DNA from: Acidobacteriota bacterium | Lineage (GTDB): Bacteria > Acidobacteriota > Thermoanaerobaculia > Multivoradales > UBA5704 | Direction of reading: 5' to 3' | DNA length: 38,374 bases | NCBI GenBank assembly: GCA_034666805.1 | Contig: JAXDLD010000475.1 | Coordinates: 1 to 38,374, forward strand | Part shown: positions 1 through 38,374 of the stretch, piece after piece | How the letters are laid out: every line of letters starts with the position of its first letter | How positions within the stretch are numbered: position 1 is the stretch's first letter | Made by a program: the position numbers and the translations under genes | Notes under the pieces: model-generated | Database searches by the model: none | Seen by the model: the letters and a program-made list of their open reading frames with translations, nothing else | What the model was told of the DNA's origin: nothing

Positions 1-1
1 C

Positions 2-424
2 GCGCTCCTCGACCTCCAGCGGGAGGGGAAGATCCGGCACCTCGGGCTATCGGAGGTGACGGTCGAGCAGATCGCGGCCGTCCGCCGGCTGGCGGAGGTG
101 GTCTCGGTGCAGAACCGGTACAACCTGGTGGACCGGAAATCCGAGGGGGTGCTCGACTACTGTACCCGCGAGAACATCGGCTTCATCCCCTGGTTCCCGC
201 TCGCGACCGGCGACCTCGCGAAGCCCGGCGGCCCGCTCGCCCGGGTGGCGGAGCGGCTCGGCGCCGGGCCCGCGCAGGTGGCGATCGCCTGGCTCCTCCA
301 GAAATCCCCGGCGATGCTCCCGATCCCCGGGACCTCCAAGGTGAAGCACCTGGAGGAGAACACCGCCGCGGCCCTCTTGGAGCTCGACGACTCGACCTTC
401 AAGGAGTTGGAACGGGAGAGCTGA
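2..424 (+). CDS. aldo/keto reductase family oxidoreductase, C-terminal portion (5' end outside window)
   Basis: Frame of ORF 56..424 stays open back to the window edge. Translation [20 protein letters not shown]...[12 protein letters not shown]...[12 protein letters not shown]...[30 protein letters not shown] matches the conserved C-terminal blocks of AKR enzymes. Confidence 0.85.
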
Positions 425-448
425 GCCGGCGGTCCTTCGCTACGATCG

Positions 449-988
449 CTACGACAACCGCGGCCCGCGCCGCGGGTCCGCCACCCACTGACCCAGCTCC
501 AGAGAGGAGAGGAACGAGCGCCAGAGCGCGTCGCAGCGTTCGAGGTCCGCGAGCCAGAAGTCGAAAGTGAGGAGAGCCTGGATCTCATCCTTCCGAGCGA
601 GGCAGAGGCGGGCGCAGGCCTCGCGCTTCTCCCGCTCGTCGATGAACCTGCCTTGACCCCAGGCGAGGACGAAGTCGATGTGGTCCTCGGAGACGACGGG
701 GTCCCTCGCGATAAAGGGCCGCTCGTCGTCGGCGAGCGAGCTATCGACCAGCGAGGCGACCGACAGCCCCTGCCCCTCGCGGGGCCAGCGATGGTAGGAG
801 ATGCCGAGGACGCAATCGTCGTCCGGCGGCTTCTTGTCATGGAGCCGCATCGAGTCGTCCGTCGGCTCGACGAACCAGGACTCCGGATATTCGAGGCGGA
901 CCGCGCCGCGATCGAGGACCAGGATCTTGTGGTGCGGTTGGGATCGCCAACCGTGGCCCGGGGCCATCCGCATGCGCTTTCTCTTCAT
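449..988 (-). CDS. hypothetical cytoplasmic protein (no signal peptide, no domain I recognise)
   Basis: 179-aa ORF with balanced, non-repetitive composition; competing frames are Arg/Pro/Gly-rich junk. A TAGAAT -10-like hexamer lies shortly upstream of the ATG. Lies downstream of the Cys-rich secreted protein gene on the same strand. Confidence 0.5.
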   Translation of the reverse strand: MKRKRMRMAPGHGWRSQPHHKILVLDRGAVRLEYPESWFVEPTDDSMRLHDKKPPDDDCVLGISYHRWPREGQGLSVASLVDSSLADDERPFIARDPVVSEDHIDFVLAWGQGRFIDEREKREACARLCLARKDEIQALLTFDFWLADLERCDALWRSFLSSLELGQWVADPRRGPRLS

Positions 989-1037
989 GGCTCGGCGCCG
1001 ATTCTACACCGAGCGATGCCGGTGGAGACGGCAACGA

Positions 1038-1075
1038 GGCCGGCGGGAGGGGGCCTCTCCCCTTTCCCGCCGGCC
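1038..1075 (-). terminator. GC-rich hairpin between the Cys-rich protein gene and the 179-aa ORF (possible terminator/attenuator, no clear U-tract)
   Basis: 11-bp perfect stem GGCCGGCGGGA / TCCCGCCGGCC read directly from the sequence, about 30 nt after the stop at 1105. Confidence 0.4.
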
Positions 1076-1104
1076 GGTTCTCCGGGCGGTGAGCCAGGTG
1101 CCGC

Positions 1105-1998
1105 TCAGCCTACGTAGCAGTAGTCGCCGCTGACGAAGCCGTGGCAGCTCGAGACGCACTCGTCGGGGGTCACCAGGTCGCCCTCACGGCACGAGCTGCC
1201 CCCACCGCCGCCGAAACCACCGCCGCCGCCGCCGCCACCGACCGGTGGGGGCGGCTGGGTCGGTGGCGTGTACTCGCAGGACGTCCCGGTGACGCCGCAC
1301 GAGCAGGCGTAGTCCCCCAGCGCGCAGACCGCGTCGCAGGAAAGCAGGCTACAGCAGCCGGTGCAGTAGGCATTCCAGCACTGCCAGTTGGCGTCGTCCG
1401 TCGCCCCCTCGCAACAGCCCGAGCGAGTGGCCGCGATGTTGGTGCCGCGCGCCCTTCTGCCCGTGCAGGTGATGCCGGAGTCGGCAAATTCGTCCTTGGA
1501 AAACAGCCGCATCAGGCCCTCGCTCTGGCGGCCCGTCCGCACGCGCTTGTGAAAACTCGCTCCGAGTTGGATCTTGTCGAGGCCGACGTCGTGGAGCGTC
1601 TCGAAGGCCATCTCGATCTGACCGCGGTAACGCAGCAGGAGCGGATCCTCGTGCGCCTTCTTGGCACGCGCTCCGGGGGCGGCGAAAGACTGCGCCGATT
1701 CTCCGCTGTCGAGATCCTTGACCGACAGCCGGCCGACGGTGAAGCTCCATTCGATCGAGAGGTGAGCCCCGCCGGGCTCGGTCAGTTCCAGGACCAGGCT
1801 GTTCTTAAGCTGGTGAACGGCGAGTTGGCCGACCTCCTGCCCGCCGTTGCCTTTCAACGAGACCAGCTTGCCGCGGTCCTGATCGGCGACCGAGTAGGAC
1901 TCCACCCCACGTTCTCGCGCCTTCGGTCCCACCGCCCAGGCGCCGGCGGCGAAAAGCGCGAGCACCAACCCGCAGAGCACGATCTGAAGCTGCTTCAT
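1105..1998 (-). CDS. secreted protein with Cys-rich C-terminal module and poly-Gly/Pro linker
   Basis: GGAGGT Shine-Dalgarno 6 nt before the ATG. N-terminal signal peptide MKQLQIVLCGLVLALFAAGAWA. The C-terminal ~120 aa carry 16 Cys (CC, CxxC-like spacings) interrupted by PPTQPPPPVGGGGGGGGFGGGGG. Confidence 0.7.
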   Translation of the reverse strand: MKQLQIVLCGLVLALFAAGAWAVGPKARERGVESYSVADQDRGKLVSLKGNGGQEVGQLAVHQLKNSLVLELTEPGGAHLSIEWSFTVGRLSVKDLDSGESAQSFAAPGARAKKAHEDPLLLRYRGQIEMAFETLHDVGLDKIQLGASFHKRVRTGRQSEGLMRLFSKDEFADSGITCTGRRARGTNIAATRSGCCEGATDDANWQCWNAYCTGCCSLLSCDAVCALGDYACSCGVTGTSCEYTPPTQPPPPVGGGGGGGGFGGGGGSSCREGDLVTPDECVSSCHGFVSGDYCYVG

Positions 1999-2249
1999 CG
2001 GATGACCTCCTACGCCCTAGGCGGGCACGACAGGCTTCGCTCCATAAGGGAACGCGCCACGAGGACCCGAGCTTCTCGCCCTGCACCCGGTACCCACCAG
2101 GGAGGGCGGCTCCCCTCAACCATTAACTAACGGACGGATTTCGCGAAGTGGTGAGGCAGAGCTTGGATTGAGGACCGTTTCTCGTGGAGGAGTCCTCGAT
2201 GAGCATCGACCGGCCGGTGGAAACTCCGGGGTCTCGGCGCTTGCGACCG

Positions 2250-2483
2250 CCGGGCGAACGTTTCCCGGTGGCAGGCGAACCTTCCCCGATACCGGGCGAA
2301 CCTTTCCCGATGCCAGGCGAACCTTTCCCGATGCCGGGCGAGTTTCTCCCGATACCCGGCGAAGCTCTCCCGGTACAAGGCGAAGCTTTCCCGATGCCGG
2401 GATTACGTTTCCTGATACCGGGAAAGCTTCGCCCGGTGCTGGCGAGCGTTCCCAACACCGGGCGAGTTTCCCCCGGCGTCGGC
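2250..2483. repeat. tandem array R1: about 11 copies of a 21-nt unit, consensus GGCGAASCTTTCCCGATRCCR
   Basis: Units start at 2253, 2274, 2295, 2316, 2337, 2358, 2379 and 2400 in exact 21-nt register, then drift by 1 nt. This gives heptad-periodic translations (PGEPFPM etc.) and open frames on both strands. Confidence 0.9.
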
Positions 2484-2686
2484 ATGGGGTCGCCAGCACC
2501 CGGCGAGCGTCGTCCCTACGTCCCGGGATGCGCTCACCGGAGGACTAGGAGCCACGGGAACCATGAACCTCCCCAGCCGCCCTCTCTCTGCCAGGGGTTC
2601 GAACGGAGCCGACGCCCCTCCCCCGCAACGCCCGGGTTTGAACCAGCCGGCGGCTAGTACTTGAGCCGCCGGCTGGCCGAGCCTCG

Positions 2687-3856
2687 CTAGGACTCCAGGC
2701 CGACCCGGGACCTGTGTACGGCTGGCGGCGCGGCGGGAGGAGCGGCGACGGCAGTTCCGTGTGCGACCGGAGCAACGGCAGCGACGGCCGCAGCCGGGGC
2801 AGGCCCGGCAGCCGGCGCTGGAGGCAGAGCGGCGGCTCCGCCAGCCCCGGCGGCTCCGCCAGGTCCACCCGCTCCGGGAGCGGCCCCGTTCGGCGTGGGG
2901 TCGGGGTCAGGGTTGGAACCGGAGGCGGCCTTCTTGAGCAGGTAGGCGCCCTGGCCGAGGCCGAACGCGGCGAGCAGTGTGCTGTCGGCGTCCGGCAGGG
3001 TCACCGTGGCCGAAAGGTCGAGGGCGCGTAGGAACATGAAGACCTGGACGACGTAGGTGAGCGCTGCGACGAGCGTGATCAGTACCATCTGGAAGTCGCC
3101 GAGGTCGACGTGGGTGCCGTCGTCGTGGACGAGGTCATAGACCAGGTTGGCCGAGCGGACGTTGGCCTTGTAGAGAGACGCCGCATTCGGAACGCCTTTC
3201 GCCACCGCGGCGTCGACCCGATCCTGCTTCGTCTGGGTGATCGCCTTGGCTCCAGCGAAGGTCAGCGCGGAGAGGCCGGAGAGGGCGAGCAGATTGGCCG
3301 GGATCCGGACAGTTCCGATCAGCAAGTTGGCGCTGTAGCAGAAGCGCAGCCAGAGCGTGGACAGGTAAGCGACCATCAAAACCCCGAACCAGACGACGAG
3401 TTGGAACTTTGACTTGCTGTAGAGACCGTCGATCCCAAGGATGAGATTGGCGATCGCTCCCTTGCCCAGTACGACCCAGGCGAAGAGCAAGAGGAGGGCG
3501 GCGGCACCCATCATGGTCACAAACCGCATCCAAGGCGTCACGGGCTGCGTATCGATCTGCAGATTCAGCTTCGGCTTCGACTGGATGTCGACCAGATCCC
3601 TTGGGTGGATCGAAGACTTGACGAAGGCCCGCAGCTCCGCCGGCACTGGGAGGAGCTCCTTGGGCTGGCCTTTCCTCGCGATGTGGGTCACCGTCACGGA
3701 CGTCTGGCCTTCCGTCACCCCGGCGACCTGCGCCGGGTAGTGGAAGCCGGCGGGGAACTCGAGCGGGTCCGAGCCTGGCCGCGGCCAGCTTCCCAGGACT
3801 ACGAGGACCAAGACCAGGGCCAGCCAAAGGATCAACCCCTTCGAATTCTTCACCAT
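2687..3856 (-). CDS. multipass membrane protein with Ala/Pro/Gly-rich low-complexity C-terminal tail
   Basis: GAGGAGG SD 7 nt upstream of the ATG at 3856; the track start at 3862 is a TTG two codons earlier. Several hydrophobic helices (LILWLALVLVLVVLG, AAALLLLFAWVVLG, LVVWFGVLMVAYLSTLWL, MVLITLVAALTYVVQVFMFL). The tail is GAAPGAGGPGGAAGAGGAAALPPAPAAGPAPAAAVAAVAP... Confidence 0.65.
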   Translation of the reverse strand: MVKNSKGLILWLALVLVLVVLGSWPRPGSDPLEFPAGFHYPAQVAGVTEGQTSVTVTHIARKGQPKELLPVPAELRAFVKSSIHPRDLVDIQSKPKLNLQIDTQPVTPWMRFVTMMGAAALLLLFAWVVLGKGAIANLILGIDGLYSKSKFQLVVWFGVLMVAYLSTLWLRFCYSANLLIGTVRIPANLLALSGLSALTFAGAKAITQTKQDRVDAAVAKGVPNAASLYKANVRSANLVYDLVHDDGTHVDLGDFQMVLITLVAALTYVVQVFMFLRALDLSATVTLPDADSTLLAAFGLGQGAYLLKKAASGSNPDPDPTPNGAAPGAGGPGGAAGAGGAAALPPAPAAGPAPAAAVAAVAPVAHGTAVAAPPAAPPAVHRSRVGLES

Positions 3857-3956
3857 CGTCAATCCTCCTCAACTAGATCGACGGACGGGCGAAGATTTTT
3901 CCGTCCGGCTCAGAAACGATCTCAGCCTCGGCACCAGTCCCGGAGGAGGTCGCGGC

Positions 3957-4301
3957 TCAGAGCGCCATCGATAGACGCAGACCCTCGCCGACCGCTTCCA
4001 TCGTGGTGGGCCGCAAACGCCCCGCGCGCGACCGCAAGGATCGCTTGTCGAGGGTGAATAGCTGAGAGACGTTGACCACAGAGGGCCGGGGCAGGCCCGA
4101 CTCCCGAACGCCGATCTCGACGTTGCCCGGCGCCTGCGCGAGAGCCAGGTTGCCGGTGATGACCACTGTGATGACGGTCTGGACGCGGCTGCGATTGAAC
4201 GCTTGGGACTGAATCACGAGGACCGGTCGTGTGCCGGCTGGTGAGGAATCCTCGGGGTCCGGCAGGTCGGCCCACCAGATCTCGCCGCGGGCTATTTCCA
4301 T
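3957..4301 (-). CDS. mazF: type II toxin, PemK/MazF family endoribonuclease
   Basis: MEIARGEIWWADLPDP....RPVLVIQSQAFN...VITVVITGN...NVSQLFTLDK is the typical PemK/MazF pattern. Overlaps the upstream small RHH gene by 10 nt. Confidence 0.8.
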   Translation of the reverse strand: MEIARGEIWWADLPDPEDSSPAGTRPVLVIQSQAFNRSRVQTVITVVITGNLALAQAPGNVEIGVRESGLPRPSVVNVSQLFTLDKRSLRSRAGRLRPTTMEAVGEGLRLSMAL

Positions 4302-4531
4302 GACTCCCGAGGCAGGGCGCGAGACGCGAGCTTGGTAAAGACCGGATCGGGCTCAGAGGGCTCCCGGTCGTAGACCTCGTTCAGCCGCCGGGTCACCTCG
4401 TCATCATCGTGCCGCTCCAGGTAGGCGCGAAGCGCGATGGAGTACAGGTGACTTCTAGAGACACCGAGCCGCTGAGCCAAACGCTCCCCCGCCTCGAACA
4501 CGGGATCAGGAACGGAGATGGCCGTTTTCAT
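4292..4531 (-). CDS. ribbon-helix-helix (CopG/MazE-like) antitoxin
   Basis: Internal Met of ORF 4292..4627: MKTAISVPDPVFEAGERLAQRLGVSRSHLYSIALRAYLE has an RHH beta-strand/helix pattern. Its stop overlaps the mazF-like start. Confidence 0.7.
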   Translation of the reverse strand: MKTAISVPDPVFEAGERLAQRLGVSRSHLYSIALRAYLERHDDDEVTRRLNEVYDREPSEPDPVFTKLASRALPRESWK

Positions 4532-4649
4532 GCCCGAAGTATAACACCGGTAGGAAGCCGCTTCGGCTGCCGGCTCGCCGCCGGAGCGGTTCAAACGAAT
4601 CGCCTGGCACCTCCGGAAGTCCCCCACACCGAGCTCTCGCGGCAGGTCT

Positions 4650-4907
4650 GTCCGATGTCTCGACGATGTGGGTGGAGAGGATCACCGTCCGGTCGGCAGC
4701 CAGGTGGACGAGGAGATTGCGAAACCGGATGCGCTCCTCGGGATCGAGACCGGCGGTCGGCTCGTCGACGATCAAGACTTTCGGATCGTTGACCAGCGCC
4801 TGCGCGATCCCCACGCGCCGTTTCATGCCACCCGAGAAGCCCTTGATCTTCCGGTGGGCGGAATCTTCCAGGGCGACCATCGCGAGCACTTCCGCGACGC
4901 GCTTCTC
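4650..4907 (-). pseudogene. internal fragment of an ABC-transporter ATPase gene (signature motif to H-loop only)
   Basis: Translation FSGGMKRRVGIAQALVNDPKVLIVDEPTAGLDPEERIRFRNLLVHLAADRTVILSTHIVE contains the LSGGQ-like signature, Walker B, D-loop and H-loop. Walker A/Q-loop and the C-terminus are absent, and the flanking translation is junk. Confidence 0.7.
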
Positions 4908-5218
4908 AGATCCGCCGACAGGATTCCGACGACGACCGGGAAGAACACGTTGACGGCGACGAGGAAGCGGCCGGCCACCGGCCAAATCTCAGATTTGGGT
5001 ATGACAGACCCTTTCGGCGCATCGACATGCTGATCTCGTGCGAAGAATCCCTGTAAAGCGGCGCATCAGCCCTCCTGGACCTCAGTGCTAGGAACGCAGG
5101 AGGGGGATGATTCTTACAGGGCGCCATCTTGCCGTTGCTGGCGAAGTTCGTGGATCTGCCGCGGTGTCCATCGGGCGACCGGTATACTACACTCGGATCG
5201 ACGGCCGAGACCGAGCCT

Positions 5219-5560
5219 ATGCCTATCGAGCGCCTCCTCCCGGACCGTCCCTTGGACTTCATCCGGCGATGTGTGAGCCAACGCAAGATTCTTTGGACAT
5301 ATCACGCAAACATGCGCCTCCGCAGGAGGTTCATTGAGCGAGCTTCGATCCTGGGCGCAGTCGACGCGTTCGAGATCATCGAAAGCTACCCGGAGGACAA
5401 GTATCTGCCCAGCTATCTCGTATATGGACGGGCAGGCGGTACGGTCTTCCACGTGCTCTTCGCTGTTGATCTCGAAGGAGACAACGTGCGGGTCGTCACC
5501 GCCTATCAGCCCGACCCGAAAGATTGGGAGCAAGACTTGAAAACGAGGAGAAAGCCTTGA
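5219..5560 (+). CDS. DUF4258-family putative toxin
   Basis: Internal Met of ORF 5129..5560. ...KILWTYHANMRLRRRFIERASILGAVDAFEIIESYPEDKYLPSYLVYG....VFHVLFAVD..NVRVVTAYQPD resembles the DUF4258 pattern. Overlaps the following zinc-finger gene. Confidence 0.65.
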   Translation: MPIERLLPDRPLDFIRRCVSQRKILWTYHANMRLRRRFIERASILGAVDAFEIIESYPEDKYLPSYLVYGRAGGTVFHVLFAVDLEGDNVRVVTAYQPDPKDWEQDLKTRRKP

Positions 5561-5778
5561 AGTGCCATGTCTGCGGCTCGACTCTGGTCCCTATCGTCAC
5601 GGACCTACCCTTCAAGCTGAGCGAGACGACCATCGTCATCGTGAAGGCCCTCCCGGTACTCCAGTGCGAAAGCTGCAGCGAGTACGCTCTGGAGGACGGG
5701 GTCCTGCAACAGGTGGACGCGATCCTTGAGCGGGCAGATCCGAGCGCGGAGTTGGAGATCGTCCGCTACGCTGCTTGA
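5524..5778 (+). CDS. YgiT-type zinc-finger protein (MqsA-like antitoxin N-domain)
   Basis: KCHVCGS...(32 aa)...CESCSEY forms a CxxC...CxxC finger. The real start may be the TTG at 5557, which overlaps the upstream TGA (TTGA) and has GGAG 8 nt upstream. Confidence 0.7.
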   Translation: MGARLENEEKALKCHVCGSTLVPIVTDLPFKLSETTIVIVKALPVLQCESCSEYALEDGVLQQVDAILERADPSAELEIVRYAA

Positions 5779-5782
5779 GGAC

Positions 5783-7012
5783 TCACGAGGCTTCCAAGAT
5801 GCGCGCTGGATCAGCGCCCACCACCGGCCCCTGCGCCACCGCGAGCCACCCCTTGAGGTACTCGCCCTGCGGATGGGTGACGGCCACGGGGTGGTCAGGG
5901 GCGGCGCCCAGGGGCGCCAGGAGGGCGAGGCGGACGCCGGCTTCGACCGCGGCGGCGAAGAGGATCTGGCGGAAGAGCTTGGTGTCGACCGCGCCGCTGC
6001 AACTGAAGGTGAGGAAGAGGCCGCCGGGGGCCAGGCGCTGGAGCGCCAGGCGGTTCAAGTCCTTGTAGGCGCGGGCCGCGGAGTCCAGGTCGGCGCGCTT
6101 GCGGACCAGGGGGGGCGGGTCGCAGACCACCAGGTCGTAACGCTCGCTCCTCTGCCTCAGGTCCTCGAAGACGTTCGCCTTCACCCACTCGGCACGATCC
6201 CCGGAGAGCCCGTTGGCCTCGTAGTGGCGGCGGCCCCGGTCGATCAGCTGGGCCGAGGACTCGACGTGGACCACCCGGGTGGCGCCGCCCCGCAGGGCAT
6301 AGAGGCCGACCGCTCCCGAGTGGGCGAAAAGGTCGAGCACCGAGCGGCCGGCGGCGTAGCGCTCGACCAGGCGCCGGTTCTCCCGCTGGTCACAGTAGAA
6401 GCCGGTCTTCTGCCCCGCCTCCAAGTCGGCGGTGAAATTTAAGCCCGACTCGCGGAAGGCGACTTCGGCCGGGATCTCCCCGGCGATCACCTCGTCCTCC
6501 CGGGTGAGGTCCTCGGCACGCCGCGCCGGGAGGTCGTTCGACTGCAAGATCGCCGTCCCCGGCAGGGCTTCGGCCAACGCTCCGTAGGCCTCGGTGCGCA
6601 AGGCCTCCAGGCCGGCCGCCGTCACCTGGCTGACCAGGACGTCGCCATAGCGGTCGACCGTCCAGCCCGGCAGGCCGTCCCCCTCGGCGTTGACGAGCCG
6701 ATAGCCGGTGGTGTCGGGAGGCAGCACCGCCCGGCGGAGAGCCTGGGCCTCGGCCAGGCGGGCGGCGAAGAAACGTTGGTCGATCGCGGCGGGCTCACCC
6801 TCCCCCCAGGTGAGCAGGCGGACCCGGATCTGCGAGCGCGGGCTGTAGAGGCCCACCCCCAGCGCCCGGCCGGAGGAGTCGACGACGAGCGCCAGAGGGG
6901 CCTCGTGCGAGCCCTCCGCGCGCGCCACCGACCCCGAGAAGAGCCAGGGGTGGCCGTCTAAAACCGACTTCTCGCGCCCCGGGTGGAGGACGACCCGGAC
7001 CGCGCTACCCAC
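5783..7012 (-). CDS. rlmI: class I SAM-dependent rRNA methyltransferase, RlmI-like (PUA-like N-domain + MTase)
   Basis: N-terminal LHPGREKSVLDGHPWLFSGSV, SAM-binding VLDLFAHSGAVGLYALRGGA, and motif IV VVCDPPPL. GTG start overlaps the stop of the preceding VWA gene by 8 nt. Confidence 0.75.
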   Translation of the reverse strand: MGSAVRVVLHPGREKSVLDGHPWLFSGSVARAEGSHEAPLALVVDSSGRALGVGLYSPRSQIRVRLLTWGEGEPAAIDQRFFAARLAEAQALRRAVLPPDTTGYRLVNAEGDGLPGWTVDRYGDVLVSQVTAAGLEALRTEAYGALAEALPGTAILQSNDLPARRAEDLTREDEVIAGEIPAEVAFRESGLNFTADLEAGQKTGFYCDQRENRRLVERYAAGRSVLDLFAHSGAVGLYALRGGATRVVHVESSAQLIDRGRRHYEANGLSGDRAEWVKANVFEDLRQRSERYDLVVCDPPPLVRKRADLDSAARAYKDLNRLALQRLAPGGLFLTFSCSGAVDTKLFRQILFAAAVEAGVRLALLAPLGAAPDHPVAVTHPQGEYLKGWLAVAQGPVVGADPARILEAS

Positions 7013-9191
7013 GCGCCCCGGGTTTCGCCACCACGAACGGAATCGAGCTCGTCTGCCGGGCTCCCCCGCCGTCGGTCAAGGTGACCTGGAGCTGGTAGTC
7101 GCCCGGCTGGAGCTGCGGCGCCTTGAAGCTCGCCGTCAGACGGTCGGGGTTGGCGGCGCCGCCGCGCTCGCGGTCGGTCACCTTCAAGTCGGCCGCCTGG
7201 AGCTCCTTGCCGTCCGCGCCGAGCACCTTGGCATCGGTCTTGACCTCGCCGGCGCCCAGGTTGTAGACGACGAGCGAGAGCTGGGCGTTCTGCCCGGCCC
7301 CGAGCACCGGCCGCGAGGAGGGGATGTAGGGCTGCTCCCGCATCATGAATGGGTAGGGCGGGTTCTGGCCCGTCGCCGCGGCTCCGCGCGGCGCCTCGCG
7401 GGTCATGAGCCACTTGCCCGGCGGCTCGGGGAAGAAGGGGGGCAGGAGGACCGGGCCCGCGGCCTGGGCGAAGGCCGGCACCTTGACCGGCACCACCCGC
7501 AGGCTGAACGCCCCGGTCTTGCCGTTCCTTACCAGCACCCGGACCGAGTAGTCGCCCGGCGGCAGGTCGAGGTGGCCGAAGAACTTCAGGCCCCCCGCCT
7601 TGAGCTGGGGACCGACCTTGGCCAGGGCGAGCCCCAGGTTCTGGGAGAAGAAGTCGCGCACGGCGCCCGAGCCGTCCAAGGCGTAGGCGTAGATTTCGGT
7701 CGGGACGACGTCGCCCTGGAGGTTGGCGAGGAGGCCCGGGCCGTCGATCTCGGCGACGATGGGCACGTAGGCCGTGGGCCCGGCGTTCAAGTGGAAGGGG
7801 GCGGCCAGGACCGACATGGCGATCGACCCGCTCTCGATGCCGCCGACGATCGTGTCCGCCGCGTCGAGGACCCGCTCGAGCGGGTTGCGCTGGGCGAACG
7901 GCCGGGGGGCGTAGTAGCCCGGCTTGACGACCACCCGGGTGCCGCGCGGCGCGTTCTTCAAATCGACCTTGATCTTGTGGTATTGGCCGTCGAGCTTCAG
8001 GTCCTCGGGCTGCACGGTGAGGACGTAGGTGACGCTCGTCCGCTTGAGCATCTGCCCCATGGCGCCGCCTAAGTCGTTCCAGTTTTCGTAGAGCTCGCCG
8101 CCAGTCTCCTTGGCCATGGCGAAGAGGGCTTCCTTGCCGTTCGGCCGCACGAACCCCAGGTCCCCCTGGCCGCGGAGGCCGCCGATGTCGACCGCCTGGA
8201 TGACGCAGTCCGCCCGGCGGAACTCCTCGTACAGCTTCTCCATCTGATTCAAGGTCTTGATGTCGCCGGTGCTCCCTTCGGTGGAGCGCGCCCAGGGGGT
8301 GGTTTCGTTGGTGAGGGAGCTCTGCGCCTGTTCCTGCGGGTCCGAGGGGGTGCTGCCGGTCAGAAGCGAGCTGTCGAACCCCTCGGAGAGGAAGACGACG
8401 TACTTCCTGCCGTCGACGTTGCCCATCATCCGGCCGAGGTCGGCGATCGAGCGGGAGAAGGCCACTACCCGGTTCACCTGGTTCTGCCGGTCCTGGCGCC
8501 CGGTGGCCTCGGAGAGGCTCTTCAAGGTGTCGAGCAGCTCGCCCTCCCTTTCGGCCTTGTTGTCGAAGGAGTTGGCATTGATGCTGCGGGTCGTGGAGAA
8601 GCTCGACTCGTGGAGCTCCGACTCATACACCAGGCGCAACGGGTCCGCCCCCTGGCTGCGCTCGGTCGGCTTGGCGACCCCCAGGGTCTCGATCGCCGAG
8701 GCGATCTGCCGGCGGTCGGCGGTGAAGCCCAGGGCGAGCTGAGGCCCCCGGGCCCCGCTGTAGGTGGCGACCGCCACCAGGTCGGTCGGATGGAGCGAAT
8801 TGGCGACCAGGGTCTGGGCCGACTGGCGGGCCTTCAAGATCGACTTGGGCTCGGAGAAGGTCAGGTCGAAGAGCAGGAGGAAGTGCCGCCGCGCCGCCGT
8901 CGGCACCGGCGCCGCGCCCGGTTGGGAGGGCGCGGAGGCGAGGTCGACGACGTCGAAGCCGGTGACCTTGAGCTTCTTGCGCCCCTCGCTGACCTCGAAG
9001 TCGTTGACGGTCAGGCCGCGCACCGGTAGGCCGTCCTTGACGACCTCGACCGGCAGCTCGATGGCGACGACGTTGGCCGTCTCGCCGTTGAACCTCTCGG
9101 CGGACGCCGGCGGCGCGGCCGGGGCGAGCAGGGCCGCCGCGGCGAAGGCGAACCCCGCGGCCAGCGGCCAGAATTTTTTCTTCCCAGGCAT
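7005..9191 (-). CDS. exported VWA-domain protein, paralog 1 (TIGR03436-like acidobacterial VWFA-related family)
   Basis: Start taken at MPGKKKFWPLAAGFAFAAAALLAPAAPPASA (signal peptide, G-rich SD); the track start is 9227. VWA core RRHFLLLFDLTFSEPKS...DLVAVATYS...RKYVVFLSEGFDS...CVIQAVDIGG. Beta-rich C-terminal half. Confidence 0.85.
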   Translation of the reverse strand: MPGKKKFWPLAAGFAFAAAALLAPAAPPASAERFNGETANVVAIELPVEVVKDGLPVRGLTVNDFEVSEGRKKLKVTGFDVVDLASAPSQPGAAPVPTAARRHFLLLFDLTFSEPKSILKARQSAQTLVANSLHPTDLVAVATYSGARGPQLALGFTADRRQIASAIETLGVAKPTERSQGADPLRLVYESELHESSFSTTRSINANSFDNKAEREGELLDTLKSLSEATGRQDRQNQVNRVVAFSRSIADLGRMMGNVDGRKYVVFLSEGFDSSLLTGSTPSDPQEQAQSSLTNETTPWARSTEGSTGDIKTLNQMEKLYEEFRRADCVIQAVDIGGLRGQGDLGFVRPNGKEALFAMAKETGGELYENWNDLGGAMGQMLKRTSVTYVLTVQPEDLKLDGQYHKIKVDLKNAPRGTRVVVKPGYYAPRPFAQRNPLERVLDAADTIVGGIESGSIAMSVLAAPFHLNAGPTAYVPIVAEIDGPGLLANLQGDVVPTEIYAYALDGSGAVRDFFSQNLGLALAKVGPQLKAGGLKFFGHLDLPPGDYSVRVLVRNGKTGAFSLRVVPVKVPAFAQAAGPVLLPPFFPEPPGKWLMTREAPRGAAATGQNPPYPFMMREQPYIPSSRPVLGAGQNAQLSLVVYNLGAGEVKTDAKVLGADGKELQAADLKVTDRERGGAANPDRLTASFKAPQLQPGDYQLQVTLTDGGGARQTSSIPFVVAKPGARG

Positions 9192-9260
9192 AAAGTCCCC
9201 CTTTCGGACTCGGATCGAACGGTTCATCAGGTCCTCATTTCAGTTTTCAGAGACTCTACC

Positions 9261-11465
9261 CTATCCCTGTTGTCCGGGCTTGGCGACGACGAACGGGATC
9301 GAGCTCGTCTGTCGGGCCCCCCCGGCGGCGGTGAGCGTCACCTGGAGCCGGTACTCGCCGGGAGCGAGCGGCGGCGCCTTGAAGCTCGCCGTCAGCCGGT
9401 CGGGGCGCGCGTCGCCCCCGCGCTCGCGGTCGGTCACCGCGAGGGCGGCCCCCGGCACCTCCTTGCCGTCCACCCCCAGCACCCGGGCGCCGGCCGTGAC
9501 CTCGCCGCCACCCAGGTTGTAGGCGACGAGCGAGAGCTCCGCGCCCTGCCCCGGCCCGAGCACCAGCCGGGAGGCCGGGACATAGGCCTTCTCCCGCGCC
9601 ATGAAGGGGTAGGGCGTGTCCTCCGGCGCCACCCCGCGCGGCACCTCGCGGGTGAGCAGCCAGCGCCCCGGTGGATCGTGGAAGAAGGGCGGCAGGAGGA
9701 ACGGGCCCGCCTCCGCGAAGGCCGGCACCGAAACCGGCACCACCCGCAGGCTGTGCGCCCCGGTCCTACCGTTCCTGACCAGCACCCGCAACGAGTAGTC
9801 TCCCGGCGGCAGGTCCAGGTGGCCGAAGAACTTCAAGCCCCCGGACTCGAGCTGGGGTCCGACCTTGAGGAGGTCGAGGTTCAGGTTCTGCGAGAAGAAG
9901 TCGCGCACGCCGCCGGCCGCGTCCAGGGCGTAGGCGTAGATCTCGGCGGGGGCGACGTCGCCGCCGAAGCCGGCGAGCAGGCCCGGGCCGTCGACCTCGA
10001 TGAGCACCGGCACGTAGGCGGTAGTGCCGGCCAAGTGCCGGAACGGCGCCGCCAGCACCGACATGGCGATCGTCCCGCTCTCGACTCCGCCGACGATCGT
10101 GTCGGCCGCGTCCAGGGCCCGCTCGACCGGGTTGTGCGCCGCGAACGGCTTGGGGGCGTAGTAGCCGGGCTTGGCGATCACCCGCGCCCCGCGCGGGTTC
10201 TTCAAGGTGACGTGGATCTCGTGGTAGGCGCCGTCGAGCCTGAGGTCCTCGGGCTCCAGGGTGAGGACGTAGGTGACGCTCGTCCGCGCGAGCATCTGTC
10301 CCATGGCGGCGCCGAGGTCGTTCCAGTTCTCGTACAGCTCGCCCCCGGTCTCCCGGGCCATGCTGAAGAGGGCGTCCTTGCCGCTGGGCCGGGTATAGCC
10401 CAGGGTCCCGTCGCCGCCCGCGGCGCGCACACCGCCGATGTCGACCGCCTGGATGACGCAGTCGGCGCGGCGGAACTGCTCGAACATCTTCTCCAGCCGG
10501 TTCTGGGTCCGGGTGTCGCCGTGGCGGGCGTCGCTGTCGATCGTCCACTGCTGGGTCTCGGGGTTGGAGCTCAAGTTGGCGTTGGGGTTGATCGCATGGT
10601 TGTCGTCCGCGACCGGCGTGCTGCCGGTCAGGAGGGTGCTGTCGAACCCCTCGGAGAGATAGACGACGTACTTGCGCCCCCGGACGGTCGCCATCGTCCG
10701 CGCGAGGTCGGCGAGCGAACGCGAGAGGCCGATGACCCGGTCCTGCTGGTTCTCCCGGCTCTGGCGCTCGAGGTGCTCGTCCAAGGCGACCAGGTTGTCG
10801 AGGAGCTCGTTGGTGCGGTCGACCTGGCTCCCCTGCTTCCCGACGAGGAATCTCTCGATCTGATTGGGGAGCTGAGTCTCGGCCACCACCAGGCGCAAGG
10901 GATCGCTCCCCGCGTTGCGCTCGAGGGGCTGGGTGAGCCCGAGGGCAGAGATCGCCGCGGCGATCTGCCGCCGGTCGGAGGTGAAGCCCAAGGCGAGCTG
11001 CGGCCCCTTGGCCGCGCTGTAGGTGGCGACGGCCACGAGGTCGCTCGGATGGAGGGCCTTGGCGACCAGGTCCGCCGCGGCCTCGCGGGCCTTGACGACC
11101 GACTTGGGCTCGGAGAAGGTGAGGTCGAAGAGGAGGAGGAAGTGGCGCCGGGCGGCGATGGAGGGCGAGGCCGACGGCGACGGCGGCGACGAGGCGACAC
11201 CCGGCCGGGCCGGGGCGGCGAGGTCGACGACGTCGAAGCCGGCGATCTTCTGCTTCTTGCGCCCCTCGGTGACCTCGAAGTCGGCGGCGGAGAGGCCGCG
11301 CACCGGCTGGCCGTCCCGGACGACCTCGACCGGCACCTCGACGGCGACGACGTTGGCGGTCGCCCCGTCGAACCTCTCGGCCTTCGCCCGCGACGCGGCC
11401 GGGGCGAGGAGAGCGAGGGCGAGAAGCGTGGAACCGAGGGCGGCCGGCGAGAAGCGGTTCTGCAT
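9261..11465 (-). CDS. exported VWA-domain protein, paralog 2
   Basis: GGAGG SD; signal peptide MQNRFSPAALGSTLLALALLAPAASRA. Colinear with paralogs 1 and 3 over the full length (RRHFLLLFDLTFSEPKS, RKYVVYLSEGFDS, CVIQAVDIGG, LKFFGHLDLPPGDYSLRVLVRNG). Confidence 0.85.
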   Translation of the reverse strand: MQNRFSPAALGSTLLALALLAPAASRAKAERFDGATANVVAVEVPVEVVRDGQPVRGLSAADFEVTEGRKKQKIAGFDVVDLAAPARPGVASSPPSPSASPSIAARRHFLLLFDLTFSEPKSVVKAREAAADLVAKALHPSDLVAVATYSAAKGPQLALGFTSDRRQIAAAISALGLTQPLERNAGSDPLRLVVAETQLPNQIERFLVGKQGSQVDRTNELLDNLVALDEHLERQSRENQQDRVIGLSRSLADLARTMATVRGRKYVVYLSEGFDSTLLTGSTPVADDNHAINPNANLSSNPETQQWTIDSDARHGDTRTQNRLEKMFEQFRRADCVIQAVDIGGVRAAGGDGTLGYTRPSGKDALFSMARETGGELYENWNDLGAAMGQMLARTSVTYVLTLEPEDLRLDGAYHEIHVTLKNPRGARVIAKPGYYAPKPFAAHNPVERALDAADTIVGGVESGTIAMSVLAAPFRHLAGTTAYVPVLIEVDGPGLLAGFGGDVAPAEIYAYALDAAGGVRDFFSQNLNLDLLKVGPQLESGGLKFFGHLDLPPGDYSLRVLVRNGRTGAHSLRVVPVSVPAFAEAGPFLLPPFFHDPPGRWLLTREVPRGVAPEDTPYPFMAREKAYVPASRLVLGPGQGAELSLVAYNLGGGEVTAGARVLGVDGKEVPGAALAVTDRERGGDARPDRLTASFKAPPLAPGEYRLQVTLTAAGGARQTSSIPFVVAKPGQQG

Positions 11466-11474
11466 GAAGCCTCC

Positions 11475-13676
11475 TTATCGTTTCGCCATGACGAACGGGA
11501 TCGAGCTCGTCTGCCGAGCCCCGGAGCCGGAGGTCACGCTGATCTCGAGCTGGTACTCGCCGGGGGCGAGCTCCGGCCCCTTGAGGCTCGCCGTCAGCCG
11601 GTCGGGGCGGGCGGCGCTCCCGCGCTCGCGGTCGGTGACGGTCAAGACCGCCGGCTGCATCTCCTTGCCGTCGGCGCCCAGGACCTTGGCGGAGGCATGG
11701 ACCTCGCCCTCGCCCAGGTTGTAGACGACTAAGGAGAGCTTCGCGTCCCGCCCCGCCCCGAGCACCGGCCGGGAGGCCGGGATGTAGGGCTCCTCCCGCA
11801 TCATGAACGGATAGGGCACCTCCTGCCCGGCGGCCACCGCCCCGCGCTGGGCCTCGCGGGTCAGGAGCCAGCGGCCCGGCGGCTCGGGGAAGAAGGGGGG
11901 AAGGAGGAACGGACCGGCCTGGGCGAACGCCGGCACCTTGACCGCCACCACCTTCAAGCCGTAGGCGCCGGTCTTGCCGTTCCTTACCAGCACCCGGAGC
12001 GAATAGTCGCCCGCCGGCAGGTCCAGATGGCCGAAGAACTTCAAGCCGCCCTGCTTGACCTGGGGACCGACCTTGACGAGGTCGAGCCCGAGGTTCTGTG
12101 AGAAGAAGTCGCGCACGGCGCCGGCGCCGTCCAGGGCATAGGAGTAGATCTCGGTGGGCACGACGTCCCCCGGCTGGTTGGCGAGGAGGCCCGGGCCGTC
12201 GACCTCGATCAGGACCGGGACGTAGGCCGCCGCCCCGGCAGCGGGCCGGAAGGCCGCCGCCAGCACCGAGGTCGCGATCGCCCCGCCCTCGGTGCCGCCG
12301 ACGATCGCGTCGGCGGCGTCGAGCATCCGCTCGAGCGGGTTCCTCTGGGCGAAGGGCTTGGGGGCGTAGTAGCCGGGCTTGGCGACCACCCGGGTGCCGC
12401 GCGGCGCGCTCTTCAATCCCACCGTGATGCGGTGGTAGGCGCCATCGAGCTTCAGGTCCTCGGGCTGCACGGTGAGGACGTAGGTGACGCTCGTGCGGGT
12501 GAGCATCTGCCCCATGGCGCCGCCCAAGTCGTTGTAGTTCTCATAGAGTTCGCCGCCCGTCTCCTTGGCCAGGCTGAAGAGGGCCTCCCGGCCGTTGCCC
12601 GCCCCGCCGCCGCGCAGGCCGCCGATGTCGACCGCCTGGATGACGCAGTCGGCGCGGCGGAGCTCCTCGAAGGTCTTCTCCAGCCGGTTGAGGGTCCGGG
12701 TGTCGCCGTGGCGCGCCTCGGTGTCGGTCGCCCAGGGCTGGGTCGCCGGGTCGACGGTGGCGGTCGGGTTGACGGGATCGGCCTGGGTCTGCTGCTGCAT
12801 CTCGTCCCGGCTCTCCACCCTGCCGGTCATGAGCGAGCCATCGAACCCCTCGGAGAGGTAGACGACGTACTTGCGCCCGTCGACGTTGCCCAGGGTCTTG
12901 GCGAGGTCGGCAAGCGAGCGGGAGAGGGCGAGGACGCGGTTCTGCTGCTCCTGCCGGTTCTGCCGGTCGGCCTGGGCCCCGAGGGCCGAGCCCGGGGCGC
13001 CGAATGCGTCCGTGCCGAGGCTCGGATCCGGGCTCCCGTTGGCGGTGCCCAAGTCCTGCTGGCCGCCGACCGCCGGGACCTGCGCCACCACCAGGCGCAG
13101 GGGATCGGCCGTCTTGCCGCGGTCGAGCGGCCGGCCGAGGTTCTCGATCGCCCAGTCGATCTGCCGGCGGTCGGAGGTGAAGTCGAGGGCGAGCTGCGAG
13201 CCCTGGGCCGCGCTGTAGGTGACGACCGCCACGAGATCGCTCGGGTGGAGCGCTTTCAAGACCAGGTCGCGGGCCGCCTGGCGGGCTTTGACGATCGACT
13301 TGGGATCGGAGAAGGCGAAGTCGAAGAGAAGGAGGAAGTGCCGCCGCGCGGCGATTGCCAGAGGCGCCAGAGGCGCGAGCGCCGCCGTCCCCGGCTGGTT
13401 CGAGGCGGTGGCCAGGTCGACGACGTCGAAGCCGGTCACCTTGAGCTTCTTGCGCCCCTCGGCGACCTCGAAGTCGGCGGCGGCAAGTCCGCGCACCGGC
13501 TGGCCGTCCTTGACGACCTCGACCGGGATCTCGATCGCGACGACGTTGGTGGCAGCGCCGGCGAAGCGCTCGGCCGCCGCCTCCGGAACGGCGGGGAGGG
13601 CCGTCATCCCCATCGTCCCCAGGGCAAACACGAGGAGAGGTCCCGCGGCAGGCGGCAGGAAACGGCGGCAAGACAT
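11475..13676 (-). CDS. exported VWA-domain protein, paralog 3 (MIDAS-degenerate)
   Basis: Same architecture as paralogs 1 and 2, but the metal-site motif reads FDFAFSDPKS. Only 9 nt separate its stop from the paralog 2 start. Confidence 0.85.
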   Translation of the reverse strand: MSCRRFLPPAAGPLLVFALGTMGMTALPAVPEAAAERFAGAATNVVAIEIPVEVVKDGQPVRGLAAADFEVAEGRKKLKVTGFDVVDLATASNQPGTAALAPLAPLAIAARRHFLLLFDFAFSDPKSIVKARQAARDLVLKALHPSDLVAVVTYSAAQGSQLALDFTSDRRQIDWAIENLGRPLDRGKTADPLRLVVAQVPAVGGQQDLGTANGSPDPSLGTDAFGAPGSALGAQADRQNRQEQQNRVLALSRSLADLAKTLGNVDGRKYVVYLSEGFDGSLMTGRVESRDEMQQQTQADPVNPTATVDPATQPWATDTEARHGDTRTLNRLEKTFEELRRADCVIQAVDIGGLRGGGAGNGREALFSLAKETGGELYENYNDLGGAMGQMLTRTSVTYVLTVQPEDLKLDGAYHRITVGLKSAPRGTRVVAKPGYYAPKPFAQRNPLERMLDAADAIVGGTEGGAIATSVLAAAFRPAAGAAAYVPVLIEVDGPGLLANQPGDVVPTEIYSYALDGAGAVRDFFSQNLGLDLVKVGPQVKQGGLKFFGHLDLPAGDYSLRVLVRNGKTGAYGLKVVAVKVPAFAQAGPFLLPPFFPEPPGRWLLTREAQRGAVAAGQEVPYPFMMREEPYIPASRPVLGAGRDAKLSLVVYNLGEGEVHASAKVLGADGKEMQPAVLTVTDRERGSAARPDRLTASLKGPELAPGEYQLEISVTSGSGARQTSSIPFVMAKR

Positions 13677-13706
13677 GAGCCCCCCCCTTTCGGGATCAGG
13701 AAGAAT

Positions 13707-16028
13707 TCAGTTGACGACGAACGGGACGGAGCTCTCCCGCTTGCTGCCGGTCGCCGGGTTGCTGACCGCCACCCGGAGGACGTAGTCGCCCGCCGGCAGG
13801 CCCCGGGGCTCGAAGGTGGCGAGGAGCTTGTCGACCCCCGCGATGCCGGTCGCGGTGCGCTCGACGAGCGACAGGAGCCCGCCGGGCAGCACCTGCCCCT
13901 GGGCGGAGAGGACCTCGCCGTCGACCGCCAGCTTGCCGGCGCCCATGTTGTAGGCCACCAGGCAGAGCTTCGCCTTCTTCTCGCTCGACAGGGAGGGTCG
14001 GGCGGCGGGCACGTAGGGCTGGCCGTTGACGGTGAAGGGGTAGACGACCGAGCCGGACCCCTCCCCCGCGGCGCCCCCCTTCGGATGCTCGCGCACCATG
14101 AGCCAGCGGCCCGGCGCCTCGAAGAAGAGGGGGGGCAGGAGGTCGGGCTGCGCCTCGCCGTAGGCGGGGACGACGAGCGCCGAGTTCGCCGTCCCCGTCC
14201 GCCCGGTGTCGGCGTTCCGGACGAGGACCCGCACCCGGTACTGCCCGGGCGGGAGGTCCAGGTGACCGTAGTACTTGACCCCGGAGTCGAGGAGAGCCTG
14301 GCGCCCCTTCGCCACGTCGAGACCGAAGACCTGGGTGAAGAAGTCCTTCATCTCGCCGCGCTGGTTGGTGACGTAGGTGTAGAGCTCGAGCTTGAGCTTG
14401 TCGCCCTTCTGGCCGGCGAGGAGGCCCTTCCCCCCGGCCTCGATGATCACCGGCACGTAGGCGCGGTCGCGGGCGGCACGGAACGGCGCCACCAGGAGCG
14501 AGATGTCGACGTCTCGCCGCGGCACGGCGCTCAGGATGCCGTCCGAGGCGAGCAGGTTGCGCTCCAGGGCATCGAGCGAGCGGAACGGCCGCGGCGCGTA
14601 GTAGCCGGTGCGGTAGGAGAGCCGGGCGCCGGCCGGCAGCTTGGCCTTGACCCGCAGCCGGTGGTAGGCGCCGTCGAGCTTCAGGTCGCTGCGCTCGAAG
14701 GTCAGGAGGTAGGTGACGGTCGTCCGGTCGAGCACCCGGTCGAGCTGCTGGCGCAGGTTGTTGGCATCCTTGAACAGCTCGCCGCCGGTCTCGTTGGCCA
14801 TGTAGAAGAGCGCGTCCTGGCCGGTGTTGCGGATCGAGCCCGAGAGGTCGGCCCCGGCGCGCAGGCCGCCGATGTCGACCGCCTGGATGACGCAGTCGGC
14901 GCGGCGGAACTGCTCGAGCATGTCGTTGACCGACTTCTGGAGCTGGGTGTTGCCGAAGCGGTTGTCGCTGTCCACCCGCTCGTGGTGGCCCTCCAGGATG
15001 TCGGAATTCTCCTCTTCGGACTCGCTCCCCTCGGGGTTGCGGCCAAGGAGCAGCCGGCTGTCGAAACCCTCGGAGAAGTAGATCAGGTACTTGCGCCCCT
15101 TGACGCTGTCTAAGGCCTTCGCCAGGTCCCCCATCGAGCGGGCGAGCGCCTTGATCCGGGTGCGCTCGAAGCTGCGCTGGTCGCGGTCGGCCGCCTTGCC
15201 CACCGCCTTGATGCTCTCCAAGAGCGCCGCCTCGGTGTCCGCCCGGAGCTCGGCCGACTGGGGGGAGGTGTTGGAGTCCCGCGCGGTGCCGACGACGGTA
15301 TCCGACACCGGCTCCTCAATGACGAAGCGCAGGGGATCGACGCGCTGGGTCGACTGCGCGAGCTGGCGCGTTCCCAGGGTGTCGATGCCGCGCGCGAGCT
15401 GCGCCCGGTCGGAGGTGAAGGTGACGACCAGGCGCGGGCCGGTGTCGATCGAGAAGGTGGCGACGGCGGCGAGATCGGTGGGACGCAGAGACTGGAGGAG
15501 GAAGTCGCGCGCCGCCAGGCGGGCTTTCAACACGGCGATGGGATTCGAGAACGAGAGGTCGAAGAGCAGGAGGAAGTGGCGCCGGGCCGAGGAGACCGGT
15601 TCGGCGGCGGGGGGCGGCGGCACGGGCGCCGCCTGGGCGGCCGGCGGGGGGGAGAGGGTTTCCAGGTCCACCACCTCGAAGCCGGTGACCGGTTGCGCCG
15701 CGCCCTCGTCGTAGACCTCGAAGTCGGTGGCCTTGAGGCCGCGCACCGGCTGGCCGTCGCGCCCGGTGACGTTGACCGGCACCTCGACGGCTAAGACCTG
15801 CGAGGTGTCCTCGAACCGCTCCCTGGGGCCGGTCGCTTTCGGCGGCGTGCCGGTTGCCGGGGGTGGCGCCGGAGTCGCCGGGGTCGCCGAGGTGGCCGGC
15901 GGCGGCAGCGAGGGAGTGGCGGCGGCCACGGGCGACATTGGAGCCAGGAGGGCCAGGGGGAACGCCAGGAGGGCGATCGCCAGGGACAGGGGCTTCTGGG
16001 CGGGCATCTTCTGGGCGGGCATCGTCAT
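13707..16028 (-). CDS. exported VWA-domain protein, paralog 4 (divergent, canonical DxSxS MIDAS)
   Basis: Start placed at MTMPAQKMPAQKPLSLAIALLAFPLALLAP (GGAGAGG SD; avoids overlap with the upstream gene); the track start is 16190. Pro/Ala/Thr-rich linker, then RRHFLLLFDLSFSNP, RKYLIYFSEGFDS, CVIQAVDIGG. Confidence 0.85.
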   Translation of the reverse strand: MTMPAQKMPAQKPLSLAIALLAFPLALLAPMSPVAAATPSLPPPATSATPATPAPPPATGTPPKATGPRERFEDTSQVLAVEVPVNVTGRDGQPVRGLKATDFEVYDEGAAQPVTGFEVVDLETLSPPPAAQAAPVPPPPAAEPVSSARRHFLLLFDLSFSNPIAVLKARLAARDFLLQSLRPTDLAAVATFSIDTGPRLVVTFTSDRAQLARGIDTLGTRQLAQSTQRVDPLRFVIEEPVSDTVVGTARDSNTSPQSAELRADTEAALLESIKAVGKAADRDQRSFERTRIKALARSMGDLAKALDSVKGRKYLIYFSEGFDSRLLLGRNPEGSESEEENSDILEGHHERVDSDNRFGNTQLQKSVNDMLEQFRRADCVIQAVDIGGLRAGADLSGSIRNTGQDALFYMANETGGELFKDANNLRQQLDRVLDRTTVTYLLTFERSDLKLDGAYHRLRVKAKLPAGARLSYRTGYYAPRPFRSLDALERNLLASDGILSAVPRRDVDISLLVAPFRAARDRAYVPVIIEAGGKGLLAGQKGDKLKLELYTYVTNQRGEMKDFFTQVFGLDVAKGRQALLDSGVKYYGHLDLPPGQYRVRVLVRNADTGRTGTANSALVVPAYGEAQPDLLPPLFFEAPGRWLMVREHPKGGAAGEGSGSVVYPFTVNGQPYVPAARPSLSSEKKAKLCLVAYNMGAGKLAVDGEVLSAQGQVLPGGLLSLVERTATGIAGVDKLLATFEPRGLPAGDYVLRVAVSNPATGSKRESSVPFVVN

Positions 16029-16092
16029 CGGACCTCTCCGGGAAAGAGGCGGGACCGCTTCGGCAGCGCGGAGGGAACGGCGGCGCGCTCTG

Positions 16093-17190
16093 TCACTTTG
16101 CCAACATGCGGGCGAGCTCGCGAGCCTCCGGGTTGGTGGCGTCGAGCGTGAGAGCCCGCTCCAGGTGGTGCCGGGCCTTGTCCATTTCACCCAGCGCCAA
16201 GTATACCTTGACGAACCCCACGTGGACTTCGGGGATCTCGCTGTCCTGCTTGAAGGCCCGCGTCATGTATTCGAGGGCCTTCTGGTGGTCGCCGCGGGAG
16301 AGGGCCAGGTCCCCCTCGTAGACGAAGAAGTAGGGATTGGTCGTCTTCGACCCCTCGATCTTCTCGAGGATGGTGGCGGCCTCGCCCTGCCTGCCCAGCT
16401 GCTGGTAGGCGCGGGCGAGGTTGGTCAGGATGAGCTCGTCGTTGGGGTCGATGGCGAGGCCCCGCTGGTAGACCTCGAGGGCGCGGTCGGTCTGCCCCCG
16501 GCGGGCGTAGCACACCCCCAGGTTGTTCAGGGCCTTGGGGAACTCGGGGGCGATCCCGACGGCGACCTCGATCAGCTGCTGGGCCTTCTCGGCGTCGCCG
16601 GCGAGCAGGGCCTCGGCCCCCAGGTTGTTGTAGAAGTGGGCCGCGGCCGTGCGGTCGTCGATCGGCCTGAAGCTCTTGTAGGCCTTGGGCTTGAAGGGCA
16701 GGAAGTCGAACGTCGCGAGCTGGCCGTTGACGTAGACGCCGGCGACGATGTGCCCCTGGCTGATGACCAGGCCGCCGCGCCGGTTCCACTTCTGGAGGTC
16801 GGTGACCTCGACGTAGAACGGGTTCAACCCCTCCGCCCGCGCGATCCCCACGAACAGGTTGACGAAGGAGAGGCAGTTGCCCTCGCGGTCGCGGTAGGTC
16901 TCGACGGCGTTGCGGGTCGGCAGCAGGGAGTACTGGAGGCCGAGCCGGTTGAAGATGTAGTCGCGGACGGTGACGAGGCGCGTCATGTCGGCGGCGCCGG
17001 CGCCGAACTTCTTCGGCAGCTTGGCGCGGATCTCGTCGTTCAGATCGTAGGGGATGGCGATCTTCGCGGCGCGGTCGGCCCCCACCCGCCGCGCAAACTC
17101 GGCCCGGAGATGCCCCACCGAGTCGAAGGGCTGATACTCGGCACAGCCGAGGAACAGGAGAAGGAGAAGAGGCTGGAACCGACGCCACAT
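16093..17190 (-). CDS. lipoprotein with transglutaminase-like cysteine-protease core and C-terminal TPR repeats
   Basis: Internal Met MWRRFQPLLLLLFLGC (lipobox). Cys-His-Asp arrangement EGNCLSFVNLF...SQGHIVAG...ATFDF. The C-terminal half shows TPR periodicity (ALNNLGVCYARRGQTDRALEVYQRGLAIDPND...). Confidence 0.75.
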   Translation of the reverse strand: MWRRFQPLLLLLFLGCAEYQPFDSVGHLRAEFARRVGADRAAKIAIPYDLNDEIRAKLPKKFGAGAADMTRLVTVRDYIFNRLGLQYSLLPTRNAVETYRDREGNCLSFVNLFVGIARAEGLNPFYVEVTDLQKWNRRGGLVISQGHIVAGVYVNGQLATFDFLPFKPKAYKSFRPIDDRTAAAHFYNNLGAEALLAGDAEKAQQLIEVAVGIAPEFPKALNNLGVCYARRGQTDRALEVYQRGLAIDPNDELILTNLARAYQQLGRQGEAATILEKIEGSKTTNPYFFVYEGDLALSRGDHQKALEYMTRAFKQDSEIPEVHVGFVKVYLALGEMDKARHHLERALTLDATNPEARELARMLAK

Positions 17191-17378
17191 GGCAACCAGG
17201 ATACCAGGGAACGGCAGCACCCGGGCACGATCCAAAACTTTGGAGACAGCCTCCAATCCCCTGGATCGGGAGCCCGAAAAACAGCCCTCGGTTCATCCCT
17301 GAACAAACCAACAACCCTAGTATTTACAGTAAGTTACGCCGATCTCGAAGATAAATCTGCGAGTGGCACCCCCCTTGC

Positions 17379-17406
17379 TTGACCGGCCTTTGGCATGTTC
17401 TATACA
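17379..17406 (+). promoter_or_regulatory. sigma70-like promoter candidate for the TonB-dependent receptor gene
   Basis: TTGACC, 16-nt spacer, TATACA read directly from the sequence, in the locally AT-richer divergent intergenic region. Confidence 0.35.
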
Positions 17407-17505
17407 CTCGCAAGCCATTCTGAAGCTACTCCATTGTCACCCGATGGAAAGGAGGTGTTGCCCACGACCCTGATATGCAGTCCTACACCGTCTACTGTTC
17501 ATTCT

Positions 17506-17528
17506 GAGCCTTCGCCGAACGAAGGCTC
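17506..17528 (+). promoter_or_regulatory. 5'-UTR hairpin (9-bp perfect stem, 5-nt loop) about 35 nt upstream of the receptor start codon
   Basis: GAGCCTTCG-CCGAA-CGAAGGCTC. The stop codon of a 10-codon uORF (17475..17507, MQSYTVYCSF) overlaps the left arm. Confidence 0.4.
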
Positions 17529-17561
17529 ATCCAAACAACTGAAAGAGGGAGGTTCATCCGT

Positions 17562-20500
17562 ATGAAAAGCAGCAAGTTTTGGGGACGCGCCGTAGTGGTG
17601 GCCGCGTTGCTGCTCCTGGTTGGAGGCGGTGCCGCCTTCGCCCAGTTGCAGAGCGGCAACCTGTACGGTTCCGTCGTCGACGACAAGGGCGCCGCCCTCC
17701 CCGGGGTCACCGTGACTCTGACCGGCGGAGGCGCCCCGCAGGTGCAGGTCACCAACGCCCAGGGGCAGTTCCGTTTCCTCGGCCTGCCGCCGGGCACCAA
17801 TCACCTGAGCGCCCAGCTCGAGGGCTTCTCGAGCGTCGAGTACCCGAACATCAGCATCGCCGTTGGCCGCAACACGACGATCGAGGTCACCTTGCAGCCG
17901 GCCATCGAGGAGACCATCACGGTCACCACCGAGAGCCCGCTGCTCGACGAGCGCAAGATCTCCACCGGCGCCACGGTCACCCAGACCGAGCTCGAGAAGA
18001 TCCCCACCGCGCGTGACCCCTGGACCATCCTCCAGCAGGTGCCTGGCGTGCTCACCGACCGTATCAACGTCGGTGGCGACCAGAGCGGTCAGCAGTCCAC
18101 CTATGTCGGCCCCGGCTCCGCCGGCACCCAGTCCATCTGGGCGGTCGACGGCGTCGTCATCACCGACATGGGCGCGCTCGGCGGCTCCCCGACCTACTAC
18201 GACTTCGACGCGTTCGAAGAGATGCAGGTCACGACGGGCGGCACCGACGCGACGATCGCCACCGGCGGCGTCGTCCTCAACATGGTGACCAAGCGCGGCA
18301 CCAACGAGTGGCGGGGCTCCGGCCGTTACTACGACACCAAGGACGCCTGGCAGGGCAACACCTCTTTCGACAAGAGCAAGCTCGGCAAGGCGGGTGTCTT
18401 CCAGGGCGGTTCCGACAACAACCCGGCCGATCCGGTCTGCGCCACGGGGGTCCCGAAGCCCTGCTTCAACCCCACCAAGGCATCGTCGGCCCAGCCGGCG
18501 TTCGCCCGTGGCAACCGTATCGTCGAGGTCACCGACTACGGCGCCGAGCTCGGCGGCCCGATCGTCAAGGACCGGCTGTGGATCTGGGGTGCCTGGGGCA
18601 GCCAGAAGCCCAGCCTCCTGACCGCGCCGGCCACCGGTTTCCCGAATGGCGTCAGCGACAAGACCAAGCTGGCGACCACCAACGCCAAGTTGAACGCGCA
18701 GATCACGGCCAACAACTCGGCGACCGGTTTCTACCTGTTGGGCAACAAGACCAAGTTCGGACGTGGCGCGGGCCCGACCCGGCCGCAGCCGACCACTTGG
18801 GACCAGACCGGTCCGACGCACGTCTACAAGGCTGAGGACACGCAGATCTTCAGCTCGAGCTTCTTCCTGACCGGCCTCGTTTCCTACAGCCGCAACGGCT
18901 TCACCCTGAAGCCCGAGGGCGGGCTGGACGTCACTCCGACGCTCGACCCGACCTTCACCTGGCACAACAGCCTCTTCCTCTACACCACCGACCGCCCGAC
19001 CCACCAGTACAAGCTCGACGGCTCGAACTTCTTCAACACCGGGAACGTCAGCCACGAGCTCAAGTACGGCGCGGGCTACCGCAAGGCTTCCGTCGTCTCG
19101 CTGACCCGCTGGGCCGGTCTCGGCTATCAGCAGGACTACTACGTCAACTACGGTTACCTCCCCGAGCTGGCCGCTTCCCGTGACGGCGGTCCGTCCTACA
19201 CGGTCAAGTACAAGACCGGCTACGCTCAGGACACCCTGACCGCCGGCAACCTCACGGCCAACATCGGCCTGCGGTACGACGACCAGGGCGGCACCAACGA
19301 TCCGGCCTTCCGGCGCGCCAACCCGGCGTTCCCCAACCTCCTCCCGGCCGTCAACTACAAGGGCGGCGACATCGGTTTCGACTGGAAGACTCTCGCCCCG
19401 CGCCTGGGCCTCACCTACGCCTTGGGTGCCGAGCGGAAGACCCTCCTGCGGGCCAGCTACTCCCGTTTCGCCGACCAGCTGGGCGGCGGTAACGCGAACT
19501 GGCTGAACCCGCTCTATCCGCAGGCTTACGTCTACTTCGACTATGTCGACGCCAACAAGAACGGCATCGCCGATTTGAACGAGCTGCGGCCCTGCACGGG
19601 TCATGCGGACTGCTTCAACAAGTCGTACAACCCGCTCGACCCCAGCACGCCGCTGCAGTCGAACGCGGTCGACCCCAACCTCAAGCCGCAGATCACGGAC
19701 GAGATCCTGCTCTCCGGCGAGCACGCCCTCCTGCCCGAGTTCGTCGTCGGCATCAACCTGACCTTCCGTCGCATCTCGGACGTCATCCAGGCGGAAGACC
19801 TGGTGTTCGACGGCGGCGATCCGTTCGCGGGTGCCAACGCGGCCTTCGTCGGCCGCCGCGCGACCCCGGCCGACTACGTCTTGAACCACCTGTCGGGCAC
19901 TCTGCCGAACGGCCAGAAGTACAACGTGCTGTTCTACGAGCTCAAGCCCGGAATCAACAGCCGTACCGGTGGTTTCCTCCACAACACCAGCCTCCGGCAG
20001 GACTACCGGGGAGCGACGTTCAACTTCAACAAGCGTCTCTCCAACCGGTGGATGCTGCGCGGCAACTTCAACGTCCAGAAGTGGACCTGGGACGTGCCCA
20101 AGAACGGGCTCGTCGACCCGACCGACTACCTGCCGGGCATCAAGGACGGCGAGCCGGTTCTCCAGGGCTCCTCGACCGGCGCCGGTTCGCGTGGCGCCGT
20201 CTACATCAACAGCAACTGGTCCTACAACGTCAACGGGCTGTACCAGATCGCGCCCGACCGTCCGTGGGGCTTCAACGTGGCGGCGAACCTCTCGGGGCAC
20301 CAGGGCTACCCGATTCCGTACTTCGTGCGGACGACCCGGGCGGGCTTCTCGACCCCGTCGTACATCATCGCCTCGCCGCACTCCGACACCTTCCGCAACG
20401 AGGACATCCATCTGATCGATGGCCGCGTCGAGAAGGAGCTCAACTTCAAGGACTTCGGTCTCACGTTGGGCGTCGACTGCTTCAACCTGCTCAACAACGG

Positions 20501-20609
20501 CAGCGTCATTCAGCGCCAGCACCGGCTGAACATCAAGAACACGGATTACGTCCAGGAGATCGTCAGTCCCCGGATCTTCCGTGTCGGCGCCCGCTTCAGC
20601 TTCCGCTAA
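17562..20609 (+). CDS. TonB-dependent outer-membrane receptor with N-terminal carboxypeptidase-regulatory-like domain
   Basis: GAGGGAGG SD and a signal peptide. CarboxypepD_reg-like GNLYGSVVDDKGAALPGVTVTLTG...NAQGQFRF. Plug region ETITVTTESPLLD...IPTARDPWTILQQVPGV...VDGVVITD. Long Tyr/Gly/Asn-rich beta-barrel ending ...RVGARFSFR. Confidence 0.85.
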   Translation: MKSSKFWGRAVVVAALLLLVGGGAAFAQLQSGNLYGSVVDDKGAALPGVTVTLTGGGAPQVQVTNAQGQFRFLGLPPGTNHLSAQLEGFSSVEYPNISIAVGRNTTIEVTLQPAIEETITVTTESPLLDERKISTGATVTQTELEKIPTARDPWTILQQVPGVLTDRINVGGDQSGQQSTYVGPGSAGTQSIWAVDGVVITDMGALGGSPTYYDFDAFEEMQVTTGGTDATIATGGVVLNMVTKRGTNEWRGSGRYYDTKDAWQGNTSFDKSKLGKAGVFQGGSDNNPADPVCATGVPKPCFNPTKASSAQPAFARGNRIVEVTDYGAELGGPIVKDRLWIWGAWGSQKPSLLTAPATGFPNGVSDKTKLATTNAKLNAQITANNSATGFYLLGNKTKFGRGAGPTRPQPTTWDQTGPTHVYKAEDTQIFSSSFFLTGLVSYSRNGFTLKPEGGLDVTPTLDPTFTWHNSLFLYTTDRPTHQYKLDGSNFFNTGNVSHELKYGAGYRKASVVSLTRWAGLGYQQDYYVNYGYLPELAASRDGGPSYTVKYKTGYAQDTLTAGNLTANIGLRYDDQGGTNDPAFRRANPAFPNLLPAVNYKGGDIGFDWKTLAPRLGLTYALGAERKTLLRASYSRFADQLGGGNANWLNPLYPQAYVYFDYVDANKNGIADLNELRPCTGHADCFNKSYNPLDPSTPLQSNAVDPNLKPQITDEILLSGEHALLPEFVVGINLTFRRISDVIQAEDLVFDGGDPFAGANAAFVGRRATPADYVLNHLSGTLPNGQKYNVLFYELKPGINSRTGGFLHNTSLRQDYRGATFNFNKRLSNRWMLRGNFNVQKWTWDVPKNGLVDPTDYLPGIKDGEPVLQGSSTGAGSRGAVYINSNWSYNVNGLYQIAPDRPWGFNVAANLSGHQGYPIPYFVRTTRAGFSTPSYIIASPHSDTFRNEDIHLIDGRVEKELNFKDFGLTLGVDCFNLLNNGSVIQRQHRLNIKNTDYVQEIVSPRIFRVGARFSFR

Positions 20610-20633
20610 GCTTCAAGTCTGTTAGGTTGAATT

Positions 20634-20664
20634 CCGCCGGGGGAGACCCCGGCGGTTTTTTTTT
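20634..20664 (+). terminator. Rho-independent terminator after the receptor gene
   Basis: CCGCCGGGG-GAGA-CCCCGGCGG followed by a run of nine T, 25 nt after the TAA stop. Confidence 0.85.
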
Positions 20665-20806
20665 GCCCTCCGAAAAGGGGTAAACTCCTCCCGCGCCGTC
20701 CAGGCGCTGGTAAGGGAATCCCAGAGTACGAAGTCCGGTTGAAACGTCACGGAGCGCCCATCCTCCAGGATAGGGCGGTCTCTGCTCTAACCGAAGGAGA
20801 CTCACG

Positions 20807-21787
20807 ATGAAGATCCTGAAGAGAAATGCCGCCCTGGCAGCCGTTCTGCTCCTCGCCGGCCTCCCCGCCTTCGCGCAGTCGTGGGCGGGACACGGGCGGC
20901 TCCAGGGGATCGTCACCGATTCGCAGGGCAAGCCGGTCGAGGGCGCCAAGATCACCCTCCTCCAGGGCGAGGGCGAGCAGGCGAAGGGCCCCAAGCCGAT
21001 CGCGACCGACAAGGCGGGCAAGTGGGCCATGCTGGGCTTGGGCGGCGGCCAGTGGCGCATCCTGATCGACAAGGACGGCTTCGTCCCCTCGGAGGGCCGG
21101 ACCAGCGTCGTCGAGGGGGGCGTCGGGGTGCCGCAGCCGATCCGGGTATCGTTGAAGGAGCTCTCCAAGGAGCAGGCCCAGGCCGCCCAGGCCCAGGCGC
21201 AGGCGAAGGCCGGCCCGTCGGGCAATGAGATCAAAGGCTGGATCGAAGAGGGCAACAATCTGCTCAAGGAGCAGAAGTATGCCGACGCGAGGGCCCAGTA
21301 CCAGAAGGCGCTCGCCCAGCTCGACAAGGCCAACCAGGCACCGGTCCTGCGCGGCGTGGCGGTCACCTACTACGTGGAGAAGAACGTCGCGCAGGCGGTG
21401 GACACCTTGAAGCAGGCGCTGGTCTTGACCCCGGACGACCCGCAGTCGGTACAGCTCCTCGTCAACTGGCTGGTCGAGGCCGGGCGGGAGGAGGAGGCCA
21501 AGACCTACATGGCGAAGCTCCCGCAGGGGGCGACCGTCGATCCCAACACCATCCTGAACCTCGGGATCAAGGCCTACAACGAGAAGAAGCTGGACGAGGC
21601 GGCGAAGGACTTCGACCGGGTGGTCGCCGAGCATCCGGAGCTGCCGGACGCCTACTACTACCGCGGCCTGGTCTATCTCGCCAAGAACAAGCCGGCCCAG
21701 GCCAAGGCGGACTTCCAGAAGCTCCTGGAGCTCGCGCCGAACCACGCCAAAGCGGCGGAGGTCAAGGAGTACATCAAATCGCTGTAG
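20807..21787 (+). CDS. exported carboxypeptidase-regulatory-like domain + TPR repeat protein
   Basis: AAGGAG SD; signal peptide ...LLLAGLPAFAQS. GRLQGIVTDSQGKPVEGAKITLL...DKAGKWAMLGL..GQWRILIDKDGF. C-terminal TPRs (AYYYRGLVYLAKNKPAQAKADFQKLLELAPNH). Confidence 0.75.
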   Translation: MKILKRNAALAAVLLLAGLPAFAQSWAGHGRLQGIVTDSQGKPVEGAKITLLQGEGEQAKGPKPIATDKAGKWAMLGLGGGQWRILIDKDGFVPSEGRTSVVEGGVGVPQPIRVSLKELSKEQAQAAQAQAQAKAGPSGNEIKGWIEEGNNLLKEQKYADARAQYQKALAQLDKANQAPVLRGVAVTYYVEKNVAQAVDTLKQALVLTPDDPQSVQLLVNWLVEAGREEEAKTYMAKLPQGATVDPNTILNLGIKAYNEKKLDEAAKDFDRVVAEHPELPDAYYYRGLVYLAKNKPAQAKADFQKLLELAPNHAKAAEVKEYIKSL

Positions 21788-21789
21788 CC

Positions 21790-23973
21790 GTGGAGCTTCC
21801 CGCCGTGCGGCGCCCCCCCTACCTCCAGGCGGCCCTGGCCGCTCTCCTGATCCTCGGCGCGGGGGGCGCCGCCTGGTGGGCCCGAGGAGGGCCGGCGGCA
21901 TCGGCCCATCTCGCCGGAGCGGCCATCCCCGCCAAGGCGGGGCCGGCCCACCCCGGCCCCTTCCTCCAGGGGGCGGACGTCCTCCTCGTCACCATCGACA
22001 CTCTCCGCGCCGACAGCCTGGGATTCGCCGGCAACCGCCAGGTGGAGACGCCGGTCCTGGACCGCCTCGCCACCGCCGGCCGGGTGTTCACCGACGCCCA
22101 TGCCCACAACGTCATCACCCTCCCCTCGCACACCAACATCCTGACCGGCCTCTACCCGTTCCAGCACGGGGTGCGGGAGAACAGCGGCTTCACCCTCTCC
22201 CCCGCCGTGCCGACCCTGGCGACGATGCTCCACAAGGCGGGCTACGCCACCGGGGCCTTCGTCGGCGCCTATCCGCTGGATGCCCACTACGGCCTGAACC
22301 AGGGCTTCGACGTCTACGACGATCGTTTCCCGCGCGGCAGCAACCCGGACGAGTTCACCATCGCCGAGCGCCGGGGCAACGCCGTGGTGGCACCGGCCCT
22401 CGCCTGGTGGAACGCCCACCGCGGCCGCCGCCGCTTCCTCTGGGTCCACCTCTATGACCCCCACGCCGCCTACGAGCCGCCGGAGCCCTTCGCCAGCCGC
22501 TACCGCGACCGGCTCTACCTGGGCGAGATCGCCGCCGTGGACTCCTTCCTCTCCCCCCTCCTGACCCCGCTCCTCGATCACAAGGAGCCGCCGGCCCTGG
22601 TCATCATGACCGGCGACCATGGCGAGGCTTTAAGCGAGCACGGCGAGCTCTCCCACGGCCTCTTCGCCTACGAGGGGACGCTCAAGATCCCCCTGGTCGT
22701 CTGGGGGCCGGGGATCGAGCCGGGCCGGGACACCCGCGCCGCCCGCCATGTCGACATCGCGCCGACGATCTTGACCGCCCTGGGGGTCGCGCCGCCCGGG
22801 CGGCTCCCCGGCCGCTCTCTCCTCCTGCCGGCGACGCGGGAGGACTCCTACTTCGAGGCCCTGACGACGGCGCTCAACCGCGGCTGGGCGCCGCTCCGCG
22901 GGATGCTCCGCGACCGCCATAAGCTCGTCGACCTGCCGCTCCCGGAGCTCTACGACCTGAACGCCGATCCCAAGGAGGCGCACAACCTCTACGACCAGGA
23001 CCGGCCGGCCGCCCGCGCCCTCGCCCAGGCCCTGCCGGCGGAGTCGGTCTGGCCGCCGAAGAAGGGGACGGTGTCGGCCGAGGAGGAGGCCCGCCTGCGG
23101 AGCCTGGGCTACACCAGCGGCAGCGCGTCTGGCGGCAGGAAGACCTATACGGCGGCGGACGATCCCAAGACCCTGATCGCGGTCGACCAGAAGCTCCACG
23201 ACGTCGTCGACGCCTACTCGCGCCACCGCTATGAGCTGGCGGCGCGCCTGGCGCGCGCCTGCATCGCCGCCCGCCCCGACCTCTCGGAGGCCTACGAGCA
23301 CCTCGCCCTGTCTCTGCGCCAGCTCGAACGGCCGGAGGAGGCGATCCAGGCCCTCCGCGACGGGCTCGCCCACGGCGGCGACAAGCATTCCCTCTCCCTC
23401 CAGCTCGGCCTCGCCCTCTCCGAGGCCGGCCGGGCGAAGGAGGCCGTCGCGGTGCTCTCGCCGCTCGCCGCCCATGCCACCGATACCGGCAATACCGGCA
23501 CCGACTCGACCGAAACCCTGAATGCCTTAGGGATCGCACTCTCGGACGCCGGCCAGCATCCGCAGGCCCTGGCGACCCTCGAACGGGCCCGGAAGGCCGA
23601 GCCGGAGAACCCCAAGACCCTGGAGAACCTGGGGATCGTCCTCCTGCGCATGGAACGCCGCGACGCGGCGCGCGACCGCCTGCGCCAGGCGCTCGCCTTG
23701 AACGACCGGCTCCCCATCTCCTGGAACACCCTGGGGGTCGCCCTCTTTAAGGGGGGCGACCGCGCCGGTGCCGTCGCCGCCTGGCAGCGGGCGGTCGACC
23801 TCGATCCGCGGCAGGTGGACGCGCTCTACAACCTCGGCCTGGTGGCGGCGGAGTCCGGGCGCGCCGCCGAGGCGCGGACCGCCCTCGAGCGCTTCCTCCG
23901 CACCGCGCCCCCCGATCGCTGGACCGACGAGATGGCGAAGGCGCGCCAGGTCCTCGCCCACCTCGGGGGCTGA
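21790..23973 (+). CDS. alkaline-phosphatase-superfamily (sulfatase-like) hydrolase/transferase fused to TPR repeats, paralog 1 (membrane-anchored)
   Basis: GTG start 2 nt after the preceding stop. N-terminal TM helix. LLVTIDTLRADS, TLPSHTNILTGLYPFQHGVREN, TGDHGEALSEHGELSHG. TPR-rich C-terminal ~300 aa. Confidence 0.8.
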   Translation: MELPAVRRPPYLQAALAALLILGAGGAAWWARGGPAASAHLAGAAIPAKAGPAHPGPFLQGADVLLVTIDTLRADSLGFAGNRQVETPVLDRLATAGRVFTDAHAHNVITLPSHTNILTGLYPFQHGVRENSGFTLSPAVPTLATMLHKAGYATGAFVGAYPLDAHYGLNQGFDVYDDRFPRGSNPDEFTIAERRGNAVVAPALAWWNAHRGRRRFLWVHLYDPHAAYEPPEPFASRYRDRLYLGEIAAVDSFLSPLLTPLLDHKEPPALVIMTGDHGEALSEHGELSHGLFAYEGTLKIPLVVWGPGIEPGRDTRAARHVDIAPTILTALGVAPPGRLPGRSLLLPATREDSYFEALTTALNRGWAPLRGMLRDRHKLVDLPLPELYDLNADPKEAHNLYDQDRPAARALAQALPAESVWPPKKGTVSAEEEARLRSLGYTSGSASGGRKTYTAADDPKTLIAVDQKLHDVVDAYSRHRYELAARLARACIAARPDLSEAYEHLALSLRQLERPEEAIQALRDGLAHGGDKHSLSLQLGLALSEAGRAKEAVAVLSPLAAHATDTGNTGTDSTETLNALGIALSDAGQHPQALATLERARKAEPENPKTLENLGIVLLRMERRDAARDRLRQALALNDRLPISWNTLGVALFKGGDRAGAVAAWQRAVDLDPRQVDALYNLGLVAAESGRAAEARTALERFLRTAPPDRWTDEMAKARQVLAHLGG

Positions 23974-23975
23974 CG

Positions 23976-26297
23976 ATGGCGACGAACTGTACTTCCGAGC
24001 CGCTCGGGCGGAGGGGGGCGTTCCGCTCCACTCTCTTCACCCTCGTCGCCCTGGCGACCGTCCTCTCCGGCTGCCGGCACGCTCCGACCTACCCGGGAGC
24101 GCCGATCATCCTGATCTCGATCGACACCCTGCGCTCGGACCACCTGCCCGCCTACGGCTACGCCGGGGTGGAGACGCCGGCGATCGACGCTCTGCGCCGC
24201 GACGCCATCCTCTGCCAGCGGGCCTTCAGCCACTACCCCATGACGCTCCCCTCGCACGCCTCGATCCTCTCGGGGCTCCTCCCCACCCAGCACGGGGTGC
24301 GCGACAACGTGGGCTATCCCTTCGACTCCGAGCACCACAAGACCCTCGCCGGACTGCTCAAGGCCGCCGGATACGAGACCGGGGGAGCGGTCTCGACCTA
24401 CGTCCTCCGCCATTCGACCGGCATCGCCGCCGGCTTCGACTTCTACGAGGACTCGCTGGAGGTCCAGGGGGGCGAACGGCTCGACGAGGTGCAGCGGCCG
24501 GGCAGCGAGACCGCCCGGCTCGGTCTCGACTGGATCCGCGGCCGGATGTCAGAGAAATCGGGAAAGCCGTTCTTCTTCTTCCTCCACCTCTACGAGCCGC
24601 ACACCCCCTACAAGCCGCCGGAGCCCTGGAAGTCGCGCTACCGGGACCGCCCCTACGACGGCGAGATCGCCACCGCCGACGCAATCGTCGGCAACTTCCT
24701 CTCCGAGCTCAAGAAGCTGGGGGTCTACGATCGCGCCGCCGTCGTCCTGCTCTCGGACCACGGCGAGGGGTTGAACGACCACGGCGAGCGGCAGCACGGG
24801 ATCTTCCTCTATCGCGAGACCCTCCAGGTGCCGCTCCTCCTGAAGCTGCCGGGCAGCGAGCACAAGGGGGAGACGATCGCCGCTCCGGTCGAGCTGGCCG
24901 ACGTCGCCCCCACCCTCCTGGCGCTCGCCGGGGTCGCCCGGCCGCCCGAGATGACCGGCCTCCCCCTCTCGGACGTCCTCGGCGGCAAGGCGCCGACGCG
25001 GGAGATCTACTCCGAGACCTTCTATCCGCGCCTCCACCTCGGCTGGAGCGATCTCGCCTCCCTGATCGGCGAGCGCTATCACTACATCGACGGCCCGGAC
25101 CCGGAGCTCTACGACCTCCAACGCGACCATGGCGAGACGGCGAACCTGCGCGACCAGGAGCGCCGGACCTTCGCCGCGATGCGCGGCGACATCAAGCCCT
25201 ACGACCGCAACCTGGCGCCGCCGCACGCGGTCAAGGACCAGGAGACGATCCAGAAGCTCGCCTCGCTCGGCTATCTCGGCGGCTCTTCCGCCGTCACCCG
25301 CGGCACCCTCCCCGATCCCAAGAGCCAGCGCCAGGCCTTGGCCGGGCTCGAGGAGGCCTTCGAGCACGTCCAGGCGGGCGACGACGCCGCGGCGGCCCTG
25401 AGCTTCGAGCGCCTGGTGGCCGCCAACCCCAAGATGGCGGACGTCTGGGCCTTCCTCGCCTTCACCCTGCAGCGGCAGAAGCGGCATGAGGAGGCGAGCC
25501 GCGCCTTCGAGAAGGCGCTCTCGCTGTCGAACGGCACCCCGTCGCTCGCGGTCGCCGCCGCCGCCTCCCTGATCGCCCTGGGGAGGCTCGACGACGCCCG
25601 CGCCCACGCCGAGCTGGCGATGAAGGGGAACCCGGGCGGGGCCTACGACATCCTCGTCCAGGTGGCGCTCGCCCGCCACGACGAAAAAGGCGCGCTCGAC
25701 CTCATCAAGCGGGCGGTCGACTCCGGGGTGGCGAGCCCGGGCCTGCGCCAGCGCTACGTCCTCCTCCTCGCCGGCCAGGGCGATCCGCAGCAGGCGATCG
25801 CGGCCTTGAAGCCGCTCGCCGACCGCGGCGACCCGGAGGCGATCGGCGCCCTCGCCACCTCGCTCTCGGACACCGGGCGCAATCCGGAGGCGGAGGCGCT
25901 CCTGACCCAGCTCCTCACCCACCAGCCGGAAAACGCCCGGGCCCACGAGCTCCTGGGGATGGTGACTCTCCGCCTCGACCGCACGGCCGAGGCGCGCAAG
26001 GAGCTCGAACGCTCGCTCGCGCTCGACGGCAAGCGGGCCTCGGCCTGGAACACCCTCGGGGTCGCCCTCTACCGGCTGGAGGGTCCGGGGCCGGCCTTGA
26101 CCGCCTGGCAGAAGTCGGTGGCCTTGGACCCCACCCAATATGACGCGCTCCTGAACATCGGCCTGGTCGCCGCCCAGGCCGGGCGCCGGGCCGAGGCCTC
26201 CCGGGCCCTCCACCAGTTCCTCGCCACGGCGCCGGCCGACCGCTTCGCCGAGGATCGCCAGAAGGCTCGCGGCCTCCTGCGGGAGATCGGCGGATGA
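23976..26297 (+). CDS. sulfatase-like AP-superfamily + TPR fusion lipoprotein, paralog 2
   Basis: Lipobox LSGC. ILISIDTLRSDHLPAYGY, TLPSHASILSGLLPTQHGVRDN, LSDHGEGLNDHGERQHG. C-terminal TPRs. Start lies 2 nt after the paralog 1 stop. Confidence 0.85.
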   Translation: MATNCTSEPLGRRGAFRSTLFTLVALATVLSGCRHAPTYPGAPIILISIDTLRSDHLPAYGYAGVETPAIDALRRDAILCQRAFSHYPMTLPSHASILSGLLPTQHGVRDNVGYPFDSEHHKTLAGLLKAAGYETGGAVSTYVLRHSTGIAAGFDFYEDSLEVQGGERLDEVQRPGSETARLGLDWIRGRMSEKSGKPFFFFLHLYEPHTPYKPPEPWKSRYRDRPYDGEIATADAIVGNFLSELKKLGVYDRAAVVLLSDHGEGLNDHGERQHGIFLYRETLQVPLLLKLPGSEHKGETIAAPVELADVAPTLLALAGVARPPEMTGLPLSDVLGGKAPTREIYSETFYPRLHLGWSDLASLIGERYHYIDGPDPELYDLQRDHGETANLRDQERRTFAAMRGDIKPYDRNLAPPHAVKDQETIQKLASLGYLGGSSAVTRGTLPDPKSQRQALAGLEEAFEHVQAGDDAAAALSFERLVAANPKMADVWAFLAFTLQRQKRHEEASRAFEKALSLSNGTPSLAVAAAASLIALGRLDDARAHAELAMKGNPGGAYDILVQVALARHDEKGALDLIKRAVDSGVASPGLRQRYVLLLAGQGDPQQAIAALKPLADRGDPEAIGALATSLSDTGRNPEAEALLTQLLTHQPENARAHELLGMVTLRLDRTAEARKELERSLALDGKRASAWNTLGVALYRLEGPGPALTAWQKSVALDPTQYDALLNIGLVAAQAGRRAEASRALHQFLATAPADRFAEDRQKARGLLREIGG

Positions 26298-28468
26298 AGA
26301 AGCGCTTCCTTCTGCTTCTGCTCCTCCTGCCGGCCGCCGGCTGCGGCCCGCCTGATAAGGCGACAGGCCCCGTCGGCACCTTCCCCGGCGCCCCGATCGT
26401 CCTCATCTCGATCGACACCCTGCGTTCGGACCACCTGCCGGCCTACGGCTACAAGGGGGTCGAGACACCGGCCATCGACGCGCTGGCGAAGGACGCGATC
26501 CTCTACGAGCGGGCCTACAGTCACATCCCGCTCACCCTGCCCTCCCACGCCACGCTCTTGAGCGGCCTCCTGCCGGCCGAGAACGGAGTGCGGGACAACG
26601 TCGGCTACGTCTTGGACGCCAAGAAACACCCGCACCTGCCACGGACGTTGAAGGGGGTCGGCTACGCTACCGGGGCCGCGGTGTCGGCCTACGTCCTCCG
26701 CGCCGAGACCGGGATGTCTCAGGACTTCGATTTCTACGACAGCGCGATCGACGTCAAGACCTCCGAGGCCCTGGGGCGGAGCCAGCGGCCGGGCCGGGAG
26801 ACCGCGGAGATCGCCAAGCGCTGGCTGGGCGGCGTTGGCGGGGGCGCCGGCAAGCCCTTCTTCCTCTTCCTCCATCTCTACGAGCCGCACACGCCGTACG
26901 AGCCGCCCGAGCCCTTCGCCTCGCGCTACAAGCTGGCCTACGACGGCGAGATCGCCACCGCCGACGCGATCGTCGGCGACTTTCTCGCCGACTTGAAGCA
27001 GCGCGGGATCTACGACCGGGCGATCGTCCTCCTCCTCTCCGATCACGGCGAGGGCCTCTCGGAGCACGGCGAGCAGGAGCACGGGGTGTTCCTCTATCGT
27101 GAGGCGCTCCAGGTGCCGCTCCTCCTCAAGCTCCCGGGAGGCCGGCTGGGCGGCACCCGGGTCGCCGCCCCCGCCGAGCTGATCGACGTCTTCCCCACCC
27201 TCGCCCGGCTGGTCGGGGCGCCGGTGCCGCCGGAGCTCAAAGGCAGCTCGCTCCTCGACCTCCGCGATCCCAAAACCCCGGCGCGCCCGGTCTACGCCGA
27301 GACCTACTACCCCCGGCTCCACCTCGGCTGGAGCGAGCTCACCTCGCTCGTCCGCGACCGTTTCCACTACATCCGCGGCCCGCAGCCGGAGCTCTTCGAT
27401 CTCGGCGCCGACCCTGACGAGCGCAAAAACGTCCTCACGGCGGAGCGCCGCGCCTACGCCGCCCTCCGCCAGGAGCTGGCCGGCTACGAGCACCCCTTGA
27501 CCGCGCCCGCCGCGGCCGACGAGGAGACGGCGCGAAAGCTCGCCTCCCTCGGATACCTGGGAAGCTCGGCGGTGGATACGAAGGGGCCGCTCCCCGATCC
27601 CAAGGAGCGGATCGGCACCCTCAAGGACTTCGGCCTCGCCTTCCGCGAGTACGAGGCCCAGCGCTATGCCCAGGCGGTGCCGGCCTTCGAGCGGCTGGTG
27701 GCCGCCAACCCGCGGATGGTCGACGCCTGGGAGCACCTCGGGCTCACCCTCCAGAAGCTCGGCCGGCGGGAGGAGGCGCTCGCCGCCTTCCAGAAGGCCA
27801 TGGACCTCTCCGGCGGAGTGGCCCACGTCGCCCTCGCCACGGCGACGCTCCTGGTCGACATGGGCCGGCTCGACGAGGCGAAAAAGCACGCCGAGCTCGG
27901 TTTAGCCACCAGCCCGGCCTCGGCGCACAGCGTCCTCGCGCAGGTCGCCATGACCCGGAAGGACCTGCCCACGGCGGAGAAGGAGGCGCGCGCCGCCCTC
28001 GCCGCCAAGGGTTCGACCATCGGCCCGCTCCTCACTCTCGCCCAGGTGCTGATCGAGGAGGGGAAGCTCGACGAGGCCCTGGCCACCACCCAGCGGGGGG
28101 TCGACGATCTCGCCAAGCAATCGGGCAAGCAGCGCTTCGCCGGCCTCTTCTACGTCCGCGGCGACGTCCTCGCCCGGCTGGGCAGGAACCCGGAGGCCGA
28201 GCAGTGTTTCTTACGAGAGATCACGGATGCTCCGGGGGATACCAAGGCCTACACGCGGCTCTCGGTCCTCTACGCCAGCGAGGGGCGCTCGGCCGACGCC
28301 GTCGATACTCTGCGCCGGATGGTCGAGACCAACGAGTCCCCGGCCGCCTACGCCGAGGCGGTCAAGACGCTCCGGGTCCTGGGCGACCCGGGGGGCGCCC
28401 AGGCTCTCCTGCGGCACGCTCTCTCCGTCCATCCCGAGAGCCGCGAGTTGCGGGCGCTCGGGGGGTAG
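26294..28468 (+). CDS. sulfatase-like AP-superfamily + TPR fusion lipoprotein, paralog 3
   Basis: ATGA start/stop overlap with paralog 2. Lipobox AAGC. VLISIDTLRSDHLPAYGY, TLPSHATLLSGLLPAENGVRDN, LSDHGEGLSEHGEQEHG. C-terminal TPRs. Confidence 0.85.
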   Translation: MKKRFLLLLLLLPAAGCGPPDKATGPVGTFPGAPIVLISIDTLRSDHLPAYGYKGVETPAIDALAKDAILYERAYSHIPLTLPSHATLLSGLLPAENGVRDNVGYVLDAKKHPHLPRTLKGVGYATGAAVSAYVLRAETGMSQDFDFYDSAIDVKTSEALGRSQRPGRETAEIAKRWLGGVGGGAGKPFFLFLHLYEPHTPYEPPEPFASRYKLAYDGEIATADAIVGDFLADLKQRGIYDRAIVLLLSDHGEGLSEHGEQEHGVFLYREALQVPLLLKLPGGRLGGTRVAAPAELIDVFPTLARLVGAPVPPELKGSSLLDLRDPKTPARPVYAETYYPRLHLGWSELTSLVRDRFHYIRGPQPELFDLGADPDERKNVLTAERRAYAALRQELAGYEHPLTAPAAADEETARKLASLGYLGSSAVDTKGPLPDPKERIGTLKDFGLAFREYEAQRYAQAVPAFERLVAANPRMVDAWEHLGLTLQKLGRREEALAAFQKAMDLSGGVAHVALATATLLVDMGRLDEAKKHAELGLATSPASAHSVLAQVAMTRKDLPTAEKEARAALAAKGSTIGPLLTLAQVLIEEGKLDEALATTQRGVDDLAKQSGKQRFAGLFYVRGDVLARLGRNPEAEQCFLREITDAPGDTKAYTRLSVLYASEGRSADAVDTLRRMVETNESPAAYAEAVKTLRVLGDPGGAQALLRHALSVHPESRELRALGG

Positions 28469-28619
28469 AGCCGACGTCCGCAAACTCCGTTTCGACTTCC
28501 CCCGGTTCTGCTCCCGCTTCACAAACTTGGTGACTCTGTCCAGGAGCTGCGCTTCGCGGTCGCCGGACTTAAGAGCAAAGTCAGGAGGCAACGTCTTCGA
28601 GATGTGGACTCTGGCTCCG

Positions 28620-29240
28620 GTGCCGCACCGTCGATGTCGAGGACCGGGACCGAGATGTCGAGCCCCTGGACTGAGACTCAGAGTTCCTGGACGTAATACC
28701 CGTGGTCCGGGACGTAGAGTCTCCGTCCCCTCGCCACGGTTGGACTCCAGGGTTTAAGACCGCCGTCCCGGTGCCGCGATCTCAAGTCCCGGTACTGCGA
28801 CCCCAAGTCGCGGGCCGGAGACTCAGCGCCCCACAACCAAGACCGCGATCCCGGGACCCCGACCCTCGGCCGGGGGACGGCAATTCGTCGTCCGGGTCTC
28901 GCGACGTCAAGTCCCGGGACCATGACCCAGAGCCGCGGGATGGCGGCCTTTCTCCCTGGCGGAGGACCGGAGTCCCGGGGCCATGAACCCAAGTCCCGGT
29001 GCTCTGTCTTCGAGTCCCGATGCCGAGACCCGCAATAACGGCAGCCCAAGCTTTGTCTAGGTCTCGGTCGTCAAGTCTCGGTACCGAGAGCCGAGCTAGC
29101 GGTCACCAGACGCGTTGTCTGGGGCCTCTGTCCTTGAGTCGCGGTACCGAGACCTGCGATGGCGTGCCGAAGGCACTTGTCCGGGTCTCTGTCTTCAAGT
29201 CTCGGGACCGAGACCCGTGATATTGGCACCCGGAAGCGTT
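28620..29240. repeat. degenerate tandem array R2 (~620 bp): ~21-nt sub-units, ~63-nt super-unit, near-palindromic core GTCTCGGTACCGAGAC
   Basis: Core copies at 28786, 28807, 28911, 28972, 29014, 29075, 29138 and 29199; the last four are spaced 61-63 nt apart. Intervening sub-units are also conserved (TTGTCYGGGNCTCTGTC; GNGATNGCGNNCACC). Lies between two convergent stop codons. Confidence 0.8.
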
Positions 29241-29260
29241 GCCCGGGGACGGAGGCCTCC

Positions 29261-29294
29261 CGCTCGAAACCTTCGAGCGCGAGAAACCCTCGCG
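29261..29294 (-). terminator. two adjacent short hairpins immediately after the ASPIC/UnbV gene stop (possible terminator, no U-tract)
   Basis: CGCTCGAA-ACC-TTCGAGCG (29261..29279) and CGCGAG-AAACC-CTCGCG (29278..29294). Confidence 0.3.
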
Positions 29295-29295
29295 T

Positions 29296-31290
29296 CTACT
29301 TCCCCGCCTCCGTGACCTCCAGCTGCCGGTTGCCGGCGATGGGGCCGGGGAGGGTCTGCTTCTTCCCCGACGGCCAGAGAATTTCGATCGAGTCGGCTTT
29401 CTCGGCATCGCCGAGGCCGAAGTAGAGCGGGATCAGGCTGTGCGACAGGTAGCCCGAGTTGCCGTCCATCGCCTTGGTCAGGGTCCGCCCCCCCACCTGC
29501 ACCTTGACCACGGCGCCTATCCCGTCCCGGTTCGACGCCTTGCCGGTCAGCCGGACCTTCAGCCAGTGGATCTTCTTCTTCTGGGCAAGGTCGCTGATGA
29601 AGACCTGGGGCTCGGAGTTGAATTCGTTGGTGACGATGTCCAGGTCGCCGTCGTTGTCGAGGTCGAAGATCGCCGAGGAGCGGGAGCCGAGGGTGCCGGT
29701 GACCGTGTACTTGCCCTCCTTGCCCTTGCACTGGGCGAGGGCCCGGTCCTCGCCCGAGCAGTCGAGGGTGAACCAGGGCTTGCGGGTCCGGCCGCCCCGG
29801 CGCGGCTCGACACCTAAGATGAAGGAGCTGTCCATGAAACGCTCTCCCTGGTTGTTGAGGAGCAGCGAGTTGACCCCGTAGCGGAAGGGGTAGTTCATGC
29901 TGGCGGTGATGAGGACGTCCTCCCAGCCGTCGGCGTTCAAGTCGCCCGTGCTCACCCCCCAGGGCCAGTAGTTCTCCAGGTTCAGGTCGAACGACCGCTC
30001 GGCGAAATGGCCGCCGCCCTGGTTCTCGAAGAAGGCGTTGCCGAAGACGTTGTTGGCGATCCCCTGGAAGACGGGCGCGTCCTCCTTGGGCGGAAACTTG
30101 GCCTTCTCGTCCGGGGGCGGGATGTCGCCGATCATGTCCGAGTGCATGTCGGTGATGAGGAGGTCCATCCGGCCGTCGTTGTTGTAGTCGAAGACCTTGA
30201 TCCCCATCGCCCCCCAGGGGGTCTTGGGGAAGTACTTCGCCGTCGCGTCGACGAAGCTCTTGCCGCCGACGTTCTCGTAATAGTGGTTGTCCCCCTGCAT
30301 GTTGAGGACGTAGAGGTCCGGCCAGCCGTCGCCGTTCCAGTCGGCGATCGAGGCGTCGCCGCTCCACGAGCCGTCTTCGAGCTTCATCGCCTTCGAGACG
30401 TCGGCGAAACGGTGGTGCCCGAGGTTGCGGTAGAGGACGCTCGTCTCCGTGCGCTCGGGGAAGAGGTGGCCGTGGAAGGCATCTTCGTAGGCCACGTAGT
30501 AGCCGCCCTTGCCGCGCGCCTCGGTCGTGTACTTGCCGACGTTGACCAAGAAGAGGTCGAGGAGGCCGTCGCGGTCGTAATCGAAGAAGACCGCGGCCGA
30601 GGAGTGGCCGACGTAGCCTAAGCCTGACTCCTGGGTGATGTCCTTGAAGTGCCCCTTGCCGTCGTTCTCGAAAAGGACGTTGCCGCCGCGGACGGTGGTG
30701 ACGTAGAGGTCCGGATCGCCGTCGTTGTCGACGTCGGCGAAGGTGGCGGAGACCGAGATGCGGCCCGGAACTCCCACCCCGGCCTCGGCGGTCATGTTCC
30801 TGAACTTGCCGTCGCCCAGGTTCTTCCACAGCTCGTTGCCGCCCAGCTGGTTGACGAAGTAGAGGTCGAGCCGCCCGTCGCCGTCGACGTCCGCCACCGC
30901 CAGGCCGGTGCCGTGGTCGTAGTGGGCCGCCTTGTAGCGCTTCCCCGCGTCCTCGACGATGCCGTGGACGAAGGTGATGCCGCTCTCGGGCAGCCGGTCG
31001 GCGAACTGGAAACCGTGGAAAACCTTGAACTGGTCGACCGTCGCCTTCTCGGCGGCGGCACGGGCGGCCAGGGTGTCGGCGCCGACGTCGGGGCTCGGGA
31101 CGTCGATCACCGCCGGGCCGCCGCCCGGGGCGGGGTTGGCCGCCGGGAGGGCGAGGGCGGCGGGAACGGCGTGGTCATGGGCGGCCGCGAGCCCCAGGGG
31201 GCCGGGAGCCGCCGCCGCCAGCAGCAGGAGCGGCAGGAAGAGCCAGGGGCGCGGGGAGGACCGGCGGCGGGACGGGAGCGAGTCTGGCAT
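29296..31290 (-). CDS. FG-GAP/VCBS repeat protein with C-terminal ASPIC/UnbV domain (CRTAC1-family)
   Basis: Start at internal Met MPDSLPSRRRSSPRPWLFLPLLLLAAAAP (signal peptide); the track start 31488 would run into the divergent gene. Repeated DxDGDGxxD(L/V) FG-GAP motifs (DVDGDGRLDLY, DVDNDGDPDLY, DYDRDGLLDL, DWNGDGWPDLY, DYNNDGRMDLL, DLNADGWEDV, DLDNDGDLDIV). UnbV-like tail NRDGIGAVVKVQVGGRT...GNSGYLSHSLIPLYFGLG...IEILWPSG. Confidence 0.85.
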   Translation of the reverse strand: MPDSLPSRRRSSPRPWLFLPLLLLAAAAPGPLGLAAAHDHAVPAALALPAANPAPGGGPAVIDVPSPDVGADTLAARAAAEKATVDQFKVFHGFQFADRLPESGITFVHGIVEDAGKRYKAAHYDHGTGLAVADVDGDGRLDLYFVNQLGGNELWKNLGDGKFRNMTAEAGVGVPGRISVSATFADVDNDGDPDLYVTTVRGGNVLFENDGKGHFKDITQESGLGYVGHSSAAVFFDYDRDGLLDLFLVNVGKYTTEARGKGGYYVAYEDAFHGHLFPERTETSVLYRNLGHHRFADVSKAMKLEDGSWSGDASIADWNGDGWPDLYVLNMQGDNHYYENVGGKSFVDATAKYFPKTPWGAMGIKVFDYNNDGRMDLLITDMHSDMIGDIPPPDEKAKFPPKEDAPVFQGIANNVFGNAFFENQGGGHFAERSFDLNLENYWPWGVSTGDLNADGWEDVLITASMNYPFRYGVNSLLLNNQGERFMDSSFILGVEPRRGGRTRKPWFTLDCSGEDRALAQCKGKEGKYTVTGTLGSRSSAIFDLDNDGDLDIVTNEFNSEPQVFISDLAQKKKIHWLKVRLTGKASNRDGIGAVVKVQVGGRTLTKAMDGNSGYLSHSLIPLYFGLGDAEKADSIEILWPSGKKQTLPGPIAGNRQLEVTEAGK

Positions 31291-31472
31291 GGGGACCCTC
31301 TGCGGAGCAGGCTTGAAGCGTCCGGCAGGATAGCATAAGCCTCCGCAACGCCCCCCGTGTCGCCCGCCGGTGTCCTTTTCAAGAAGCGAGCTGTCGATCC
31401 GAGCTACAAACTGCCGGGTTTGATGCGAAGCTGCTTTGAAGATACTGCGCGATGCGCTAGACTCCCACCACC

Positions 31473-32000
31473 ATGGATGAAGACTCACGGCAGGAACAGG
31501 AGGAAGTGGCGCGAGCGATCAAGCTCATCGAAGGCGTCATGCGGGTGCAGGGGGTGACCAAGAAGATCCTCGACGAGCGGCTGGGCAAGTCCCCCGGCTA
31601 CTTCGCGCAGGTGCTCTCCGGCCGCCTGGAGCTCAAGTACCGGCACATCCTCGCCATCCTGCGCGGGCTGGACCTGGAGCCGCGCGTCTTCTTCCGCTCG
31701 CTTTTCCCGGAGCCGGGGGAGCCCGTCTCCGGCGCCCGCATGCTGGAGCGGCTCTTCGCCGAGCTCCAGCGGAGCGGCTACGGCACCTACCTCTCCCCGC
31801 CGCCGTCCCTTTCGCCCCTCTCTCCGCCGGCAGTGCCGGCCTTCGCGCCCTCGCCGGCGGCCTCCCTGCCGGCGATCGACGCCGACGACCTCGACCGCCG
31901 CATCCAGGCCGCGGTCGCCGCGGCCCTGGCGGCGCGCGACGCGCGGGGTGAGCGCGAGGGCCAGCGCGTCGAAGCCGTCGAAGCCGGCTCGACCCGCTAG
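31473..32000 (+). CDS. XRE-like helix-turn-helix protein with Pro/Ala-rich C-terminal half
   Basis: GVTKKILDERLGKSPGYFAQVLSGRLELKYRHILAILRGL resembles an HTH_3-type motif. Divergent from the ASPIC/UnbV gene. Confidence 0.5.
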   Translation: MDEDSRQEQEEVARAIKLIEGVMRVQGVTKKILDERLGKSPGYFAQVLSGRLELKYRHILAILRGLDLEPRVFFRSLFPEPGEPVSGARMLERLFAELQRSGYGTYLSPPPSLSPLSPPAVPAFAPSPAASLPAIDADDLDRRIQAAVAAALAARDARGEREGQRVEAVEAGSTR

Positions 32001-32026
32001 AAGAAGCTGGCCTAGAAGAAGCTGGC
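31997..32026. repeat. perfect 15-bp tandem duplication CTAGAAGAAGCTGGC x2 spanning two convergent stop codons
   Basis: Copy 1 contains the TAG of the HTH gene (31998..32000). Copy 2 contains the stop (32012..32014) and the last codons (ASFF) of the kinase gene. Confidence 0.9.
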
Positions 32027-33553
32027 GATGACCCGGAGCAGGGCGTCCGGTTCGGTGGGCTTCGTCAGGTGCAGGTCGAAACCGGCCTCGCTCGCCAGCC
32101 GCCGGTCCTCGGCCTGGCCGTAGCCGGTCAAGGCGATCAGCCGGGTGAAGGAGAGCTCGGAGTCGCTCCGCAGGGCCCGCGCCACCTGGTAACCGTCCAT
32201 CTCCCCCGGCAGGCCGATGTCGCAGAGCACCACCTCCGGCTGGGTGTCGTGGGCCCGGGCGATCCCCGTCGGGCCGTCATGGGCGACCGTCACCTCATGG
32301 CCGGTGAGCTCCAGGAAGAGGCGCAGGCTCTCCGCGGCGTCGACGTTGTCCTCGACGATCAGGATGCGGTGCGGCCGCGGACCGGAGACGGCCGGACGGG
32401 GGACGATCTCCTCGCGCATCGGCGCCAGCGGCAGGCGGAGGGTGAAGATCGAGCCCTGCCCCGGTCCGTCGCTCGCCGCCTCGATCGTGCCGCCGTGCAT
32501 CTCGACGAGCGACTTGACGAGCGCGAGCCCCAGCCCCAGCCCGGAGCCGCCGCGCGCCGCGTCCTCGCCCTGGCTGAAGGGCTCGAAGATGCGCGGCAGG
32601 AGCTCCCGGGGGATGCCGATCCCGGTATCGCGGACGGTCAGGGTCGCCATCCCGCCCCCCTCGTCTCCCGGCTCTCCCGGCAGGACATCCAGGGCGACCG
32701 CGATCTCCCCGCCCGCCTCGGTGAAGGCGCAGGCGTTCTCCAGCAGGTTGGCGAACGCCTGGGCCAGGCGCAGGCGGTCGCCCAGGGTCCACAGCGGCCG
32801 CTCCGGGAGGGCGACGGCGAGCCGGAGGTCGCGGTCCTCCAGGCGGTCGCCCAAGGCGTAGACGGCCCCGCGCACGAGGTCGGTCAGGTCCAGGCGCTCC
32901 CGCTGCAGGGCCACCTTGCCGCTCGACAGCCGCGAGACGTCCAGGAGGTCGTCGATCAGCCGGGTGAGCTGGAAGACCTGGCGCTCGGTGAGCTCGCGGA
33001 GCCGCTCGCGCTGCTCCTCGCTGACGTTGGGCAGGCGGGCGATGTGGAGCGAGTTGACGATCGGGGCGAGCGGGTTGCGCAGGTCGTGGGCGAGGTCGGC
33101 GAGGAACTCCTCCCGCGAACGTCCGCCCGCCCGCTCGCCGCCCGTACCGCCGCCGCCGCCCTGGGTGTCCTCCTCGACCCGGTGCAGGATGTAGGCGACC
33201 TCCCCCTCTTCGCCGTAGACCGGCGCGTTGACGAGGCGGATGGGGCCGGACCACAGCCCCTGGCCCGTCCGCCCCAGGCCGTAGCCGCGCAGACGGAGGG
33301 TGTCGGCCCGGCGGCTCTCGAGCACCCGGGCGAGCGAGGCCCGGAGCTCGCGGCCGAAGTCCTCCGTCCCCCCGGCGGCGAGGAGCTCGGGCAGGCCGCG
33401 GCCGACGATCTCGCCGCGCTCGGTCCCGGTGGCGCGAAGGTAGGCGTCGCTCGCCGCCACCACCGTCAGGTCCGGCGCCAGGGCCAGGTAGGGGTCGGGG
33501 GCCGACTCGAAGAGGGCGCGAAAGTCAGGGGTCGGGGTAGGCACGGGGCGCAT
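32012..33553 (-). CDS. hybrid sensor histidine kinase (PAS - HisKA - HATPase_c - receiver)
   Basis: Only the C-terminal 513 codons of track ORF 32012..35236 look genuine, starting MRPVPTPTPDFRALFESAPDPYLAL (PAS). H-box FLADLAHDLRNPL; N-box NLLENACAF; G-boxes VRDTGIGIP and GSGLGLGLALVKSLVEMHGG. Receiver ILIVEDNVD...VVLCDIGLPGEMDG...LTGY...HLTKP. Confidence 0.85.
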   Translation of the reverse strand: MRPVPTPTPDFRALFESAPDPYLALAPDLTVVAASDAYLRATGTERGEIVGRGLPELLAAGGTEDFGRELRASLARVLESRRADTLRLRGYGLGRTGQGLWSGPIRLVNAPVYGEEGEVAYILHRVEEDTQGGGGGTGGERAGGRSREEFLADLAHDLRNPLAPIVNSLHIARLPNVSEEQRERLRELTERQVFQLTRLIDDLLDVSRLSSGKVALQRERLDLTDLVRGAVYALGDRLEDRDLRLAVALPERPLWTLGDRLRLAQAFANLLENACAFTEAGGEIAVALDVLPGEPGDEGGGMATLTVRDTGIGIPRELLPRIFEPFSQGEDAARGGSGLGLGLALVKSLVEMHGGTIEAASDGPGQGSIFTLRLPLAPMREEIVPRPAVSGPRPHRILIVEDNVDAAESLRLFLELTGHEVTVAHDGPTGIARAHDTQPEVVLCDIGLPGEMDGYQVARALRSDSELSFTRLIALTGYGQAEDRRLASEAGFDLHLTKPTEPDALLRVIASFF

Positions 33554-33622
33554 TGTATCCAAACCCGTATAATGGGAAGAGTCATAGACCCCCGGTTGTT
33601 CCGCCGGCTGAGGAAGATCCGC

Positions 33623-35302
33623 ATGAAAAAACTTCTCGCTCTCGCAGTCCTCGGCCTCGGCATCGCCTCCGGCGCGGCCCGAGCGGACGTCCAGCCCGCG
33701 CATCCCGCGCTCCCCCCGGTCGCCCCCAAGGCCGCCGCCCCCAAGGCCGCCGCTCCGGGGCCGGCCAGCCCGATCCAGAAGAAGCTGGAGGAGGCCTTGA
33801 ACCGGATGGACAAGAACGACGACGCCGGAGCCATCCAGATCCTCGAGGCCCTGAAAAAAGACCCCGACGTCACCCCGCCCGTCCTCGCCCTCCTGGGCGC
33901 GCTCTACTTGAAGACCAACCGGCCGAAGGAGGCGATGGCGATCCTGAAGCCGCTCGCCGACGCCGCCGACGCCGACCCGGCGGTGCTCTTCAACGCCGGG
34001 CGGGCGGCCTTCGCCCTCGGCCAGGGCCCCGAGGGCGAGCACTACCTCGGGCGCTCGGTCGCGCTGGCTCCGGGCTCGCCGGCCGCCCGCACCCTGGGCC
34101 TCCTGCTCGCCCGCCAGGGTCGATCGGTGGCCGCCTTCGACGTCCTCATTCCCTGGGTGCAGGCCAATCCCACCGACTTCGAGGCCCGGCTCGCCACCGC
34201 CCTCCTGGCCGCCAACCTGCAGCGTCTGGCCGATGCCGAGGAGCTGCTCAAGGATCTGCCGGCCAACAACCCGAAGGTCCGGCTGCTCAAGGGCGACCTC
34301 GCCCTCCGCAAGGGGGACGCCAAGGCCGCCATCGCGACCCTCCGGCCGCTCGTCGACAGCCCGCCGCCGGGTTTCGACACCAGCGGCGGGATGCAGCTCG
34401 ACGCCCGCCGGCTCCTGGCCGACGCCTACCTGCGGACCGGGCAGTCCACCGAGGCGGTCAAGCTCCTCGCCGGCAAGGGGGGTGACGCCCCCACCGCCCT
34501 GCTCCTTGCCCGGGCCCAGTACCAGAGCGGCAATCTCCAGGCCGGGCTCGCCACCCTCACGCCCTACGCCCCCAAGATCCTGAAGGCGGGCCAGCCGCGC
34601 GACCCCGACCTCGTCGCCGAGATGGCGCTCGCCTACGGGCGGATGCTCGCCGCCGCCAACCGGCAGCCGGAGGCGGCGAGCGCCTTGGCCGTCGCCACCC
34701 GCCTGGACCCCGACAGCACGGAGGCCTGGCAGGCCTACGGGCAGACCCTGACCGCCCTCGGCAAGAAGGACGAGGCCGGCAAGGCCCTCGCCCGCTTCCG
34801 CGACCTCTCCGCCGCCCGCACGAAAGCCAAGGCCCCGGCGGCGCCGGCCGTCGACCCGGTGGTCGCCCTGATGGAGAAGGGCGAGCTCGACAAAGCCGTC
34901 GCCGCGGCCCGTGAGCAGATCAAGGCGACGCCCAAGGACCTCGGCCCGCGGGCCCTGGAGGTGCGCATCCTGCTCCTCCAGAAGCATCCCGACGAGGCCC
35001 TGAAGGCCGCCCAGCGGATGGTCGACCTCGCCCCCGGCAGCCCGGACGCGATCTATGCCCGCGGGGTCTGCCAGCTCGCCCTCCAGAAGGCCAAGGAGGC
35101 GGAGGCGGACTTCCGGCAGGCCCTGAAGCTCCAGCCCCAGTACCTGCCGGCCATGAACGACTTGGCGGTGCTGCTCATGCTGCAGGGCCAGAAGGCGGAG
35201 GCGAGGACCCTGCTCCAGAAGGTGCTCAAGGCGCACCCCGACGACAAGCTGGCGGCCGAGAACCTGAAGAAGCTCGACACCGAGGGCAAGGCGGGCGGGT
35301 GA
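33623..35302 (+). CDS. exported TPR-repeat protein
   Basis: Genuine part of track ORF 32069..35302. GAGGAAG SD; signal peptide MKKLLALAVLGLGIASGAARA. Multiple TPR-like helical repeats (...AWQAYGQTLTALGKKDEAGKALARF..., AIYARGVCQLALQKAKEAEADFRQALKLQPQY). Confidence 0.75.
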   Translation: MKKLLALAVLGLGIASGAARADVQPAHPALPPVAPKAAAPKAAAPGPASPIQKKLEEALNRMDKNDDAGAIQILEALKKDPDVTPPVLALLGALYLKTNRPKEAMAILKPLADAADADPAVLFNAGRAAFALGQGPEGEHYLGRSVALAPGSPAARTLGLLLARQGRSVAAFDVLIPWVQANPTDFEARLATALLAANLQRLADAEELLKDLPANNPKVRLLKGDLALRKGDAKAAIATLRPLVDSPPPGFDTSGGMQLDARRLLADAYLRTGQSTEAVKLLAGKGGDAPTALLLARAQYQSGNLQAGLATLTPYAPKILKAGQPRDPDLVAEMALAYGRMLAAANRQPEAASALAVATRLDPDSTEAWQAYGQTLTALGKKDEAGKALARFRDLSAARTKAKAPAAPAVDPVVALMEKGELDKAVAAAREQIKATPKDLGPRALEVRILLLQKHPDEALKAAQRMVDLAPGSPDAIYARGVCQLALQKAKEAEADFRQALKLQPQYLPAMNDLAVLLMLQGQKAEARTLLQKVLKAHPDDKLAAENLKKLDTEGKAGG

Positions 35303-37047
35303 GGGCGGGTCGACTCCTCCTCGCCGTCACCCTGCTCGTAGCGGCGGCCGGCGCCGCCCGCCCGGCGACTCCGGCGGCTCCGGCGGCAGGCGAGGACCCG
35401 CTGGCGGCGCTCGCCACCCGGCTGGGCGAGGCCGGCCCCGATCTCCTCCCCCGGCTCCAGGCCGACCTGGGCGCCGCCGCCGCCGCCCGCGCCCGCCGGC
35501 TCGCCGCCCAGGGGGAAGCCGCCTGGACCGACCGCGAGATCGCCGATCTCCTCCGCCTCTCGCTCCTCGACCCGCCCCGCTTCGTCGACGACCCCGCCTT
35601 CCGGGAGCGGGCCCTGGGAGTTCTCGCGCAGTCCCTCGACCGGCAGGCGCCGGCCGCCCTCCGCGACCGCCTGCTCGACCAGCTCGGCGGCTTTCCGGGC
35701 TTCGACTTCGCCGCCGGAGAGCGGGTGGGCTGGGCCTGGGGAGCCCTGCCGCGGCGGAGCTCCGAGCGCCAGATCGACACCCCCGCGCTCGCCGGCCCTC
35801 CCCTCCGTTTCGACGCCGACGACGGCGGGGACGGCCGCTCGCTCGCCGCCTCCGTCTACTCGCTCCCCTCGGCCTTCTTCGACGCCGGGACGGCGGCGGC
35901 CTTCCTCGCCGGGGTGCGGGCTGTGGACCCGGAGCGGCGGATCGTCGTCCTCGCCGATCTCGCCCAGGTCCGGGCCCTGGCCGACCGGGGGCGCGCCCTG
36001 CACGCCGACCTCCTCCTGAACCACGGCCGCTCCTACTCGCCCTGGCCGCGCGACCCGTTCAGCCTCGTCCATAGGGGGGAGGGCCGGAGCGGCCGGGTGG
36101 TGGTCCTCGTGCGGCCGAACCTCCAGCCCGGGCGGGAGGAGGACGCGAGCCTCGGCCCGGAGCTGGTGCAGGACCTCCCCCCGGCCCTGGACGCCGCCTG
36201 GGGGGAGCCCCGCTGGGCCCGCGCGCCGGTGCCCTTCCACAACGGCCAGGTGCTGCTCACGGCGGGCGCCGCCTGGATCACGCTCCATACCCTGGAGCCG
36301 CGTATCCTCGCCCTCCTCGGGGAGAGCCGGGTGCCGGTCGCGAGCTTCGCCACCGCGGCGGGGATCGCCCGTTATCTCGACGCGGCCCGCCGCGCCACCT
36401 CGGAGCTCGCCGACCTCTACGGCCGCTCGGTCCGCTTCGTCCATCCTCTCCCCACCGCCGGCTCGGCCCTCGTGACGACCCTCGGGGGCGGCGCCGGCTA
36501 CGATCTCGACTCGCTCGTCACCCTGCTTCCCCCCCGCGCTCCGGGAGGCAAGCCGCAGGCGCTCGTCGCCGACGTAGCGGCCGGCCGCGCCCTCCTCGCC
36601 CGGCTCCCAGCCGCCGACTGGCAGGCGCTCGCCGCGGGCTACGGCCTCCAGGCGGAAGGCCTGGCACCGGCGATGACCGCCGCCCAGCGCGCGCCGCGGC
36701 CGGAGGCCCTGGCCCCGTACCTCGACCTCATCGCCATCCACTTGAAGAGCCTGGGATTCGCCGTCGACCGCCTGCCCCTCCTCTTCGTGCCGGTCCCTCT
36801 CCTGCGGGACACCGGGGGCCTCGACTACCCCGATTTCCTCCTCACCTGGAACAACGTGGTCGTGGAGAAGCGGGCCGGGAAGGTGCGGGCGGAGGGGTTT
36901 GCTTCCCTCCTGCCGGCCGGCGACGCCATCGCGCGGGAGGTTTTCGTCCGCGCCGGGGTCCACCTCGACCTCCTGCCGCCACTGGTCCAGAGCGTCGTGC
37001 GGAACGGCGGCTACCGCTGCGCCTCGAACCACCTGCGCAACGGTTAG
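35299..37047 (+). CDS. exported protein with guanidino-group-modifying (pentein; agmatine/peptidyl-arginine deiminase-like) features
   Basis: GTGA start/stop overlap with the TPR gene; signal peptide MRAGRLLLAVTLLVAAAGAA. Motifs reminiscent of the deiminase fold: SPWPRDPF, PFHNGQVL, LTWNNVVV, and C-terminal NGGYRCASNH (GGxxxC catalytic-Cys-like). The family call is tentative. Confidence 0.5.
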   Translation: MRAGRLLLAVTLLVAAAGAARPATPAAPAAGEDPLAALATRLGEAGPDLLPRLQADLGAAAAARARRLAAQGEAAWTDREIADLLRLSLLDPPRFVDDPAFRERALGVLAQSLDRQAPAALRDRLLDQLGGFPGFDFAAGERVGWAWGALPRRSSERQIDTPALAGPPLRFDADDGGDGRSLAASVYSLPSAFFDAGTAAAFLAGVRAVDPERRIVVLADLAQVRALADRGRALHADLLLNHGRSYSPWPRDPFSLVHRGEGRSGRVVVLVRPNLQPGREEDASLGPELVQDLPPALDAAWGEPRWARAPVPFHNGQVLLTAGAAWITLHTLEPRILALLGESRVPVASFATAAGIARYLDAARRATSELADLYGRSVRFVHPLPTAGSALVTTLGGGAGYDLDSLVTLLPPRAPGGKPQALVADVAAGRALLARLPAADWQALAAGYGLQAEGLAPAMTAAQRAPRPEALAPYLDLIAIHLKSLGFAVDRLPLLFVPVPLLRDTGGLDYPDFLLTWNNVVVEKRAGKVRAEGFASLLPAGDAIAREVFVRAGVHLDLLPPLVQSVVRNGGYRCASNHLRNG

Positions 37048-37256
37048 AGCGCGGCAGGATCGGAATCGTTTGTACAGGGGAGGAGCAGGGGGGAGGACAG
37101 GAGGGGGGTGGCATCGCGAAGCTTCCTACCGCTTCCTGCCGCGCAGGCTCCTAGCTAGCAACCATAGGTAATGGGTTCGTCCACACAGAATTTGGGACAG
37201 GAGACGTCGGTGCTCTCGACCTGTACCGGCGCCGCACCCAGCCGTGCGGCTGTGGG

Positions 37257-37288
37257 GCGCTCCGCTCCTCGGCCGAGGAGCGGAGCGC
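37257..37288 (-). terminator. perfect 32-nt palindrome (16-bp arms) about 20 nt downstream of precursor gene A
   Basis: GCGCTCCGCTCCTCGG|CCGAGGAGCGGAGCGC read directly from the sequence. No U-tract, so it could be a terminator, an RNA-stabilising hairpin or a protein-binding palindrome. Confidence 0.45.
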
Positions 37289-37308
37289 AGGCCTTCCGTG
37301 AGTAACTC

Positions 37309-37455
37309 CTAACAGAAAGCGCAGGCCGTCTGCGCACAGTTGGTGCACGCCGAGACCGTGCCGGCACCCTCCGCTTCCTTAACCTGCTCCTGATCGAGTC
37401 GGCGGATCGACTCTTTGTGCACCACGAGCTTCTTGACGGTTGCCTTCTTCTTCAT
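37309..37455 (-). CDS. small Cys-rich peptide precursor A (48 aa) with Lys-rich double-glycine-type leader
   Basis: Internal Met of track ORF 37309..37563, preceded by GGAGGTG 6 nt upstream. MKKKATVKKLVVHKESIRRLDQEQVKEAEGAG|TVSACTNCAQTACAFC. The leader is shared with peptide B. Confidence 0.7.
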   Translation of the reverse strand: MKKKATVKKLVVHKESIRRLDQEQVKEAEGAGTVSACTNCAQTACAFC

Positions 37456-37578
37456 TGGCTCACCTCCGAGGCTTTGAGGCACTATTGCCTTCTGCCCTTG
37501 AGCATATTGCAAATGGCGAGCCTCGGGCGAGGCCAAACGCCGGCGGCCATCGGCGGCGAGCAACGCGGAACCGGTCGC

Positions 37579-37683
37579 GAGACACTACGGCGGGCGGTTG
37601 AGGCGCAAGAGCCTCGCCTGGAGACACTACGGAAGGTCGTTGAGACACAAGAGGGGGCTTTGGAGACACTACGGGAGGTCGTG
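37579..37683. repeat. tandem array R3a: five 21-nt units (42-nt super-unit) with core GAGACAC on the + strand
   Basis: Units start at 37579, 37600, 37621, 37642 and 37663 in exact 21-nt register, alternating GAGACACTACGG and GAGRCRCAAGAG. This is the reverse complement of the R3b unit. Confidence 0.85.
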
Positions 37684-37734
37684 GGGTCCTGTCCCAACAG
37701 TCTGTTGGTGGTACAGGGGCGTAAGTTGAGGGAA

Positions 37735-37766
37735 GGGGGAGGGTCTGCGCGGGGAGACCCTCCCCC
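37735..37766 (-). terminator. GC hairpin (10-12 bp stem, 8-nt loop) 10 nt downstream of precursor gene B
   Basis: GGGGGAGGGTCT-GCGCGGGG-AGACCCTCCCCC. A second imperfect palindrome (CCTGT-C-CCAACAG-T-CTGTTGG-TGGT-ACAGG) follows at ~37688..37718. Confidence 0.45.
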
Positions 37767-37775
37767 TGGGACTGG

Positions 37776-37934
37776 CTAGCAAGGGTACCGGCCACTCTGG
37801 CAGATAACGGGGTCGGTGGGGGGGCATCGGAACGTGTTGCAGTTGTCGGTGATAGCCCCTCCGACCACTGTTGCGCTGGTTAGCGCTACCGTCTCCTTCG
37901 ACAACACCAGCTTCTTCACAGCCTTCTTCTTCAT
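37776..37934 (-). CDS. small Cys-rich peptide precursor B (52 aa) with double-glycine leader (not in the ORF track)
   Basis: Translated codon by codon by hand: MKKKAVKKLVLSKETVALTSATVVGG|AITDNCNTFRCPPTDPVICQSGRYPC, with TAG at 37776..37778. AAGGAGG lies 6 nt upstream of the ATG. Confidence 0.7.
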   Translation of the reverse strand: MKKKAVKKLVLSKETVALTSATVVGGAITDNCNTFRCPPTDPVICQSGRYPC

Positions 37935-38034
37935 GAGTCCTCCTTGAAGGGCTGGATTCTATCTCAGCTTGGGTATCCCGGCAGTGGCCGGCGGTGGCGC
38001 CAACAGACTCTTAGGACAGTACCCCAGGCGGACT

Positions 38035-38236
38035 TCTTGTGTCTCCAGGCTTCCGCTAGTGTCTCCAGCCCGACTTCTTGTGTCTCCACGGCGTTCCGTA
38101 GTGTCTATAAGCCCGACTCTCATGTCTCCAGGACCGTCGGTAGTGTCTCCAGGCGAAGTTCTTGTGTCTCCGCGGCCCTCGGTAGTGTCCATAAACCCCT
38201 CCCCCGGGCCTGGAGACCGGGCCGTTGTGTCTCCAG
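38035..38236. repeat. tandem array R3b: ten 21-nt units (42-nt super-unit) with core GTGTCTCC on the + strand, inverted relative to R3a
   Basis: Cores at 38039, 38059, 38080, 38101, 38122, 38143, 38164, 38185, (38206 degenerate/inverted GGAGAC) and 38227. They alternate CTTGTGTCTCC and GTAGTGTCTCC. Confidence 0.9.
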
Positions 38237-38317
38237 GATGAACTCACAACCGTCGCCGAGTGGCCTGATCCCTTAAACGTCCTCCCGTCGTGGCCGAGAT
38301 GGCGTAGAATCTAAGAG

Positions 38318-38374
38318 ATGGAAGCGATCGAGGCCGAGACCCTCCTGAAGCAGGTGACGCGCCAGATCGTCGAG
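38318..38374 (+). CDS. 5' end of an unidentified gene running off the window
   Basis: ATG at 38318 (MEAIEAETLLKQVTRQIVE...), open to the window end. A TAGAAT hexamer ends 7 nt upstream, so the transcript may be leaderless. Too short to identify. Confidence 0.3.
   Translation, partial: MEAIEAETLLKQVTRQIVE

Follow-up and report, generated by a model that had tools for sequence, protein, structure and literature searches.

An unusual repeat architecture in the spacer between two convergent genes of an acidobacterial contig

What fills the 827-nt spacer between two convergent genes of an acidobacterial contig, how old is it, and does it do anything for its neighbours? The window, by which we mean the whole 38,374-nt stretch of DNA that was analysed, is a contig of 69% GC from JGI metagenome 3300044813, and, judged by the source names of its proteins' homologues, it belongs to the Thermoanaerobaculia (Acidobacteriota). 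Higher-order, satellite-like repeat architecture is regarded as a eukaryotic trait, and to our knowledge 800 bp of non-coding repeat is rarely kept by bacterial genomes. The spacer holds a repeat architecture, here called R2, that is real and unusual among extragenic palindromic and tandem repeats; it is an interesting oddity with no demonstrated function. We give a probability of roughly 0.55 to the reading that R2 is an old, degenerate, non-coding, satellite-like tandem array, carried as an accessory block and having at most a passive activity at the 3′ ends of the adjoining genes.

Extent, periodicity and palindromes of the array

The convergent stop codons lie at 28468 and 29296, and re-derivation of these coordinates gave the same 827-nt gap (28469–29295) as the first-pass annotation. 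On the left the spacer is bordered by the gene for a 724-aa sulfatase and TPR protein (26294–28468, plus strand), the last of three tandem paralogues, and on the right by the gene for a 664-aa FG-GAP/ASPIC protein of the CRTAC1 family (29296–31290, minus strand). The tRNA-Ser that ARAGORN called at 25229–25315 is probably spurious, since a sulfatase gene encloses it. The array had been confined to 28620–29240; in fact it spans the entire spacer, from 28484 to 29281, as judged by the extent of a G/C wave with a period of 62/9 = 6.89 nt and a phase that is steady within ~0.5 nt.

Three parts of R2 differ in preservation. The left part (28484–28762) is the most decayed and retains a faint similarity of units with the heads GGACTC/CCGGGAC, and despite this decay both the 6.9-nt wave and the 21-nt lag are still present there. 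The middle block (28763–29052, plus strand) consists of 21-nt units with the consensus RAGTCCCGGKACCGAGACCY, whose A-type copies start at 28763, 28784, 28805, 28846, 28909, 28930, 28970, 28991 and 29012, and which form higher-order repeats at offsets of 62 and 124–125 nt. The three best-kept super-units, each 61–63 nt long, occupy 29053–29114, 29115–29176 and 29177–29238 on the plus strand, and each consists of the sub-units C (an arm), A (the palindrome) and B (a linker), with the head-to-tail order maintained throughout. These units recognised one another in nhmmer with E values of 3e-11 to 4e-10, all as direct repeats. A separate hairpin with 12-nt arms (CTCCCGCTCGAA/TTCGAGCGCGAG) and a 3-nt loop lies at 29257–29283 on the minus strand, 13 nt downstream of the FG-GAP stop codon, and is not followed by a U-tract.

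The periodicity was evaluated on the 827-nt spacer (28469–29295) against 1000 dinucleotide-preserving shuffles. Identity at lag 21 was 0.413 compared to 0.272 in the shuffles (z 9.2), lags 62, 103 and 124 gave z values of 5.9, 8.2 and 9.3, respectively, and none of the 1000 shuffles matched the observed values. Thus, the repeat period reported at first pass withstood a formal autocorrelation test. The excess of lag-21 identity over lags 18 and 24 was 0.208 in R2, compared to a mean of 0.011 and a maximum of 0.128 in 827-nt windows over the rest of the contig, where the maximum was reached at another array, R1. The strongest signal in R2, which went unnoticed at first pass, was a wave of 6.88–6.9 nt, with a spectral power of 23–29, and of 29.2 at 6.88 nt, compared to ~3 for the next peak at ~20.8 nt; in each period C is abundant in the first half and G in the second. 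The wave amplitude exceeded the 99th percentile of the contig in nearly all 84-nt windows between 28484 and 29281 at constant phase, and such a phase-locked wave was found in the R2 spacer and nowhere else in the contig. R2 is therefore organised as a hierarchy of 6.9, 20.7, 62 and 124 nt. The ~21-nt sub-unit described earlier stands as a lag; it is not the dominant period, and the exact lattice is 20.67 nt (62/3) rather than 21.

TRF recovered short 21-nt stretches alone, at 28633–28676 and 28765–28817, because the copies of R2 are so diverged, and a gap-free repeat finder returned families of direct repeats spaced by 21, 61–63, 82–83, 104 and 124 nt. A position-weight scan found 16 A-type 21-mers, every one of them within 1 nt of the 20.67-nt lattice.

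The palindromic cores were found where they had been described, at 29014, 29075, 29138 and 29199 with spacings of 61, 63 and 61 nt, together with the more diverged copies further left at 28786, 28807, 28911 and 28972. With up to three mismatches allowed, the 16-nt palindrome matched six times in the window compared to 0.43 matches expected, and five of the six lay inside R2. The cores had been called perfect or near-perfect; no copy is perfect, and the three best (GTCTCGGTACCGAGAG at 29075–29090, GTCGCGGTACCGAGAC at 29138–29153 and GTCTCGGGACCGAGAC at 29199–29214) each agree with the palindrome at 15 of 16 positions, with a single mismatch. The C arm and the right arm of A are complementary over a 12-nt stretch (92%). 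This right arm decays, and the palindrome is not kept in the older units. Across the 16 units, 67% of palindrome cells were paired compared to 65.5% in shuffles, 116 of 500 shuffles scored as high, and compensatory changes showed no excess. The hairpin or dimer-site character of R2 is inherited and decaying, not maintained.

R2 is non-coding. All frames had been reported open, which proved wrong, as each forward frame contains 3–5 stops, no ORF exceeds 123 aa and GC content shows no dependence on codon position, in a window whose genes have a GC3 of ~0.9. Neither an intrinsic terminator (a GC-rich hairpin with a U-tract) on either strand of 28300–29500, nor a σ70 promoter consensus or a G-quadruplex motif in the spacer, was found. 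R2 has no paralogous DNA elsewhere in the window and no similarity to plasmids or phages, and a search of viral contigs gave two matches, both irrelevant.

Presence and age of the block among relatives

The closest sequenced relative, locus L002, encodes an FG-GAP protein with 97% amino-acid identity to that of the window and is collinear with positions 18503–38374 of the window at 93–95% nucleotide identity. In L002 the same two stop codons are separated by 23 nt and there is no array. In a more distant relative (L003, amino-acid identity 84%) the spacer measures 105 nt and contains a single long hairpin in place of an array; other genes follow FG-GAP in L004/5, L006/7, L159 and L160, other genes follow the sulfatase block in L166, and none of these loci carries the array. 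R2 is present in L162 and L163, two short contigs that are independent assemblies of sibling samples and represent one further strain, which rules out an assembly artefact. Their spacer is 826 nt long compared to 827 nt in the window and differs at 16 of 828 positions (1.9%), comprising 13 substitutions and two small indels, 2 nt being deleted in one and 1 nt inserted in the other; these two lie at the right edge of the spacer and outside the 6.9-nt wave. The comparison of array length among strains thus yielded nearly equal lengths in the two carriers and a 23-nt spacer without array in L002. R2 is an accessory block of ~800 bp that one Thermoanaerobaculia lineage has and its closest sequenced relative does not. 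At the borders of the indel, inspection by eye revealed no terminal inverted repeats or target-site duplication, and ~8 nt on the right side alone align with L002.

The repeat units of R2 differ from one another by 24–38%, the most similar pairs being 62–76% identical, whereas third-codon divergence from the window is 7–9% to L002 and 5–8% to the sibling strain. The last amplification is therefore older than both splits, and this comparison of divergences dates R2 to before the lineage parted from L002. Either L002 lost the block or the block was imported pre-formed, with no recent growth in place.

The flanks of R2 have histories of their own. Among the window, L002 and L163, the sulfatase flank shows L002 as the outgroup (30 unique sites compared to 7 and 10), whereas roughly equal distances separate the three in the FG-GAP flank (7, 15 and 20 unique sites), and within the compared stretch 27469–30280 a burst of 29 differences falls at 29200–29599. 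The flanks are recombination mosaics, with breakpoints probably at the junction, and the varied neighbour genes in the relatives mark this junction as a hotspot of neighbour exchange. Two other places also differ from L002. A second indel at 37052–37208 leaves 157 nt in the window compared to 7 nt in L002, and a sibling-strain contig (L165) differs there too. The intergenic region 20610–20806, between an outer-membrane-barrel gene and a TPR gene, shares just 77% identity with L002 in an alignment that has 30 gap columns, a variability well beyond that of the other intergenic regions examined.

Origin of R2 and alternative explanations

In the reading that we favour, R2 would have arisen by hierarchical amplification of a self-complementary GC-rich motif, from a heptad of ~6.9 nt to the 20.7-nt unit RAGTCCCGGKACCGAGACCY and on to 62 and 124 nt, through slippage or unequal exchange, and would have arrived or survived at this locus as a pre-formed block. 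Mycobacterial intergenic minisatellites of the MIRU type (VNTR loci) are head-to-tail repeats of ~40–100 bp whose copies are mutually similar and whose copy number varies between strains. R2 shares with them the intergenic head-to-tail tandem arrangement, in both cases probably a product of slippage or unequal exchange. It differs from them in its 24–38% unit divergence, in its equal length in both carrier strains and in its complete absence from L002; copy-number variation of the VNTR kind was not observed, as no unit-length indel separates 827 from 826 nt and L002 is all-or-none. A CRISPR array was also considered and ruled out, since the B linkers are themselves repeated and the window contains no cas domains.

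As to function, R2 would form a common 3′ untranslated region of both genes, predicted to fold into many stable hairpins on either strand. By analogy with the REP clusters of E. coli, these hairpins could impede exonucleases and convergent read-through. Such a passive effect at the 3′ ends would be dispensable, because L002 copes with a 23-nt spacer.

A phased platform for protein binding is an unlikely alternative, and the phase of the wave is what speaks for it. A dimeric or filament-forming protein would occupy the palindromic cores or the heptads on a helix-locked lattice, in which 62 bp make 6 turns at 10.33 bp, 20.7 bp make 2 turns and successive heptads lie 240 degrees apart, giving a centromere-like or nucleoid-organising nucleoprotein array. 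In agreement with such a lattice, the phase of the 6.89-nt wave holds within ~0.5 nt over 800 nt, 16 of 16 A-type units fall on it, and the direct tandem units have 16-nt near-palindromes as their cores. When the decay of a perfect 62-nt array was simulated, the spectral power retained was 23 ± 2.4 without indels and 8–16 at indel/substitution ratios of 0.03–0.15, compared to the 29 observed in R2. Simple neutral decay in these simulations thus leaves a looser phase lock than R2 has, which hints at constraint on the periodicity, to a degree that depends on the assumed ancestor. The coherence could reflect selection on periodicity, and it could also reflect a purer heptad ancestor combined with mostly unit-length slippage, through which phase can persist without selection. 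The two indels between strains both spared the wave, and divergence between strains, at 1.9% overall and 0.5% in the central tract 28662–29214, is lower than the third-codon divergence of 5–8% (Fisher p ~1e-6). Conservation in this strain pair is, however, as high or higher in other intergenic regions (0/182 and 1/42 differences), and the flanks are recombination mosaics, so low divergence was dropped as proof of constraint.

Several observations weigh against the platform. At the R2 locus L002 and every other relative lack the array, the right arm of the palindrome decays without covariation, and R2 has no spectral peak at 10.3–10.5 nt. In sopC, the centromere of plasmid F, 12 direct repeats of 43 bp each contain a 16-bp inverted repeat to which SopB binds; heptad arrays are the targets of the omega repressor of pSM19035. 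In R2, too, direct tandem units carry a 16-bp palindrome and a 7-bp sub-period is strictly phased; the tandem 16-bp inverted repeat is found for three units of R2. R2 differs in being chromosomal and placed between metabolic genes, in its degenerate units, in its length of ~800 bp and in not being kept in L002. No partition or regulator gene lies nearby, and the window holds no parA/parB-type gene, which leaves R2 outside the sopC-like class. The platform, raised at first pass as an alternative, is thereby weakened, with the phase lock over 800 nt as the sole feature still in its favour. Should that lock reflect constraint, it would indicate a DNA-binding system not known so far, or else a new class of mobile repeats, in a phylum that has received little study; should R2 be neutral, it would be a dated case of such DNA persisting, gained or lost at a module junction in the Acidobacteriota.

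The first-pass annotation preferred a REP/BIME-like palindrome cluster, and part of this description holds, as R2 is a decayed extragenic array of hairpin-forming palindromic units between convergent genes. REP/BIME elements, known from Enterobacteria and Pseudomonas, have palindromes of 20–40 nt and are usually present in more than 100 copies per genome, dispersed in extragenic DNA. R2 resembles them (for example E. coli REP325, of the BIME-2 type) in its GC-rich imperfect palindromes able to form a stem-loop, in its place at 3′ ends between convergent genes, in its strain-variable presence, which differs even between close strains, and in the transcript-end or stabiliser action that might be expected of it. 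A preprint describes REP clusters as dual terminator/stabiliser 3′UTR elements in E. coli and as strain-variable and linked with higher expression of convergent gene pairs (bioRxiv 10.64898/2026.03.23.713779). That R2 is a canonical cluster of a RAYT-mobilised family scattered through the rest of the genome is, however, improbable on the grounds of orientation and tags, and of the lack of a transposase and of dispersed copies in the DNA sampled. REP dimers are mainly head-to-head or tail-to-tail, with head-to-tail rare, and carry an unpaired conserved GTAG or CGTC tag at one end (PMC3733652). All 62-nt super-units and 21-nt units of R2 are strictly head-to-tail direct repeats on the plus strand, with none of the alternating orientation of REP/BIME. 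The consensus GTAG/CGTC tag is absent from the R2 units; CGTC directly precedes two of the 16 (at 28905 and 29068), and the others are preceded by CTTC, CCTT, TCTC or CCCC. No RAYT/Y1 or other transposase was found among the window ORFs scanned against Pfam. Dispersed single copies of the core were likewise absent from the other 37.5 kb of the window, and 126 kb from relatives held one chance-level match (L002, 15859), ~164 kb having been sampled in total. The heptad-based hierarchy of 6.9, 20.7, 62 and 124 nt is also unlike that of BIMEs.

A long structured non-coding RNA, or a regulatory 3′UTR selected for its fold, appears still less probable. Folding z-scores in the spacer are strongly negative (−6.0 and −6.6 on the plus strand, −3.5 and −8.5 on the minus strand), minimum-free-energy folds of R2 are rich in hairpins on both strands, and the central 550 nt are little diverged between strains. 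Yet the two strands fold equally well, as expected of palindromic DNA repeats, and neither covariation nor a promoter consensus accompanies the fold. A search of R2 against Rfam 15 returned nothing at the gathering threshold, the sub-threshold matches being generic miRNA-hairpin models at 18–24 bits compared to thresholds of 57–80 bits. The multi-hairpin RNA proposed at first pass is thus weakened by the missing covariation, by the lack of an Rfam match and by the absence of the array from L002. Finally, the remnant of a heptad-repeat protein gene, suggested by the ~21-nt period and by periodic-looking translations such as KSRDRDP and KSRDHDP, is hardly credible, as a 20.67-nt lattice that is no multiple of 3 and super-units of 61–63 nt cannot keep a frame, every frame has stops, the GC3 profile is that of non-coding DNA and the concatenated six-frame translation of R2 matched none of 5.8 billion proteins.

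Candidate related arrays and other features of the window

A scan of GTDB species-representative genomes with a loose R2-derived pattern returned 38 loci, three of them in Thermoanaerobaculia MAGs; in pattern scans of genome and metagenome contigs most matches were chance, in unrelated satellites. Two contigs of one MAG (DATAHG01), L032 and L044, carry near-identical 62-nt arrays with the core AAAGTCCCGGGACT (L032 5344–5738; L044 182–393), and a 62-nt array with the same core occupies positions 140–770 of the metagenome contig L089. The units of these arrays are 89–91% identical, and the L089 array is related to those of L032 and L044 at E 2e-14. The L032 array ends in a predicted terminal foldback with a stem of ~24 bp, and L044 has the same terminal sequence. 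The three arrays have the look of a dispersed, possibly mobile repeat element.

R2 shares with these arrays the 62-nt period, sub-repeats of roughly 21 nt and the core RAGTCCCGGKAC, and with L089 the dominant 6.9-nt wave as well. L089 was the best foreign match of an HMM of R2 units (E 0.007 over 35 nt, covering two cores 21 nt apart), came top for the 6.9-nt wave among 151 loci selected by pattern, and has its array, on a reading of the sequence, apparently between convergent genes. On the other hand, R2 is not alignable with the three arrays outside the core, and they are young and end in a long foldback. Reverse HMM searches against the window were not significant (best E 1.8 for the L032/L044 units and 0.76 for the L089 units), and the direct alignment of R2 with L032 was restricted to a 12-mer core. 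Direct homology of R2 to the L032/L044 arrays was rejected as not significant by both alignment and HMM. R2 is probably a member of a loose family of 62-nt arrays with palindromic cores at other loci of related genomes; the link is borderline, and we grade it as probable rather than shown because the loci were selected with an R2-derived pattern and part of the likeness arises by construction. It is doubtful, if conceivable, that R2, L089 and L032/L044 make up an undescribed acidobacterial class of helix-locked (62 bp = 6 turns) foldback or tandem ‘satellites’ that scaffold protein or move without RAYT; in the scaffold version, a cooperative DNA-binding protein would serve a segrosome- or nucleoid-organising role.

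Other repeats were seen as well. A 38/75-nt tandem array (GGCAGAAGTCCCGGCTCGTCGAGGAGCTCGGGATGACA) occupies positions 4522–5020 of L034, which comes from a different Thermoanaerobaculia MAG, and inverted copies of GTCATCCCGAGCGAAGCGAGGGATCCC flank this array. Within the window, the R1 array (2249–2437, in the intergenic region 2016–2687) has a 21/63-nt unit, GCCAGGCGAACCTTTCCCGAT, an apparent flip of orientation near 2400–2420 and spectral peaks at 20.9, 10.4 and 7.0 nt. The R3 arrays at 37580–37680 and 38043–38240 follow a 21-nt lattice of 9-mers, which read GTGTCTCCA or, as the complement, GGAGACAC, and are conserved in L002; a 9-mer with 12-nt spacing resembles the sites of LytTR-type response regulators. 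They flank two genes for small Cys-rich peptides (37309–37455 and 37776–37934, both on the minus strand) with leaders of the form MKKK..KKLVL.KE, which look like RiPP precursors. A likeness of R2 to R3 had been noted; the GTCTC/GAGAC pentamer is indeed enriched in R2 (11 observed compared to 4.7 expected), whereas the R3 motif GTGTCTCCA/TGTCTC is not, and the link between the two was dropped for this reason.

Among the genes of the window, five consecutive large ORFs on the minus strand at 7005–17256 (740, 734, 733, 827 and ~375–390 aa) have a strong coding signal and no Pfam match, and L004 carries three similar-sized Pfam-less ORFs, with a fourth cut at the locus end, beside the same methyltransferase gene. 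Long ORFs on both strands of 32012–35302 are a high-GC artefact, the real genes there being a hybrid histidine kinase (32012–33553, minus strand) and a TPR gene (33596–35302, plus strand). An island of low GC3 at 3900–5600 contains genes of the toxin-antitoxin type, namely PemK/MazF (3957–4301, minus strand), an ABC/AAA_21 fragment (4506–4985, minus strand) and DUF4258 (5129–5560, plus strand).

What the first reader, a model, noticed from the sequence alone, without database searches (positions are those of the whole stretch)
37309..37934. Two tandem mini-genes for Cys-rich peptides with a shared Lys-rich double-glycine leader (candidate RiPP/bacteriocin precursors)
Peptide A is MKKKATVKKLVVHKESIRRLDQEQVKEAEGAG-TVSACTNCAQTACAFC (48 aa, hidden inside a longer track ORF). 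Peptide B is MKKKAVKKLVLSKETVALTSATVVGG-AITDNCNTFRCPPTDPVICQSGRYPC (52 aa, absent from the track, translated by hand). Both have near-consensus Shine-Dalgarno sites at ideal spacing. The N-termini are nearly identical (MKKKA.VKKLV..KE[ST]), followed by a Gly-Gly / Gly-Ala-Gly junction. The cores are unrelated, each with exactly four Cys plus several Ser/Thr, and each ends in Cys-stop. Conserved leader plus hypervariable Cys/Ser/Thr core is the hallmark of exported, post-translationally modified peptides. The K-K-L-x-L-x-K-E-[ST] leader resembles the GG-type natural-product precursor leaders described for Bacteroidota-type peptides. No C39-peptidase ABC exporter, radical-SAM, lanthionine synthetase or cyclodehydratase gene is inside the window. 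The genes sit 440 nt from the window edge, so the partner genes, if any, lie beyond 38374 or elsewhere.
Basis: partly seen in the sequence, partly recalled or inferred. Interest (0 to 1): 0.8.

Follow-up and report, generated by a model that had tools for sequence, protein, structure and literature searches.

The report
Orphan lanthipeptide-type precursor peptide genes
Two real, conserved mini-genes in an Acidobacteriota genome encode precursors of Cys/Ser/Thr-rich secreted peptides whose leader matches the curated class I lanthipeptide leader family; they are ordinary in kind, and unusual only because their modifying enzymes lie elsewhere and they sit among 21-base repeat arrays.

Summary
Both peptides exist exactly as described: pepA at 37309-37455(-), 48 aa, and pepB at 37776-37934(-), 52 aa. 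Each has its own Shine-Dalgarno site and a strong terminator hairpin. Both are under purifying selection and have many metagenomic orthologues.

- **Leader family.** The leader is a curated one. pepA passes NCBIfam NF038153 (class I lanthipeptide leader L1a) at 28.3 bits against a cutoff of 22. pepB scores 18.2, below cutoff. 72 of 83 relatives match that model, and only 9 match TIGR04149.
- **Family size.** A profile search finds 9,982 clusters.
- **Core pattern.** In 102 non-redundant cores, 405 of 416 Cys have their own Ser/Thr 2-7 residues N-terminal, against 257±9 in shuffles. There is no such signal C-terminal of Cys and no even-Cys bias. This is lanthionine topology, not disulfide.
- **Missing enzymes.** No LanB, LanC, radical-SAM maturase or C39 exporter lies in the window or within 10 kb in about 19 independent loci. 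Maturation in trans is inferred, not shown.
- **Also found.** A decayed third precursor lies at 37155-37214. Phased 21-nt GGAGACAC arrays lie upstream of both genes, in opposite orientations. pepA has a sigma-54-like element.

The host is Acidobacteriota, probably Thermoanaerobaculia.

Verdict: new members of a known kind, of moderate interest.

The parts
37776..37934 (-). pepB. A 52-aa precursor: leader MKKKAVKKLVLSKETVALTSATVVGG, core AITDNCNTFRCPPTDPVICQSGRYPC. The core has 4 Thr/Ser, each 3-5 residues before one of 4 Cys.
   Evidence: The same gene is called on JGI contigs. There are 13 orthologues with a conserved core. It scores 18.2 bits on NF038153, below the cutoff of 22.
37939..37945 (-). 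Shine-Dalgarno site AAGGAGG of pepB, 4 nt before the ATG.
   Evidence: Read directly. The same AAGGAGGACTC-ATG is seen in L002 and L004.
37956..37961 (-). Likely -10 box TAGAAT of pepB (inferred).
   Evidence: Read. A TAGAAT or TAGACT box sits at a similar distance before relatives' genes in L002, L004 (both genes), L008 and L032. The generic sigma-70 scan found no full -35/-10 pair.
37734..37767 (-). Terminator hairpin of pepB, with a 13-bp G+C stem.
   Evidence: Inverted repeat I12. The RNA fold is -27.8 kcal/mol, z = -4.97. It is conserved in L002.
37309..37455 (-). pepA. A 48-aa precursor: leader MKKKATVKKLVVHKESIRRLDQEQVKEAEGA, core GTVSACTNCAQTACAFC.
   Evidence: It scores 28.3 bits on NF038153 against a cutoff of 22. 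Orthologues are P0001-P0006 and P0031-P0037. It shows 5 synonymous and 0 non-synonymous differences against L002.
37460..37467 (-). Shine-Dalgarno site GGAGGTGA of pepA.
   Evidence: Read. It is identical in L002 and L033.
37508..37523 (-). Candidate sigma-54 (-24/-12) promoter AGGCTCGCCATTTGCA for pepA (inferred).
   Evidence: It has 2 mismatches to TGGCACG-N4-TTGCW and is one of only 4 sites in the window with 2 or fewer mismatches. It is invariant in L002 although the flanks carry indels. TGG…TTGCA is kept at the same distance in L033. The GC of the -12 element is lost in the more distant L015.
37257..37288 (-). Terminator hairpin of pepA, a perfect 16+16-nt palindrome.
   Evidence: Inverted repeat I8. 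The RNA fold is -36.4 kcal/mol, z = -4.35.
37578..37684 (+). Array 1: five phased 21-nt units with core (G/T)GAGACAC. It lies 130-214 nt upstream of the pepA ATG, in reverse orientation relative to the gene.
   Evidence: GGAGACAC occurs 8 times in the window, all here or in array 2, against 1.75±1.4 expected.
37694..37708 (.). Palindrome CCAACAGTCTGTTGG at the inner end of array 1. Its imperfect mate is at 38000-38015.
   Evidence: Inverted repeat I4; read.
38024..38240 (-). Array 2: 9-10 phased 21-nt units, alternating GGAGACAC-AAGAA… and GGAGACAC-TACCG… for a 42-nt super-period. It lies 112-300 nt upstream of the pepB ATG, in forward orientation. Together with array 1 it forms a 100-nt imperfect inverted repeat around pepB.
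   Evidence: (D1, D2, I1-I7). The relative L002 lacks 57 nt of it, about 3 units.
37155..37214 (-). Remnant 3' end of a third precursor gene (…STDVSCPKFCVDEPITYGC-stop). It has no leader and no start codon.
   Evidence: It matches a subfamily profile at E = 2e-5. Its last 15 residues are identical to the C-terminus of the full-length relative P0242. The segment is deleted in L002.

Best explanation
pepA and pepB are two independently transcribed genes for ribosomal precursor peptides. They belong to the 'L1a' class I lanthipeptide leader family (LxLxKx5L … G-G/A). The host is Acidobacteriota, probably class Thermoanaerobaculia.

**Shown:**
- The genes are real, conserved and under purifying selection.
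- The leader belongs to that curated family.
- Each gene has its own ribosome-binding site and terminator.
- Across the whole family, every Cys of the core is preceded by its own Ser/Thr.

**Inferred mechanism:**
1. After translation, the Lys-rich amphipathic leader docks the peptide to a lanthionine-forming enzyme set. This would be LanB-type dehydratase plus LanC-type cyclase, or another lanthionine synthetase, encoded elsewhere in the genome.
2. The four Ser/Thr are dehydrated.
3. Each Cys adds to the dehydro residue 2-5 positions upstream, giving four mostly non-overlapping thioether rings. In pepB these are T3-C6, T8-C11, T14-C19 and S21-C26. In pepA the four Ser/Thr pair with C6, C9, C14 and C17.
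4. A C39-peptidase ABC exporter, also unlinked, cuts after GG (B) or GA (A) and secretes the product.

The locus is a small, decaying island of such genes (B, A and a truncated third). It sits in accessory DNA next to a nucleotidyltransferase-type toxin-antitoxin gene.

The phased 21-nt GGAGACAC arrays are most simply upstream binding arrays for a transcription activator. They would serve pepB's sigma-70-type promoter and pepA's sigma-54-like promoter. This last step is the weakest.
For: **Gene reality**
- establish the genes.
- Against L002, pepA has 5 synonymous and 0 non-synonymous changes.
- The terminators fold at z = -4.4 and -5.0.

**Leader family**
- pepA scores 28.3 bits on NF038153, above the cutoff of 22.
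- 72 of 83 relatives match NF038153, against 12 for L1b and 9 for TIGR04149.
- PF28317 (Lant_leader_dom) is on record for relatives.
- The LxLxKx5L + GG motif of Bacteroidetes class I LanAs is described in PMC7268733.
- pepA has hydrophobic residues at -4, -7, -12 and -15 from the cut site.

**Thioether topology**
- In 102 non-redundant cores, 405 of 416 Cys can each be given a distinct Ser/Thr 2-7 residues upstream. Shuffled cores give 257±9.
- 92 of 102 cores are fully matchable, against 16.6±3.3 in shuffles.
- The same test downstream of Cys gives 248 of 416, which equals random.
- Cys counts are 58 even and 44 odd.
- 54 of 102 cores end in Cys.

**Host**
- Four TIGR03436 acidobact_VWFA paralogues lie in the window.
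- Relatives lie in Thermoanaerobaculia and Acidobacteriota MAGs.
- Thermoanaerobaculia do make lanthipeptides (PMC13083261).

**Arrays and promoters**
-.
Against: - No LanB, LanC, LanM, radical-SAM maturase or C39/PCAT gene lies in the 38-kb window.
- None lies within 10 kb of a family member in about 19 independent loci.
- I could not scan whole genomes, so the presence of such enzymes in these genomes is unproven.
- pepB's own leader score is below the curated cutoff. Its hydrophobic -7/-12/-15 pattern is poor.
- Both A and B have an even number of Cys, which is compatible with two disulfides.
- The sigma-54 element is not kept in the distant A-like locus L015. No enhancer-binding protein is nearby.
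- Relatives in L004, L015 and L033 lack GGAGACAC arrays.
- Enrichment of arrays next to peptide genes is not significant: 7 of 14 against 31% expected, p = 0.10.
Confidence: 0.6

Rival explanations
1. The peptides are unmodified, or only disulfide-bonded, double-glycine-leader peptides. They would resemble class II bacteriocins or peptide pheromones. A trans-encoded C39 ABC transporter would export and cut them, and they would fold oxidatively in the periplasm or outside the cell.
For: - No modifying enzyme lies near any of about 19 loci.
- A and B each have four Cys, and A has two CxxC pairs.
- The leader ends in GG or GA.
- The 21-nt phasing of a 10-nt direct repeat upstream is the geometry of LytTR-regulated bacteriocin and pheromone promoters (PMC2766830).
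Against: - Family-wide, 43% of non-redundant cores have an odd number of Cys.
- Each Cys has its own upstream Ser/Thr, about 16 sd above shuffles. There is no such signal downstream. A disulfide fold does not predict this.
- The leader matches the lanthipeptide model.
- No PCAT or LytTR gene was found nearby.
Confidence: 0.2
2. The peptides are substrates of a radical-SAM maturase. This would be TIGR04149-type, or ranthipeptide/sactipeptide-like thioethers, rather than a lanthionine synthetase.
For: - 9 of 83 relatives also match TIGR04149, and one matches an rSAM RiPP model.
- IMG names two relatives 'natural product precursor'.
- One locus (L032) has a radical-SAM gene about 5.4 kb from a family member.
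Against: - A and B give no TIGR04149 hit even at E = 10.
- The L1a lanthipeptide model matches 8 times more members.
- No radical-SAM gene is adjacent in the other 18 loci.
- The strict rule of Ser/Thr N-terminal to Cys is the lanthionine rule.
Confidence: 0.13
3. The two ORFs are chance ORFs or dead relics with no product.
For: A truncated third copy lies next door. A relic of a B-like start lies upstream of the A-like gene in L033. Both show that this family does decay.
Against: - The genes have intact SD, start and stop in all relatives.
- Substitutions in pepA are synonymous only.
- There are dozens of orthologues with conserved cores.
- There are 9,982 related clusters.
Confidence: 0.02

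Closest known systems
Bacteroidota-type class I lanthipeptide precursors (NCBIfam NF038153 lant_leader_L1a / Pfam PF28317 Lant_leader_dom; the LxLxKx5L…GG leaders of Walker et al. 2020, including the pinensin family)
   Same: - The leader HMM matches: pepA is above cutoff, and 72 of 83 relatives match.
- The N-terminus is Lys-rich, with the K-K-L-x-L-x-K-E-[ST] motif and a GG/GA cut site.
- The core is short and rich in Cys, Ser and Thr, with Ser/Thr N-terminal to each Cys.
   Different: - The host is Acidobacteriota (Thermoanaerobaculia), not Bacteroidota.
- The genes are monocistronic.
- They are never next to LanB, LanC or a C39 protease in about 19 loci. The described Bacteroidetes clusters usually carry these genes.
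- pepB is below the curated score.
Prochlorosins (ProcA precursors with one ProcM, class II, marine cyanobacteria)
   Same: Many precursor genes share a conserved leader and have very diverse cores. They are scattered through the genome far from the synthetase (noted in PMC7268733).
   Different: - Prochlorosins have a Nif11-type leader, not L1a.
- They use a class II enzyme.
- Here the existence of a shared promiscuous enzyme is only inferred.
TIGR04149 (GG_sam_targ_CFB) rSAM-modified RiPP precursors
   Same: The leader shape is similar: MKK…KKL.L.KE.I..L…GG.
   Different: The model does not hit A or B. Only 9 of 83 relatives match. No rSAM/SPASM neighbour is present.
Class II double-glycine bacteriocin and pheromone genes with LytTR-regulated promoters (for example sil, blp, pln, com)
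   Same: They have a GG leader cut by a C39 ABC exporter. A 9-10-bp direct repeat lies at 21-bp spacing upstream of the peptide genes (PMC2766830).
   Different: - Those promoters carry two repeats. Here there are 5-10, and in opposite orientations at the two genes.
- No LytTR regulator, kinase or exporter is nearby.
- The cores here follow a thioether rule.
ThaA/TheA class II lanthipeptides of Thermoanaerobaculia (Nature 2026, PMC13083261)
   Same: They come from the same bacterial class, have a Cys-rich core after a GG site, and have experimentally shown lanthionine rings.
   Different: Their leader is of the mersacidin type (MKKQQVIRAWKDEEY…ISGG). Their genes are clustered with LanM and a GMC oxidase.

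Membership tests
NF038153 lant_leader_L1a / PF28317 (class I lanthipeptide precursor, Bacteroidota-type leader) | The leader scores at or above the curated HMM cutoff of 22 bits. | tested here: met
   pepA scores 28.3 bits, E = 1.5e-6. pepB scores only 18.2 bits, below cutoff, so it is a member by family alignment only. 72 of 83 relatives match at E <= 0.01.
NF038153 lant_leader_L1a / PF28317 (class I lanthipeptide precursor, Bacteroidota-type leader) | The leader has an LxLxKx5L motif and ends in Gly-Gly (Walker et al. 2020). | tested here: met
   pepA has L9-V-V11-H-K13-x5-L19, with Val in place of the second Leu, and ends in GA. pepB has L-V-L-S-K-x4-L and ends in GG. The family consensus is KKLVLxKETVRxL…GG.
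NF038153 lant_leader_L1a / PF28317 (class I lanthipeptide precursor, Bacteroidota-type leader) | The core has Ser/Thr placed N-terminal to each Cys, as ring donors. | tested here: met
   A and B each have 4 Ser/Thr for 4 Cys. Family-wide, 405 of 416 Cys are matchable upstream against 257±9 in shuffles. The downstream test is random.
NF038153 lant_leader_L1a / PF28317 (class I lanthipeptide precursor, Bacteroidota-type leader) | LanB dehydratase and LanC cyclase are encoded with the precursor. | tested here: not met
   None is in the window. None lies within 10 kb in about 19 loci. Presence elsewhere in the genome could not be tested.
NF038153 lant_leader_L1a / PF28317 (class I lanthipeptide precursor, Bacteroidota-type leader) | The mature peptide contains dehydrated residues and (methyl)lanthionine. 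| not testable with these tools
   This needs mass spectrometry. Expected masses are given.
TIGR04149 GG_sam_targ_CFB (rSAM-modified RiPP precursor) | An HMM match to TIGR04149. | tested here: not met
   There is no hit for A or B at E <= 10. 9 of 83 relatives match.
TIGR04149 GG_sam_targ_CFB (rSAM-modified RiPP precursor) | A neighbouring radical-SAM/SPASM maturase. | tested here: not met
   The window and the loci have none. The one exception is an rSAM gene 5.4 kb away in L032.
Double-glycine (C39/PCAT-processed) leader peptides | A G-G/A/S cut site with hydrophobic residues at -4, -7, -12 and -15. | tested here: met
   pepA has A, V, L and I at those positions. pepB has only V at -4, with S, T and S at the others, so it meets the feature only in part.
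Double-glycine (C39/PCAT-processed) leader peptides | A C39-peptidase ABC exporter in the locus. | tested here: not met
   The window has only a truncated ABC ATPase fragment, at 4506-4985. None is present in the related loci.
Prochlorosin-like dispersed precursor libraries | Many precursors with a shared leader and diverse cores, unlinked to the synthetase. | tested here: inconclusive
   Dispersal and diversity are met: there are 2-3 genes per locus, varied contexts and 9,982 clusters. A shared synthetase was not demonstrated. The leader is not of the Nif11 or NHLP type.
Sigma-54 promoter (for pepA) | GG-N10-GC with a TGGCAC…TTGCW consensus, plus an upstream activator site. | tested here: inconclusive
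   The site has 2 mismatches. It is conserved in L002 and L033 but not in L015. Hits with 3 or fewer mismatches are not over-represented in the window. No enhancer-binding protein gene is nearby.
LytTR-type activator sites (for the arrays) | A pair of 9-10-bp direct repeats separated by 11-12 bp, next to the promoter, with a LytTR regulator present. | tested here: inconclusive
   The geometry is met: a 10-nt core at exact 21-nt phase (PMC2766830). The copy number is 5-10 rather than 2, the orientation is opposite at the two genes, and no LytTR gene was seen in the window.

The most novel reading that the evidence does not exclude
Thermoanaerobaculia-type Acidobacteriota may carry a prochlorosin-like combinatorial library built on a class I-type leader. 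It would consist of large numbers of unclustered, individually promoted and terminated precursor genes that are gained, duplicated and lost in accessory DNA. All would be matured in trans by one promiscuous thioether-forming enzyme set. Their expression would be wired through lineage-specific arrays of 21-bp phased repeats, which would be a so-far undescribed regulatory or structural DNA element of these genomes.
Probability: 0.25. Interest if true: 0.65.

Novelty: new member of a known kind. Interest (0 to 1): 0.42.

Why it matters
The kind is already curated (NF038153/PF28317), so the genes themselves are not a surprise. Three points are useful.

1. The family extends to Acidobacteriota and is very large: 9,982 clusters at 50% identity.
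2. A purely sequence-based, directional Ser/Thr-to-Cys statistic supports thioether rings, even though no enzyme is linked to the genes.
3. The precursors are consistently unclustered. Cluster-centred miners such as antiSMASH or RODEO would therefore miss them. If one enzyme set matures them in trans, it would be a naturally promiscuous catalyst of practical interest.

The recurrent 20-21-nt arrays in these genomes are an unexplained feature that deserves its own study.

Tried and rejected
1. **Maturase or exporter in the window.** Pfam and NCBIfam scans of all long ORFs and several short ones found none. The four roughly 735-aa proteins without Pfam hits are acidobact_VWFA paralogues. The ABC hit at 4506-4985 is a truncated ATPase fragment.
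2. **Partner genes just beyond the window edge.** The 128-kb relative L002 shows 10 kb past the edge. It holds a nucleotidyltransferase, RibD_C, PIN, FG-GAP, CNNM, MFS and MGMT genes, none of them relevant.
3. **The convergent 582-aa neighbour (35299-37047) as a tailoring enzyme.** It has no Pfam, NCBIfam or PDB hit. The 586-aa protein at the same position in L008 is an unrelated sequence by reading. A single-sequence AlphaFold model was unusable, with pLDDT 38. My impression of a deiminase-like C-terminal Cys motif is untested.
4. **Guilt by association over about 19 loci.** No recurrent neighbour was found.
5. **The genome-collection scan.** It used a narrow pattern and returned only 5 genome loci and 10 metagenome loci. 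No second scan was allowed, so LanB/LanC presence in the same genomes could not be checked.
6. **More leader genes in the window.** There are none beyond A and B.
7. **Rfam.** Nothing was found in the region.
8. **Generic sigma-70 scan.** There was no full match.
9. **Enrichment of arrays near peptide genes.** It was not significant, p = 0.10, and my coding mask was crude.
10. **Literature.** I found no description of this Acidobacteriota family or of the 21-nt arrays.
Full report
**1. Observation**

Reading the region and the ORF list confirms both peptides letter for letter.
- pepA lies at 37309-37455 on the minus strand and is 48 aa. It is embedded in an 84-aa TTG ORF.
- pepB lies at 37776-37934 on the minus strand and is 52 aa.
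- GGAGGTGA (37460-37467) and AAGGAGG (37939-37945) each sit 4 nt before the respective ATG.

A profile built from the family finds only these two leader-bearing ORFs among all six-frame ORFs of the window, with E = 4e-31 and 7e-20. Public gene calls on two other contigs are exactly the 48-aa and 52-aa products.

**2. The genes are real**

An alignment with a 128-kb relative (L002) shows five differences in pepA, all at third codon positions and all synonymous. It shows one conservative Ile-to-Val change in pepB. The flanking non-coding DNA carries indels.

Each gene is followed by a strong hairpin:
- 37257-37288 folds at -36.4 kcal/mol, z = -4.35.
- 37734-37767 folds at -27.8 kcal/mol, z = -4.97.

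So these are two monocistronic units, not an operon.

pepA has 6 close orthologues at 75-98% identity. pepB has 13 at 69-82% identity. Within each group the core is conserved, including every Cys and the Ser/Thr in front of it.

**3. Family**

- pepA passes the curated NCBIfam model NF038153, 'lant_leader_L1a, class I lanthipeptide', at 28.3 bits against a cutoff of 22. pepB scores 18.2. TIGR04149 gives no hit for either, even at E = 10.
- A profile search of the 5.8-billion-protein set returned 804 relatives with the leader MKKKTVKKLVLxKETVRxL…(V/A)GG and very diverse Cys-rich cores.
- Of 83 diverse members, 72 match NF038153, 12 match the sister model L1b and 9 match TIGR04149.
- Several carry a precomputed hit to Pfam PF28317, Lant_leader_dom.
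- An exhaustive HMMER search of 1.84 billion cluster representatives finds 9,982 clusters at E <= 0.001.
- Walker et al. 2020 describe this leader type for Bacteroidetes class I LanAs: LxLxKx5L, often ending in GG, with a C39 protease in the cluster (PMC7268733).
- By family alignment, pepA is cut after G-A (…KEAEGA|GTVSAC…). It has the classical hydrophobic -4/-7/-12/-15 pattern. pepB has a shorter linker and a poorer pattern.

**4. A sequence-only test of the chemistry**

If the Cys form lanthionines, each needs its own Ser/Thr a few residues N-terminal. If they form disulfides, Cys numbers should be even and Ser/Thr placement should not matter.

In 102 non-redundant cores from 240 relatives:
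- 405 of 416 Cys can be matched one-to-one with a Ser/Thr 2-7 residues upstream. Shuffles of the same cores give 257±9.
- 92 of 102 cores are completely matchable, against 16.6±3.3 in shuffles.
- The mirror test, with Ser/Thr downstream of Cys, gives 248 of 416. That is indistinguishable from random. Only 5 of 102 cores are fully matchable this way.
- Cys counts are 58 even and 44 odd.
- About half of the cores end in Cys.

Smaller sets gave the same answer.

pepB fits perfectly: T3-C6, T8-C11, T14-C19 and S21-C26. These four pairs are kept in all orthologues while other positions vary. pepA has four Ser/Thr for four Cys. This is the ring topology of lanthipeptides. I regard it as the main evidence for the proposed mechanism. 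It is inference, not chemistry.

**5. What is missing**

No lanthionine synthetase, radical-SAM maturase or C39 exporter lies in the window. Two observations explain the apparent candidates:
- The large proteins without Pfam hits are four acidobact_VWFA paralogues.
- The only ABC hit is a truncated ATPase fragment.

The relative L002 shows the 10 kb beyond the window edge, with nothing relevant.

Across about 19 independent loci with family members, the neighbours are unrelated housekeeping or accessory genes. These often include toxin-antitoxin genes, and once an IS3 transposase. They never include a maturase. One radical-SAM gene lies 5.4 kb away in L032.

Many loci hold two or three family members. 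The family is therefore systematically unclustered, as prochlorosin precursors are. I could not scan whole genomes, so a trans-encoded enzyme set is inferred.

Thermoanaerobaculia are known to make lanthipeptides, but the characterised ThaA and TheA have a different, mersacidin-type leader and are clustered with LanM (PMC13083261).

**6. Gene turnover**

Just downstream of pepA's terminator, 37155-37214 encodes …STDVSCPKFCVDEPITYGC-stop. It has no leader and no start codon.
- It matches the 'C-x-x-C-[LV]-D-E-P-I' subfamily at E = 2e-5.
- Its last 15 residues are identical to the C-terminus of the full-length relative P0242.
- The segment is deleted in L002.

In L033 an A-like gene is preceded by a relic of a B-like start, SD-ATGAAGAAGAAGGCTG…. 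The locus is thus a small island of precursor genes that are gained and lost.

**7. Regulatory anatomy**

For pepB, a TAGAAT box lies at 37956-37961. Similar TAGAAT or TAGACT boxes stand before relatives' genes.

For pepA, AGGCTCGCCATTTGCA (37508-37523) has two mismatches to the sigma-54 consensus.
- It is invariant in L002.
- It is retained as TGG…TTGCA in L033.
- It is degenerate in L015.

It remains a candidate only.

The rest of the intergenic DNA is filled by phased direct repeats. All eight exact GGAGACAC copies of the window lie here, against 1.75 expected.
- Nine to ten units at exact 21-nt spacing lie from -300 to -112 of the pepB ATG, in forward orientation.
- Five units lie from -214 to -130 of the pepA ATG, in reverse orientation.
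- Together they form a 100-nt imperfect inverted repeat around pepB. Each arm ends in a CCAACAG…CTGTTGG palindrome.
- L002 has about three units fewer.

A 10-nt core with an 11-nt spacer is the geometry of LytTR activator sites at bacteriocin and pheromone promoters (PMC2766830). However, those sites come in pairs, and no such regulator is nearby.

I therefore propose upstream activator arrays with low confidence. Relatives elsewhere lack GGAGACAC arrays.

**8. A wider, unexplained pattern**

In the 19 loci, 18 of 22 tandem arrays have a base period of 20-21 nt. They often show 42-, 63- or 84-nt super-periods. Their unit sequences are completely different, and many are partly palindromic.

Several lie directly next to family members: L020, L023, L024, L028-30, L032, L004 and L011.

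The window also has such arrays far from any peptide gene, at 2249-2437 and about 28600-29230. Against a crude non-coding background, the enrichment near peptide genes is not significant: 7 of 14 against 31% expected, p = 0.10.

**9. Verdict**

- The genes are new members of a known, curated kind: class I-type lanthipeptide precursors with the Bacteroidota-type GG leader. Here they occur in Acidobacteriota and are unlinked to their enzymes.
- Confidence that they are genuine precursor genes of this family is about 0.9.
- Confidence that the cores are thioether-cross-linked by trans-encoded enzymes is about 0.6.
- Interest is moderate. The systematic lack of clustering and the 21-nt arrays are the parts worth following.

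Noticed in passing
window 2249-2437 and about 28600-29230; loci L008 8917-9131, L017 19841-20141, L018 5063-5311, L020 3095-3497, L023 1246-1415, L024 6961-7475, L028 9800-10044, L032 9367-9727: Tandem arrays with a 20-21-nt base period are a recurrent feature of intergenic DNA in these Acidobacteriota contigs. They often show 42-, 63- or 84-nt super-periods. The units are lineage-specific and often partly palindromic. 18 of 22 arrays in 19 loci have this period. Their function is unknown.
   Followed up: partly
window 38024-38240 compared with L002 9270-9420: The array upstream of pepB differs by 57 nt, about three 21-nt units, between two otherwise roughly 97%-identical relatives. This indicates copy-number instability.
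   Followed up: yes
window 35299-37047 (+): A 582-aa protein converges on pepA. It has no Pfam, NCBIfam or PDB sequence match. It is 95% conserved in L002 but absent next to family members elsewhere. Its C-terminus, …NGGYRCASNH, looked deiminase-like to me, but this is untested. The single-sequence AlphaFold model was unusable, with pLDDT 38.
   Followed up: partly
window 7005-16190 (-): Four tandem paralogues of 733-827 aa have no Pfam hit. All match TIGR03436 acidobact_VWFA (E = 1e-40 to 1e-55), which marks the host as Acidobacteriota. A transglutaminase-core/TPR protein follows at 16093-17256.
   Followed up: partly
window 32012-35302, both strands: Two ORFs of more than 1,000 aa overlap on opposite strands, and both have strong Pfam hits. 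The hits do not overlap: PAS-HisKA-HATPase-REC lies at about 32026-33523 (-), and TPR at about 34403-35258 (+). Public gene calls give a 513-aa kinase and a 568-aa TPR protein as divergent neighbours. This is an artefact of long ORFs in 73%-GC DNA.
   Followed up: yes
window 3957-5778: This stretch is a toxin-antitoxin-rich accessory patch. It holds a PemK/MazF toxin (3957-4301, E = 1e-25) with an upstream small gene, a DUF4258 protein (5129-5560) with a small zinc-ribbon-like partner, and a truncated ABC ATPase fragment (4506-4985). Family members elsewhere also sit near PhdYeFM, PIN, TacA-like and nucleotidyltransferase genes.
   Followed up: partly
window 17364-17379 (+): This is the best sigma-54 consensus match in the window: TGGCACCCCCCTTGCT, with 1 mismatch. 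It lies 183 nt upstream of the CarboxypepD_reg/TonB-type outer-membrane protein gene at 17562.
   Followed up: no
L033 2939-2966: A relic lies 70 nt upstream of an A-like precursor gene. It consists of an SD followed by ATGAAGAAGAAGGCTG, identical to the first 16 nt of pepB, and then unrelated sequence. This suggests that the B-A tandem is ancestral and that B was deleted there.
   Followed up: no
L032 3080-7247: A radical-SAM/Fer4_12 gene, small ORFs and a MacB/FtsX-type permease lie about 5 kb from a family member. Two further family members lie at 117-643. This may be a separate RiPP cluster.
   Followed up: no
L028-L030 (contigs with 50% G+C): A family member (MKKVEIKKLVLSKETIADL…KGGQVTKYCGTG…) occurs in a much lower-GC organism. 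It is again followed within 300 nt by a long 21/42-nt array, with more than 15 units in L030.
   Followed up: partly

What the first reader, a model, noticed from the sequence alone, without database searches (positions are those of the whole stretch)
37579..38236. Inverted 21/42-nt tandem arrays (R3a, R3b) bracket precursor gene B and lie upstream of both precursor genes
R3b has ten units in exact 21-nt register, alternating CTTGTGTCTCC... and GTAGTGTCTCC.... It lies 101-302 nt upstream of gene B. R3a has five units of the reverse complement (GAGACACTACGG / GAGACACAAGAG), again in exact 21-nt register. It lies 124-228 nt upstream of gene A and ~93 nt downstream of gene B. Each peptide gene therefore has its own upstream array, but with opposite polarity, and gene B with its hairpins is enclosed by long inverted repeats. 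Three readings are possible. (i) Phased operator arrays for a regulator controlling peptide expression, with 8-mer cores on one helical face every two turns. (ii) Inverted repeats allowing recombinational inversion or deletion of the gene-B cassette (phase or cassette variation). (iii) Arrays that expand and contract as a contingency switch. I know of no described RiPP or bacteriocin locus with this architecture.
Basis: seen in the sequence. Interest (0 to 1): 0.75.

Follow-up and report, generated by a model that had tools for sequence, protein, structure and literature searches.

The report
Dispersed 21-bp phased repeat element
The two inverted repeat arrays around the small peptide gene are real, but they are the two arms of one copy of a previously undescribed repeat element found at many unrelated intergenic sites in Thermoanaerobaculia (Acidobacteriota) genomes, so they are not a dedicated control device for the peptide genes.

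Summary
The arrays exist at the stated coordinates. R3b has nine forward units plus one special slot. R3a has five reversed units. The period is 21 nt apart from one 20-nt step. They are not specific to the peptide genes. The same 11-nt core, T[A/T]GTGTCTCCA, in strict 21-nt phase builds ~0.5-kb elements at 12 or more other places in Acidobacteriota/Thermoanaerobaculia MAGs and soil metagenomes. Several lie in one genome, beside unrelated genes. The usual form is two arrays abutting head to head. One arm ends in a conserved cap, and R3b carries that cap. None of those loci has a KKL-leader peptide gene. None of 14 contigs carrying homologues of peptides A or B has this array. In the window the gene B cassette, with its own 26-nt inverted repeats, sits where the arms normally meet. 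The core is conserved while the linkers drift. Indels come in whole units. 92% of core spacings are multiples of 21. The arms are non-coding and show no RNA structure. The best reading is a DNA-level, one-face landing pad for an unidentified DNA-binding protein. That step is inferred, not shown. Inversion is unsupported. Copy number changes only between relatives. This is a new variant of interspersed intergenic repeats, of moderate interest.

The parts
37579..37683 (-). R3a, the short arm (Arm-2) of the element. It has five 21-nt slots with cores read on the minus strand (37579, 37600 degenerate, 37621, 37642, 37663) and no terminal cap.
37682..37708 (.). Left copy of a 26-27-nt inverted repeat bounding the central insert. 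It contains the 15-nt palindrome CCAACAGTCTGTTGG (37694-37708).
   Evidence: (I4, D8). It was found only in the window and L002.
37734..37767 (.). Perfect 13-bp stem hairpin just downstream of gene B, with the look of a terminator.
   Evidence: (I13)
37776..37934 (-). Gene B, a 52-aa Cys-rich peptide with a KKLxLSKE leader and a GG motif. It lies where the two arms normally abut.
   Evidence: (NF038153 18.2 bits, below the cutoff)
37956..37961 (-). TAGAAT -10-like hexamer 22-27 nt upstream of the gene B ATG. Homologous peptide loci have a TAGAAT/TAGACT hexamer upstream too; only L154-type loci also share the SD block next to the ATG.
   Evidence: inference from conservation
38000..38026 (.). 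Right copy of the 26-27-nt inverted repeat bounding the central insert.
38037..38237 (+). R3b, the long arm (Arm-1). It has nine forward units plus the cap at 38181-38237: GTAGTGTCCATAAA-CCCCTCCC-CCGGG-CCTGGAGAC-CGGGCCGT-TGTGTCTCC.
38319..38374 (+). Start of a nucleotidyltransferase (MNT-type) gene reading away from the Arm-1 cap. It is 108 aa in L002.
37309..37455 (-). Gene A, a 48-aa peptide with a class I lanthipeptide-type leader.
   Evidence: NF038153 28.3 bits, cutoff 22
37501..37512 (-). The block TTGCAATATGCT, conserved upstream of gene A homologues that have no arrays. It is the likely promoter of gene A and lies between R3a and the ATG.
   Evidence: inference

Best explanation
R3a and R3b are the two arms of one copy of a dispersed, non-coding repeat element of Thermoanaerobaculia-type Acidobacteriota. 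Each arm is a run of 21-bp slots. Each slot carries an 11-nt core, T[A/T]GTGTCTCCA, and a roughly 10-nt free linker. The arms point away from each other. They normally abut, with 12 nt between the two central 10-mers. One arm ends in a conserved cap.

In this copy a small cassette lies between the arms. It consists of a promoter-like -10, gene B and a hairpin, bounded by its own 26-nt inverted repeats. Gene A and the MNT gene are simply the outside neighbours.

The most likely mechanism is inferred, not shown. Twenty-one bp is two turns of B-DNA, so all cores face one side of the helix. They would form a polar landing pad for a sequence-specific DNA-binding protein encoded elsewhere, which coats each arm. 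The result would be a roughly 0.5-kb nucleoprotein block in intergenic DNA, acting as an architectural or boundary element. Any effect on the peptide genes would be a by-product of position, not a dedicated circuit.
For: Shown:
- Multi-copy and dispersed. There are six loci in MAG SMAG_U10817, five in MFD09368.bin.2.205 and one in MFD01213, plus soil contigs L035 and L036. Most have the two-arm head-to-head form, with 8-14 units per arm.
- Phase. 190 of 206 core-to-core spacings are multiples of 21.
- Core versus linker. In 176 slots cut purely by phase, positions 9, 11-17 and 19 carry 1.2-1.95 bits and all other positions 0.74 or less.
- Selection. In the orthologous elements L126/L138 the core differs at 14% of sites and the linker at 30% (Fisher p = 1.7e-4). 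Their only large indel is 105 nt, exactly five units. L002 differs from the window by three units.
- Cap. It is conserved in seven loci, including R3b, and conservation stops right after the last core.
- Non-coding. Array ORFs have GC3 of 0.54, against 0.77-0.96 in genes.
- No RNA signal. Single arms fold no better than shuffles, with z from +2.1 to -1.8. Rfam gives nothing.
- Neighbours. They are heterogeneous and face either way, and no protein family recurs.
- No peptide link. No peptide genes occur at other arrays, and no arrays occur at 14 peptide-homologue contigs.
Against: No binding protein is identified, and no binding or expression data exist. Strict phase could partly be a legacy of unit-wise duplication rather than selection. 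Core conservation could reflect gene conversion or a templated copying process rather than protein contact. Only one orthologous pair gave a significant core/linker contrast; window/L002 is too close to be informative. One locus (L128) has a tail-to-tail rather than head-to-head layout. Only 12-15 loci could be examined, because the collection scans were capped.
Confidence: 0.5

Rival explanations
1. It is a selfish or neutral interspersed minisatellite or MITE-like repeat. It spreads and resizes by recombination, slippage or an unknown transposase, and has no host function.
For: It is multi-copy, and unit number changes between relatives. Arm ends are paralogous within one genome: L131/L135 are 95.6% identical over 68 nt, and L135/L138 are 84.7% identical over 282 nt. 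It is often found beside accessory genes such as TA modules, TIR, CHAT, CRISPR and IS elements. One copy tolerates an IS3 insertion.
Against: Copies share mostly the core, with 65-80% identity overall. Linkers differ even between adjacent units, which neutral homogenisation would not produce. The core diverges less than the linker in orthologues. The element is retained at an orthologous site in two genomes. No adjacent transposase recurs. No true arrays were found in viral contigs.
Confidence: 0.2
2. It acts at the RNA level. The arms are transcribed. Either they act as a sponge, since the reverse strand carries a GGAG(ACAC) motif every 21 nt, or the two arms pair to enclose the gene B mRNA in a long stem for processing or stability.
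For: A 701-nt minus-strand span covering R3b, gene B and R3a folds with the arms paired, at z = -8.1. R3b lies upstream of gene B, and R3a lies between genes B and A on the coding strand.
Against: The pairing follows trivially from any inverted repeat. Single arms have no structure. Rfam gives no match. A period of exactly two DNA turns has no meaning for RNA. In most copies the arms abut with nothing between them. Orientation relative to the neighbouring genes is inconsistent. The -10-like hexamers (TAGAAT/TAGACT) shared with homologues of gene B, and the conserved TTGCA block upstream of gene A, lie downstream of the arrays, so the arrays are probably not in the mRNAs.
Confidence: 0.12
3. 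One reading: these are dedicated phased operator arrays through which a local regulator, for example the HTH protein at 31473-32000, controls the two peptide genes.
For: Both arrays lie upstream of likely promoters: R3b at about -84 to -284 of gene B, and R3a about 70-170 nt upstream of the conserved block of gene A. The phasing suits cooperative binding.
Against: Twelve or more array loci have no such peptide genes. Fourteen homologous peptide loci have no such arrays. In homologues of gene B, shared upstream sequence is confined to the promoter-proximal ~40 nt. The arrays face the two genes with opposite polarity. No regulator gene recurs beside the arrays.
Confidence: 0.07
4. One reading: the inverted arms drive inversion or deletion of the gene B cassette, or unit gain and loss acts as a contingency switch.
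For: The arms are inverted, at 77% over 104 nt. Unit number differs between relatives.
Against: Orientation is the same in three assemblies: the window, L001 at 99.95% identity and L002 at about 95%. The longest exact inverted match is 17 nt. No recombinase gene is seen within the window end or the 10-kb L002 flank. The units are imperfect 21-mers, not the identical short tracts typical of contingency loci. The changes are seen only between diverged lineages.
Confidence: 0.04

Closest known systems
STAR elements of Staphylococcus aureus (interspersed intergenic direct repeats; PMC3532100)
   Same: A short conserved core is repeated with variable linkers at many intergenic loci. The loci are stable in position but expand and contract. 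Flanking genes are unrelated. The function is unknown but thought to be under constraint.
   Different: STAR has a 14-bp core with spacers of 40 bp or more, and no helical phasing. It has no opposed arms and no cap. It occurs in low-GC Firmicutes.
Plasmid and phage iterons, e.g. P1 incC/incA flanking repA, R6K, Vibrio chr2 12-mers (own knowledge); lambda-type ori iterons as in L129
   Same: Non-palindromic sites repeated every 21-22 bp (two turns) on one helical face and bound cooperatively by one protein. Arrays can flank a gene. By chance a TGTGTCTCC-containing motif serves as an apparent ori iteron, with an AT-rich tract, inside a replication-like ORF of a Terriglobia prophage-like contig.
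   Different: Here there is no rep gene, no AT-rich unwinding region and no DnaA boxes. There are many copies per chromosome, conserved at orthologous chromosomal sites, with 8-14 units per arm in opposed arms.
Plasmid centromeres: R1 parC (2 x 5 iterons around a promoter) and F sopC (12 x 43 bp) (own knowledge)
   Same: Long phased arrays, sometimes in two blocks around a central feature, that assemble a protein filament. The 42-43-bp super-period is similar.
   Different: No par genes are adjacent. The element is multi-locus and chromosomal.
BIME/REP clusters and GTAG-tagged REPs mobilised by RAYTs (PMC3733652); pneumococcal BOX elements (own knowledge)
   Same: These are dispersed intergenic mosaics built from a variable number of short units, in head-to-head or tail-to-tail arrangements. 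The A-type unit even begins with GTAG.
   Different: REP units are palindromic stem-loops. These units are not palindromic, and the arms have no fold. No RAYT gene is seen nearby.
Invertible promoter or gene switches such as fimS and hin (own knowledge)
   Same: A short segment is bracketed by inverted repeats.
   Different: Those use short exact inverted repeats plus a dedicated recombinase, and both orientations coexist. None of this is seen here.

Membership tests
Interspersed intergenic repeat family (STAR/BIME-like class) | The same repeat occurs at many unlinked intergenic loci of one genome | tested here: met
   There are six contigs in SMAG_U10817 and five places in MFD09368.bin.2.205. 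All lie between called genes.
Interspersed intergenic repeat family (STAR/BIME-like class) | Conserved core with variable linker, and copy number that varies between relatives | tested here: met
   Logos. A 3-unit difference and a 5-unit difference.
Dedicated operator array of the peptide (RiPP-like) locus | The arrays co-occur with homologous peptide genes and are absent elsewhere | tested here: not met
   (arrays without peptide genes). (peptide genes without arrays).
Site-specific invertible switch | Both orientations are present in sequence data | tested here: not met
   Three assemblies show one orientation. Read-level data are not available.
Site-specific invertible switch | An adjacent recombinase gene | tested here: not met
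   None appears among the genes called in the last 10 kb of the window or in the 10-kb L002 flank.
Contingency locus (repeat-mediated phase variation) | Identical short units whose number varies within a population and changes promoter spacing or reading frame | tested here: inconclusive
   The units are imperfect 21-mers. Variation is seen only between lineages of 95% identity or less. Population reads were not testable.
Iteron replication origin | Adjacent initiator gene, AT-rich unwinding element, one per replicon | tested here: not met
   No rep-like neighbour or AT-rich tract is present, and there are many copies per genome.
Plasmid-type partition centromere | Adjacent parA/parB (or parM/R, tubZ/R) genes | tested here: not met
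   No protein family recurs beside the arrays. Pfam was run on a sample of neighbours.
MITE / transposon remnant | High identity among copies, terminal inverted repeats with target-site duplication | tested here: inconclusive
   Copies are 65-80% identical, mainly at the cores, and an orthologous site is retained. Target-site duplications could not be judged because the Arm-2 ends are ill-defined.
REP / RAYT-mobilised GTAG repeats | GTAG tag next to a 5-13-bp palindromic stem-loop | tested here: not met
   GTAG is present in A-type units, but there is no adjacent palindrome and the arms do not fold. The definition comes from PMC3733652.
CRISPR array | Repeats of 23-50 nt separated by unique spacers of similar length | tested here: not met
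   The period is 21 nt, with an 11-nt core and a 10-nt linker. A true CRISPR array for contrast is at L124 3543-6021.
Protein-coding heptad repeat | Open frame with the codon usage of the genome and 3-periodic conservation | tested here: not met
   GC3 is 0.54 against 0.77-0.96 in genes. TAG occurs in one frame. Third-position bases of the core are invariant.
Class I lanthipeptide precursor (genes A, B) | Leader matches the NF038153 lant_leader_L1a model | tested here: met
   Gene A scores 28.3 bits against a cutoff of 22. Gene B scores 18.2, below the cutoff.
Class I lanthipeptide precursor (genes A, B) | LanB/LanC genes in the neighbourhood | tested here: inconclusive
   None appears among the 11 window proteins scanned with Pfam, or in the Pfam labels of the genes called next to the peptides. 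The rest of the window's ORFs were not scanned.

The most novel reading that the evidence does not exclude
Thermoanaerobaculia-type Acidobacteriota may carry a lineage-wide system of 21-bp-phased intergenic arrays. It would comprise several core families. The TWGTGTCTCCA family is the multi-copy one. Others are seen at window 2249-2437, L124 2006-2241, L160 2908-3161 and L165 4260-4445. Each family would be the landing pad of its own DNA-binding protein, which polymerises along one helical face. The head-to-head, capped geometry would then define a new kind of bacterial chromatin landmark. It could be a boundary or insulator between core and accessory DNA, a barrier to transcription or replication forks, or a chromosome-organising site.
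Probability: 0.2. Interest if true: 0.75.

Novelty: new variant of a known kind. Interest (0 to 1): 0.45.

Why it matters
This removes a tempting but wrong idea, that of a RiPP locus with its own iteron-like control arrays or an invertible cassette. It replaces that idea with a concrete, testable object: an undescribed dispersed repeat family in a poorly studied, mostly uncultured class. The family has a sharply defined 11-nt core, strict two-turn phasing, an opposed-arm layout with a cap, and signs of purifying selection. If a binding protein exists, the element would be a new piece of bacterial chromosome architecture. If not, it is a useful marker (VNTR-like) and a known trap for assembly and annotation in these genomes. 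Either way, the core motif gives a direct handle for DAP-seq, pull-down and whole-genome surveys.

Tried and rejected
- **Coding reading.** The 21 nt could encode 7 aa, and ORFs with xxxVVSP repeats start near the centre. I rejected this. GC3 is 0.54, TAG occurs in one frame, and conservation is at the nucleotide level.
- **Known RNA family.** Rfam gave nothing at E-value or gathering thresholds. Single arms have no excess structure.
- **Sigma-70 promoter scan of 37000-38374.** It found no sites. One terminator-like hit is the cap hairpin. I read the upstream regions of genes A and B, and the cap, by eye for a sigma-54 -24/-12 match and found none convincing.
- **T-unit as -35 and A-unit as -10.** The spacer would be only 15 nt, so I did not pursue this.
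- **Phage or plasmid origin.** A viral-contig scan gave only chance or unrelated hits.
- **Metagenome scan with three plain cores.** Only L035 and L036 were relatives.
- **Cis-encoded partner protein.** All-against-all comparison of genes around 14 loci found no recurrent family.
- **tRNA-linked island att site.** Only L131 abuts a tRNA.
- **REP/RAYT membership.** There is a GTAG tag but no palindrome.
- **Conserved cap hairpin.** It pairs well in the window, L002 and L125 but not in L127, L130 or L136. The conservation is therefore of sequence rather than structure.
- **The 26-nt inverted repeat as a peptide-gene operator.** It is absent from all homologous peptide loci.
- **Literature.** Searches for the motif strings and for Acidobacteria or Thermoanaerobaculia repeats found no description.

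Full report
**1. Observation.**
Reading 36800-38374 and running TRF and the repeat finder confirm both arrays.
- R3b carries forward 10-mers T[A/T]GTGTCTCC at 38037, 38057, 38078, 38099, 38120, 38141, 38162, 38183 and 38225.
- R3a carries the reverse complement at 37579, 37600, 37621, 37642 and 37663.
- Three corrections are needed. The first R3b step is 20 nt. Four units are degenerate. The ninth slot is not a forward unit; it holds an inverted degenerate core.
- The clustering is far beyond chance. Ten of the 12 GTGTCTC heptamers in the window lie within 660 nt, where about 0.09 would be expected.

**2. The local picture has to be redrawn.**
A 26-27-nt sequence, CCAACAGNCTSTTRGGACAGKACCCC, lies at the inner end of each array, and the two copies are inverted relative to each other (37682-37708 and 38000-38026). 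Read outward from gene B, both arrays therefore have the same polarity.
- R3b points at a plus-strand gene starting at 38319. In the related contig L002 this gene is a 108-aa nucleotidyltransferase of the MNT type.
- R3a points at gene A.
- Gene B, its hairpin (37734-37767) and a TAGAAT -10-like hexamer (37956-37961) form an insert between the two arrays.

**3. The arrays are a dispersed family.**
A genome-collection scan for TAGTGTCTCC-N10-12-TTGTGTCTC returned 15 loci. Twelve are true arrays in three Acidobacteriota MAGs:
- six contigs of a Thermoanaerobaculia MAG (SMAG_U10817);
- five places in MFD09368.bin.2.205;
- one in MFD01213.

The metagenome scan added soil contigs L035 and L036. Mapping the cores on both strands shows a recurrent anatomy:
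- Two arrays abut head to head, written "-----+++++", with 12 nt between the two central 10-mers.
- Each arm has 8-14 units, about 0.5 kb in all.
- One arm ends in a conserved cap: GTAGTGTCC.nAAA-CYCCTCCC-N5-CCTGGARAC-N8-9-TWGTGTCTCC. The cap aligns across seven loci, and conservation stops right after the last core. R3b 38181-38237 is such a cap, which explains the odd ninth slot.
- One locus (L128) is tail to tail instead.

**4. There is no link to the peptide genes.**
- A six-frame search for KKL-type leaders found them only in the window and L002.
- Conversely, a profile search with peptides A and B found 30 homologues.
- Fourteen contigs carrying four of these homologues (P0006, P0007, P0019, P0023) contain no phased GTGTCTC cluster.
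- Their upstream regions carry a TAGAAT/TAGACT hexamer (the SD block only in L154-type loci), or for A-type genes a TTGCA...CAGAAGGCAATAG block that corresponds to 37501-37512. They share neither the 26-nt repeat nor the arrays.
- Gene A matches the NCBIfam class I lanthipeptide leader model above its cutoff. Gene B falls below it.

**5. What kind of sequence is it?**
- *Phase.* 190 of 206 successive core spacings are 21, 42 or 63 nt, and ten more are off by one.
- *Core versus linker.* Slicing 176 slots purely by phase gives 1.2-1.95 bits at positions 9, 11-17 and 19, and 0.74 bits or less elsewhere.
- *Orthologues.* L126 and L138 are orthologous elements in different genomes, since the sequence flanking the uncapped arm is homologous. 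They align unit for unit and differ by a 105-nt (five-unit) indel. They diverge at 14% of core sites against 30% of linker sites (p = 1.7e-4).
- *Copy number.* L002, about 95% identical to the window, lacks three R3b units.
- *Non-coding.* The array ORFs have GC3 of 0.54, against 0.77-0.96 for genes.
- *No RNA signal.* Single arms fold no better than shuffles. Rfam has no match.
- *Neighbours.* They include aroB, aspS, ABC transporter genes, MNT-HEPN, Phd, TIR and CHAT proteins, an NRPS, Cys-rich secreted proteins, a CRISPR array and a tRNA. They face toward or away from the arms with no rule. No protein family recurs.
- *Insertion.* One array is interrupted by an IS3 element.
- *Viral contigs.* They hold no true copies.

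**6. Mechanism.**
The following are shown: a non-coding element; a conserved 11-nt core; free linkers; exact two-turn phasing kept through degenerate slots and through whole-unit indels; an opposed-arm layout with a cap; vertical retention.

The rest is inferred. The cores lie on one face of B-DNA and serve as a polar, cooperative landing pad for a sequence-specific DNA-binding protein encoded elsewhere. This would give a nucleoprotein block in intergenic DNA. I put about 0.5 on this.

Rivals:
- a host-neutral repeat maintained by recombination or an unknown mobility process (0.2);
- an RNA role (0.12). The 701-nt span does fold with the arms paired (z = -8.1), but that is automatic for inverted repeats, and the likely promoters lie inside the arrays' span, downstream of them;
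- a dedicated peptide operator (0.07);
- an inversion or contingency switch (0.04). Orientation is the same in three assemblies, the longest exact inverted match is 17 nt, and no recombinase is present.

**7. Comparison with known systems.**
- As a class it is closest to interspersed intergenic repeats such as STAR elements (PMC3532100) and BIME/REP clusters (PMC3733652).
- Physically it most resembles iteron and centromere arrays (own knowledge).
- It fails the defining features of origins, par centromeres, REPs, CRISPRs and invertible switches (see the membership table).
- A chance hit of the search pattern, L129/L132, shows a TGTGTCTCC-containing motif used as apparent lambda-type ori iterons inside a replication-like ORF of a Terriglobia prophage-like contig. 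That shows what such a motif can do. It is not evidence of homology.
- Motif-string and topic searches of the paper library found no description of this family.

**8. A wider pattern.**
The same lineage carries other 21/22/42-43-nt intergenic arrays with different cores:
- window 2249-2437 (nine units, the last one inverted);
- L124 2006-2241;
- L160/L162 2908-3161;
- L163 1281-1617;
- L164 1541-1721;
- L165-167 4260-4445.

Several lie near homologous peptide genes. With so little sequence sampled I cannot tell whether that is more than the general abundance of such arrays. This is the basis of the novel case.

**9. Verdict.**
The peptide-centred interpretation is not supported, apart from the general idea of phased binding sites. 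The object is a new variant of a known kind, an interspersed intergenic repeat, with unusually clean geometry. Interest is moderate (0.45).

Noticed in passing
window 2249-2437: A second 21-nt array with a different core (GCCGGGCGAACCTTTCCCGAT). It has about nine units, and the last unit is in inverted orientation, like a cap. It lies between the 391-aa gene (2687-3862, minus strand) and the 297-aa gene (1105-1998, minus strand).
   Followed up: partly
L160 2908-3161 / L162 420-693; L163 1281-1617; L164 1541-1721; L165 4260-4445 (also L166, L167); L154 4478-4531: Contigs with homologues of peptides A/B lack the GTGTCTC arrays but carry other 21/22/42-44-nt tandem arrays with unrelated cores within about 1 kb of the peptide gene. 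Some units are hairpin-forming. I did not establish whether this proximity is more than background.
   Followed up: partly
L124 2006-2241: Another 21-nt array of 11 units (CTCCCTACTTCTGGCGCGTAG) in the same MAG that carries six GTGTCTC elements.
   Followed up: no
L124 3543-6021 and 1-567: A CRISPR array of about 27 copies of a 37-nt repeat (GTCGCAATCCCACCGTACAGATCAGGGCTCTTCCGAC) at 72-80-nt spacing, with a RAMP-like protein fragment. It ends about 400 nt from a GTGTCTC element.
   Followed up: partly
L135 1-340: A low-GC IS3-family OrfA-like gene (read by eye, not checked against Pfam) is inserted next to a truncated array of four units. L135, L138 and L131 share a near-identical arm end (85-96% identity) within one genome.
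   Followed up: partly
L131 4305-4388: A tRNA-Leu(taa) gene abuts the short arm of one element. It is the only tRNA next to any array examined.
   Followed up: yes
L129 6680-6800 (also L132, L140): In a Terriglobia prophage-like contig, TGTGTCTCC-containing repeats in both orientations are followed by an AT-rich tract. They lie inside a 323-aa HTH-containing ORF, a layout like the lambda O gene with its ori. The search pattern picked this up by chance.
   Followed up: partly
window 35299-37047 (+), with L160 4349-6109, L161, L162, L002 10252-12015: A 582-587-aa protein with no Pfam or NCBIfam hit lies next to the A/B-type peptide gene in every relative where enough sequence is available. No LanB/LanC was found among the window proteins scanned. 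It is a possible partner of the peptides.
   Followed up: partly
window 37257-37289: A perfect 16-bp palindrome lies downstream of gene A. All five mismatches between the window and the 99.95%-identical contig L001 fall in this hairpin. This may be an assembly artefact or a hypervariable site.
   Followed up: partly
L126 1207-1698; L035 6113-6439: Related Cys-rich secreted small proteins (motifs SCSGxxxC and xCDGxxxFC) lie beside two different GTGTCTC elements of the same species group.
   Followed up: no
window 7005-13676 and 13707-16190: Three tandem paralogous genes of 733-740 aa, about 77% identical at the DNA level, with no Pfam hit for the one tested. A more distant fourth copy follows.
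   Followed up: no
window 25229-25315: ARAGORN calls a tRNA-Ser(aga) inside the high-GC3 773-aa ORF 23976-26297 (not scanned against Pfam). This is probably a false positive.
   Followed up: no
window 3957-4301: A MazF/PemK toxin gene. Together with MNT, Phd and PIN genes in L002, it shows that the region is rich in toxin-antitoxin modules.
   Followed up: no
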